Below are positions 1 to 64,000 of a stretch of DNA of 64,000 bases, in pieces. Made by a program: the position numbers and the translations under genes. This DNA comes from an uncultured virus (IMG/VR IMGVR_UViG_3300026488_000245) (taxonomy: Duplodnaviria > Heunggongvirae > Uroviricota > Caudoviricetes): the IMG/VR virus record IMGVR_UViG_3300026488_000245. One strand, 5' to 3'. The notes beneath the pieces were generated by a model that was given only the letters and a program-made list of their open reading frames with translations, was not told where the DNA came from and searched no databases. How positions within the stretch are numbered: the stretch's first letter is position 1; each line of letters opens with the position of its first letter.

Positions 1-1704
1 ATGTATGAAATTATTGAAAAATTGCCTGATTGACTAATAAAGTTAAAAAATAAAGAATGAAAATATAATTTTGTTAATAAAGAATGAAAGTTATTGAGTA
101 AACAATAGTTTGATGAATTAAGAAATTTTAGTGAATGATATGCAGCAATAGAAATTGAATGAAAATGATAGAATTTTATTAATAAAAATTGAGAATTATT
201 AAATAAAATATAGTTCGATGAAGTTTAGGATTTTTCAGAATGATTTGCTGAGGTATATATTGAATGAAAGTGATATAATTTTATAGATAAAAAGTGAAAT
301 TTTTTAAGTAAAAAATAGTTTGATAATGCTTATTCTTTTAAAGAATGATTTGCAGCTATTTATATTAAATGAAAATGATAGAATTTTATAGATAAATATT
401 GAAAAAAAATAAGTAGAATATAGTTTGATAATGTTCTTAACTTTTCTGAATGATTTGCTAAGGTTTATATAAGAAGAAAGTGATGTAATTTTATAGATAA
501 AAATTGAAAATTATTAAGTAAGGAGTAGTTTTATAGTGCTTATAGTTTTAAAGAATGATTTGCGGCTGTTGAAATCGAATGAGAATGATAGAATTTCATA
601 GATAAAAATAAAAAATTTTTAAGTAAAATATAGTTTGATAATGCTGAGGATTTTAATGAATGATATGCAAGAGTATATATTGAAAGAAAATGATATAACT
701 TTATTGATAAAAACTGAAATTTTTTAAGTGAAAAGTAGTTTGACAACGCTTAGGATTTTTCTGAGTGATATGCTAATATTTATACAAGTTGAAAATGATG
801 GAATTTTATAGATAAAAAATGAAATTATTTAAGTAAAGAATAGTTTGATTATGCTTATGAATTTTCTGAATGATAGGCTGCTGTAAAAGTTAAGTGGAAA
901 AAATAGAATTTTATAGATAAAAACTGAAATTATCTAAGCAAAATATAGTTTGATGATGCAGAAAAATTTAAAGAATGATATGCAAAAGTTTATATTGAAT
1001 GAAAATGATAGAACTTTATTAATAAAAATTGAGATTTATTAAGTAAACAATAGTTTGATAAAGTTTGAAATTTTTACGGATGACTTGCTAATGTTTACAA
1101 AGAATGAAAATAGAACTAGATAAATAATAAATGAGAAATTTTAAGCAAAATATAGTTTGATAAAATAGAATCTTTTTTTGAATGATATTCAAAAGTTTAT
1201 ATTGAATGAAAATGATGAAATTATATAAATAAAGAATGAAAAATTATAAGTAAAATATAGTTTAATGAAGTTAATAACTTTAAAGGATGATTTGCTTTAG
1301 TTTATAATGGAAAAAAATGATATAATTTTATAGATAAAAATTGAAATCTTTTAAGTAAAACATAGTTTGAAAAAGCTCATAATTTTTCTGAATGATATGC
1401 TGCTGTTTGCATAAAATGAAAATGATAGAATTTTATTAATAAAAAATGAAAAATATTATGTGAAAAATATTTTGATGAAATAGATGATTTTTTTAAATGA
1501 TATGCAGAAGTTTATATCAAAAGAAAATGATATAATTTTATCGATAAAAACTGAAAATTATTAAGTAAAATATAGTTTGATGACATTTATGATTTTTATA
1601 AAGACTGATTTCAAAAAGTTCAATATAATAAAAAATATTATTTTATTGATAGAAAATGAAATTCATATAAAAGTTTTATATTTGAAAAGTTATTTAAATG
1701 ATAA
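1..1704 (+). CDS. WG-repeat (KWG-like) protein, about 15 repeats of 35 aa
   Basis: With TGA=G and TAG=W reads MYEIIEKLPDGLIKLKNKEGKYNF...SKQWFDELRNFSEGYAAIEIEGKGWNFINKNG; 105-bp periodicity; ends TAA 1702-1704. Confidence 0.9.
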
Positions 1705-1745
1705 AAATTATAAAATAAGTTTATGATTTTTTCAATCATGAAATA

Positions 1746-2504
1746 ATGTATGAAATTATAAAAAAATTATCTAATTGATTTAAAATAATTAAAAATAAAA
1801 AATGAAAATATAATATTATTGATAAAAATTGAAAAATTTTATTTAAACAATAGTTTGATAAAATTTGAAATTTTTTTGAATGATTTTCTGCAGTTTATAT
1901 TAAATGAAAATGATATAATTTCATTGATAAAAAATGAAACTTATTAAGCAAAATATGGTTTGACGAAGTATAGAATTTTTCTGAATGATTTGCAAAAATT
2001 TTTATTAAACAAAAATGATATAATTTTATTGATAGAAATTGAAATCTTTTATTTAATCAATAGTTTGATGATATTTAGTATTTTAATGATTGATATGCAG
2101 CAATTTATATTAAATGAAAATGATATAACTTTATCAATAAAGATTGAAAAATATTAACTAATAAATAGTTTGACGACGTCTATATTTTTAATGAATGATT
2201 TGCTGCTATTTATATTGAGCAAAAATGACGGAATTTTATAGATAAAAAATGAAATATAATAAGTAAACAATAGTTTGACAGAGTTTATAGTTTTAAAGAA
2301 TGAACTGCTGAAATTTATATTAAATGAAAATGATAGAATTTTATAGATAATAATTGAAATTTAATAAGCAAATAGTAGTTCGTCGAAATTAATGAATTTG
2401 AAAATTGATTTTGAAAAATCTATTATAATAAAAAATAGTTTTTTATTAATAAAGATTGAAATATTTACAATAATTTTTTGTTTAATAAATTATTTAAAAA
2501 ATAA
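1746..2504 (+). CDS. WG-repeat protein, about 6 repeats
   Basis: Paralog of the first gene with the same N- and C-terminal caps; WFD-x4-F-x-G-F/Y-A repeats; TAA stop. Confidence 0.9.
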
Positions 2505-2536
2505 AAATTATAAAATAATTTTTTATTTTTAAGTAA

Positions 2537-3931
2537 ATGATAATGTATAAAATTGATAAAAAATTATTTAGATGAGTAAAAATAATTAAGAATGAAGAAT
2601 GAAAGTATAATTTTATTGATAAAGATTGAAATCTATTAAGTAATATATAGTTTGATAAAGTTTATAAATTTTCTGATTGAATTGCTTTAGTGTATAAAAA
2701 AGAAAAATGATAGAATTATATAAATAAGAAATGAAAATTGTTGAGCAATCAATAGTTTGATAATGCTTAGAATTTTTCTGAATGATTTGGTTTAATTTAT
2801 ATTGAATGAAAGTGATATAATTTTATGAATAAAAAATGAAATCTATTGAGTAAAATATAGTTCGATGATGCTCAATTTTTTACTGAATGACTTGCAAGAA
2901 TTTATACTGAATGAAAATGATAGAATTTTATTAATAAAAAAGGAAGAATTATAAGTAAAATATAGTTTAATAAAGCTAAAAATTTTTCAGAATGATTTGC
3001 TAGTGTTTATAAAGAATGAAAATGATAGAATTTTATAGATAAAAATTGAAATTTAATAAGTGAAATATAGTTTGACGAAGTCTAGAATTTTAATGAATGA
3101 ATTGCTGATGTTTATATTCAATGAATGTGATATAATTTTTTGAATAAAAAAGGAAATCTTTTAAGTAAAATATAGTTTAATGATATTTATAATTTTTTTG
3201 ATTGATTTGCTTTAGTTTATATTGGAAAAAAATGATTTAATTTCATTGATAAAAATTGAAATTTTTTAAGTAATCAATAGTTTAATAAAGCATATGATTT
3301 TTCTGAATGATATGCTAGTGTAAAAATAGAATGAAGATGATAGAACTTTATAGATAAAAACTGAAATTTTTTATTTAATCAATAGTTTGATAAAACTCAA
3401 AATTTTTTTGAATGATATTGAAAAGTATATATAAAATGAAGATGATAGAATTTTATAGATAACAATTGAAATTTTTTATCTAAAACATAGTTTAATGAAG
3501 TTTATGATTTTTGTGAATGATATGCTTTGGTCTATATTGAATGAAAGTGATATAATTTTATAAATAAAGAATGAAATTATTTAAGCAATGAATAGTTTGA
3601 TAATGCTTATGAATTTTTTGAATGATATGCTGCTATTAAAATAAAATGAAAAAAATAGAATTTTATAGATAAAAAATGAAATTATTTAAGTGAAAAATAG
3701 TTTGATGAAGTTTATAATTTCAAAGAATGATTTGCTCCTATTAAGATAAAATGAAAGTGATAGAATTTTATAGATAAAGATGGAAATTATTTATCTAAAT
3801 AGTAGTCTGATAATTTACAATTATTTAAAGATTGATTCTGAAAAGTATTTTATAATTGAAAACAGTATTTTGTTGATAAATATTGAAATAATTATAGTAA
3901 TTTTTTATTTAAAAGATTATTTGAAGAATAA
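2537..3931 (+). CDS. WG-repeat protein, about 12 repeats
   Basis: Same repeat; start at 2537 or 2543; TAA stop. Confidence 0.9.
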
Positions 3932-3971
3932 AATATTATAAAATAATTTTATATTTTAAAAAAATAAAAAA

Positions 3972-4520
3972 ATGCAATTAACTGTTGAAAGATTATCTAA
4001 CTGATTAGAAATAATTAGAAACGAAAGATGAAAATATATTGTTGTAAATGAATATTGAATGCCAGTAAATTAGTGGGAATTTGATGATGTTAAAAGTTTG
4101 ATTGAATGATTTGTAAGAGTTTATATTATATGAAGATGATAGAATTTTATTGATGAAAATTGAAATCTTATAAGTAGCCAGTAGTTTGATAATGCATGGG
4201 ATTTTTCTGAATGATTCGCAAAAATATATATTGAGTGAAGATGATAGAATTTTATAGATAAAAATTGAAATTATTTATGTAGAGAATAGTATGATGCTGC
4301 ACACGAATATAAAAACTGATTTGCTCCTGTTTATATTGATTGAAAATGATAGAATTTTATAGATAGAAAATGAAATCTTTTAAGCAAATAGTAGTTCAAT
4401 AATTTTGTTGAATTTAGAGATTGATTTTGAAAATTTTATCATTATGGCGAATAGTATCCTGTCGATAAAAGATGAAATGTTTATAATGAAAAAATATTTA
4501 AAAAATTATTAAAAAAATAA
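3972..4520 (+). CDS. WG-repeat protein, about 4 repeats
   Basis: Same repeat and caps; TAA stop. Confidence 0.85.
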
Positions 4521-4562
4521 AAATTGTAAAATAAAAATTATTTTATTTTATTTTTTTTAGTA

Positions 4563-5210
4563 ATGTACAAAATTATTGAAAAATTTTTTAATTGAATAAA
4601 AAAAGTTAAAAATAAAAAATGAAAGTATAATCTTATCAATAAAAATTGAAGATTATTGAGTAAAATTTAGTTTGACAAAATCTTATATTTTTCTAAATAG
4701 TATTTTAAAGTTTATATTAAATGAAAATGATAGAATTTTATTGATGATAAATGAGAATTATTAAGCAAACAATAGTTTAGTTTTGTATAGGATTTTGAAG
4801 AATGATATGCAGCTGTAAGAAGTAAGCAGAAATGATAGAATATTATAAATGAGAAATGAAAATTTATAAGTGAGCAATAGTTTGATGGAATCTATAATTT
4901 TTCTGAATGATTCGTAAAAATTTATGCTCAATGAAAATGATGGAATTTTATAGATAAAAATTGAAAGATATTAAGTAAAAAATAGTTCATTTCTGCTTAT
5001 AACTTTCATGAATGATATGCAGAAGTATATGAAGAATGAAAATGATAGAATTTTATGGATAAAAAATGAAACTATTTATCTAAATAGTAGTTTGATAGTC
5101 TTATTGAATTTGAAAATTGATTCTGAAAAATTCATTATAATAGAGAATAGTATTCTATTGATAAGAATTGAAATATTTTTAGCGAATATTTGTTTAAAAA
5201 AATATTTTAA
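4563..5210 (+). CDS. WG-repeat protein, about 5 repeats
   Basis: Same repeat and caps; TAA stop. Confidence 0.85.
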
Positions 5211-5256
5211 AATTTATAAATTATAAAATAATATTTTTATTATTTAAAATTAAAAA

Positions 5257-5802
5257 ATGCGCAATTTTACTAGCGTATCAGATAATTGAATAAAAACAGT
5301 TGTAAACAAAGAATGAAAATAGAATTTTATTGATAAAGATTGAAATCTTTTGAGTAAAAAATAGTTTGATTATGTTTATAGTTTTAAAAACTGATTTGCA
5401 CTTGTTTTTTTTGAATGAAGATGACGGAATTTTATTGACGAAAAATGAAATTATTTAAGTGAAATATAGTTTGATGAAGCATAGAATTTTTGTTGTTGAA
5501 TTGCAATAGTAAAAATTGATTGAAAATATAATTTTATCAATGAAGAATGAAAATTATTAAGTGAAATTTAGTTTGATAGAGTTTATAGTCCCTATGAATG
5601 ATTTGCGAGAGTCTATATTGAATGAAAATGATATAACTATATCGATAAAAATTGAAAATTTTTAAGTGAAATATAGTTTAGAAATGCTAATAATTTTGAT
5701 GAATGAATTTGAGAAATTTTTTATTATAGAGAATAGCGTTCCATTGACAAGAATAGAAATATTTATAGTAATTTTTTAACAAAAAAATTATTTAAAAATT
5801 AA
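5257..5802 (+). CDS. WG-repeat protein, about 4 repeats
   Basis: Same repeat and caps; TAA stop. Confidence 0.85.
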
Positions 5803-5838
5803 AAATATAAAATAATTTTATAAATTTTTATTTTTAAT

Positions 5839-6609
5839 TTAATTATTAATTTTTTTAAGAACTATTATTAACCTTTTTTTATTTGAAAACAAAGGATAAC
5901 AAGTAACTAAAACAATTTTATCTTTCCAACTTAAAAACCTATCTTTAAACTGTTGTTTTGTTAAAACAAATTTATTTACTACTTTATAACTATCTTCTAT
6001 TCATTTTTGTATATCATATAATTTAACTATATCTCATAATTTTAATTTATAAAATTCTCTTCAAATATTTAAAATAGGTTTTCAACTAGAATGAGCAAAA
6101 ATATATAATGTATTATTAGAAATATCATAATATGGAGCAATTGATATGCTTTCTAATTTTTCATTAAATTCTTTAATATTATTTAATTCATTAACATGAA
6201 TATCAAAAGTTTTTCATTTTATTTCTATAAAATCATATATTTTATCTAACTTTGAAAAATTATTTTCTATCTTTATTTTTTCTTTATCTTCTCTCTTATT
6301 TTTTCTCTTATCCTCTTTCTTATTTTTTATTTCTTCATATTCTCTTTTAAATTTAAAATTTTTATATTCTTTTACTATTAATTCATTTCACGATTTATAA
6401 TATATATAAATCGGTTTATAAGAAACATATTTATACTCATCTTCTATAACATATATTTTTTTTTCTATCTTAAAAATTATAATATTATTAAGTATATCTG
6501 ACAAATCAGGAAAAAATCTATAAATTACTTGAAGTCATATAATAAAAGAAATATAAAAAAATACTCATAAAAATATAAAAAACATTATATAATCTATAAC
6601 TTTTCTCAT
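5839..6609 (-). CDS. Sortase family protein with N-terminal membrane anchor
   Basis: YIFAHSS (catalytic His) and IVLVTCYPLFSNKKR (LxTC and Arg); hydrophobic N-terminus. Confidence 0.8.
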
Positions 6610-6637
6610 TTTTTTACAAAAGTTAAAATTAAATTTA

Positions 6638-7678
6638 TTATCCTGTAATGGTAGGATATAAATCAGCTAGTAAATTAAAAACTAATTTTATTTTTTCTTT
6701 ATATGCTTCATGAGGAACATCATAATCAGAAGAAGGATATTTTATTAATTCCCATAAATTATTAAGCAATATATCAAACTTAACTTTTGCGTCTTCATTT
6801 TCAGTAAAATTAAAAACAGAATCTCTAAATTTTTTAACAAAAATATATATTATTTTTAATATCATAGTATTATAATTGAATCAACAATTTTCAAACAAAA
6901 AATTTATTAATTTTTCTTCATATTCTTTTCTTTTTTCTAATAATTTTCATTTTTTTCATAAAGTAAAGAATTCATAAGATCATTTTAAAAATTTTAATTC
7001 TCATATAGCTCAATAAAAATTAATAATTCAATTTTCTTCAAAAACTTTATGAATTGTTTTATCTAACTCTTTTCACACATTTTTTAATTCTTCTAAATTT
7101 ACTTCTTCTCATAATTTATCTAATAATTTTGCATTTTTCAATATATAATTATAAGATACTATTAAATTTCATAAAAGATTAAAGAATATAATATAAAAAA
7201 AAACTTTCTTATGTATAATTAATTTTATTTTTGCTTGTTTTAATTTAGTTAATAAAGAATCATAATCTTTTATTCATATTCTTTTTATTATAAAATAACT
7301 ATCTTTTATTTTTTTATTAAAATATTCTTTTTTATTTTTATTTTCATTTAAGATTTCTATCATATAATCTATTATTTTTTCTATTACAAACATTTTATCT
7401 TCATTATCTGTATCAAGGTCTATTTTTTTGTTCTTTTTTATAAGTTTTATAATTATTTTTTCACTATAATTATCATCTTTTTTTCCGTTATATAATAACA
7501 TATAATCATTAAAAACATCTTTAATTAAATATTTAATTATTTCTATTTCATTATATAATTCTCAAAATAATTTTCATTCTATTCAAGTATAATCGCTAAA
7601 CCTTATAAATTTTTCATCTTTTTGAAATAAATAATTATTCAAATTAGTAAATTCTTTTCTACTTTCATTTTTAAGCAT
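6638..7678 (-). CDS. Hypothetical protein (346 aa)
   Basis: Joins in-frame ORF-track fragments 7274-7501 and 6638-6865 through TGA=Gly. Confidence 0.7.
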
Positions 7679-7805
7679 GGTTTTTAGTTTTTCTATATTA
7701 AAATAAAATAATATGTTTAAAATATAGTAAATAATATAGAAATATAAAAAGTTTAAAAAGAAGTTTCAAATAAATATTGGATTTTTATAATTACATTTTT
7801 TACAG

Positions 7806-9854
7806 ATGCTAAAATCAAATACTGAAAATAATAATAATTTAATAAAATTATCAGTTTTTTTTGATAAATTATCTGCTTTTTGATTATGAGAATTAAAAAG
7901 AAAAATAGAGGAATTAGAACAAGAAACATGAGAAAGGTATTTTATAAATAAAGAAATAGCAACTGAAAGTTTAATCAAATTTGCTCTTTTAGGAAGTCAA
8001 GAAATTATAGTTTCTGAATTGCTTAAAATTCTTAAAAAATATATTGTTATATTAAAAGCACACAATGAACATAATGATAATTCTACGAATTTTTTGCAAT
8101 TGAAAATTTTTGAAGAATTAGAAAATTATTTAATAGAAATTAAAAATAAAAGTTCTAAAAGTATAGAATCTATAACAGTTAAAGATTTAGTTGAAAAAAA
8201 AGAAAAATTAAAATTATGAAAATTTAATTTTTTAGAAAAAATAGAATTAACAAGACTATGAAATGCATTTGTAGTATGATGAAGAACATGAGTTTGAAAA
8301 ACAGCTTTTGCTATGAATTTTATTGATGATTTAATTTTAAATGAAGAAAATATAAGTATATTATATTTCTGAACACAAGAAATTGATGAAGTTAAATTTA
8401 TGGAAAGATTTCTAATTTATAAATGATGAAGAAAATATAAATTTAAATTAAATAAATTAGAAAATTTAATAGAATATAAAAAAATCATAAATACTTTAAT
8501 TTATAATTCAAACAGATTACAAAAATTAAAAGAAATCTATATTAATAATTTTATAAATCAAGTTACCAATAGTTTAAACGTAAGTAATATTGAAAATCTT
8601 TATATTTCATTACATAGAACTTTGAATGAATATATAACATCTTTTATTGAATTTTATAATATAAAAACTAATGAAGTAAATAAAGAAAGACTAAAAAGCA
8701 TTTTAGAATCTTATAAAAACCAGATTTATCAATATTATTTCACTTTTTTAAATAAAGTTGAAAAAATATATAATGTATTTTTCATATTTGAATCTTTATT
8801 TGAATTATTGTGAATGATTAATTGATTAGACTGATTAAAAACTATATTGTCTAATTATCATAATAAGTTTAAAGAAATAAATAAAGATTTTGATAAATTT
8901 AAAAAAGAAGATTTATTATTAAAAGAAGTAAATGAAAAAATAAAATTATTATTAGAAGATTCTGAAAATAAAGAAATTATTAAAGAAAAAATATTAGAAA
9001 ATTCGTTTTTAAAAGATATTGAACAAATTAAAGATATATTATTAGAATATAAAAACAATTTAGAGAGTTATTTTAAAAATAAAGATAAAAATGAACTAGA
9101 AAGCATAATTGTAAAGATGAAAAATCTTTTTACAAAACTTTTAGAAGAATTAAATGCAAAAATAGAAGAAGAACAAAAAGAAATAGATGATATTTTAAAT
9201 GAGATAAAAGAATATCTATTGATTAATGATGTTAAAATTTATTCAAACTTGAATGTAAAATTTATAAAGCAAATGGTAAGAAAAAAATATTATGAATGCA
9301 AAACTGATAATAAAAAATTAGTAGTAATAATTGATTATTTAAATGAAATTGATTATTGAAAATCAATGACTGAATATGAAAAATCATGGAGTAATTGAAA
9401 ATTATTATTAGAATTGACAAGAAAATATAATGTATTTGTTTTATGATTAATTCAAACTAATAAAATTAAAAATGAATTAGAATCAGAGAGAAGTGATTTA
9501 AGATGATGAGAATGAGTAAAATTCAATATTGATTGATATTGAGTTATAGAAGATAGAAGTTATTGATATCATTTAACAGAAAATTGATTATCAAAACATG
9601 AATTAAACTTTCCAATATATGAATTTTGGATTAAAAAAAATAGGCACTGACCACTCTCTAAAAAATACTATATCTTTGATAAAAATATGATAAATTATAT
9701 TCCTATTAATAATGAAATTGAAGTAGAATTGCTTGATAAAGATAAAAAGAAAGAAATAAAATTTAAAAAACAATTAGAAGAAGCATTTGAAAACCAATTA
9801 GAAAAAAGTATTAAAGAAAAGCAAAATGAAGAATTAAATGAGTTAATTATTTAA
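7806..9854 (+). CDS. dnaB: Replicative DNA helicase, DnaB-like, with a large internal insertion
   Basis: Walker A GGRTGVGKTAFAMN (~8278), VVIIDYL (~9327), GLIQTN, IKKNRHGP. Confidence 0.8.
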
Positions 9855-9913
9855 ATTATTTATAATAAATTGTTTTATTTAAAATAGTTTTTTATTTACT
9901 AAATATTAATAAT

Positions 9914-10543
9914 ATGAAACTAAACGACATTATAGAAAAAAAACCTATAAAAGAAAATTGAGACCCAAAAAAAGAAAAAGAAATAATAAATTATTTTTTA
10001 AATGAATATTATAATGCTATAAAAACAAAAGATCTTACATCTTTTGAAGAAGCTCTCAGAAAAGTAGATGAAAATTGATTAAATTTAGATATTGATGAAA
10101 TAGAAGATTTGTTCGCTGATTTTAATAAAAATTTAGTAGAATTTCAAAACAATAATATGCAAGATATAAATGAATTACTTAAGATTCTTCAAATTGAAGA
10201 CTATAAAAACGTAATTAATGATGTTAGAAATAAATTAAAAGAAATAAAAAGCAGAAATTTTTTACTTAAATCAATTATATATAATATTCTTATGTTAATA
10301 GAACCTTATAAATATAAGTATTTTGCTTTAAAAGAAGAAATTCATACTGAAATTTATTTAAATAAAAGAATGGAAGATAAATATGTTAAAGGTTCTGTTA
10401 TTGATTCAGAAGTTAAAAAATATTCTGAATATAAAAAATTTCATTTTTTTGATAGAGCTTATAAATTAACAGAAAAATTATTTGAACAAGTGAATTCTAT
10501 TTATTTCTTGATTAAAGAAATAGAGAGTTATTTAAAAGAATAA
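9914..10543 (+). CDS. Hypothetical helical/coiled-coil protein
   Basis: ATG 9914 is in frame with ORF-track 10109-10543. Confidence 0.7.
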
Positions 10544-10604
10544 TAAAATTATTTTTTGCAAATATAATTCATAATTAAAATTATTTATATTAAAAAATAA
10601 AAAT

Positions 10605-11648
10605 ATGAAATTAGATAGTAAAATAATATTAACTTGAGATAGGCCAACTTGAAAATTACATATATGACATTTTTTTTGAAGTTTAAAAGAAAGATTAAAA
10701 CTACAAAATGAGTTAAAAAAATGAGATGAAATGTATATTTTAATTGCTGATATGCAAGCATTAACAGATAGAAAAGATAAGGAGCAAATAAAAAAAATAA
10801 AAGAAAATATATATGAATTAATGACAGATTATTTATTAATTTGATTAGATTATACTAAAGTAAATTTTGTTTTACAAAGTCAAGTACCTGAAATTTCACA
10901 TATATTTTATATATTCAGCTGCTTTACACCACGCAATTATATAGATGTTCATATACCGCAAGTTAAGCAAGAAGCAAAATTAAAATGAAATAAAAATATT
11001 TCTTTATGATTTTATTTACATCCTATACATCAAGCAGCAGATATATTATCAATTTCAGAAGCTTGAAAAACTATCTATGTGCCAGTTTGAAAAGACCAAA
11101 GCTGAAATTTAAATTATGCTAAATATATATCAAAAAGAATAAATAATATTTCTTCGCAATTATGAAATTGAAAAATATTAAGTGAAGTAAAAGAAATATT
11201 TTGAGTATCAGAAAATATTAAATGATTAGATTGAAAAAAAATGAGTAAATCATTATGAAATGTTATTTATTTAAGAGATTCAAATAAAGATATAGAATAT
11301 AAAATTATGAAATTGATGCCTATTTGATATGATTATAATCAGAAAAAACCTTTAAATATTGAACTATTTAATCAATATACAGAGTTATTTTTTGATAAAG
11401 AAGAAGCAGAATTTTATAAAAAAGAATATTTAGAATTCAATAAACTTCATATAAAAACTTTTAAGAAAAAATTAATAGAAAATATAATCAACTTCCTTGA
11501 AGAAATAAAAATAAATAAAAAAATATTAAATATGAAAGAAGAAGATAAAAGAAGATTTATAGATTTATTAATCAAATTCTGAACAGAAAAATATAAAAAT
11601 AAAGCAATTAAAACTTTAGAAAGATTAAGAAAGATTTTTTCAATTTAA
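10605..11648 (+). CDS. trpS: Tryptophan--tRNA ligase (divergent)
   Basis: ILTGDRPTGKLHIGHFFGSL (HIGH), IADMQALTD, QAADIL, VPVGKDQ, GLDGKKMSKSLGN. Confidence 0.92.
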
Positions 11649-11689
11649 TTAAAAATTTTATATATTTTATATATTATTAAATCATTTTC

Positions 11690-11720
11690 AAAAGTATAAG
11701 CCATAATGGCTTATACTTTT
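11690..11720. terminator. Intrinsic terminator hairpin downstream of trpS
   Basis: AAAAGTATAAGCCA-TAA-TGGCTTATACTTTT perfect inverted repeat followed by a T run. Confidence 0.8.
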
Positions 11721-11914
11721 TTTTATAAAAATTTTATATTTATATATTTACAAAATATTTTTTAAAGAATAAAAAATTTTTTTTACTTTTTTAAAATTTT
11801 TATTAAAATTAAATTATATGAAAATTTTTAAATCTTAAAAAAATTTTTTACTTTTTAAAAATTTTAATTAAAATAATTATATAAAAAACCTTTTAAATCT
11901 TAAATAATTAAAAA

Positions 11915-12544
11915 ATGATAAAGAAATTAAAATTTATTTTTAAAAATTTTTGAAGAAAAGAAGAAATAGAAGAAAATAAATTAGAAGAACTTTTTAGTAA
12001 AAGTTCTAGTATTGATAATGTTGATGACGTAAATATGAATAGTAATATCATAAATAATGTGCATTATAATAATGATGGAAAAAAAGAAAAAGGGTTAAAA
12101 AAACTTTTAAAAAGAATTTGAATTATTATTATATGAATATTTATAATTTTGTTGTTGATATTTGCATATAAATGAATAAGGAGTTTTATAAAGGAAAAAG
12201 AGAAAGAACAAATAAAAAATATGTTAATAAAAATAAATGAAAGAGGAAGTAATTATTTAAGTGAAATTGAAATGAATTATGTTAATTTAAAAATGTTATT
12301 AAAATGATGTATTGACGATTGAAATAAATATATAAAAATGATTGATGAAGATATGAAAAAAATTGAGAATATGAATGTATCAGACTTCAATTTAACAGAG
12401 TTTAGTTTAAATATTTTAGATTCAGAAGAAATGAAGAAAAATAAAATCAAAATAATAAAAGAGAAATGCGAAAAATTATTAGATGTAGTAAATGAATTAG
12501 ATGAAAATACATTAAATACAAAAAATATAAAAGAAAATAAATAA
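11915..12544 (+). CDS. Hypothetical single-pass membrane protein
   Basis: Hydrophobic segment IGIIIIGIFIILLLIFAY; in frame with ORF-track 12338-12544. Confidence 0.7.
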
Positions 12545-12577
12545 CTTTAATTCTTTATATTTTTATAAATAAATAAT

Positions 12578-12832
12578 ATGTTCACAAATATAAAAGAAAA
12601 AATGAATGAATATAAGAAAATAAAGAAGAAAAAAAATTATCTTCAAAATAATCGAAATAATTTTAATAGAAAAGAGGTAAAAAAATTGATAGAGCAGGAA
12701 GATGAAATTAGAAATGAAATTATTGATGAAATTGTTAATATTGCTTGATGATTCATGATAATTTTAGGAATGATATTAATAATTTTATGATTATCAATTA
12801 TATTAGTTCATCTTTTATTAGCAAATATATAA
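12578..12832 (+). CDS. Small membrane protein
   Basis: Basic N-terminus, C-terminal hydrophobic helix, TAA stop. Confidence 0.6.
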
Positions 12833-12860
12833 AAAACAATAATAAAAGCAATATTAATTA

Positions 12861-12890
12861 AAAAAGCTGGAGTTTCAACTCCAGCTTTTT
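12861..12890. terminator. Bidirectional intrinsic terminator between convergent genes
   Basis: AAAAAGCTGGAGT-TTCA-ACTCCAGCTTTTT. Confidence 0.85.
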
Positions 12891-13479
12891 ATTTATTTAA
12901 ATCTTCCTTTTTTATATAATTTCAATTAATTATTTTTCATTTTCTTTTTTCTAATTCTGTTAATACATTATTTAATATCTAATCAAAAGGTTCCATATAT
13001 CTATCAGCTAAATATTTTAATACAAAAAATATTTCTTCTATTATATTTTTAATTTCATCTTTTTTCTCTTTTAAATCACATTTTAAAATAATTTCACTTA
13101 ATCTTCATAAATTTTTTCACATTAAAATTTCTTTGTCTATAAATATCAATTTATCAATTTCTTTTTTTCAATCAAGTAAAATATTATAATTTGGCTTTAT
13201 ATTAACTCAATATTGTTCTTTAATAATACTTAATAAATTGATTATTGCTACCACTATATCTCATAAACTATCTAAAACTATATTGTTATTCTTAGTTATA
13301 ACTCAATTACAATATTCTCAATATTCTTCTATTACTTTTAAAACTTGTGCTTTTATATCTCATTTTTTAGGAATATCTCTTTCATATCACCGTTTAACAA
13401 ATTTTTCAATTATTTTTTTTAAACTATTCCTTTTTCCTTTTTCTTTTTCTACTTTAGAAGCTCTTTTTTTTCTTGTCAT
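12889..13479 (-). CDS. MazG-like (phage-type) nucleotide pyrophosphohydrolase
   Basis: VK(CGG=W)GYERDI...AQVLKVIEEYGE...LDSLGDIVV and C-terminal ELEKRKGKIINGNYIKKEDL. Confidence 0.75.
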
Positions 13480-13532
13480 TTAATAAATACTTAAATGATA
13501 AAATTGTTTTTAAATAATTCAATTAAATATTT

Positions 13533-14156
13533 TAACTGAATTTTTTTATTTTCTTCGCTTAAATCAAATTCTTTAGTATTATATTCAAATATTTCTAATA
13601 TATTTGAAATATCAGGAATAATTTCATAGTTTAATTTATTAATTATATTCGAATAATGAATTTTTACATTTTTATTAAATTTTTTTCATCATAAAATTAA
13701 TATTTTATCAATAATATTTTCTAAAAGATTAATATCTTTTTCTCATCACAATATACAACTTCTTATATTATTATCATTAATAGTTACGTTATTTTTATTT
13801 CTAAAAACATTTAGACTTTCTATTTTGTTTTTAAATATAAAAATTTCTCAATTATTTTCAAATAAATTCACTTTTTCTATTTTAGAATCAATAATTTTAA
13901 CTTCTTTAAATTCACTATTTACTAAATCAAATTCATCAATATTTAAATTTTTAAGCATAATTGTTATTTTTTCATTTTTTCAATTAATCTCTATTTTTCA
14001 TCATTTTGCTAATATAATTTCATAGAGATTTTCATCTTCCATTTCACTTCATTCATCTACTTTTCAATTTAATACTAATGTAAATTCTTTATTAGAATCT
14101 ATATCTATTTCTTTTCAATCTATTAATACATGATTTTGATTAAATTCAATTTTCAT
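13533..14156 (-). CDS. Hypothetical protein
   Basis: Open frame from ATG to TAA under the recoded table. Confidence 0.65.
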
Positions 14157-14175
14157 TTTCTTTTTAGATAAAAAT

Positions 14176-14907
14176 TTAAAATATAATATGTTTAAATATT
14201 AAATTGTCAATATGCTGATATAAATTAATTATTTCTTTTAAATCATAATTTTCTATATTTCTCACTTTATAAATAAAAGAAATAGTTCAATCATCATTAA
14301 ACTTAAGCAGAAATGGTACTTGATAAGCTACATATTCATCATCACTTAAAAAACTTTTATAGTATTTTCTAATTAAAAAATCTATACTACATAAAGAATT
14401 AACAAATTTTTTTTCTTCAGTATTTAAAAAATTAAAATACAATTCTTTATTTAAACAAAGATTTTTAATTTTATTTTTTAATTCTTTAGTCTTTATATAT
14501 AAATCAATATATTTATAAGGTTTTAATAATAAAGTTTTTTGAATATTGTAATGAACTAATTCATGATATAACGCTTCTTTATCAAAATTTTTCTTTAATA
14601 TTATTAATCATCAAAAGTTTGTATAACTATATTCTCTTTCTCATCAACAAATAGAAACATAAGTTGGATAGTTTTTAAAATAATATCTATAATTTTTATC
14701 TATTTCATCTATTTCAACTATTTTACAATTTTTTATATCATCTTTTATTTTTATATTAGAATTAGTTTTTACTAATTCTATTGATTTTGTTATTAAAAAA
14801 CTTCATATATAAGTTTGCTGAAAATAAAATAAAACAACATTTATTAAAAAAAATAAAATAATAACTTTAATTATCTAGAGAAAAGAAGATAAAATTATTT
14901 TTTTCAT
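14176..14907 (-). CDS. Putative membrane-anchored HExxH zinc metallopeptidase
   Basis: N-terminal TM segment; KEALYHELVHY motif. Confidence 0.6.
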
Positions 14908-14978
14908 TAAAAAAATTTTACTTTTAAAATTTATTATTTATAATATAGAAAAATTTTATTTATTTAAACAAAAATCAT

Positions 14979-16433
14979 ATGAAAAAAATAAAAAGAATAT
15001 TAATATTATTTTTTTTATTTAGTTGAGTTTTATTAACTTCTTGGTGATTTTTCAATATTGAAGCTAAAAAAGATGATTCAGAAAGAATAAAAAAAATTAA
15101 CAAATTATATTTAAAATTATTTAATTACTATTATTATTCAGGAATTGAAAATCAAAGTTATTATGCTTGAATAAAAAGAGAATTAGAAATATTAGAAAAA
15201 AAATATAAAACAATAAATAATTTTTTAAAAAAGTATGAAGACAAAATAGAAGATGAAAAAAAGAAAAAAATTTTAGAATTAATTAAAAAAATAAATAATT
15301 TAGCATATAATAAAGTTAAAAACAAATACGAAAAAAATATAAAAGAAATAGAAGAGAGAAAAATAAGAAATTTAATATCAACTTATTATATATACAAGAA
15401 TAATAATTTCTTTATGAATATATTAAAAAATTATAAAATAAAAAACAAGAAGGAATTAATATATAAAAAATTACAATACAGCTGAGTAAAAATTGATAAA
15501 AGACAATTTAATGATTTCAGATTATTAGAAAGAAGCATTAATTTTTCTTGAATAAAATTAATTATTAAAAATGATGGTTATCAGTTATGAACTTGATTTT
15601 TTCCTTATGTTGTAAAAATTTCTTCGATTGTTTGAATAAGATATTTGAATTGAAGACGTGATTATCATATGTGATGGGATTTAGCATTATCTAACTTACC
15701 AAATGAAATTAATTATAATTGTAAAATATTAAGAAATGCAAAACTAAAAAGAAAATATAAAAATTTTATCACTCTTTCAAATTTTAAGAAAGAATACTGT
15801 AATAAAAATAATAATATTAAAGATTTAATTAAGAATTATAAAAATATTTACAATATTTATATTAAATTAGATAAAAATTTTTGAGAGAATTTTGATTGTT
15901 ATATATGAAAAAATAGAAGTATATATAATCAAAAAAGATATGTATGATTTTGATTATTTTTAATGTGTATTTCAAAAGATAAAACTTATGGTTTTATAAT
16001 GTGACATAATGATATAAATAATTTTTATCTTCTTTCTAAGCAATGAATATTAGAAAAAATTAATAATGAATTTGAAAGGTTTAAACTAAGTCTATATACT
16101 TCTTACTTTTATGAAAGAAATTGGTATTGATTCAATTCTAAATCAGTGGAATGGAAAAATAAATATCAATTATTTTGATATTGAAAAGTAAATATGAATA
16201 ATGAATTTTATAAAATAAATTTTAATAAAATTAAAAATTCAATATTAATAAAATATGGTAATTCTTGATTCAGTTTTTGAAAGCATATACATTTTGGTAT
16301 ATTATTAATTGATTGAGATATTGTAAAATTGTTAGATAGTAATTATATATTTGAAAAAACAGTTAAAAAATTGTTTAATAATAATAGAATAAGTTTATCT
16401 AATAATTATTATTTCTTTTTCTCAAACAAATAA
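14979..16433 (+). CDS. Secreted M23-family metallopeptidase (expanded)
   Basis: Signal peptide; GIRYLNGRRDYHMGWDL (HxxxD), MGHND, GNSGFSFGKHIHFG (HxH). Confidence 0.75.
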
Positions 16434-16439
16434 ATATTT

Positions 16440-17207
16440 TTAACCAAGTCTATCTAATTTTTTATAAATTTGATCCTAAAATATATATATTCATTCATCA
16501 TCTAAAACATATTTCTCTTTCTCAAATATTCTTAATATATTAATTACTTTTCATGCAATTAAACTACCTAAAAAGAATGCTGATTTATTTCAGCATAATC
16601 AATCAGATACATTCTTTTCATTAATGCTTTTCTAAAAATTTATTATTTGTTTATATATATTTTCAGAATTTTTATTACTCTTTATTTTACTTCAATCTTT
16701 TATATACTAATATTCTATTATATAAGAGTCTCAATCTGCTCATATAATAAATAAGTATGTATCTTTAATTTTATTAATATTTTTTAAAAATAACCTTGCA
16801 ATTTCTTTTTTTGATTTTAAATTATCAGTAGTAATAAAAAATATTTCTTGTTTAATTAAACTCTGTTTATCAAATATTTCTTTTATGTATTTTTCTCATT
16901 GTGTATTAGAAATTCAAATGTATTCATTCAAATTTAAACCCTCTATTTCTTCTCTTAATATTTTAGATAACGCTAATGTTTTAGGAAATCATAAATATTT
17001 AGCTTTATAAATTTGATTTAATAAATTTTTTTGTTCTACTTTATCAAAATCAACTAAATATAAATTGCTGAATCAAGTTTTTATTAAGTTAAATGCTAAA
17101 TTACTTCATATGAATCATAATCATATTATATGAACATTCTATTTTAAGAATTTATCGTCAAACATTAAAGCTTGGTTTTTAAAAAGTTCGTCTTTATTTA
17201 TTTTCAT
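16440..17207 (-). CDS. ThiF/MoeB/E1-like adenylyltransferase
   Basis: VHIIGLGFIGSNLAFNLIKTG...LVDFDKVEQKNLLNQ...PKTLAL. Confidence 0.85.
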
Positions 17208-17331
17208 TTATACAAAAATTAAAAAAAATAAATATATTTTTATTATAAAAAAGTTTTACTTTTTTTGTATTTTGTTTATAATTTAATTACTGTTAAAAAT
17301 ATTTTTTTATTTTTTTTAAAAATAAAGTATA

Positions 17332-18093
17332 ATGAAAAAAAGAAAATCATATACAAAAGAGTTTTTTGAATTAGTAAAATTACTTTTTTTAGTATATATC
17401 AAAGAAAAAAGAAAGTTTAAAAAAGAAGAATTTAAAAAATTTTCAGCTTTGTTTTATAAAAATTTTAAAAGATTTATCTATAAGAATGCAAAAAATTATT
17501 ATTCGCTAAAAAATAATTTAGAAATTAATATAAATGACTTTGTAAACGAAATAGTTGTTGAATTTTTAAGAAGATTTAATGAAAGACCAAAGAAATCATG
17601 AAAAAATTCAAATGAATTTAAAATAGTTAAAAAAATAAAAAAGATTTTTGAAAAATATAATGTAAAAGATGAAAAAGATTTAGATAATGATGAATTAATA
17701 AAAGAAATTGAAAAAGTTATCGTGAGTGAGATTATTTCGCTGAAGCATGCAACGTGGGAAACGCAAATGAGTATACATTTAAATATGAGTTTAAAAGAAT
17801 ATAGAAAATTCAAAGAAGAAGTAAGAAGTGATGAAAAAGATACTACAAGATGAACTGAATTATTAAACAATGACCTATACATAAAATTTAATAATGATAT
17901 GCTAGAGAAATTAGAACTTGAATATAAATTAAGAAATTTAATAGATAATAATAAAATAAACGGAAAAGAAAAGAAAATATTTGAAAAGTTATTAGATAAA
18001 CTTCTTTTATGAATAGACGAATTCGTTGATTTTATATATAATTCATTAACGAAAACTGAAAAGAAAATAATTTGAAAATATTTATTTGAATAA
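17332..18093 (+). CDS. Hypothetical protein, possibly a divergent sigma-70-family factor
   Basis: 253 aa; FKRFIYKNAKNYY...ININDFVNEIVVEFL loosely resembles sigma region 2. The ORF is solid; the function is a guess. Confidence 0.35.
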
Positions 18094-18154
18094 TTTTAAT
18101 TTTTTAATTTTTCCAATAAAATATAATTTTCAATATACAATTCATTCAATATTT

Positions 18155-19342
18155 TTAATAAGAAATTTTTTCTAAAAATTCTTTTAATTTGTTTCATACA
18201 AAAATTTTATCTTTAACTAATTTTTTTCAATAGTCTATAATCAAATTTTTATTTTTTTCTATTTTTTTATTAACTTTTTCTTCTAATTCTGAAATCATAA
18301 TTTTACTGAATTCTTTTAAATCATTTTTAATTGAATCAACATTTAATATATTTCAAATATTGTTAGGATTTATAACTATTCATAATTTTAATTTTTTTCA
18401 GTCTTTGGTTATATATTCAAGGTTATTTAAAAAGAAAGAGACTGCTAAATTGGTTGCTCTTTCATAATCATTAAATGCTCAAGTAGATATATCTCATAAT
18501 ATTATTTTTTCAGCAGCTCTTCATCATAATAATTCTTCTATTTCTTTAATATAGTCATTTTTTGTTCTTAATAATTTATCGTCATCTTCTGCATTAATAG
18601 AAAAAGTTTGTCATAAACTCATATTTTTTCATCATATAGCTACTTTTAATATTTCTTTTCAATTAATATATCAAATAACTGCATGTCCTAATTCATGAAT
18701 TGCAATCCTGTATAAAGTTTCTTCATTTAATTTCAATTCTTTTTCTTTTCATAAAATAAATTCTTCAATACTATCAAAATAATCATTAAAATTAAAATCT
18801 TCAAGAATTAAATAATAATTTAAAATCATTTCTTTTATTTTTTCTTCTGAAACTTCATATTCAATAATTTCATTAATTTGTTTTATAACTAAGTTTTTTG
18901 TAACTTTTTTATATATTTCATTTATATCATTTATAATTTTATTTTTATCTTTTAATTCTTTATTTAATTTTCTTTTAATTAAAATTTTAGTAATATTTTT
19001 TATATCTCTTCATGAAAATCAATCAGTTAAATGTGCTATTTTTTTAAATACATCTCAATAATTATTTAGAATTATGTATTTAATAATATTTTTTCAAATA
19101 TCTATATTTAACTTTAATTGAATTTTTGTAATTTGATAAATCATAAATTTATCCCTATTTAAATATCATTTATATTTATTTCATAATCTTAATTCATTGT
19201 TTATAAATTCTGAATATATTTTAAATAATTTATATAAAATCAAATGGTAAATTAATTCTTTTTTATCTATTTTAATTTTATTTATGTTATTATCAAATTT
19301 ATTAAATACATTATTTATTTTTTTTATTTTTATTTTTTTCAT
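18155..19342 (-). CDS. ftsH: FtsH C-terminal part: AAA lid plus M41 zinc protease
   Basis: IAHLTDGFSGRDIKN, RIAIHELGHA (HExxH), LLGGRAAEKII, STGAFNDYERATNLA. Confidence 0.85.
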
Positions 19343-19343
19343 A

Positions 19344-20882
19344 TTAAAAGTTTAATAAATTAAAAATAAATTGATTTAATAGTATTTCTTCTCTTTCTTC
19401 TCTGTTAGGTAGTCAAACATATATTTTATAATCAAATCTAGATAATAAAGCATCATCTAAAGTTTCATATCTATTTGTAGCTCATATAACAATAAATTTT
19501 TTGTTTTTAAATCAGTCAATTTCTGTTAATAAAGTATTTAACCCTTCAGCAGTTGCTTCGTGCGATTTAACTCTTTTTATTCAAATAGAATCTAATTCAT
19601 CGATAAAAATAATTCAAGTTTGAAATCATAATCTATTTATATCTTTTTGTATATTTCTAAAAACCTCTCTTATTTTTTTTCAAGTGCCTCAATAATACAT
19701 TGACTTAAAATTATTAGAAGAAATATAATAGAAAGGTAAATTTAATTCTTTAGCAATTTTCTTTCAAAATAAAGTTTTTCATGTTCATGGTGGTCAATAT
19801 AATAATATTCAATCAAAAAACTTATTTAATACTCATTTTTTGTACAAAGTTTTTATTTCATTTAGTATTTCTAATAAATGCTTGTTGCCTCAATAATCAA
19901 CAATCTCATCGTCATATTCTTTTCTTCATGGGATATATTTAATCAATCAAGTATCTTTTATATCTGTTATTCATAAAGTCAATGCAAACTTAAGAAAATA
20001 AAAAAATATTCAAATCATTAAAAGATTAAAAATAATTTTTAATATATTAGAAAACGAATAAGGTTTATAAACTAATGAATTATAATTAACTAATAAATTA
20101 ATTAAATCAATTCAAATAAATTTTAGTACATTTCATAATTCTTTATAATATTCAATTTTAAATCAAGAAAAATTATTTATTTTATTTCATAAACTATCAT
20201 TATTTAATAAATAAATGTTAATTTTTCAATTTTTTATTTTTAAATAAAAATTTTTTAAATTATCAAAATCTTTTTTCAATTCTTCTTTTTCTTTTTTATT
20301 AAATTTTATTATAAGAACATTCTTCAAATCACTTAATTTTTTATTAATATTCTTATATGAATTTAATATTTTTTCAATATTTATATTTTCTTTTTTTAAT
20401 TCATTCTGGTTAAAAGAAAAATATCTTATTAAAAATTTTTTTTGGTAAACTCAAATTATAATTTTTCAAGTTTTATATCAATTTTCTTTTAAATAATTAA
20501 TATAACTTGATAAATTATCAAATTTAACAATATTATCTAATTTTTGTATCTTATTTTTTTCATTTTTTTTATCAACAAAATAATCTTTTAAGTTAACTGA
20601 AGGAGAAAAACTAAGATTTAATAAATATCAAAAAAATAAAAATATAAATCAAATAAGCAAATACAAAGGTTTAAATTTAAAGTGAATAGATTTATTATTT
20701 TCTCAACTAAATAATTTTTTCTAAAAATCAGATGCAAGTCATTTCAAATTTTCATTAAATTTTTTTGATATATATATTTTAGATAAGTAATATCATATAA
20801 AAAAGAAACCAATACTTAATAAAAATAAAAAAAGTTTTATAAAATATATAATTATTAATTCATTCAAAATTTTTTCTATCAT
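19344..20882 (-). CDS. ftsH: FtsH N-terminal part: TM segments plus AAA ATPase core
   Basis: ILLYGPPGTGKTL, IFIDELDSIG, LNTLLTEIDGF, GATNR..LDDALLSRFD; ends at TAA 1 nt before the next ATG. Confidence 0.85.
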
Positions 20883-21074
20883 CAACTTTTAATTAAAATA
20901 AATAAATTTTTATTAAAAATTAATATAGATAAAAATTAATTTTTATTTATTTTTTATAAAAAATATTAATAAAGATTTATAAAAACAGCAAAATGTTTAA
21001 TTTAAAACAAAAAAATAAAAATACAATTTTTAAATAATAATTTGATTTTAAACTTACAAAAAATAAAGTGACAT

Positions 21075-22415
21075 TTATTCTTTAATTACATAGTATTGTA
21101 TTAATTTCTATTTTTTTCATAAATTCTTTAAAATAAAATTTTTTAATTTATTATCGCTAGTCTTTTCTATATCTATATAAAAAACAACTAATCAATTTGT
21201 TTCATCTAATCAATAATAATAATCATTATAAGTTCATTTATGTAAATTTTTAATATGTTCTTCTAATAACTTTTCTAATTTCTAATATATAGAATTCTTA
21301 TTTTCATTTTTTAAATCAACGATTTTTTCTATATGATAGAATTTTGCTTGTTGTTTTAATATTTTTTTATAATCTATTCAACTATAATTCTATTCATATC
21401 ATATACTTATCATTTCTCAACAATTTTCATCAAATTTATCTATTTTTCAGTCATTATCATTATCTATTCAATCATTGCAGTTATTTTCTCAAATGTTATT
21501 GAATCAATGATGTAATAATATAAAATTTCAATCTTCGTCTTTTATTTGTTTTAATTCTATACTCGTTTTAAAATTATAAAACTTAGCCCAAAAATCATTT
21601 ATTTTATTTTTATTAACAATAATAACTGGAAAACTATTTATTCAATAATTTTTTAAAAATGATAATAAATTATTTCAAGATAAAACTTTTATATTAAAAT
21701 TTTTTTCTAATATCTGAATTAAATATTTATAATTAATTAAATAACTCAATTTAAAAGGATCTTTTCAATCCTAGCAAAATTCAGAATAATTACAATATTC
21801 TTTTGAAGGAATTATCACAACTAAATCTTCATTTTTTCTAAAAAATTTATTTAATTTATTTTTTAATGCATAATCTATTTTTCAACTTAAAAAAACTTTT
21901 TTTAAATGATTTTTTGATAATCATAATCACATTATTTTTTTGTTAGAAAAAAGATGAAAAGGAAAAACTAATTTTAAATTATAATTATCTCAAAATAAAT
22001 GTTTTAATACAACAATATCAGTTGTAAAATAAGGTTTTCTTATAATGATTTTATTTTTTTCTATTTCTTTTGATATTTCAACAATTTTTCTTTTAATATT
22101 TTTTTTTATATTTTCTTTATCTTCATTTATATTTTTTTTATTTATCGTAACAAGATTATAAGTTGGTTTATCAACTATTATAAATTTTATTTTACATAAA
22201 AGAACTAATAAAAGAATTAAAAAAAATATTATTAGATATTTTTTTTTCTTTTTTTCGTCTTCATATGAAATAATATAACTATATGCTAAAGATAATAATC
22301 ATAAAATTACAATTCAAAAAACATTGTATAGTAATACAAAGAAAAAAAATAAAAATATTAAAATGATTATAATCAAAAAATCTTTAAATATATTCTTAAA
22401 AATATCTTTTCGCAT
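21075..22415 (-). CDS. Membrane-anchored protein with a Cys/Asp-rich putative calcium-binding motif
   Basis: N-terminal TM segments; CNDGIDNDNDGKIDKFDENC. Confidence 0.6.
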
Positions 22416-22434
22416 TTTTAAAAATTATTAAAAA

Positions 22435-23088
22435 TTAAATTGGAATTTCTTTTTTATCAACATAGATATATATTCAAATGATAAAGAATGGGACTATTAA
22501 AAATAATAACTAGTAAATTCATACTTTAAATATTTTCTCATATATATATTTTTCTGTAACTTCGTTATAATTTTTTATTTCAAACTTTGCATTTGAAAAA
22601 TTTCATGCTGCTGCTATAAAAAATTCATCTTCTTTAAAAAAAGAAGGATATTCATTATCAAATATATCTAAATTTTTTACTAATTTTTTATTGTTAAAAA
22701 TAATTATATAACTAGGAATTCTCAATAAATCTAATACTCAATTTTCTAAATTTAATTTAATTTTTACTACTTTTATTATTTTGTTTTTTTCTTTTTTACA
22801 TACTAACAAAACACTATTTACTAATTCAAATTTAAAATTGTTTGCGTCTACTACATAATATCACCAATATATTCAATTTTGTCATCAATTTATAGTAAGA
22901 ATTTCTGAAGATAAAAAAGTATGTCAATTTTTTTGAAAATTGATTTTACATTCAATAGGACTATCAGAATAAACATAAAATTTTTTTGTTCTATTATAAC
23001 TATGTGTTCAATATTCTTTTCAAAATCAAACAAAAAAATTAGATATTAAAATTAAAAATATTAAAATCTAGTTTAAAAATTTTTTCAT
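22435..23088 (-). CDS. Hypothetical exported/membrane protein
   Basis: Signal-like N-terminus containing an in-frame TAG; TAA stop. Confidence 0.6.
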
Positions 23089-23130
23089 CTGATATAAAAA
23101 AATCTTTTAAAATTATAATATTATAAAAAA

Positions 23131-24378
23131 TTATTTTATATTCAATATTTCATAACTATTACCTCTTTTATTTTTTTGTTTTGATTTGATTAATTCATTA
23201 TCTATTTTTTCTTTTATCTCTTCTATAGATTTTATATCATTTATAAAACTATAAATAAAAGTAAAAGAAGCATTAAAATTAATATTATTATTTCAATTTA
23301 CTTCTAAACTTCGCGGTATATCAATTTCTTTTCAATCATCAATAATAGAGAACTGTATTTTATTTCATATTACTTCAATTTTATATTTTCATACTTTTAC
23401 AGATTCTATATCTGTATTTCATTCTATTATTTCTTCTAGTTTTTCTAAAACTTTTTTTATTACACAACTTTCATTATTCTTAAATATTCTTTTAATTTTA
23501 TCTATTTTTCATAAATTAATTTTAATTTTAGGAGATTCTAAAAACGAAGATATATTTTCTTTATTTTTAAACAAAACAATAAATTCTTCTCATCAATATC
23601 TTATAGATATATCAAAATACTTGTTAAAATTTTTCATAACATCTATTAAAATTTTATCAGCAAAAAAGTGTCAAAAAATATCATTTATATGTTTAAAAAA
23701 ATCTAAATCAATAATTCAAATATATACTCATTTTTTTACTTCTTTTTCTAATATATTATCAAATAATGATTCATAAAAATTTCTTGAAAAATATAAAGTT
23801 TTATATTTTTCTCAATCTAAAGAAACAGATTTCTCAATTATTCAAAAATCTCATTTTAACATTTGGTCTATTCTATCTGCTAAAGTATTTTTTACTTTTT
23901 TAAAAAATAATAATATTTTTTTCTTTTTATATTCATCTAATTCAAGTTCTTCTACAATTCTATATACCATTTCCATAATTAAATCTCTTAATCTTTTTGA
24001 TAACTCTTTATTAGAATCAACTGCATTAATTTCATTTTTCAAAATATGCAAAATATCTCTTTTTTTAAATTCTTTATTTAATTTTTTTAATATATTTAAA
24101 ATTATACTTATATTTTCTCTTTCTTCTTCGCATTTTAATTCATTTATTATTTTTATATATTTTTCTATGTTTTCAGATTTTAAATTCTTATTATCTTTTA
24201 ATAAAGAATATAATTCATTTTTTATATTGTTTATTTTTTCTTCTTGTGTTATTTTATTTATTTTGTTCAAATTTTTATAAGTTTTTAGTCAAGTGATAAA
24301 AAAGCTTTTTAATAATTTTTTAAATTTTAAATAAACTAGGTCTATCTCTTGTCTTTTTATACTTTCTTTTCTTTCCAT
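23131..24378 (-). CDS. GGDEF-domain diguanylate cyclase
   Basis: IIDLDFFKHINDIFGHFFADKIL...IRYGGEEFIV. Confidence 0.85.
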
Positions 24379-24448
24379 ACAATATTTTTTATGAAATAAA
24401 AAAACTAATATTGGTAAATATTATAAATAGAATTTTAAAAAAGTAAAA

Positions 24449-25597
24449 TTAATATATAGAAATGATATAATTTAATCAGTTTTTATCAAAAAATTTTGTT
24501 CATTTCTTAGATAAATCAAACAGCATATATTCTAGATACAATCATGTACTTGAATTTAAATAAAAATTTAATATTTTATAAGAAAAAGGTAATTTTTTTC
24601 AACCTAAAAGAATATTTTTTTCATAATTATAAATAACTATTTTTAAATTATTACAATCTTTGTCTAACCAATCTGTTTTATTATCAAAATCATTATCTAA
24701 ATTATCATTACATGCATTTTCTTCTCAGTAATTCTATAATCAAATTAATTCAATTTTTATTTTTCATTTTTCTTTTTTAATTAGAATAGGTGTTTGAATA
24801 ATTTCTTTATTTATTTTATATACAAAATTTTGCAAATGACAAAAATATTTTTTTATATTTTCATTCTTTTTTAATAATTTTCTTTTTTTATTAATATCTT
24901 CTAAAAATTTAGTTAAATCAATATTATGAACTCACTATCTTAATTTAATTTTATTTGAACAAACTCATAAATTTTTATTTATTAATTGAGAAAAATCAAT
25001 TTTAGAATACAAATTTTTAAAATTATACTAATATATTTTCTTGCATTCAGTTCATTGTGGTAATAATAAATCTTTATTTTTTTCATAAAAATATCAATAC
25101 TTTATATACTAATTTTTGTCATACAAAATTATACAATATCATTTATTTAATATTTTATTTAAGTAATTGTTTTTATTGTTTTTTAAATAACTTTCAATAT
25201 AATTTATAACACTATTCGTAATATTTATTCTATTATAGAATAATTTTATTACCAATATATTTGTTTTGTTAATAAATTTTACAAAATCTTGAACTTTTTT
25301 GTTATTTCAAGTATAAGAAAAATAATAATGTCATTTAGAAGAAAATATTTTTAATTTATTTAATTCATTTTGTATTTCTTTTTTATCAGAAAAATATTGA
25401 TTTATAATTTTATTTAATTGCTTATTTACTATTTTTTTATATTCTTCATTTGTTATTTCGTTTTGATTAAGTTTTTTATTTGAATGAGTAGTAATATTGG
25501 ATGCTGTTTTTTTTGAATTGCTTATTTTAAATGTATAAAAAAAAATTAATAAAACAATTATAAAAATGAAAAACAATATGATTCTTTTTATCTTCAT
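24449..25597 (-). CDS. Exported protein with a Cys/Asp-rich motif
   Basis: N-terminal TM/signal; ENACNDNLDNDFDNKTDWLDKDC. Confidence 0.6.
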
Positions 25598-25684
25598 TTT
25601 TAAATAATTAAAATTTTAAAAAATACTTTTTTATATTAATTATAAAATAATAAAAATTTTTATTTATTTTTTAATTCTAAAAAA

Positions 25685-28333
25685 ATGGTATTAAATGATA
25701 AAGAAGAATTTTGATTCATAAATTTTTTAGGCATAAAATATTTATCTAAAATATGAATAAAGAAAAAAGAAAAGTTAACTAAAGCAAATAAAGAAGAATA
25801 CATTAAAAGTTTATTAGATTATGTAATTAATTTTTTGAAACTGTGATTTTATTTAGACTTACAAGAATTATATGAAAATAAAGTAAGTTTAGATGAATTA
25901 GATGAAATATATAATTATTTATATAAAAAATATTGAATTAATCAGTCTGCAACTTTGTTTTCAGCTGACCAATTAAAAGATTTATCGCAGGAACAATTAA
26001 GAATATTAGTACTTTTGCATTATTTGACAGTATATTGAAGTAAGAAAGATGAGAACGAAGAAGAAGACGAAACAAATGATTATTCAGAGTATTCAGAAAT
26101 TCTCGAAGATATAGTAGATGTTTTCTTCCCAAATACTAAAAATTTTGAAGATTTAGAAGAAAAATTTGCAAGCTATTGAGATGATGTTATAGAATTTTTA
26201 AAAGTTAAATTAGCTTCTTATCCAAAAATTAAAGTTGATACTATAGATAATATAGAAAAAGAATTAAGTGAATTTTTTCTTTATTCGAAAATTTCACTTA
26301 ATGCTGAAGATTTAACAAATTTTAAAAAATTTTTTATTGAATCAGAAAGATATAAAAAATTTAATATTGATATAGAAAAAATAACACAGCGTGATATAAA
26401 AAGTATCCTTTTTGATGAATGAGTAATAAATGAATTTAATTCAGCACAAGAATTAGAATCATATATATTCTATACTTGATGATTTTCTGTTCCTATATAT
26501 CATAACAAGCAAAAAATAAAGAAATTAATTTGAAAATTAGATAAACTTGAATGAAATAAAAAAGGTAAATTAATAAAGATTTTAAGTGAATTTTTTGAAA
26601 AAATTTGATATTTAGAATTAATAAAAACAATTGAAAATTGAGAAATTACAAAAGATACATTAAAAAGAATGTTTAAACAAAATAAAAAATTATATGAATT
26701 TTTTAAAATTTATAAATCTCATCAAAAATTTTAGTCTATCATAATTGTATAGTAGTATTCAAATTATTTAAAAAGTAAACATTTCTATGCTGATGACAAA
26801 AAAATTAAAATTGTTAGACAAATACCAGAAATTGTATTCAAAAGTTGAATTATAAGAACAGATTTATGAAAAATTAGATTAAGCGCTATAAATAAAAATA
26901 AAGCATTATTAAAAAAACAAATTAAAAATAATTTAAATTATATAAGCCAATTTTTATGAGTTAAATATTTTTGATGTAATCCACTATTTTTAAGTGTATT
27001 TATTGAAGTATTAAAAGAAGAATTAAATAATTTTAAAAATGGTAAAAAAACTAATATAAAATTTAATAAGTTAGTAAGTCTTTATAATTATATATTATGA
27101 AAAATATATTTGAAAAATAAATGAACAAACAAATAGATTGCAATAGATAAAACATGAAGAGCAACACAAATAAGTTATAGTAACGAATTTAATATGGATA
27201 TGTAGAAAGAAATTTTAGATATTGTAAAAATTTTCATAAAAGAATATTTAAGAAGAGGAATAATTAGTTTAGTAAAAGAAAAATTAGAAAAAACAAAGAA
27301 AGAAAGAAAAAAATTAGAAGAAGAAATTTATAGATTAACTTGAATTAAATTAAATTATACAAGTAAATATTATTTATATTTAGATAATGATTTGAAATGA
27401 ATAAAAATACCAGCTTGATTTAAAAATTTAGAATGAGATTTAGGAAGATTTTCTTACATAAATTTAGAAACAATAAAAGAAGAATTTTGAGATTCATTAT
27501 AGTTATGATGATGAGTTAGATAGTTTGATAATGTTGATATAGATTTATTTGTTTGAGAATATAATTTATCTACATGATGATTTTCAATAAATTATTAGGC
27601 AGATTACGAATATAAAACTTCAAATTTCATTTTTTCTTGAGATATGACAGAACCTAAAGAAATATTATTACGTTATAAAGATTGAAAAATAGAAAGAAGA
27701 TATGAAGCTCTAGAAATAATGTATAAAAAATTAAATAATTTAGATGATTTAAATGATTATATCTATTTTATTGGATTCCAACTTTTCAGAATGCATAATA
27801 CACTTGCTTGATATAAAGAAAATTGTTGTAAATGAGAAAGTATTTTATTTTTAACTGATACAACTTTTTCAGAAGAAAGAGACGATGAATATAAAATAGA
27901 TAATATATTATTTAGAAAAGAATTTTCGTTGCATAAAGATTGAGCATATAATATTGATTTTATTTTATTTGACAAAAAAATTTGAATATTTAATTTTAAA
28001 AATGTAGTTGGTTCATGAAATTTAAGATATCTTGAAAAAATTTTCGCATGAGAATGATTAAAAAATTTTATTGAATTCTGACTAAATCATTATTTAAGTT
28101 TTTATGATGTTCTTTATTAGTCATTAAAGAAAGATATGTTAGTCACAGAAAAAGAAGAGTATGATTGAATAAGAAAAAAAGTTAAAGAAGAAATTATTAA
28201 AGAAATTGAGAAAAAAAATGAAATTGATTCAAATATAGAAAAATTAATTGATGAATATACTGAGAAATTATTCTTAAGATTTGATTTTTCAGAATTGAAA
28301 AATAAAATTAAAAGTTTTATTTCACAAATATAA
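25685..28333 (+). CDS. Large hypothetical protein (882 aa) with a TerD-like C-terminal region
   Basis: VR(TAG=W)FDNVDIDL and FIFSGDMTEP resemble the TerD-type W...DxDL and SGD motifs. Confidence 0.5.
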
Positions 28334-28344
28334 ATAATTTACTA

Positions 28345-29016
28345 TTAAAATCACTTTGTTTTATTCTTTATTTCATAGAAAAAATTTTTTGTTTTTATGC
28401 TTTTTAAGTTTAATATATTTAGAAGTTTATTAATATCTTTAACATTTATTTTTCATCTAAATACTATTCTATTTCATTTCTTTTTTATATTTAATGAAAA
28501 GTTTTCTAATTTTTCTTTTATTTTCTTTAAAATTTCATTATCATCTGAATATATAATTCAACTAATATAATTATTATTTATAAAAAACTTATAATAATAT
28601 TCTTTTCAATTAATATTTACTCTATAAGAATAATTATAAATTTTTTCTATTTTTTTCTCATAATTTTTAGTTTGATTAAATGAATTATTAAGTTTATTTC
28701 ATAATTCTTTTAAAAGCTGTTTTTCTTCTTCATCAAAAGCTTTTAGTTTATTAAATATATCATCAATATTATCTTTATATGCTAATTCTTTTAATAATTG
28801 TTCTTCAAATTTTTCTATATCTTCCAAAGAATATATATTTTTAATTTCATTTAATTCATTTTCTAAATTTTTTACTTTACTTTGCAAAACTTTTATTGAT
28901 TTATTTTTACTCTCTAATTCATTTCTAATTTTATTGTACTTATAAAGAAAATAAACAGAAGAACTTGATAAAAAAATTAACAAAATGCTTAAAACCTAAA
29001 ATACTGTTTTTCTCAT
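28345..29016 (-). CDS. Hypothetical membrane-anchored coiled-coil protein
   Basis: Extends ORF-track 28699-28983 through TAG/TGA; TAA stop. Confidence 0.65.
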
Positions 29017-29380
29017 TTTTTTAGCTAAATATATAAAAATAAAACTTAATAATTTAATTATATTTATAAAAATATTTTTATTAGTTTTTATAATTATAAT
29101 AATATTTAATTTGAAAATTTAGATAATATATAAAAATCTTAAAAAATGAAAAAATTTTTCAAAATATCAATAATAATTTCTATAATAATTTTAATAATTT
29201 AGAGTTTAAAACTTTTTATTTTGAATTGTTGTGTACATGCAAACATTTTTTTATGTAAAAAAATATGTATTATATATAATTTTATAAAAATGAAAATAAT
29301 TTATTTATTTAATTTAATTAAATATAAAATTTACAAATTATACATAAAATTAAAAATTTCAATTTTATGAAAATAATTTT

Positions 29381-32300
29381 TTAAACTATTTTTTTGTTGA
29401 CTATTGATTCAAATTTCTTGGTCAAATCTTTATCATTTAATACTATTGCATTTTCTTTTGAATATAAAATAGTAGGTGGTATATATAATTCAAATATACT
29501 ATTAATTGAATTAGTTCATTTTAATAATAGCATTAATTTATTAGCTTCGTCAATTAATCAATTAATTTTTGCTATATTTCAAGTATTATGTCTAATTGTG
29601 ATTGTGAAGAATTCTTGTGGATAGTATAATTTTAAATATCACATAATAAATGAAATAAGACTATAAGCCATACTATGAGACTTATTAAATGCATATCATG
29701 CAAAATTTATAATGTACTTTTCAACATATTTTCTAAATATATATTCATTTACTCAATATTTTTTAATAAAATTTTTCAAAGCATCATTAAAAATTTCTCT
29801 TATTTTCTCTCATTCTTCTGAATTATCATTTAATAAATGAATCTTTTTTCTTAATGTATCTACTTTTTTAAAGTTTATTCAAGATAGAGCAAAAAAATTA
29901 ATAATCTGCTCTTGATAAATATAAGTATTATAAGTTACTTTTGTTATATTTTTATGTATTTCATCTAATATTTTTATCGTTTTTTCAACCTCTTCTCTAT
30001 TGTTTATCTTTTTATCAAATTCTTCTAATTCTTCTTTATCAAATAATATAAACTCTTTTATTCAGTGTTTATAATTAGCAAAAGTAGGAATAAATTGCAT
30101 TGGTCAAGGTCTGTATAATGCTGATACTGCAGAAAGGTCTTCTATATTTGTTGGTTTAATTAATTTTAATGTGTTTTTAATTCATTCAGATTCAAATTGA
30201 AATATAGAATTAGTTATAGCATTCTGAAAAATTATTTCATATACATTTTGTACTTCTTCACTTTTTTCATTAACTTTGTCTAAAAGTTTTAAGTAAACGT
30301 TTCTCCAATAAAATTCGGTAGCTTGCCAAAGTTGTTTTTTGTCAGTAAATTTATTTAATTCAGGTGCATATAAATTTCTTTCTTTTTCTCTATTAAATAA
30401 TATTGTTTGTATAATTTCTTTAATTATTTGAATAGATTCTAGACTAAGAAAATCATATTTAATTAATCATAATCACATAATTTCTTTTTTTTCTAATTCC
30501 GTTATATATAGTGAAGAATTAACATCTTCTCTAAGTCATGTAAAATTATATAAATCATAGTTTGATATAACTACTCAACAAGCATGAACTCATAATCCTT
30601 TTGCTTTATCTAAGAAATATTTTAATGAATTGAAAACAGGTTTAAGAATATGCCAATATTTTTTTATATATTCTTTTCAAGAATCAGAAAGTTTTTCTAA
30701 TCATTCTCAAGTATCTATATAAGTTTTTATAAGTTTATAAATTTTTTCTCAAGGATTAGATTCATCTTCATCTATATAATTTTTGTATAAGATTTCTAAA
30801 TCTTGTGAAATTATATTTAAAATTTCAAAATCTATTCATGTATTTCTTGATAATTCCTTAAAAGCTGATTTTATTTTCATAGTCAAAACTGTTCAAATTT
30901 TAGCAACTCTATTTTCTCAAAATCTTTTTTTAACATAATTATATATTAAAGTTCTATCTCAAAAATCTACATCAATATCAGGTAAAATATCACTATCTTC
31001 TAATTCTTCGTTATCATAAATAATTCATTTTTCTTTTCTTTCTTCTTCAGTTTCAGCATAAAATATTTTTTGCGGTTTATAAATATGAATCATTCTTTCA
31101 AAAGAAAGTTCATATAGTTTAGGGTCAATATCAATAATATTTAATAAATAAGAAATTAATACTCATCATGCACTTCATCTTGATGGTCAAACAGCTACAT
31201 TATTAGTTTTTCAATAATTTACATAATCAGAAACTACTAAGAAATATGACGAATATCAAAGAAAAGAAATTACAAAATATTCATATTCAAATTCAATTAA
31301 TAAATCAGATAAATACCATTTTTTTGTATGTGTTGTATTCTCATAAAGAAAAACATTAGAAAAAATATTAATAAAATCTAAATTTATCTTTGGTTTAATT
31401 ATTTCTAATAAAGAACTTTTAGAAATATTTTCTCATCATTTTATTTTCTTTTGAATCTCAATATAATCATTTATATAATTTCATATAGGAAATAAATATT
31501 CTATAAAAAGATTTAACATTAAATATTTAACTTTCATATATTGCTTTAATAAAACACTTTTTTTATCTTCTTTAATTTTATTAATCTTTTCTATTTCATC
31601 TATAATTGTTTTAATTTTATTTTTCAATTGTTCATCTTTTATGCTTTCTAAATTTATTTTTTTAAAATTCTTGAATAAATAAATAAAATATCTATTAACA
31701 ATTCATCTAATTCATAAATATCTCAGAATAAAATCGTCTTTTTCTTTAAATATATCTTTATATTTTTTATATAATTCTTTTATATAAGAGATTTCTTCTT
31801 CAAATCATAAATTATAATCAAAAATTCAAGTATAATATGAAAGCTGAATATCATTTTTAACAATTTCTTCAGAAAATACTCATTTTTTATATCATAATAG
31901 ATGTTCTTTTATGTTGTCTATATCAAATGATTTAATATCTAATCTACATACAAAATCAATCTTTTTTGATAATTTATTAATATTCAATTTTTCTCTATTT
32001 TCTTTTTTGTTAAGTCATCTTTTTATAAATTCAATTAAATATTTTCTAAAAAATAAATAATATTTTTGATTAATTAAATAAAATTTTTCAAAAAAGTTTA
32101 AATTTATATTGTTTATTTTTGTTAATTTATAATATTCATTTAATAAAGTTTTTAAATTATTATCTTCTATCTTTCTAATAAATTTTTTATATAATTCGTC
32201 AATACTAATGTTATCCTCAATCTTAAATTGATTAATTAATTGTTTTCAATCAATTATTAATTTATTATATTTACTTTGTTTTATAAAAGAATTATAAGTA

Positions 32301-33424
32301 AAATAAAATAAAATAGTTACTAATAAATTATAATCTTCAAAAATTTTATCTAACTTTTCTACAAACTTATTTATATTGTTTTCATTTAATTTTTCTATTG
32401 AATTTAAATTTAATAATTTTAGATACTCATAATTATTAACTAAATATCTAAAGCTTTTATATACAATAAGATAATTTATTAAATTTGCAGCTAAATTTTT
32501 TATATTTTTTATATCTCAGCTACTTTTTATTTCTATTTCTTCTATTAGTGTTTTGCTTGCAGTTCATAATTTTAATAATTTTAAATATTCATTTTTTAAT
32601 TCAAAAAATTTATTTAATTTTTGTTTTATTTCTTCTTCGATATAATATTTTTTTGATTTTTTTCATAAAGTTTTATCTAAATATTTTCAAAGATTATTTA
32701 TAAAATTAGTTTTTCATTGAATAATTTGTCAAAATAATTTGTACATTTCTCAACAAAACGAAAGAAAACTTTCTATAATATTATCAAATTCTTTTTCTTC
32801 AACATCAAGATATAAATGAAAATAAGAATTCAATATATCTATTTTTTGATTTAAAATATTTTTAAAATCATTTAAATATATTAAATAAGTTATAAAGAAA
32901 TAATAGAATAAATCAGATTTTTTATTACCTCAAGCTGTATAATTTATAAAGGAAATTAATAATGAATTTAAAAATAAAAATATGTTTGTTATTCATTCAT
33001 TTATATTTAAATAATAATCTTTATTAATATCAACATTTTTATAATTGTTTGAAATAATATTCTCATAAATTACTTCGCTTATTCAAGCAACAGGAAAATA
33101 AAAAAAGTTTAAATTAGTTTTTCATCAAAAAATATTTTCATATTTTTCTATGTCATTTTTTGTCAAAATAGGAATATTTACATTTGCTATGTATCAAGAA
33201 TCATATTTTGTAAAATTAAAGTTTCATTTACTTATTGCTTCATTTATATCTCTTAATTTTTTGTTAGTATCAATAATATATCTATTTCAAAAAATATCAT
33301 TAATAAAAAATAATATTTTTCATTTTTTTGCTTCTTTAAAAATTCAAGTAGTCTTATTTTTTCAAATAATATATTCTCAATTAGGAAAAATTAATCATAA
33401 ATCATATCTTGAAGAAATTATCAT
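29381..33424 (-). CDS. dnaE: DNA polymerase III alpha subunit, N-terminally expanded and C-terminally truncated
   Basis: VGPSRGSAGG, PDIDVDF, GVHACGVVI, KYDFLSL, FQFES, SALYRPGP, YQEQI, FAGYAFNKSHS; start and all checked motifs share one frame. Confidence 0.88.
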
Positions 33425-33537
33425 TATAGAGAAAATTAAATTATAATTAAATCTTTTTTAATAATATAGAATAGAATATTTTTTACTTATAATGCAGAAA
33501 ATAAATTTTATTTATATAAAACAAGTATTAAAGATTT

Positions 33538-33945
33538 TTATTTTTTTAAATTTTTTATTTCTTTTAAATATCTAATAACAGATTCAGGTAATAAATATCA
33601 TAATACATCTTTTATAATTGGAGTAGTATAATCTAATATATACTTATCTTCGTCTTTGAAATAAATAACTGCTAATTCAAAATATCATTCGCTTCATCAA
33701 TAAGTATAAGGCGCTATTATAACTGATGCTCAATAATTATTGTCAAATTTAAAAATATATTGTACTGCTATCATTCAAGCTAAATCAAGAAACTTGAAAT
33801 CTTTTAAAAAAGGTAATAAATTATTTTTTTCTAATAATTCATTTAATTTCCTAATAGATTTTTTTTGTACATTTGATAAAAAATCAAATTTTTCTTTATT
33901 TTTTTCGATTATAGAATTTATATCTATTATTTTTTTTGTTTCCAT
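33538..33945 (-). CDS. Conserved hypothetical protein of a type I recall from phage genomes
   Basis: FKFDNNYGASVIIAPYTYGGSEGYFELAV...YTTPIIKDVLGYL. Confidence 0.6.
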
Positions 33946-33974
33946 TAGTATAAAATATTAAAAATATAAAATGA

Positions 33975-35327
33975 TTAACTTATAATATTTTTTAGTTCTT
34001 TAATATTTTTAATTTTAGAATAATCAATAATTTGTTCATTTTTATATCATAAGTTTAAAGCTTCTTTTATTCTTTTTTCATGCAAAGTTGTTTTTAATAT
34101 TTTTCAACTTAAATTTAATTCTCATATAAAAATTATATCTTTATTATATTTTTTTCATAAAATTGAATATATAATAGATGCAGCTATAGCTAAATCTAAT
34201 CATTTGTCATTAAATGAAATTTCTCATGGAATATTTATAAAAATATCTCTATCTTTTAAAGGCAGTTTTAAATAATTAATAAGTATAGATATTATTAAAT
34301 CTAATCTTTTATAATTAAATCATATTACATCTCTTTTAGGAAAGCTATATTGTTGAGGAGTGATTAAAGTTTCTATAGGTACTAAAATAGGTCTAGACTG
34401 GTCTAATCATATTCAAAGTATTCAATCAGAATTTTCTATTAAAAAATTTTGATAATTTTCTGTTTCTATCAATCATTTATCAGTCATCTCAAAAATACCT
34501 ACTTCATCTGAAGGTCAAAATCTATTTTTCTTTGCTCTTAAAAATCTATAATTTCAATACTTATCTCATTCAAATTGTAAAACTACATCAACAATATGCT
34601 CTAAATATTTAGGTCAAGCAATTTCTCAACCTTTTGTTATATGTCAAATTATAAATCAAGTTATTTCGTTTTTCTTTAAATAAAAAGTTAATTTTTCTGA
34701 TATATATTTTATCTGTGCTATTCATCAAGCAATTCAATCAATATTTTCTGAATATACAGTTTGAATAGAATCAAGCATAATAATATTTGGTTTTTCTTCA
34801 TCTATAATATTTAATATGTTTTCAATTTTTTCTTCATAAATTATAAAAATATTTTTTCAAATATAATTAATTAAATCAGGATATAATCTTATCAATCTTT
34901 CTATAATTTGTTCTTCTAATTCTTCTCAAGAAAAATAAATTATTTTTATATTTTTATTTTTTGTTATTAATTCATTAATTAATTTTAACAACAAAGTTGA
35001 TTTTCAAATTCAAGGTTCTCATCATAACAAATATATTCAAGCTTTTTTGATTCAATTAACTAGAATCCTTTTTAATTCCTTACTTTGAATATCATAATAA
35101 TAATAATATTTATTCTTATTTGAAAAATCACTTTTCAATTTACTTATAATTTCTTTTTTTCTTTCTATAATTTCTTTTCATTTATCTTTGTTAATTCTTA
35201 TTTTTTTCTTTTTTGTTTTTTCTTCTTCGTCTCAAAAAGCAACAAAAGTACCAAATTTTCAACAATTTGGGCATTTTCAAAGTTTTATAGCAGATACATA
35301 TCAACAATTATTACATTTATACTTCAT
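33975..35327 (-). CDS. radA: DNA repair protein RadA/Sms
   Basis: C4 zinc finger CNNCG..KCPNCG, GGEPGIGKSTL, DSIQT, GHITKGGEIAGPKYLEHIVD, KNRFG. Confidence 0.95.
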
Positions 35328-35437
35328 AAAAATATTATTTTATTGCTAAAATTAACTTAATATTAATTAATAATTAATATAGATTTGAAAATATATAAAA
35401 ATTTTTTATAATGAATATTTTAAATTTTGATAATAAA

Positions 35438-35974
35438 TTAATTTAAATATATAAATCAAGGTTCTATTTCAATTAATTGATATTTTTTATTCAAATCTAT
35501 TTTGCTTTTAGATAAAATATATATATTTCTATTTTTTCATTCTATTTTTCAAATACATTTATAAATGTTATATTTAAATATATAATGTAAAATTAAATTA
35601 TATATTTTATATTTATGAAATAAAAAAAGAAATATAAATGAAAATATTATAAATAATGTGTTTATAAAAATTTTGTTAAATAAAAATCATATACAGATTA
35701 TTATTAAAATAAAAGAGTAAAATGGAATAAAAAAATTATTCTTATTCTCTATTTTTTTTATTTCTACAAACTTTATATTATTCGGTTTTTTAACAATTTT
35801 TAAAAATAAATAAATAAAGTATATAATGAAAAAAAGTAAAATAAAATTTATCCAATATAAGAATAATAATTGTTTTATAGATATAATTCAATTAAAAAAA
35901 AATAAAAAAATAATGATGAATAATAATACAGAAATATTAGAAACAAATAAAATAAAATTAAATAAAAAATTCAT
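35438..35974 (-). CDS. Multi-pass membrane protein (about 4 TM), loosely KwaA-like architecture
   Basis: 178-aa frame from ATG to TAA filling the apparent intergenic gap; hydrophobic helices followed by a short soluble tail. Confidence 0.55.
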
Positions 35975-36011
35975 TTAATATTATTATTAAAAAAGCAAAA
36001 AAATATTTTTA

Positions 36012-36037
36012 TAAAACTATATTATAATATAGTTTTA
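36012..36037. promoter_or_regulatory. Perfect 26-bp palindrome made of two back-to-back CTATATTA motifs between divergent genes
   Basis: TAAAACTATATTATAATATAGTTTTA. Confidence 0.6.
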
Positions 36038-36063
36038 GCTTTTTTATTAAATGAATTAAAAAC

Positions 36064-36843
36064 ATGATTATTGAAAACAATGTAAAGAAAAAATTATATG
36101 ATATTTTCTTTTTAAATTCATTTAAAGATAATTTAAATGCTTTTATAGAAGATGTTTATAAAAGATTCGATTATGCTGATATTTATAAAATTAACGAAAT
36201 AAGTAATGATAAAGAGAAATTTATTATTACTTATTTATATTTAGTAAAATCAATATATAAATTAAGAGCAATATTATTAGATAAATTTTTATTACAAAAA
36301 TATCATGAAAAAGAATTAAAAACTTGATTTTTAATTTTATTTATTTTTTTAATAAATATTTCAAAGCATTTGCGAAAAATTATGAATATAAATTTATCTA
36401 AAGAAGAAAATCATTTCGTAGAAGAATTAACATCTGATTTGTTTAATTCATTAAATTTTAAAAATATAAATTCAGAAAAAAATAATATTTTTAAAGAAAA
36501 TATAAAAGAATTTATAAAATTTTATATAGCATTTAGATTTTCAAAACTAAAGTTATATTATTGAATTACAACTAAAAATATTTTTGATGAAAATAAAATA
36601 AAAGAAATAGAATATAGTTATTATACAATTAATAAAAAATACGAATTATTGATTACTATTTTAATGAGAATATTAAGAATTATCAAAATAATCGAAAAAA
36701 TTAAAATTATTGATTTTTACGAATATATATTTAAGAATAAAAATAAAGATAATTATAGTTATAAAAAGATTTTTGATGATATAATTGATATGTTGGTTTT
36801 TTATTTTTATTTAGAAGAAAATCAAAATTATTTCTCTAAATAA
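36064..36843 (+). CDS. Hypothetical protein
   Basis: Three in-frame ORF-track fragments joined through TGA=Gly. Confidence 0.7.
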
Positions 36844-37799
36844 TTAATTATTTTTTTCTAATCACCTGGTTTGAAATTATTAGGAGTAAGTCAGATGAAT
36901 AAAGGTGATTTAGAGATTATTGTATTTTTATATTGCTTTAATTCAGGTACCTAATTTAACCGATATTTAACTCATCTTTGAATAATAATTAAAGCATTTT
37001 CTTTCATTTTTTGTAAAACTATTTCTCTTTCAAATTGAAAACTTTTAAAATATATTTTTTTCTTTAATTTATATGACCTATAAGGTAAAAGCCTTAATAA
37101 AGAGATTTTCTTAAACAAAATATTTTCTTTATCTTGTCATAAAAATTTTTTAATCAATTTTAACTTCTTTTCCCAATATTTATATCATGATGTATAATTA
37201 TATTCATCTGCAGACTAAAGAAATCAAATATTTTTTTTATAATCTTGTATATTAATATATTTTAAATAATCAATTATTTTTCAAAATAGTTTATGAAAAA
37301 AAATCTATTCTGAATATATTTTAAATCAAGGATTATTATTTAAAAGAAGTATATTTGAAGTTTGTAAATTTCATACAAAAAGTTCAGGTATTATTTCAAA
37401 ATATAATTTATTTTCTAAATATTCATTTATTTTTTTCTTATTTTGAAAATAAATTTTTTTTATTTCATCTTTTTTATCTAAAAAATTATCATACAATTTA
37501 TCAAATAAATTTAAATAATATATTTTTTCTTCTTTTGAAAATAAATTATTGAAAATCTAATTATTATAAATACATAATTTATCATAATCTCATAAATAAT
37601 AATATACTTTGTTCTCTTTAAAAAATTTTTTTATATAATTTTCATCTTTATCTAGAAATTTATTAAAATTTCAAATTGTAAATAATATCATTAAAATCTA
37701 ATCTAATTTTTCTATATCATTTTTGAAAGTCTTTTTTGCTTCAATATAATTTTTTTTTAATTTATTAGAAAAATATTCATAAAAAGTATTACTGTTCAT
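36828..37799 (-). CDS. Hypothetical protein, possibly a GT-B glycosyltransferase
   Basis: Open frame of 323 aa, co-oriented downstream of the gp42-like gene; similarity to GT-B is weak and judged by eye. Confidence 0.4.
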
Positions 37800-37804
37800 A
37801 AAAA

Positions 37805-38962
37805 TTAATTAGAAAATAAAGAAACAAAATTTTTCAAATGATTAAATAATAATTCTTTATTTTTTTCTAAATTGTTTGCTATATTCTCATAAAATCATCA
37901 ATAAAGTTTTCTATAAAATTCATTATCGCTATGTCAACAACGAAGCGAATTTTCATATATTTCTCTTATATCTTCATAACTTTCTATTCTATAATCTTTT
38001 GAAGATAATAAAATTCAAGTAGGGTCATAATAGCAATCTTTACTTTTTACAGAAAATCATATCTGATTTACAAATAAAGCTTCTACTATTCTATATATCT
38101 CGCTATATTTATGATTTTCATAATTTTGTAAAAAGATAGTATATTTAGAATTTTTTTCAAAAAAGCTAAATGCCGGCTGATCTATTTTGCATTCCCAACT
38201 GCTTCAAATTTCGTCTTTTAACAATTTAGTGAGAGTTTCTGATTTTCAAAGCCATATAAATCAAGGTCTTCAAACAAATTTTTTCAATTGCTCCCATCTA
38301 TCTTTTTCATTTCATCAAAAAATAATTACATTTTGTTTTTTTAGCCATTCTTCATATAATGATTCTATTTTTAAATTCTTTTCTTTAAATTCTTTTAAGT
38401 AAGACCATATTCGTGGTATACTATGTCATACTGTTATTTTATTAGGACTTAATTTTTCTTTCCAATTTTTAAACATATAAACAGAAGTAATAACAATTTT
38501 ATCAAATATATCTTGCATTTTTATCTCATCATCAGTAAGATACCATGTATCAGAAACATAATAAATTACATTGTTTTTATATTTTTCTGCTAATTTTTTT
38601 ATAACATTATAATATTCATCTTTTTTAAAATTCATTGACCATTCAAGTATTAAAAATTCGTTTGATTTTAATGAATTCAAATTTTTTACTTCGTCCCATC
38701 ATATATATTCTAAATCAAAAAAATTAGCGAGAAATTTTGATAAATAAATTATAGCTCATAAAGCTCATCTATTAACTAAATTTAATTTTTTATCAGTTAT
38801 TTCTAATTCTCAATCTTTTTTAATCTTTATACCTGAAAATCAAATTTTATGATAATAAATTTTGGTTTTCTCACTACAAGATTTTTTTACTAAATTATTA
38901 ACATAATTTATATAATCATCAGATATAGAATGAAATTTTTTAGTTAATGTTTTTAATTCCAT
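37805..38962 (-). CDS. Putative GT-B glycosyltransferase
   Basis: YYVSDTW..FDKIVITS..; NVIIFGG; KYTIFLQNYENHKYSEIYRIVEAL resembles the C-terminal RxxEAL donor-binding segment of GT-B enzymes. Confidence 0.5.
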
Positions 38963-38999
38963 ATTTGTTAGATTTAAAAAATAAAAATATATTAATTTT

Positions 39000-39689
39000 T
39001 TATTTTTTTTCTTTATTTATTAATTCTTCTATTAATTTAAAATGTCTTTCATATATATGCAAATTCTGAACTTGCTAATAAATATTTCATTTTTCTATTC
39101 AAGGATAATCTTCTTTTAAGTCATTTAATAATTTAGTTAAAACATAGTCTTGCCAAGCTCTATCATTTTTATATCAAAAAACAACATCATTTGACCTCAT
39201 TTGAACTACACAATGAAGTTTATTATTTCTAATATAATATGAAACTGCATTAGTACAAATAAAATCATGCATTCAATTAACATTATATTCTTCATGAATA
39301 GAAGGTCTTGTATATATCATAATTGCTTTTCTACTATATGGATTTCTTCTCAATTCTCTTAAACAATGTTTATATTGCTCAAAATTTTCTTTCGACTAAA
39401 TCAAATATCAATAATTACTATTTATGTATCAGTCTTTATCTGAGACTTGCCTCTATATTTTTGGAGGATTAGGCATATCATAAACATTTAGAGATTGAGA
39501 TTCATACCATTGTATTTCTTTTTTTACATAATTCCGATTAACTTTTCAAAAAATAGCATCTTCATCTGCAATAAAAGAAGCTCATAATATTTCTATCATT
39601 TTTCAATTTCAATTAGGTTCTTCTACGAATTCTCAATTTTTATATTTTTCTATAAAGATTTTTCTTATGTCTTTTACAGTTAAATACAT
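39000..39689 (-). CDS. dCMP hydroxymethylase, T4 gp42-like (thymidylate synthase fold)
   Basis: IEILGASFIADE..FG, PKIW, INSNYG, IMIYTRPS, DFICTN, MRSNDVVFGYKNDRAWQ, LHIYERHF match T4 gp42 as I recall it, including ND at the cytosine-specificity position. Confidence 0.88.
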
Positions 39690-39736
39690 CTTTTATTATT
39701 TAACATATAAAAATTTACTTTTTAATAATATAAAAA

Positions 39737-41248
39737 TTAAAGAATTTTTTCAATTAATTCTCAACAATAAAATATTAATTCTTTCTTTATTTCCTCACTT
39801 AAATAATTTTCATATACAACTTTAAAATTTTCTTTTCAATATTGTTTTATTATTTCTACTAAGTTGTGTCATACTAACTCTATTTTTTCATCAAAACTTA
39901 ATGTATAATCTTCTTTAATATAACTAACTATTTTATTTATATCTTCAATTAATCAACTATTATCAACTATATAAAAAGGATTATTTTTATTCTTAACTTT
40001 TCAATTTTTAATTAAATTTTCTAATATATATTGTTTTTCTCAATTTATAATATTTCATTTGATTTCACTTTTATATTGTTTTGTTTGTTTATAAGATGCT
40101 ATCCTATTATATCAGTAATTTCTTAAATTATTAGAAAAAGAACTACTACCTTTAAAATTTATAACTCTTAATTTATAATAAATTATTATTTTTTCATATC
40201 ATTTTAAATTATCCTAAAAATCTTTTATTTTATCCTGTTTAATTTTTATTTTATCTCTTTTTTTAATAAAATTAAAAAATTCTTTTAAATATTTTAATTC
40301 ATTTTTTACATATAAAGTTTTTGCTTTTCTTCAAAGTGAATAAATAAAAAATAAATTGTTTATCAACTTATTTTCTTCTTCATTTTGCAATTTATTAAAA
40401 TTATCTATTAAAAAATTGTTAAACATTATAGTAAAAAGATTTATTCACTATGTAGAAGATAAAAATTCATCAGATTTTAGTTTAATTTCTGAAATTATAA
40501 AATTAAATTTATACAATATTCATAAATTTTTTCAATAATTTGAAAATATATAATTTATATCTTTATCATAATTTATTCTATATTTTGAAGCAAGCTAAGC
40601 AAATAAATCATCGTTAAATAATCAAAAATAAGAGAATTTAAAAAAATAAAATCAAACTATCTAAAATAAAATAAAATTTTTATCAAATGCTTTATATATA
40701 TAAAAATCAGAAATATTAATTAAATTAAAAATTTTACTTAATAATAATACTTTAATATCTGTATAGATTGAAACGTTGTTTGGCATTTTTCATGGCTCTC
40801 TCTTTTTTTCTTTAGTATATCTAATTATATATTCTTTTTCTATTAATTCTTTTCAATTAAATATTTTTTCTCTAACTAAATAAAAAATATATAACTAAAA
40901 AACATAATAAAAAATAAAATTAACTTCTCTTTTTCTCTATACTAATTCTTGTTTATGTTTTATTTTTCAGATTATATCACTCATAGAATTATTCAAATAA
41001 TATTCTATTTTTTCTTCTTCTATATCTTCTTTAAATTCATCAATAATTATTTTCTTTAAAAAATTTCTAATTTCTTTACAATTTAAAACTTCTTTTTTAA
41101 ATTTATTAATATTTTTTTTATTTATAAATTCATTGAAGAAATTTCAAAAATTCTTAACAATATAATCATCTAGTTTTTTATTTTCAAAATTATCTTTTAG
41201 ATTATAAGCATTTTTCAACTCTTTTAAAAACTAGTCTTTATTAACCAT
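39737..41248 (-). CDS. Hypothetical protein (503 aa)
   Basis: Frame from ATG to TAA with several in-frame TAG. Confidence 0.6.
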
Positions 41249-41298
41249 TTATTTAAATGTAAAAAATTAAAATATTATTTTTTATTTTAATATAGACT

Positions 41299-43458
41299 TT
41301 AGATATTAACAAAATTTATTAAAGACGAATATTCAATAAATTTGTTTAATATTCATTTATCATTTATATCTAATAATGATTCTATTTTATCTCTAAAAAT
41401 AAATTTATTTAATCAAAAGAAATTATCTAATTCATATACTTCATTTTCATTAATAAAATCTCTTATTTTTTTAATATTATCTGAAAAAATAATTTTTTCA
41501 TTTAAAAACTTATTAAATTCTTCTTCATTATTTTTAAATAATATATACAAAAGAAAATTAATATAAAGATTGTCTACTTCTTCAAATTGTTCATATAATC
41601 AAAGTAAATTTTTTTCTATTTTATTTAATTTTAATAATTTATCTTTTTCATATTTATTTCATCAATATTTAAGTATAAAAAATGCTTTGATTATTTTTTT
41701 TATTTTATCAGTATCAAATAAATTAAATAATTTATTTTCTAAAAAGTAAAAATATATTAAATAATCTATCATTAATTTTTCAACTGGTTTTAACACTCAT
41801 TTTTTAAATCTATAAGCTGAAAAATCTTTAATTTTATTCATTATCTTATCAAACGAAACTTTCATATCTCAATACTCACAATTAAAATATTTACTATATG
41901 ATAATTTATCTATAGATTCTATATCTTCAAAACTTTGAAAAAATTTTTTCTTAAGATATTTGAAAATTAAAAATACTATAAGTTCAGCTTTTATATTTTT
42001 CTCAATATATACATTTTTTGTATTTAAAAATAATAATGAATTTTTATTTAATATATTTTCTAATTCTTTTGAATATAAACTATTTAATTTTTCTTCATTT
42101 CATATTTTCTTACTAATAAGTAAAGTAGATAATAATCTAAATTTATTTAGAATAATATATAATTGATTTAAATCTTTAATTTTTTCATCTTTTAATTTTA
42201 AAAGTTCATTAATTATATAATCTTCTTTTTTAAAAAAATTTGTATTAATTGTTGTATAATAATCTTTATTTAATACATTGATAAAATCATCTAAGTTATA
42301 TTTTCATTCTTTAAAATAAATTAATAAATCAATAATATAATTTAAATATTTTTGAAATTGTATAAAATTAAAAAATTTTAATCATTTGAAAAACAAAAAA
42401 TAATTTTTATTTCTTAATAAAACGCTAGCTAAATTATGAATTCAAATTCTTCAAGCTAAATCATTATCAAAAAATAAAAGAAAATAAGTTAATTCAATTT
42501 TATTTTCATTAAAAACTTTTTCTTGAATATTTAATATATTTTCAACTATTTCTTTTTGAAAACTGTAATTTTTAATTTCACTTACTCAATTTAAAATAAA
42601 ATTAATTCAATTATAATCATATACATTTGAATCAAAGTATCATTCAAAAAAATTTATTGTGTAAGGTAAATTAAAAAAGTAATTAATAATATAATCTTTA
42701 TTTATAAAATTATCATTATATTTGACTTTTTGCAGCTATTTTTGTATTTTAGAAGAAAATAATATTAAATTATTAATTTCAAAAAGTTCAGTTGAATTAT
42801 TGAAAAAAATATTAAAATTAAATTTATGTGTTTTTTCTTTAAAATTAGAATAATATAATTTTTTATCAACTGATAAATATTTATTACCTGAATCTCATTT
42901 TTTATAGACAAAATGTAAAACAAGATTATGTCAATAATTTAAAATATAAGCATGTCATCAAGCTTCTTTTACTTTTTTAATCTAATTAATATAATATTCA
43001 TCTACTTTATCTTTTAAATTTTCCATAACTTTTTCATTTATTACTGATACTTCTTTATTATCAAATCTTAATCTTTTTTCTAAATATAAATCTAATTCTG
43101 TTTCTATAGTAATTAATTGTCATAAATACTCTTTAGAAAATATATCTTCTCAAACTATTTTTGACTTTTTTAAAAAATCGAAAAATTTTCAAAAATCTCT
43201 TTTAAAAACATAATCAAAAAGAAAATATAAAACAGATTTAGATGTCCGTCAACATCAAAAACATTTTAAAATATATTTTTCTTGATTTACAAAAAATGAT
43301 GGCGTATCTTCTTCATGAAATGGACAAGTAGTTGCATAATTGTTTCATATTCTTTTAAAATTTAAGTCAGTATATTTTTCTATAATCTCTTGTAAATCTA
43401 AAGGATTATTATTTTCATATTTTTCTAATATTCTTTTTAAATACTTTACATTATTCAT
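41299..43458 (-). CDS. dnaG: DNA primase
   Basis: CHC2 finger CPFHEEDTPSF..KCFGCG; KYLS; FFEGYFD; FFDNDLAG (TOPRIM). Confidence 0.88.
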
Positions 43459-43576
43459 ATTTTAATTTTTTTGTAATTAAACGTTTATAAACAGAATTTT
43501 AATATTAATATAGAATATTGTAAAAAAATAATATTCTATATTAATTAAAAATATTTATTTATTTTTTAGAAAAAAT

Positions 43577-44620
43577 ATGAATCTTTTTTTATCAGATAGA
43601 ATGAGAAAAAAAATATTGCCAATAATTGAAGAAGTAAAAGATTCTTGAATGTTTGTATTTAATTGAAATATTTTTCTCATTAAAATAAAAGACTTTTTTT
43701 ATTGTTATAAAATTGAAAAAGATAGTTTATCATTGTTGTTTGATAGCACACATATAAATAAAGAAGATAAAATTAAAATGTTATTTTTTCTAAATTCATT
43801 AATTAAAAAAATCATTTATACAGATTCAATTTATAAAAATTGAATATTAAATAATGTTATTGCTATAAAAAATGAAAATCAGGAGTTAAATGATTTACAA
43901 GAAGATTTACAGATTTCTGAAAAATATTTTATTCTTTATGATGACGTAAACAATATATTTTACTTAGATAAAAAACATAAAAACTATTATTTTAAAAATA
44001 AAAATATAAATGATTTAATAAAAAATATTATCTTTTATTCTTTTATTAATTCTTATTTAGTATGATTAAATATTTATTTTAATAAAGAAAGTTTTTTAAA
44101 ATATTTTTGAAAGAAATTTTTAGAACAAACAAAAATATATTCTTTTTTTGAAATAAAAGAAAAAAAAGAAAATATTATTTTTACTTTTTCAAAATATTCA
44201 TTTTATTCATTTTTACCTTATATTTATAAACTTTTAATAGAACAAATAAAAAATAATAATTGATTAAATAAAAAAATAACATTAAATGATTTTATAAATA
44301 TGTTTAAAAATATTATTTTAGATTGATATGTAGATTTAAAACAAATTTATTGATTTTCTTTCAAATTAATTAAATGAGATATGATTTATAGTTTTGAAAA
44401 TTTTATCTTGCTTTTTTATTTTATTTTAAATCGAGATTTTCAAGAAGAATTAACAAGATGAAAAATAGAAAAGACTTTAAATAGAATTAAAATTTTAAAT
44501 AATTTAATTAAAAATAATAATAAAGAAGAATTAAAAAATTTAAAGATTTCATTTGAATTTTTTACAAAATTTAATTTTCTTCCTTATGAATTATTCAAGA
44601 AGAAATTAAATAGTTTGTAA
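43577..44620 (+). CDS. Hypothetical protein
   Basis: Open frame from ATG to TAA under the recoded table. Confidence 0.6.
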
Positions 44621-47600
44621 GATTGATTTAACAAGATTTTCTTTTGTAAATACATTTTTCAAGATTATATGTGATAGATCTTTTTCTTCTTCAATCAATT
44701 TATTTAAGTTACCTATTAAATTAATAATTCATTCTATTTTTACTCTTTCTTTTCATATTTTTTCTAGCATACTAAACATTTCCTATTGAATAGTAATTGA
44801 TTGTAATTGATTGAATAATTTATTAGATAATTCATCATAATTTTTATTTTTTCTATTTTTTAATTTATTAATAAAATTATCTATTTCTCTTTCTACAACA
44901 TATTTAACTCATAATTCTTTAATTCTTGAAATATAACTTTTTAATTCTTTATTATTTATGTCAGTTCTTTTAACAAGAACAATATTTTTCTTGTCTTTGC
45001 TTCAAAGTCTTTCAACTCTTCATATAATCTGATTTAATTCTTCTGAGCTAAAGTTATCAATATAAAGAATCAAAAGATTTTTGAATTTCTGTAAGTTAAT
45101 TCATCTTCATATATTAAATGTACTTTTTCAATCTTTATCAGATTCTATAATTCATAAAACTCATCATTTTCATTCTTCTATTTTTTTCATAGTTTCATCA
45201 TCTAAATTAAACAAATCTAGCATATGTATATAATTCTTCAATATATCATTTATATCTTTTGCTACATTTTTTAATTCTTCTCATAACATTACAATTACAG
45301 ATTCTGTTTTTCTATCATAGTCATAAAAATATGAATTTAGAGATATTACATCAAAAAATACAATTAAATCAGAATTAATTAATTTATCGTACAATAATTT
45401 TATTAATTTTTTAACTCTTCCAACTGCTAACTACATTCTATCTTTTGAACTATTCATTATTTCTTTCTTTGTAGTTCTAATAAGCTCTCTCACTTCTTCT
45501 TCAATTTCTTCTTTTCTTTCGTATATTCTTTTAATTATATCTTCATTATTTAAAGCAATTTTATTTTTATATAAGATTTTATGAACTTCTACTCATTTTT
45601 TAATAATTTCGTTTATTTTCTTAAAAATTATTTCTAATTCATTTTCTATTTTCTGCAAAATATTAGTTTTAATAATTTCGTTTGTTTTTTTGTATATTGT
45701 TTCATCAAGCAGTTGTGCAAGCTTTAATAATATACTCATAAATTCTGAAAATGTTAATGAAAGCATTAGAAAGTCTAATAAAAATTTTACTTGTTTATCA
45801 TCTATATTTTTTAACTCTTCTAATTTTTCAGTATCTATCCTTCTTAATATTTCTATAAATATTTTTCTTTTTTCATCAATATTTTTTAAAGTTTGAATTC
45901 TTGCGATAAAATCAACTTTACTATTTTGTTTATATTTTTTGAATAATTTTACAAGTTCTTCAGTATTATAAGTAATTACTTCTGCTAAATATTTCTCTTC
46001 ATTTCAATCAACTTTTACTTTTACAAAAAATGTTCTGAATAAATTTTTAAAGAAAAGATTTGTCAATAAATCATAATTCATTTTTGTAATGTCTACTAAA
46101 TCTTTTATTTTATTTAATATATTAATTAATTTGTTTCAAGTTTCTAAAACTTCTCTTACACGTATTTTATCTCATTTGACTTCAATTTTATGAAAACTAT
46201 TTATTTCATATTCGAATTGCTCAAGAATCTCTAATAATTGATTAAAACTTTTCTCTAATTTAAGTGAATAAATTGTTGTTTTTAGATTTTTTGTATTAAC
46301 CATACTATCAATAATTTTTATTAAACTTGCATAAAGATAATAAATTTCATTAGATTTTTGAACAAAGTGGATAACAATATTTTGTCATAAATCGTCAAGA
46401 ACACCTTTCAATTCTTTTCATAAACTATCAACTATATGATAATAGAAATTTCATGCTTCATATAAATTACTTATTTCATCTAAAATATATTTTTTGTAAA
46501 GTGAATTAGACAAAATTGTATTCATATAAATATACTATGCTCATTTTTTACTTTCATGTCATAATATTTTATATATAGTTAAGAAATTATTTTTTATATT
46601 TTGTGCAGTTAATATTATTATTGATTTATATCATATATCAGTAGAAATATAAGAAGAAAAATCTGTTTTTAAAAATACAATTTCGTCTATAATAATATGT
46701 TTAACATATCATAATTTTCATTTAGCAAAATAATTAGCATTATTTGATTCATCTATAAATTTTTCTACATAATCTTCTACTCATAAAAATTCTAAAGGAT
46801 ATACTAAGAACGTTTTATAAAAATTAAAAAAGTTTTTAGCAGTAAATTCATAAGTTTCAAAAACAAAATTTTCTTTTATCACTTCAATCATTTTAGCAAT
46901 TTTTTCTCAATATTTTGAAATTAAGTTTTCTTTTTCTTTTAATCATTCTTTTCTTCTTTTTTTATCAAACAAAGAATCAATTGAATCAAACAAATCATCT
47001 ATAGAGAATTCTGTATTCAATTCATTTTTATCATCATTTTTTGTAATATATTCAAATATTGCTTTTTCTTCTTCAGTATTTAATAAATCTTCAGAAATTC
47101 TAATTTTTATTTCAAAAACATTTTTCAACGCTAGAAAGAATTCATCAAAATCTCATTTATTATTTTTAAATTGATTTTTCAAAAAATCATAAGAATTTTT
47201 ATCGATAAAAAATTCTTTAAATCATTTTTCTCTTATAATTTTTCTAATATTTATATTACTTATGTTTCTCAAAAAATACTATGTTATTTCTTCATTTTCT
47301 TCAAAATATTTTTCAAACAATAATTTTCAGACATTATAAATATTATCTTCAACTAAATAAATAAAATTTCATATTTCTATTAAAATATCTCAATCTCAAA
47401 AAGATTCAGTATAATCTCTTTTTTCGATTCAAATTTTGGTTAATAAAATCTCCTACTATTTTAATATAGGTTTATTTGAAATTACCACTATTTTTTTAGA
47501 TAAAATCAACTATTGTTCTATTAAAACTTTATCTTTATCTTCTTTTACTTCTATAGTATTAAGAACATTTTTAATTACTGAATCATCAACATATAAAAGA

Positions 47601-48316
47601 TAAAGTAAAGAACTAAACAATCATAAATAAGTTTTTCATAGTCAAACATCAATTGAAATAGGAAAAATTGTGTTACTCAAATTATAATTTCAAATTTGAG
47701 AAAATATAGAAGGATTATAAAAAGAACTTTTTTCAATAATTTGGAAAATATTGAATTTATATTTTCTAATAGAGTTAATTAATTCCTCAGAATATCATAT
47801 TTTTTGCAGCCATTCTACTAAAATATTAAATTTTTCTTCATCAAATATTTCTTTAACTTTGCCTTCTTTTAAATTTAAAAAAGAAAAAACATCTAAAATA
47901 TTTTTCTATTTTTCATAATAAGCTTTTTCACTATACAAATATACAAATAAAGAATTTATAACTAAATAATTTATAAAAAAATCGCAATATTCATCCTCTA
48001 ATATTTTTTCTAATCAAAGTTTTTTAAATAAATATCTATTTTTTTCTCTAAAGAACAACTATATATCTTTAAAATCTTTTAATTCTCTTATTTCATATTT
48101 CGAAATTGCTTCTAATAACTATAAAATATATAGTTGATAATAAAATTTCTAAACCAATAACGATAATATTCTTAAAGAAAAGAATAATTTTATATAAAAC
48201 TATTGAAAATTAAGTTTTTCCAATCATAGTAATTTATACAATTTTTCTATATTATTATTTACAGTATCTTTATTATTTAATCAAATTTTATTTTTAAAGT
48301 CCTGAAAAGTTTTCAT
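44606..48316 (-). CDS. Large SF2 helicase-like protein (1236 aa)
   Basis: SIDVGLGKTY (motif I), IIIDE (motif II), IGRGINL (motif V), QIIGRVER (motif VI). Confidence 0.65.
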
Positions 48317-48440
48317 ACTTTTTTAAATATCGATATAAAAATTATTTTATTATTTAAATGAAAAAATAAAAATTTTTAATTAAAATATAATAATTTCTTG
48401 TTTTTATAAAAATTATTTAAAAAATAATTTTAATAATGTT

Positions 48441-49265
48441 ATGACTATTCCTAAAATTTCTGTGATAATGCCGGCGTATAATTCAGAAAAATTTGTTTGA
48501 GAAACTATAGAAAGTATTTTAAATCAAACTTTTAAAGATTTTGAATTTATTATAATTGATGATTGTTCAATAGATAAGAGTTAGGAAATTATTCAAAAAT
48601 ATGCTAGAATAGACAAAAGAATAAAAGCATATAAAAATGAAAAAAACATTTGAGTTGTAAAAACAAGAAATAAGCTTTTAAGCTTAGTGAATCCAAAAAG
48701 TAAATATATAGCAATTATTGATTCTGATGATATTGCTAAACCAAATAGACTAGAAAAACAATTTATTTTTTTAGAGAAAAATAAAGAATACTCTATAGTG
48801 TGAAGCTTTTTAGAAATTATTGATGAAAATTGAGAAACAATTTGATATAGAAAATATCCTGTAACTTACAAAGAAATTAAAAAAATAATTTGCAAAAAAT
48901 CTCCTTTAGCTCAACCTGCAGTAATGATAAGAAAATCAGATTTAGATAAAGTATGAAAATACAATGAAGAATTTGAAAGAGTTCAAGACTATGAATTATA
49001 GTTTAGATTTTTCAATAAATGATATAAAATAGCAAACATACCAGAATACTTATTAAAATATAGAATTCACTTAAAGCAATGAAAAACAAAATATTTAAAA
49101 CTAACTCTTAGAAATACTATCAAAGTTCAATTGAAAAATTTTAAATATTGTCCAAACAAATTCTCTACTTTAATTTATATTTTGGCAGAAATTTGACTTT
49201 TATTTCTGCCATCTAAGGTTGTCTTATGGTTATTTAAAAAGTTAGAATATAAAAATGCAAAATAA
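48441..49265 (+). CDS. Family 2 glycosyltransferase
   Basis: KISVIMPAYNSEKF, IIIDDCS, IDSDD, QDYEL(W)FR. Confidence 0.92.
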
Positions 49266-50070
49266 TCTAACAATTTGAAGTTTAATCACAACAATGAATA
49301 AAAATATTGAAAAAGTAAAAAAACATCTTTTACCACAACTTAAAAATTTAGATGAAATCGTAATATCTCATCAAATAACTGATAAATCTATACAACCAGA
49401 AGATATAAACGAGTTAAAAAAATATCATAAAAATATTAAATATAGTTATATGTATGATAAATGACTTTCCAAAAATAGAAATAATGCTTTAAAACTCTCT
49501 GAAGCAGATATTTGTATAATAACTGATGATGATTTAGATTATTTACCTTGATTTGAAAAAATTATTAAAGAATGATATAAAAAATTTAAAGATGCTGATA
49601 TAATAACTTTTCAAGCTTTAGATAAAAACTGAAAATTTAAATTTAAAGTAAAAGAAGGAAAACATAGTTTATTTTCTATTTGTAAAATTAGTAGTTAGTG
49701 AATAACTTTTAAAAGAAAGAGCATCATAAAAAATAATTTATTTTTTGATGAAGAATTTTGATTATGAGCTCTTTATCCGATTTGAGAAGAAAATTTATTT
49801 TTAAGAAATGCACAAAAAAAATGATTAAAAGTATATCATTATAATAAACCTATAGTAATTCATACTAAAAAAAGTAGTGGAACTAAATATTGAATCTTAT
49901 GAGAAAAATTAATTATAGCAAGAATAAAACTTTTTAAAAAACTTTATTGAATGTTATGATGACTAGCAGCTGTTTTTTACTTTACTATAATTCATTATAA
50001 ATTTTATAAACAATACTTTTCTCCTTTCAAATTCTTCTTAATCAGTTTTAAGAGTTTTTTAAGAAAATAA
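49255..50070 (+). CDS. Family 2 glycosyltransferase
   Basis: GLSKNRNNAL, ICIITDDD, FDEEFGLG..GEENLFL. Confidence 0.85.
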
Positions 50071-50071
50071 T

Positions 50072-50953
50072 ATGAAGAATCTACTAAATAAATTAATTCT
50101 TAAATTTATCCCTACCCAACGAGTGTTATTATATAGAACAAAAAATTCTAAAAAATAGATTAGAATTCCCCAGCCATATAATGTGTCTAGAGCAGATCCT
50201 TTTATTATTTATTATAATTGAAAGTATTATCTATTTTTTGAAGAATTTAAATTAACAGAATGAAAATGATACTTATGTGTATGAGAATTATATATTCCAC
50301 AAAATATTCTTAAAAATGTAAGAATAATTTTAAAAAAAGATTATCATTTATCTTTTCCTTTTGTATTCAAATATAAAAAAAATTTTTATCTAATTCCTGA
50401 AACTTCAGAGAATAATGAAATAGCTTTATATAAATTTACAAACTTTCCTTATGAATTAAAAAAAATAAAAACATTATTAAAAGGTAAATATGTAGATAGC
50501 ATTTTAATAAAATTTAATAATAAACGATTTTTATTAACTAGTAAGTTAAAAGAAAAATATAAACATAATTTATTAATTTTTTTTTCAGAAGATTTCTTAA
50601 AAAAACCTTTCTTACCTCATCCAAAGAACCCTATAATAACTAATCAAGAATTTTCTAGAAATTGATGAAATATTATAAAAAAATATGATAAACTTTATAG
50701 AATCTCTCAAGACAATAGTATTTTTTATTGAAGTAAAATTAATATATTAGAAATATTAATTCTAAATGAAAAACATTATAAAGAAAAATATATAAAAAGT
50801 ATAAAACCTCCTTCATGATTTTTAGCGTTTCATACTTATAATATATCTAATTGAATAGAAGTTGCTGATTGAAAAGTTATTGTTTCATCTTTCTTTTTAT
50901 CATTAAAATTAATTTTTAGAAAAATATTTAAAATATTAAAAATTATTAAATAA
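50072..50953 (+). CDS. Beta-propeller protein of the glucosamine inositolphosphorylceramide transferase N-terminal type
   Basis: ADPFII..YYLFFEE, HLSFPFVF, IPET, PHPKNP, SRNGG, YRISQD, HTYN. Confidence 0.7.
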
Positions 50954-50954
50954 A

Positions 50955-51926
50955 ATGAATAAAAAAGAAATTATTTTAATTGGTTCATGAAAAATTGAAA
51001 TACCTCCTAAGTGATATTGAGCAGTAGAAGATATAATTCGAAATCAAAAAATTCATTTAGAAAAAAAATGATTTAAAGTTAAAATAATAAATACAAAGAA
51101 TATTTTTAAATTAATAAAAGAAACAGTTTTTATAAACAATAAAATTTTATATTTTCATTATTTACCTTATTTAGTTATTTCGTACATTCTTAATAAAATA
51201 TTTTTTAAGAATAATATATTTTTATAGACTTCTCATAATTGATACGTTATAAACAATAAGGAAACTAAATTTTTTAGAATGTTATCTAGGATAACATCAA
51301 ATTTCAAAGATAGTATAATGATAGCTCTATCATCAAGAATGGCAAAATATTTTATAAATCTATGATTTACTTGAAAATATTATATAATACCTAATTGAAT
51401 AAATACAAAAAAATTTAAAAAAATTGATAATCCACAAAAAGATATTATATACCTTTGAAATATCAATAAAAATAAAGGACAAGAATTATTTTTACAGTAT
51501 TATTCATTAAAATATAAAATTGATTTTGTTTGACCATACTTAGATAAAACTATAAAATTAACTCCTCATAATTATTTAGGAATATGGTCTAAAGAAGAAG
51601 TTTATAATAATTTATGAAATTATAAAGTATTAGTATTATTAAGCAAATCTGAATGAGATCCTCTTGTAGTAAAGGAAGCATTAGCAGCGTGATGCAGTTT
51701 ATTAGTATCAAAATCTGCTTGAATAAATCTAGAAGAAACAGAATTTATTAAAAAAATAGATATTAATAATAAAGATGAATTAAAAAATATAAATTTTTAC
51801 CTAGAAAAATTAATAAAAGAAAATAAAAAATTAAGACCAAAGATTTTTAAATATGCTAAAAATTTTGATTAGAATAAAATAACTGATAAATTTATTAATA
51901 CTTTAAAGAAAGAAAAAATTATTTAA
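50955..51926 (+). CDS. Family 4 glycosyltransferase
   Basis: IPPKGYGAVE, IPNGIN, SKSEGDPLVVKEALAAG, FD(W)NKI. Confidence 0.88.
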
Positions 51927-52851
51927 TTTTTTTAAATAATTCTACTAATTTTTTTGCTGTTACTTTAGGACTTAAATTTTTTAATATATATTTCTTTGGA
52001 TGAATCTTATCATAATTATTTAAAATATATCTATAACCTTCTAAAAAAGATTTAAAATCAATAAAATCTTTTCAATAAATATTTTCTGGTATATCAGGTA
52101 AAGAACTTGCATAATTTATAATTTTATTTTTATTATTTATAAGTCTTATTTTTTGTTCATAATTAAGAATAGGTATATCTAATGCCATCACTTCATTTTT
52201 TGCTATTGGTCATCATTCAGCTCAAGTTATAAAAATTACTAATTTTGCTTTTTTAAGTGATTTTAACTATTCAGATTGATTATATTTTCAATAAACAAAT
52301 ATTTTATATTTTTGTTTATTAAATTCTAAAAAATTAATTATTTTATTAAAAATTTTTTCTTTTTTCTTTATAGTTTCTTTTGTTTCATTAACATGTAAAA
52401 AATTCTTATAATATACAATAATATCTCAATCTCTTGTACTTGTATTTTCAAGATATTCTTTTCAAACAGGTAATTTAAAAATTTCAACTTTATTTTTACT
52501 TATATTATAATTTTCTAATAAAAATCTTTTTCTCTAACTGCCTGGAACTAAAAAAAGACAATTATCAAAATTAAAAATTTTATTATCGTATTCAAAATCT
52601 GGTCAAACAATAAATTTTTTATACTTAAAAATTTTTAACAAATAAAATAATAAATTAATATTCTTGATTCAATTAATATAAATCTTTTTAATAAAAAATA
52701 TACTTGCTAACTTTAAAATAACTTTTAAAGACAGTCAGCTAATATATAAAAATTTTTGATTATTTTCTTTTAATCATTGAACTAAATTTTTAACTCATAT
52801 ACTAGGTCAAGTTTTAATTTTATTAAAATCTGGTCATATAACTAATATCAT
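51919..52851 (-). CDS. Putative glycosyltransferase
   Basis: GPSIGVKNL, IVGPD, VPGS(W), EGGPIAKNEVMALDIPIL. Confidence 0.65.
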
Positions 52852-52863
52852 GATTTTTAAATT

Positions 52864-54042
52864 TTAAGAATTAATTTTAGACAATTGATTCAACACATTT
52901 TTAATATATCATCAACTTTTATATTTATGATACTTATTTTTCAGATCAATATATTCTTTCTAATATCATTTGTCTTTCATTAAATCTTCTTCTAGAATTT
53001 TAATTATTTCATTCATATTTTTTATCAATCATTTTCTTATTATGCACTTTTCATATTCATCTACTAAATCAATTAAATTATTTTTATAATATTCTAAATC
53101 ATAAGCATAGAATAAAATTGGTCTGTTAAGCAATAAAAAATCTACAAAGATACTACTATAATCTGTTATTAAGATATCTGTGTATTTTAATAATTCTTGA
53201 ATATCTAAAATATCTTCAGTTATATCTATTATATTTTCATATTTATCATTAATAATTTTAAAAGAATTTTGATGGCCTTTAACTATAAATAAATAATTTT
53301 TTTCTCTTAAAAATTTATCAAAATTAATTAAGAATTTCCTTGAAAATGGATAAATATATTTCGTTTTAGGTCTCCGTGTAGGAGCATATAAAATAATCTT
53401 TTTATACTTCTACAAATTATATCTTTTTTTTACATCAAAAATTTCTAAATCATTTCTAAAAAATACATCATTTCTCGGATATCAAGTAATAATATATTTA
53501 TTAGTACAATTTCAACAATTAAAATGATTTTGCATATATTCTGAAGAAACACATCAAAAAATAATATTTCTATAATAATTAACAAACATTAATAAAGTAA
53601 ATAAATTAGGTTTAAAATTAAAATTATTTACTCATAATTTTTTAAATCATTCTCAATGCTCTAAACTAATTATGTTAAATCTTCATGGTTGAAAAGAAAA
53701 TCAAGAAGATACATCAAAAAAATCAGCATCTACAAATATAAACTCAGCTCTTAATATATTCTAAAATCATTTTAATGAATTTATATTAATTATTTTTCAT
53801 TTTAAAAAAGAAAAATTATTGTTTAAATAATCAATTACTTTTTTATTTCTTATATGATAATATATTTCTTTATTTCTATCATTAAAAAGAAAATATAAAA
53901 ACATAGCTTTAGAATTTCAAGAAAAAGTTTTTCAATTTATTCAACCAAAAACATATAATCATTTCTTTTTTGGTATTATATAACTTAATATAAATAACAA
54001 AATTCATAAAAAATATCTAATTAAACCTTTTATAAAATTCAT
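52864..54042 (-). CDS. CDP-glycerol/ribitol glycerophosphotransferase (TagB/TagF family)
   Basis: EHGEGFKKLG, TGYPRND, YAPT(CGG=W)R, LITDYSSIFVDFLLLNRP. Confidence 0.9.
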
Positions 54043-54082
54043 ATTATTTGGTTATTTTATGTTTAAAAATATAGATATAAAA

Positions 54083-55462
54083 TTAATTAAATTCATCTAC
54101 TCTAATTTCAATATTTTGTCAAGTTATTCAAGATTCAATAACTTTCAAAGTAATTTTTGCTACATCTTTTGCATCTAATAAACTTTTTTTAGGTTCATTA
54201 CCAAAATTCTTAATTCTCATTGGTGTTAATGTTCTTTCAGGAGAAATTATATTAACTTTAATATTATATTCAGATAATTCTTCTGATAGTCATTGAATGA
54301 AATTAACTAACGCAGCTTTAGTTGATGAATAAATAGTATATTCTGCTCTCCCTCTTGAATAAGAACTTGAACCAAAAAGTATTAAGTGTCAAGAAGTTTG
54401 TTTTAAATAAGGAATAGCTTCTTTAGCAATTATGATGCTTCAGAAATAATTTGTTTTAATCTGTTCATTAATTTTATCATAAGATAAAGATTCTAATTTT
54501 CATTTATATAATATACCAGCAGTATTAATAATAATATCTATTTTTCAATTATTTTTATAAATTGAACTAAATATTTTAGATATTCTATTTTTATCAGTTA
54601 TATCCACTCAATTACTTCTTGAAAATCAATATACTTTACATTCTTTTATATTATTTAAAATATTAAATATTTCTTTTCATATTCAAGAAGAACTTCAAAA
54701 AATAATCACTGTTTTTCATTTAAAAAAATTCAAATTAGGTTTTGAAAATTTCAATTTATTACCTAACTGAATTAAATAATTAGCTATAAATATATCTATA
54801 GGATAAGTTATTTTAATATTTTTTTCTTCTCATCTTACAACATATATTTTTTCATTAGGAAAATATTTTAAAACAAGTCAACAATCATCTGTAACTTTAT
54901 TAAAATTTTCATTTCTAGCTTTTTCATGTGCTTCTTTTATTATTCGAAATTTAAATCCTTGTGGAGTTTGTCATCTCATAAAATTACTTCTTTCAGGTAT
55001 ATCAATAATTATATTATTATTCACTTTTATTAAAGTATCAGTAACAGGTATAGCTACATCTATGGCATTATATTTTTGTAAATAATTAATTACTTCAGTA
55101 ATAATTTCTAAACTTACAAAAGGTCTAACAGCATCATGAAATAAAATATTATCATTTTTATTAACTTTATTATTTTTGCTTAAAAAATTAATTGCATTAT
55201 ATGATGATTCTTGTCTTGTACTTCATCATTCAATTATAAAAACTTTTTTATTTAATTTAATTTTATTTATTATTTCTTTTAATTTATTTTTATATTTCTT
55301 ATTAATTACTACAATTATCTCGTCAATCAATTTATGTTGATTAAATATTTCTAAAGTATATTGAATAATTGGTTTTCAAGCAAGCTTTGTAAACTGCTTT
55401 GGTATATAATTTCAAAATCTTTTTCATTTTCATCATGCTAAAATAACAGCTATATTTTTCAT
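54083..55462 (-). CDS. Bifunctional IspD/TarI cytidylyltransferase and SDR reductase (CDP-ribitol synthesis, Bcs1-like)
   Basis: ILAGGKGKRFG..PKQF, HDAVRP, QTPQGF, NIKITYP; then GSSSGIG, YSSTKAA. Confidence 0.9.
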
Positions 55463-55471
55463 TTCTATTGT

Positions 55472-56506
55472 TTATCTTATTAACAGATAAATAAAACTTT
55501 AAATTTATTTTTCTGGATATGCTATTAATATTGTATCAATAGTAGGAGAAATAAAAGTTAATTTTCTTATTTTAAATATATAACCTAAATTTAATTTTTC
55601 AATTAATGGTTTAATTTCAAAAAAATCCTTAGCAGAATGATAAATTGAAATTAGTAAAATTGGTTTAAATCTTTTTATAGTGTTTATAGCTCATTTAATA
55701 GCTTCTAATTCATATCATTCAATATCTAACTTTATCACTCATAAATCATTTATTTTATTTTCTTCTATAAAATTATCAATAGTTGTGATTTCTATATAAT
55801 CAGTTCATTTTCAAATTTTACTTCATCATCATTGAGATATAAAATTTACTCTTCACTTTATATCTCAAATTCATTTTTTAACAGGAAAACAATTAGTTAA
55901 ATTATTTTTTTTTATCACTTCTAACATTAAATTATAATTTTTTGTGTCTGGTTCAAACAAAAAAATATTTGAAGGATTTAATTCATTATTAAAAACTATT
56001 GCACTATCTCATATAAAAGCACCTCCATCTATTATAGATTTTCATTTATATTTTTTTAATATATTTTTTGGAATAAAAACTAATCAATTCTTAAAATAAA
56101 ATACAGATTCAGAATAAAATCAATTTAATAAACTATATTTTTTTAATACTTCTTTTTTGTTTTTTAAATATTTTTTAATTGTATTTTCATTTATATTATC
56201 TAATACTTTATTAACATCTAAAATATTATTATGATATATATAAATATACCTACTTATTATTTTCTCAATTATTTTTTTACTTTTTTCATCTAATCACTTT
56301 AACAAATTTTGCATTTTTTCTTTATAGTATTCAGAATAATAGTATTCAGCAAAACTTTTTGAAAATTCAAACTAAGAAATTTTTCTTTCTATAATTTTAT
56401 TGCATTTAAAAACAAATTTTAAAAAGTTTTTATATCAAATTAAAGTTCTAGAATCAATTCATACTTTAATTAATAATCTACTTATTTTCTAAATAATATC
56501 ATTCAT
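55472..56506 (-). CDS. FkbM-family methyltransferase
   Basis: IIDGGAFIGDS, FEPD, IKLDIEGYE, ISIYH. Confidence 0.88.
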
Positions 56507-56544
56507 CGCAATTTTTAATTTTATTTAAAAATAATAAGTAAACT

Positions 56545-57645
56545 TTAATTTATCCCGTAAAACCTCAAACCATTTCTAATACTCTCTTCTAAACTCCTTT
56601 TAGCTTTCCACCCCAATTCCTTCTCTGCTTTAGATGCATCACACTAAACTTCTGCTAAATCTCCTGGTCTTCTTTCTACTATTTTGTAAGGAACTTTTTT
56701 TCAACTAACTTTTTCAACTAATCTAACCATTTCTAAAACACTAACTCCTCTACCAACTCATAAATTAAATACCTCAAAAAATCATTCTTTTTTTCAGACC
56801 TCTTTTAACTCTTCAGACCTCTCTCCACTCTTCAGACCTCTATCTTCTAAATATTTCCACGCTTTAATATGTCCATCTACCAAATCCATTATATCTATAT
56901 AATCTCTTACTCCAGTTCAATCTTTTGTAGGATAATCTCTGCCAAAAATTTTTAAATATTCTAACTCTCATTTCAACACTTTCATTATATAAGGAAACAA
57001 ATTATTTGGTATTCAGTTTGGGTCTTCTCATAAAAATCAAGAAGGATGTGCTCCAATAGGATTAAAATATCTCAAACTAATGACTCTAAATCAACTAAAT
57101 CTAGCTAAATCTTGTAATATTTGCTCTATTATAAATTTTGTTCTTCCATAAGGATTTGTTGTATTTCATACTGGATCAGTTTCTTTCAATCATCTTTTCA
57201 AAATAAAATCAGTTCATACTCTATTAATAGCATTGTCTGGTAAACTTGATATATCATACACAGTAGCACTACTTGAAAAAATAATATTTTTAACTCAATA
57301 TTTATTCATCAATTCAAATAAATTTAAACTTCAAGTTATATTGTTTTGAAAATATTTCAAAGGCAATTCACAACTTTCTCAAACTGCTTTTAATCAAGCA
57401 AAATGTATTACTCAATCAAATTTATTTTCTTGAAAAACTCTTTCTAATCAATTTCTATCTAACAAATCAACTTTATAAAACTTCGGTTTATATCATAAAA
57501 TCTTTTTAATTCTATCTAATACTTCTATTTTTGAATTTGACAAATTATCAACTATAACAGTCTTATAACCTAACTTTTCAAATTCTACTACTGCATGAGA
57601 ACCTATATAACCTAATCAACCTGTTATAAGTAAAGTTTTTCACAT
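56545..57645 (-). CDS. galE: UDP-glucose 4-epimerase
   Basis: ITGGLGYIGSH, HFAGLKAVGES, SSSATVY, PYGRTK, LRYFNPIGAH, RRPGD. Confidence 0.95.
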
Positions 57646-57735
57646 TTACTATCAGTTTTTTATTTTTATAAAAATCTTTATATTTTAATATAGAAAAATA
57701 ATAAAAAAATTTTTATAAAAGTAAAATAAATAAAA

Positions 57736-58665
57736 ATGAAAAAAATTATTTTAGTAACTTTTATTATATTTTTAAATTTTTCATTTTGATTTTTTGATTA
57801 TATTTATAAAAATATAAATAAAAATAATTTTAAAAAAGAAACTATTTATGTATGAAATTTAATAGAAAATTATTTAAATAAAAAAGTGAAAGACAATTAT
57901 AAAAAAATAGAAAAATTATATCAAATAGAAAAAACTTTAGAAAAAGTTAAATAGAAATATAAAAATAATAGATTCGTTTTTCAAGTAATAAATGAATTAG
58001 AAATTTATCTATATAAAGATTATTTAAACAAGCTTTGATTTGAAGAAATAAAAATTGAAAAAATTATTGACTGAGATACAGTAAAATATAGAAGTATTTT
58101 AACAAATAAAAAATGATATTTAAGAATGATATGACTAGATACACCAGAATCAAATCCTACTAGATTTTGATATATAGAATGTTTTTGAAAAGAAGCTAAA
58201 GAGCATTTAAAAAAATTGATTAAACATTGAAAATATTTCTTTATAGAATATGATAAAACTCAATGATATAAAGATAAATATTGAAGAACATTATGATATT
58301 TAATAGAATGAATAATGTTTAAAAATTGAAAATTAAAATTAATTAATTTAAATTGAAAACAAATAAAAGATTGATATTGATAGGAATATACTTTCAATTT
58401 ACCATATAAATATATGGAATCATTTAAAAAATATCAAAAATATGCTAGAAATAATAATTTATGATTATAGTCGCCAAATACTTGTAATTGAAAAAGAAAG
58501 AAAATTAACAATTCTAAAAACAATCTTTTAAACTGTAATAGAAAAGTTTATTGCTATCAATTAAAAACTTGTAATTTAGCTAAACAATATTTAAATAATT
58601 GTAATTTTTATTAGTTAGATAAAGACTGAGATTGAATACCTTGTGAAAAATTATGCAGAAATTAA
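57736..58665 (+). CDS. Secreted thermonuclease (SNase) with a C-terminal Excalibur calcium-binding domain
   Basis: IIDGDT, RMIGLDTPE, DKYGRTLGY, GL(W)SPNTCNG, LDKDGDGIPCEKLC. Confidence 0.9.
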
Positions 58666-58689
58666 AATTCAATTATTTTTAATAAATTT

Positions 58690-59649
58690 TTAGCTTCACA
58701 TTTTTAAAAGAAAACTTATATATGTTATATCAATAAAAAAGAAGAAAGCAAAAATAAAAGTTAATAAAAGTAAAAAATTAAAATATTGAAAACTATAATT
58801 TTTAAATTTTATATAAAAAACTAATAATATATAAATTACTGGTATAAGTAAAGTAATTAATTCAGATATAAATAAATTGTTAAAATAATTAGTTAAAAAA
58901 TCAACAACTAATTTATAATAAAAATTTAGAAATAATCAATAAATAAGAATGAATGAAAATATAAAAAATAAAGAAGAAAACATTTTTTTTAAAAATTTTA
59001 AATAATTTTTAAATGATATATAAATTATTGAAATACTTATTAATTGAAATAAAAATATAAAAAATAACAACTTAGATATATCTATTCATTTTGAAATAAA
59101 AGACAACGAATTAAATATATAATCTTGTTTTGTTAATAAAAATCAAAAAAAAGCAAAATTGAATAAATTAATTATAAATATAAATAAGTTTTCTCAAAAG
59201 CTTCATGTGTTAAATAAAGGGATTTTTATTTTTAACTTTAAAGGGAAAAACATATATTTTAATCAATTGTTAGTTAATATATCTCATAATAAATGTCAAA
59301 AAATAAAAATAAAAGAAAAAATAAATTCATGTAATAATATTTTTTTAAATATTTCATAATTAATAATTAGTCAAAGTTTAGTAAAAAATAAAAATAAAAT
59401 TCAAAAAAATAGAAATAAGAACGACAATATAAAAAGTATAGAATGCGTTATTTTTCTATGTGTAAAAAAATTATTAAAACTAAAAGTTTTTTTAGCAATC
59501 TTTGAATCGTTATGGTCTATATCAGGTAATAATGATAATAAAATTATTAAAGATAAACTAATTATAGGAAAATAATTAAATTTTAATATAAAAAAATATG
59601 TTATAAAAAATAAAAAAACATTAAAAGATATATGCGAATTATATATCAT
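58690..59649 (-). CDS. YdjM-like membrane metal-dependent hydrolase
   Basis: LLPDIDH, THRKITHS, GHLLGDILT; many TM segments. Confidence 0.8.
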
Positions 59650-59666
59650 TTTATATTTTTTACATA

Positions 59667-59879
59667 TTAAAAATTATCATTAAAAATTTTTTCATCATTT
59701 TTTCTTTGCTTTCATCATAAAATATATTCTATTCTTTTTAAATATAATATAAATTCTTCTATAATTTCTCAATTATCTTTATTTTTCCCGCATTTATTTT
59801 TTATTTTTTTTAAAGATTTTTTCAGAGTTTTAAATTTTTTCTCTTCTTCTTTTGTTATAATATTGTTATTATTATTCAT
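59667..59879 (-). CDS. Small basic hypothetical protein
   Basis: 70-aa frame from ATG to TAA filling the gap between genes. Confidence 0.5.
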
Positions 59880-59897
59880 TTTCAATTATTTAATTAA

Positions 59898-62300
59898 TTA
59901 AATCTAAAATATTCAATTGAATATCTACATAATAATTATAAAAATAATTAATCTGACAGAAAATTCTAAAAGAATTATTTGCAAACTTTCTTTTTTATCT
60001 AAATCCTTATTTCTTTTTAATTCTATTATTCATTCAAACAAATTATAAATTCAACTAATTTTTAAAAATATTATTATCTATCAAATAAAAATTATGAAGT
60101 AAAATACTTTCATAAAAAGCATATTTCAAAAATTAAATACTGGTATGAAAAATATTGTTGGATAAACTGGCAAAAATTTTCACTCATCAGTATATTTATA
60201 GTATACTAAATATTTTGAATTTTCTTTTTTATTTTTATTTTCTAACTCTAAATATTTTTCTAATAATTCTCAATTAAAATTTGTGATATATCAGCTTCAT
60301 AATAAATCTGAAAAAGACGTTTTTAAAAAATTCTAGTATTGTCTAGTCATCTTATCTTTATTATCTAAATATTCAAACTAAAACAAATTATTTAATTTTT
60401 GTGAATTACCATTTATAAAATATTTATCTAATAAATAATATTTAATATCTAAAGTAATTCATAATTGTTTTAAATAATTATCATTGTAAATTAATCTTAA
60501 TCATCATAATTTATAATCATAAATTTTATTTAATTCATTATAGTCTTTTACTATATTTTTTCAGTTAACAAATAGTATTAATTTTGGCTGTGCCTATATA
60601 TAAGTATCCAAAAGATTTTTATCAAATAATTTTATCACTCAAGATAAATAATTTTTATAATTTTCTAATATATTTCTATTTGATAATAACACAGTTCAAT
60701 TATAATTTAATTGTTTATACTTATCGTTATCAATAATAATTTTATTTAAATCATACTATGTTTTTACGTAAGCTAAATTATATTTTTTGTTATAAAATAA
60801 AAGGTATAAATAATTAAGTTTATAATCATATTTTGATTTAAATAATCTTAAAAAACCGTCAAAAATTTGTTTATCAATTAAATAATTATTATCGTCAATT
60901 TTTATAATAAAAGGTAATCAAAGTCAATAACAATTTTCTTCTCATATGTAACAAATGTTAGTATTCTTTCTTACATTTTTATATAAAATCATTTTTTTTA
61001 TCTTTTCTTTAATTCATATTTTTTTTAGATTCTACTTATCAATAATAACTAAATTAGAATTTCTTAAACTTTTATAAACATCTCTTTTTATTTCTTCTAT
61101 TTTTTTATTTAAATATTTTCTTATTTTTTTTCTTTTAATATTATCAATTCAAAATGTATAATTATTGTGATTTTCTAAATACTATTCATATTTATTATCA
61201 TAATAAATATTTTCTTTTCTAAATTTTTTTACTTTTATAATTTTTTCTAATCATTTAATATTTTTTTTATATTTTTTAATAAAATTATTTATTGTAGGTT
61301 TTTCTTTAATAGAGAAATCAGAATTAACTAAATTAATGAAATAAGGAAAATAAAAAGAATTTGTTTTTACACTTATATTTCATATTTTTAAATTTGAATT
61401 TCAATTAAAAATTTTATCTATAAAATTTGATTGCATTATCTTTTTTCTCATAATCTCAGAAAAATTCACTTCTTGTTGATTTACTTTAAACATAAATGAT
61501 AGAGTAGTATAGTAATACTATTTTGTTATAAATCAATAAATTCAATTATAAAAATTTATTTGATTATCTTCAATAAAAAAATTATTAACTTTATTTACTA
61601 AATTTCTAAATTTACTATTATTTTCATAATAATATTTTTCTAAGTCATATAAAGTAGTTATTTTATATCAATTTATATATATACTTTTGTTATATATAAA
61701 AAATAAAAATAAAACTCATAAAAAAACAACAAATAATTTTCATTTATCAAAATATAAATTCTTTAAATATTCTAATAAATTTTTTAACCTGATTATTCAT
61801 AATTGAAATAAAGAAAAAACAATAAATATTCATATTCATTTATCTTGTAATTTATTCATATCAAACTCTTTTTTTCATATAACACTCAAATAAGCCTCTT
61901 TTATTATAGATGAAAAATAGTAATAAAATGCTAAGATTTTTTTATCTAAAGATGTAGAACTAAAATATATATTTTTAACTTCTTCTTTTTTTATATAGTT
62001 AATAGCTATTATTAATCAAAATAATCAATTTAAAAAAATCGTTAATATAAAAATTATTAAAGAAAATATGAAAATTAATCATAAAAAACTAAGCTAAATA
62101 TTGTTGAATTTTAAAGATATCAGATTATAAAAAAAATTAGGGTCAATAAAAACTTTACTTAAAGCATCTAATCAAAATCAAATTCAAATTATCTTTGATA
62201 TTAAAATAAAAAATCAGCTAAATAAAAGATATATAACTTTAAATTTAGTTAAAATAAGCAAAACTAATAATATTCAAACAATATATATTCAAAAATTCAT
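59898..62300 (-). CDS. Large membrane-anchored hypothetical protein (800 aa)
   Basis: Several N-terminal TM segments; many in-frame TAG/TGA; TAA stop. Confidence 0.6.
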
Positions 62301-62414
62301 TTTTTACATAAAAGATTATAAAATTATTTATTTTATTATATATAATAATAATATCAATCAAAGTTAAGTACTATATTAAATCAAAAATATATTTATAAAG
62401 TAATTTTAGCTTTT

Positions 62415-64000
62415 ATGAATGATTTTCTAAGTGAAAAACTTTCAAAGATAAGAAGTGTATTAAATAATAATATTAGAAATAAAAACATAGATTTAAATAA
62501 CATACTAAAAAAAATAGATGAAGATATTTAGAATCATAATTATCTATTTTTTGATAGATTAATTAAAAAAATAGAAGATAGTTTAATTAAATGAAAAAAT
62601 ATTTTATTGCATTGAGATTATGATGTAGATTGAATTTTTTCTTCTATTTGATTATATTTAATTTTAATTTATTTAAAAAATAAATACAAGTCAAATTCTG
62701 AAATTTATCTAAACATTAATAACAGATTAATTTGATATTGAAACGATATAGAAAAAATTGTTTTTGAACGTGAAAAAATTTTGAATAAAAAAATAGATAT
62801 TGTTATATTGTTAGACCAATGATGAACTGTAAAATATGATACTGATTTTTTAATAAAAAAAGATATCGTTGTTATAGACCATCATCATGCTACAAATAAT
62901 TTTTATGAAAATATAAAAGATATTGATAAAGTAAATAAAGAAAAAATAGAATTTATAATAGATAAATTAAAAAAATGAAATATAATTTATCTAAATTATT
63001 TTCTTTTAACTGACAGAGAAAAATTTATTAATTTTTTTGATTGAATAATAGATGAAAATGAAATAAATAAATTACATTTTTGCGAAGAATGTAGTGCTAC
63101 TACATGATGAATAATACTTTTATTTTCAATTTTTTTATACAAAAATTATTTTTATAATGATGAAAACTTTAAAATTATTTTATTAACAAATTATATTCTT
63201 TGATATATTACTTTTATATCAGATGCATTTTGATTTAATGAAAAATATATAAATATAAAAATAATTGCTGAAAATTTAATTTTTTTATTAACTGAAAGAT
63301 ATTATTATTTTTTCAATATATTAGAAAAAAAAATAGAAGAACTCTGAAATATAAATGATAAATTTCTTTATATTTTAAATAAATTAGATTTAACAAAAAA
63401 AGAAAAAAAATTAATCAAACATTTAAAAAATATATTTAAAAGTAAAGATTTAGATTGAAATAATAGTATTACAGAAAGAATATTTAATTTTAATGATTAT
63501 ATAATACATTGAGCATTTTCAAGCAGTAATCAAGATATATTTAACTTAATTTTTAAAAGAAAAACTCACTTAAATAATATCGAAAATTTTAAAGAAATAA
63601 ATAATAATATTAATGAATTAGTTTTAAAAGAAAGAGAATTCTTAAAAATATATATTGATTTATGCAAAAAACATTTAAAAGAAATAGAACAAAATAAAGA
63701 AAAAAATAAGATTTTTAAACAAATAGATGAATATTTTAATGTTAAGAATGAATATATAAACAATAATAATAGAAAAGGTTATAAAAATAAAATAACTAAT
63801 TGAAATAACTTTTTATTACACAATTTATTTTTTGAATTTGATTTTAATTTTGAAGATGAAAAATTAATAGATTATATTTCTAATATTTTAAAATTTATTT
63901 TTTCATTTATAGAAGATTATTCAAATTTTTCTGTATCTATATGATTTAAATTAAATCCTTCAATTAATGCTTTTTGAAGAGTTTCTTTATGAAATTTATT
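62415..64000 (+). CDS. recJ: RecJ-like DHH exonuclease (runs off the window end)
   Basis: HGDYDVDG, RLIGYG, LLDQG, VIDHH, ISDA, FKLNPSINAFGR. Confidence 0.8.

Follow-up and report, generated by a model that had tools for sequence, protein, structure and literature searches.

The window, by which we mean the entire stretch of 64,000 nucleotides analysed here, carries on its plus strand a trpS gene followed by a terminator-like hairpin (Table 1). Read with table 25, the gene forms an uninterrupted frame containing 19 in-frame TGA codons; in an alignment with 203 homologues, Gly is the most frequent residue in the columns of 12 of these 19, and Trp in none. The product matches the Pfam family tRNA-synt_1b (PF00579) across residues 7-299 with 159.6 bits, against a gathering threshold of 21.1 (E 1.4e-46), and the NCBIfam trpS equivalog TIGR00233 with 169.4 bits, just below the cut-off of 176.75. 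The best nine NCBIfam matches are all trpS models, every one under its own cut-off. The AlphaFold model (pLDDT 94.6, pTM 0.91) and Foldseek reveal the TrpRS fold, consisting of a Rossmann domain, CP1 and a C-terminal helical domain; the best 50 Foldseek matches are all TrpRS, headed by the C. trachomatis enzyme 6ncr at TM 0.84. The trpS ORF is a real, complete bacterial-type TrpRS.

Table 1. Features of the trpS locus, in coordinates of the window
Feature	Position	Strand	Basis and remarks
trpS, bacterial-type tryptophanyl-tRNA synthetase	10605..11648	+	347 aa with TGA read as Gly; starts at ATG, stops at TAA; PF00579, TIGR00233
HIGH motif, H19-I-G-H22	10659..10670	+	G21 codon is TGA; H19 invariant in the alignment
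Asn170, equivalent of E. coli Glu155 (reader of discriminator G73)	11112..11114	+	Column Glu in 96% of 203 homologues
KMSKS motif, K212-S216, then LGN	11238..11252	+	Sequence
Pro239-Ile240, at the alignment columns of Thr-Asp (E. coli Thr225/Asp226, readers of C35/A36)	11319..11324	+	HMMER, MAFFT
Four-residue insertion, G241-Y-D-Y244 (G encoded by TGA)	11325..11336	+	Gap in 202 of 203 homologues; GYNY in P0003
Lys287, kept	11463..11465	+	Column Lys in 182 of 203 homologues
Terminator-like hairpin with T run	11690..11720	+	42 nt past the trpS stop; 1 found, 0.1 expected from shuffles

The catalytic core is preserved. A sequence-only reading of the locus had reported the HIGH and KMSKS motifs (H19-I-G-H22 and K212-M-S-K-S216) as intact, which they are, and the GxDQ and AADIL motifs are intact as well. 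Residues A145-D146-I147 occupy columns at least 90% conserved in the homologue alignment, a stretch in which we presume the indole-binding Asp of the specificity helix to lie. The codon composition is likewise as that reading gave it, with TGG, TAG, CGA and CGG each counted 0 (CGC 1, AGA 8, AGG 1, GGN 0), and with 0 TAG the gene can indeed be translated without amber decoding. In bacterial TrpRS, as described in PMC12135181, the Asp of the specificity helix binds the indole nitrogen.

Two features to which the sequence-only reading had attached weight are ordinary. The lack of Trp codons carries no special meaning, as Trp is absent from all 118 of the next-best homologues (P0004-P0121); it is the family norm, and a Trp-free TrpRS as an adaptation to the code is ruled out. 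CGA and CGG together make up 16 of the 20,700 codons of the window and are so rare that none would be expected in the 347 codons of trpS. The rest of the helical domain, which had been called divergent, is no more so than usual: against 195 homologues, identity averages 43.5% in the N-terminal part and 27.9% in the C-terminal part, and 2,141 pairs formed among other homologues at equal N-terminal identity give 42.0% and 28.6%, with 45% of the pairs at least as divergent. This matched-pair comparison rules out an unusually divergent helical domain.

The genetic code of the window departs from both table 11 and table 25. ORFs of at least 100 aa cover 10% of the window with table 11 and 72% with table 25, and their coverage rises to 96% when only TAA ends a frame; TAA is the only stop. 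TGA, present in 51 of 51 ORFs and numbering 972 against 95 GGN codons, is Gly. In-frame TAG appears in 31 of 51 ORFs, with 176 TAG against 41 TGG in 20,700 codons. In a dCMP hydroxymethylase homologue, three of three TAG codons align with Trp of T4 gp42 (1b49, E 2.8e-68); another aligns with a Trp near the C-terminus of staphylococcal nuclease; and in a set of WG repeats the W column holds 21 TAG and 2 TGG. Other aligned TAG codons are not at Trp (Val, Pro, Tyr, Leu/Glu, Tyr/Gly), all in variable columns. On these alignments, TAG is a sense codon of the window, almost certainly for Trp. Of the 7 CGG codons, 3 stand at Trp positions, one of them the Trp of YAPTWR in TagF 3l7i, and CGG probably means Trp too; CGA has no informative alignment position in the window. 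CGN codons as a whole are very rare, and the GC content is 17%.

The use of TAG is strongly uneven. Twenty of 51 ORFs lack it, 8 of these using TGG only (23 TGG in total), and the observed chi-square was reached in 0 of 20,000 permutations. Recent import of the TGG-only genes is ruled out by their GC content, which is not atypical, the GalE-like gene excepted. A full-text literature search found no report of TAG as Trp in a bacterium or phage. The stop-codon reassignments described for bacteria affect UGA (PMC8629427, PMC13695967), the one stop for which PMC8629427 gives a change, and among phages with a code unlike that of the host, bioRxiv 10.1101/2021.08.26.457843 records no changes other than TAG to Gln and TGA to Trp. 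Public databases use the wrong code for this lineage, so TAG-containing genes would be truncated in them. The database copy of this TrpRS has Trp at all 19 Gly positions.

The residues that differ from the bacterial norm lie where tRNA identity is read. The segment following KMSKS, ...YKIMKLMPIGYDYNQKKPLNIE, aligns without gaps in HMMER to 21-residue segments of PDB 6ncr and 2a4m. In the MAFFT alignment of the 203 homologues, a comparison set without any Absconditabacteria TrpRS, the column of P239 is Thr in 184 and that of I240 is Asp in 176; E. coli residue numbers are mapped provisionally onto these columns through motifs and spacing. The altered K-x-A-x-T-D segment of the sequence-only reading thus resolves, against these homologues, into a change of Thr-Asp to Pro-Ile plus an insertion of four residues. 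AlphaFold models the insertion as the first strand of a β-hairpin (strands 241-243 and 248-250), with a pLDDT of 97 for the residue blocks 231-250 that include the new loop. N170 aligns with the Glu of both 6ncr and 2a4m in HMMER. Lys287 is retained along with the basic residues that lie in the tRNA-binding helices; its conservation and spacing make it the probable counterpart of E. coli Lys274.

PMC12135181 describes a co-crystal of E. coli TrpRS with its tRNA in which C35 and A36 are read by Thr225, Asp226, Ser227 and Lys274. The N3, N4 and O2 of C35 are bound by Thr225, Asp226 and Lys274, with Lys274 contacting O2, and A36 is bound by Ser227 and the backbone of Thr225. The C-terminal domain had been named as the anticodon reader, and the loop that is changed here is the one that reads C35/A36 in that structure. 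Glu155 binds N1 and N2 of G73; the E155A substitution lowers activity, and this Glu has been described as strictly conserved in bacterial TrpRS.

Both the loss of the dyad and the loss of Glu recur in P0003, the closest relative (59% identical) and the sole clade relative found, which is known as a protein only. Its Thr column is Lys, its Asp column Ile and its Glu column Gln, and the new loop is as conserved between the two proteins as the rest of their sequence. Thr, Asp and Glu are all absent in only 2 of the 203 homologues. Thr and Asp are both absent in 14 of 203, many of which have unrelated C-terminal sequence in the alignment.

Compared with E. coli TrpRS (PMC12135181), the window enzyme is alike in fold (Foldseek TM 0.72-0.77), in HIGH, KMSKS, GxDQ and AADIL, and in the Lys of the C-terminal helix. 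At an identity of about 22-23% it differs in having Pro/Ile plus four inserted residues at Thr225/Asp226, and Asn at Glu155. The position of E. coli Gln152 is Gly in the window enzyme and Pro in a subgroup formed by C. trachomatis 6ncr, D. radiodurans TrpRS II (2a4m/1yi8) and T. maritima 2g36, whose C-terminal loop reads ...YTDP...PG..EGN.... In sequence (1.5e-45) as in structure (TM 0.84), the top matches come from this subgroup, which shares the length and the Trp-free composition of the window enzyme. YTDP and Glu are kept in every member of it, whereas both are absent in the window enzyme and P0003. The Cys motif of the closest other homologues, such as P0004, is also absent from the window enzyme.

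Three known systems bear on the code. In Jade phages (bioRxiv 10.1101/2021.08.26.457843), whose genomes likewise assign Trp to a stop codon, the TrpRS gene itself does not contain the codon concerned; however, these phages recode TGA, with a UCA anticodon altered at position 34 only, whereas the window recodes TAG, which involves position 35. E. coli TrpRS needs no discrimination of base 34 from C34, according to PMC12135181. Unlike in the Jade module, the window trpS has neither a suppressor tRNA nor a release-factor gene next to it. The Absconditabacteria code (PMC8629427) combines UGA as Gly with CGA/CGG predicted as Trp; the window shares TGA as Gly and has CGG at Trp in the proportion given above, but TAG is a frequent sense codon in it (176 of 20,700) and not a stop, and its GC content of 17% falls short of the 21-53% that PMC8629427 records among these lineages. 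Engineered amber pairs of yeast TrpRS and tRNATrp(CUA) (PMC2965240) perform the same task of placing Trp on a CUA tRNA without cross-charging. These pairs use a CUA-tolerant eukaryotic enzyme, whereas the window enzyme would be a natural bacterial type changed at the anticodon-reading loop.

Within the 64-kb window, tRNA genes number 0 by ARAGORN and 0 by Rfam at E up to 1. At a threshold of 80%, ARAGORN makes 26 calls, all low in score and within coding sequence and none with a CUA anticodon; we take them for noise. No release-factor family occurs among the Pfam matches of 50 window ORFs. Searches for trpS returned 7 loci in genome contigs, at 29-33% identity, from Caldisericota and others, and 80 loci in metagenome contigs, at no more than 42% identity and all of standard code by ORF coverage; the peptide patterns used contained Gly, which is TGA-coded in this lineage, so that clade members were outside their reach. 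With the C-terminal 126 residues alone as the query, only the window's own protein was recovered among 682 candidates. The relatives of the window RadA grade from 90% through 51-53%, 48% and 46% identity to named Absconditabacteria, the nearest named being Ca. Vampirococcus at 46%, Ca. Absconditicoccus at 44% and SR1 at 43%, as judged by identity of this single gene.

Our preferred explanation, to which we give slightly better than even chances, is an Absconditabacteria-like organism of 17% GC in which UGA is Gly, UAG is Trp, CGG is probably Trp and UAA is the sole stop, and whose TrpRS has been rewired or relaxed to charge an amber-decoding tRNATrp. As part of this explanation, the trpS product would be an active bacterial-type TrpRS of that organism, its catalytic activity being predicted from the motifs and the model. 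Such a code would place Trp on tRNAs with the anticodons CUA and CCG, which depart from CCA at positions 35 and 36 respectively. According to PMC2965240, E. coli TrpRS no longer recognises E. coli tRNATrp once the anticodon is CUA, and GlnRS charges that tRNA instead; given this rejection of the CUA anticodon, a TAG=Trp code needs a changed TrpRS. CUA alters C35, the base gripped tightest by bacterial TrpRS, and confers glutamine identity in E. coli, which makes TAG=Trp mechanistically awkward. In the proposed mechanism, the enzyme would keep its catalytic core and Trp-binding helix; the Thr-Asp dyad that bonds C35/A36 would have given way to Pro-Ile and four inserted residues forming a new hairpin, and the Glu that bonds discriminator G73 to Asn. 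The reading of tRNA identity would thereby be rewired or relaxed, allowing the amber-decoding tRNATrp to be charged. The swap of Glu for Asn or Gln hints at a tRNA partner whose discriminator base is also different. The data establish the family, fold and motifs of the enzyme, the substitutions with their rarity and their conservation in P0003, and how the window reads TGA and TAG; we infer a changed tRNA specificity as the effect of the substitutions, the existence of a tRNA(CUA) and its charging by this TrpRS. The earlier view of the enzyme as part of the recoding machinery finds partial support: it gains from the TAG and CGG codons at Trp positions and from the lost anticodon dyad, and loses its appeal to the Trp-free gene.

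The changes could also have arisen by drift. An ordinary housekeeping TrpRS in a reduced genome under AT pressure might still charge tRNATrp(CCA) through other identity elements, with TAG decoded through another synthetase copy, tRNA modification or near-cognate reading; the genome may carry a second, ordinary trpS outside the 64-kb window. Extreme AT-richness and fast evolution lead one to expect some loss of conserved residues, and the low GC content of the window, the ordinary overall divergence of the C-terminal domain and the highly derived state of the replication proteins (DnaE without a detectable PHP domain, DnaG with a zinc finger only, by Pfam) accord with this. Moreover, both clade members depart from the consensus at 10 of the 66 columns in which conservation is at least 85%, and 7 of those 10 are not known tRNA contacts; Thr and Asp are also jointly missing in the 14 homologues mentioned. 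On the other side, many of those 14 have unrelated sequence in this region, the catalytic motifs are untouched, and the new loop has been kept across two proteins just 59% identical. Among the conserved columns that hold published tRNA-identity residues, 3 of 4 are changed, compared with 10 of 66 for all conserved columns (P = 0.0096 by a post hoc hypergeometric test that involves four such columns), which suggests a choice of residues that is more than chance. The organism would still need Trp on its TAG codons, and we regard drift as unlikely. Much less probable is a paralogue of TrpRS that has taken on a non-canonical role, such as antibiotic resistance, regulation or partnership with an enzyme as in D. 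radiodurans TrpRS II, for which the reading of tRNATrp identity would be dispensable. In favour of this, one of the top PDB sequence matches is TrpRS II (2a4m, 5.6e-39), the score lies under the trpS equivalog cut-off and the tRNA-reading residues are lost; TrpRS II itself, however, retains the YTDP loop and Glu, the window enzyme keeps all catalytic and Trp-binding motifs together with Lys287 and the basic residues of the tRNA helices, and no partner gene lies nearby.

Another reading, which we consider improbable to the same degree as drift, assigns the gene to a large phage or mobile element in a code-25 host, as an auxiliary code-switch synthetase that turns TAG into Trp for part of the genes. 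The TAG-free trpS would be expressed first and would charge a phage suppressor tRNA, in parallel with the TGA-recoded Jade phages, in which TrpRS forms a module with RF1 and a suppressor tRNA and whose preprint (bioRxiv 10.1101/2021.08.26.457843) supplies the precedent for a TrpRS in a phage code change. The dCMP hydroxymethylase is 57% identical to enzymes of T4-like phages, a MazG-like gene is present, DnaE matches phrog_405 (7.6e-104) and TrpRS matches phrog_37857; the uneven use of TAG, in ORFs that are not compositionally foreign where it is lacking, points the same way. Against this, no capsid, portal, terminase or tail family occurs among the PHROG matches of 37 ORFs (64 of 87 kb), and the window holds a cellular-looking cluster of ten teichoic-acid and glycosyltransferase genes, along with sortase, FtsH, RecJ-like and GGDEF genes. 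On one strand (36828-39692), genes lacking TAG and genes rich in it lie end to end with overlaps, a poor fit to early and late blocks. Nothing related was found in IMG/VR, where the exact window-end stretch and a clade-specific degenerate trpS pattern each gave 0 matches and a RadA profile met 4 loci among viral contigs (best 37%), and nothing close among GenBank phages, where a TrpRS search returned 36 records, all at 43.5% identity or less. With the smooth gradation of RadA into named Absconditabacteria, a cellular origin of the window is more likely than a phage one.

In conclusion, the rewired or relaxed TrpRS of an Absconditabacteria-like organism is the reading that we carry forward. A stronger form of it, in which the window belongs to an undescribed single-stop bacterial code and holds the synthetase of a natural bacterial synthetase/tRNA pair for Trp amber suppression whose identity set is new, the TrpRS having been naturally re-engineered for tRNA(CUA), is put forward tentatively, at somewhat less than even chances. 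If true, a natural TrpRS without the C35 contacts would show a synthetase co-evolving with codon reassignment and would pinpoint the residues behind the specificity for anticodon and discriminator. A bacterial-type Trp amber-suppressor pair ready for use in genetic-code expansion could be a further outcome. For the organism itself, the rewired TrpRS may be what makes a TAG=Trp code work.

The meaning of the substitutions in the window's tryptophanyl-tRNA synthetase (TrpRS) depends on the genetic code of the window. The share of it covered by ORFs of at least 100 aa rises from 10% with table 11 to 72% with table 25, and to 96% when no codon but TAA ends translation. Across 51 non-overlapping ORFs (20,700 codons), TGA occurs in every ORF, with 972 TGA against 95 GGN and 176 TAG against 41 TGG. 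Where TAG is aligned to residues other than Trp, the column is variable in every case. Two TGG codons of the dCMP hydroxymethylase homologue also fall at Trp residues of T4 gp42 (1b49). Within the six tandem WG-repeat ORFs (PF14903), one Trp column holds 21 TAG, 15 TAT, 12 TGA, 2 TGG and 2 CGG, and a second column 41 TAG and 1 TGG. CGG lies at Trp positions in 3/7 cases, two in WG repeats (ORFs 1719-2504 (+) and 5254-5802 (+)) and one in the TagF-like ORF 52864-54051 (-), whose counterpart in TagF 3l7i is the Trp of YAPTWR; CGA yielded no informative position. This agrees with the CGA/CGG=Trp reading given as a prediction for Absconditabacteria in PMC8629427. The window reads TGA as glycine (51/51 ORFs), uses TAG as a sense codon that aligns with Trp, has TAA as its sole stop, and probably reads CGG as Trp. 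No description of this code was found in the literature searched.

Under table 11, the trpS frame, 10605-11648 (+), is interrupted 19 times, always by TGA; under table 25 (TGA=Gly) it reads as a single open frame of 347 aa that starts with ATG, ends with TAA and contains no GGN codon. Twelve of the 19 TGA codons occupy columns in which Gly is the commonest residue among 203 homologues, nine of them at least 96% Gly, and the remaining seven lie in insertions or variable columns. The protein (P0001) matches Pfam tRNA-synt_1b at 1.4e-46, and its top nine NCBIfam matches are all trpS models, the best of which, TIGR00233, scores 169.4 bits, slightly below the curated cut-off of 176.75. The AlphaFold2 model (94 sequences) has a mean pLDDT of 94.6 and a pTM of 0.91, and a Foldseek comparison with the PDB gives TrpRS for every one of the top 50 matches, the best being 6ncr from Chlamydia trachomatis (TM 0.84). 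The window enzyme is a sound TrpRS.

Features of the window TrpRS (P0001), its close relative P0003 and the surrounding genes
Feature	Position (strand)	Reference	Window	P0003
HIGH motif	residues 19-22		present	
AADIL helix	residues 144-148		present	
GxDQ segment	residues 162-165		present	
KMSKS motif	residues 212-216		present	
Glu155 (E. coli; reads G73)		Glu in 96% of 203	Asn170	Gln
Thr225 (E. coli; reads C35 and A36)		Thr in 184/203	Pro239	Lys
Asp226 (E. coli; reads C35)		Asp in 176/203	Ile240	Ile
Insertion after the dyad	residues 241-244	gap in 202/203	GYDY	GYNY
Lys274 (E. coli, probable equivalent; reads C35)		Lys in 182/203	Lys287, kept	Lys, kept
Strong terminator-like hairpin	11690-11720		3' of trpS	
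dCMP hydroxymethylase homologue	39003-39692 (-)	T4 gp42, 1b49, E 2.8e-68 (best PDB match)	3/3 TAG at Trp	
Staphylococcal-nuclease homologue		1kdc	one TAG at Trp (in LNIWSEN), other at Val	
TagF-like ORF		3l7i	TAG at Pro	
GalE-like UDP-glucose 4-epimerase	56548-57645 (-)	8wop (plant-type epimerase), 5.8e-105, close match	TAG at Tyr; 27% GC (z = 3.6); 17 GGN and 22 TGA for Gly	
GT2 glycosyltransferase		2z87	one TAG at Leu/Glu, other at Tyr/Gly	
WG-containing beta-repeat ORFs	1-5802 (+)	PF14903	six tandem paralogues, up to 10 scored repeats; TGA about 10%, TAG 4-5% of codons; strong G-over-C skew, 0.55 across first 4 kb	
TGG-only, TAG-free genes	37805-39016 (-); 29381-33424 (-); 14979-16433 (+); 7806-9854 (+)		9, 4, 4 and 2 TGG	
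Highly derived replication proteins	29381-33424 (-); 7806-9854 (+); 41299-43461 (-)		DnaE-like (1,347 aa), PHP domain not detectable, about 700 N-terminal residues unmatched; DnaB, long central insert; DnaG (720 aa), zinc finger alone detected	
FtsH in two ORFs, 8-base overlap	18158-20888 (-)		AAA ATPase 19347-20888; M41 peptidase 18158-19351	
Cell-envelope cluster, ten genes	48384-57645		two GT2 glycosyltransferases, GINT1-like protein, GT4, TagF-like glycerophosphotransferase, TarI/TarJ-like fusion (IspD and short-chain dehydrogenase), FkbM methyltransferase, GalE	

A 2025 co-crystal of E. coli TrpRS with tRNATrp reveals how the tRNA is read, and the contacts described here are those reported in that paper (PMC12135181). 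The anticodon reader is the loop Arg222-Ser227 of the C-terminal domain. C35 is contacted at O2 by Lys274, at N3 by Thr225 and at N4 by Asp226, A36 is bound by Ser227 and Thr225 backbone, and C34 is met by Tyr270 and Gly271 backbone only. The discriminator G73 receives two hydrogen bonds from Glu155 and is stacked upon by Gln152; E155A decreases activity, and the authors term both residues strictly conserved across bacterial TrpRS. The E. coli numbers are carried to alignment columns through the TD(S/P) and DQxQHxE motifs, unmistakable in the alignments, and their spacing.

Ten of the 66 columns with at least 85% conservation are altered in both P0001 and P0003 (positions 99, 119, 139, 167, 170, 179, 183, 239, 240 and 279), and three of the four conserved columns that hold published identity readers are among them (post hoc P = 0.0096). 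The Thr, Asp and Glu are all absent from only 2/203 homologues; Thr and Asp are both absent from 14/203, many of these with unrelated C-termini. The new loop is as conserved between P0001 and P0003 as the rest of the protein and is modelled as a β-hairpin (strands 241-243 and 248-250, pLDDT 97), and because of this conservation and modelling it does not look like decay. By alignment, the published readers of C35/A36 and G73 are specifically replaced in the window TrpRS. No bacterial TrpRS without these contacts was found in the literature searched.

The sequence-only reading had claimed a TrpRS with an altered anticodon-binding region, and all four of its sequence observations hold as stated, two of them without weight. 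The catalytic motifs are intact. Trp codons are indeed missing from trpS, which is uninformative: all 118 next-best homologues (P0004-P0121) are also Trp-free, and no CGA or CGG is expected among 347 codons because the two account for 16 of the 20,700 in the window. The helical domain is divergent, but to an ordinary degree. Against 195 homologues the enzyme averages 43.5% identity over its N-terminal part and 27.9% over its C-terminal part; for 2,141 pairs drawn from other homologues and matched in N-terminal identity the averages are 42.0% and 28.6%, and 45% of these pairs are equally or more divergent. The informative observation is the segment after KMSKS, where Thr-Asp has become Pro239-Ile240 followed by a four-residue insertion.

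The enzyme has few close relatives. In a word-indexed search of 5.8 billion clusters (7,998 candidates scored), the top match, P0002, is the window's own TrpRS on an 87,337-bp contig, with Trp stored at each TGA. P0003 is the sole other close relative (59% identity, 3.2-kb contig, Gly written nearly always as TGA), and beyond it identity is at most 44%. An exhaustive HMMER search of 1.84 billion cluster representatives agrees, the next match after the own cluster reaching 164.7 bits and 39-40% identity, and residues 222-347 as sole query match nothing besides the window's own protein. Of the words sampled from 9900-12600, 58% also occur in one sequencing run other than the possible source, labelled as a hydrothermal vent metagenome. 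In the public protein collection, the window TrpRS, P0003 and the RadA relatives P0272-P0275 are translated with TGA=Trp, turning every Gly into Trp, and such translations will mislead family and structure tools. No named Absconditabacteria TrpRS is among the best 120 matches, whereas named Absconditabacteria RadA proteins rank high among RadA matches; trpS must therefore either evolve very fast or have a history other than vertical descent.

The window is fairly likely to be cellular and of Absconditabacteria-like origin; a lesser, though substantial, possibility is that it comes from a large phage, or another kind of element, hosted by such a cell. Its RadA relatives form a smooth ladder of 90%, 51-53%, 48% and 46% identity leading to named Absconditabacteria (Ca. 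Vampirococcus lugosii 46%, Ca. Absconditicoccus praedator 44%, an SR1 genome 43%), along which TGA use declines. A ten-gene teichoic-acid/glycosyltransferase cluster and sortase, FtsH, RecJ-like, GGDEF and YdjM genes argue against a phage, as do the lack of any capsid, portal, terminase or tail family among 37 ORFs scanned and of relatives found in IMG/VR. Toward a phage point a dCMP hydroxymethylase 57% identical to T4-like phage enzymes, a MazG-like gene, and the PHROG families that the DnaE-like polymerase and TrpRS match. TAG is also strikingly uneven: 20/51 ORFs are TAG-free, though all 51 have TGA, a heterogeneity reached by 0/20,000 permutations. Eight of these 20 use TGG alone for Trp (23 codons), 37805-39016 being an example, and the TAG-free genes are compositionally not foreign. 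trpS itself is one of six consecutive TAG-free genes (5839-12544), a pattern resembling that of recoded phages, in which the genes for the code change are reported to avoid the reassigned stop codon (bioRxiv 10.1101/2021.08.26.457843). Against this, TAG-rich and TAG-free genes share end-to-end overlaps on one strand.

The TGG-only genes are likewise interspersed with TAG-rich genes, with same-strand overlaps, and GC content does not account for the heterogeneity, which lies far beyond chance. The hydroxymethylase hints at DNA carrying hydroxymethyl-cytosine or at an island of phage origin; ORF 37805-39016, downstream of its gene and overlapping it, has no family match. The GalE-like gene is probably a recent transfer undergoing recoding, and the two-ORF FtsH reflects a genuine split, a frameshift or a misassembly. 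Plus-strand genes on the left meet minus-strand genes on the right at about 12500-12900, where the GC skew converges as well; the region resembles a replication terminus.

Position 35, which the lost Thr-Asp dyad reads, is where a CUA anticodon departs from CCA. E. coli tRNATrp(CUA) is unrecognised by E. coli TrpRS and charged by GlnRS (PMC2965240, citing Yaniv et al. 1974). In UGA=Trp codes, by contrast, position 34 alone changes, where E. coli TrpRS, on the contacts given in PMC12135181, need not discriminate. The change of the G73-binding carboxylate to an amide hints, as a second sign, that the identity set of the tRNA partner has shifted; that the amide side chain could chemically pair with adenine is speculation. 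The literature searched reports no TAG=Trp for bacteria or phages, and no tRNA genes lie within the 64-kb window. The earlier suggestion of an enzyme relaxed or specialised for CUA, CCG or UCG anticodons is partly supported, in that TAG is read as Trp, CGG probably so, and that such a code requires a TrpRS change at the anticodon-reading site. The Trp-like codons here (UGG, UAG and CGG) call for anticodons varying at positions 35 and 36; the code therefore requires a TrpRS without readers of those two bases, and the predicted task of the enzyme is identical under cell or phage origin.
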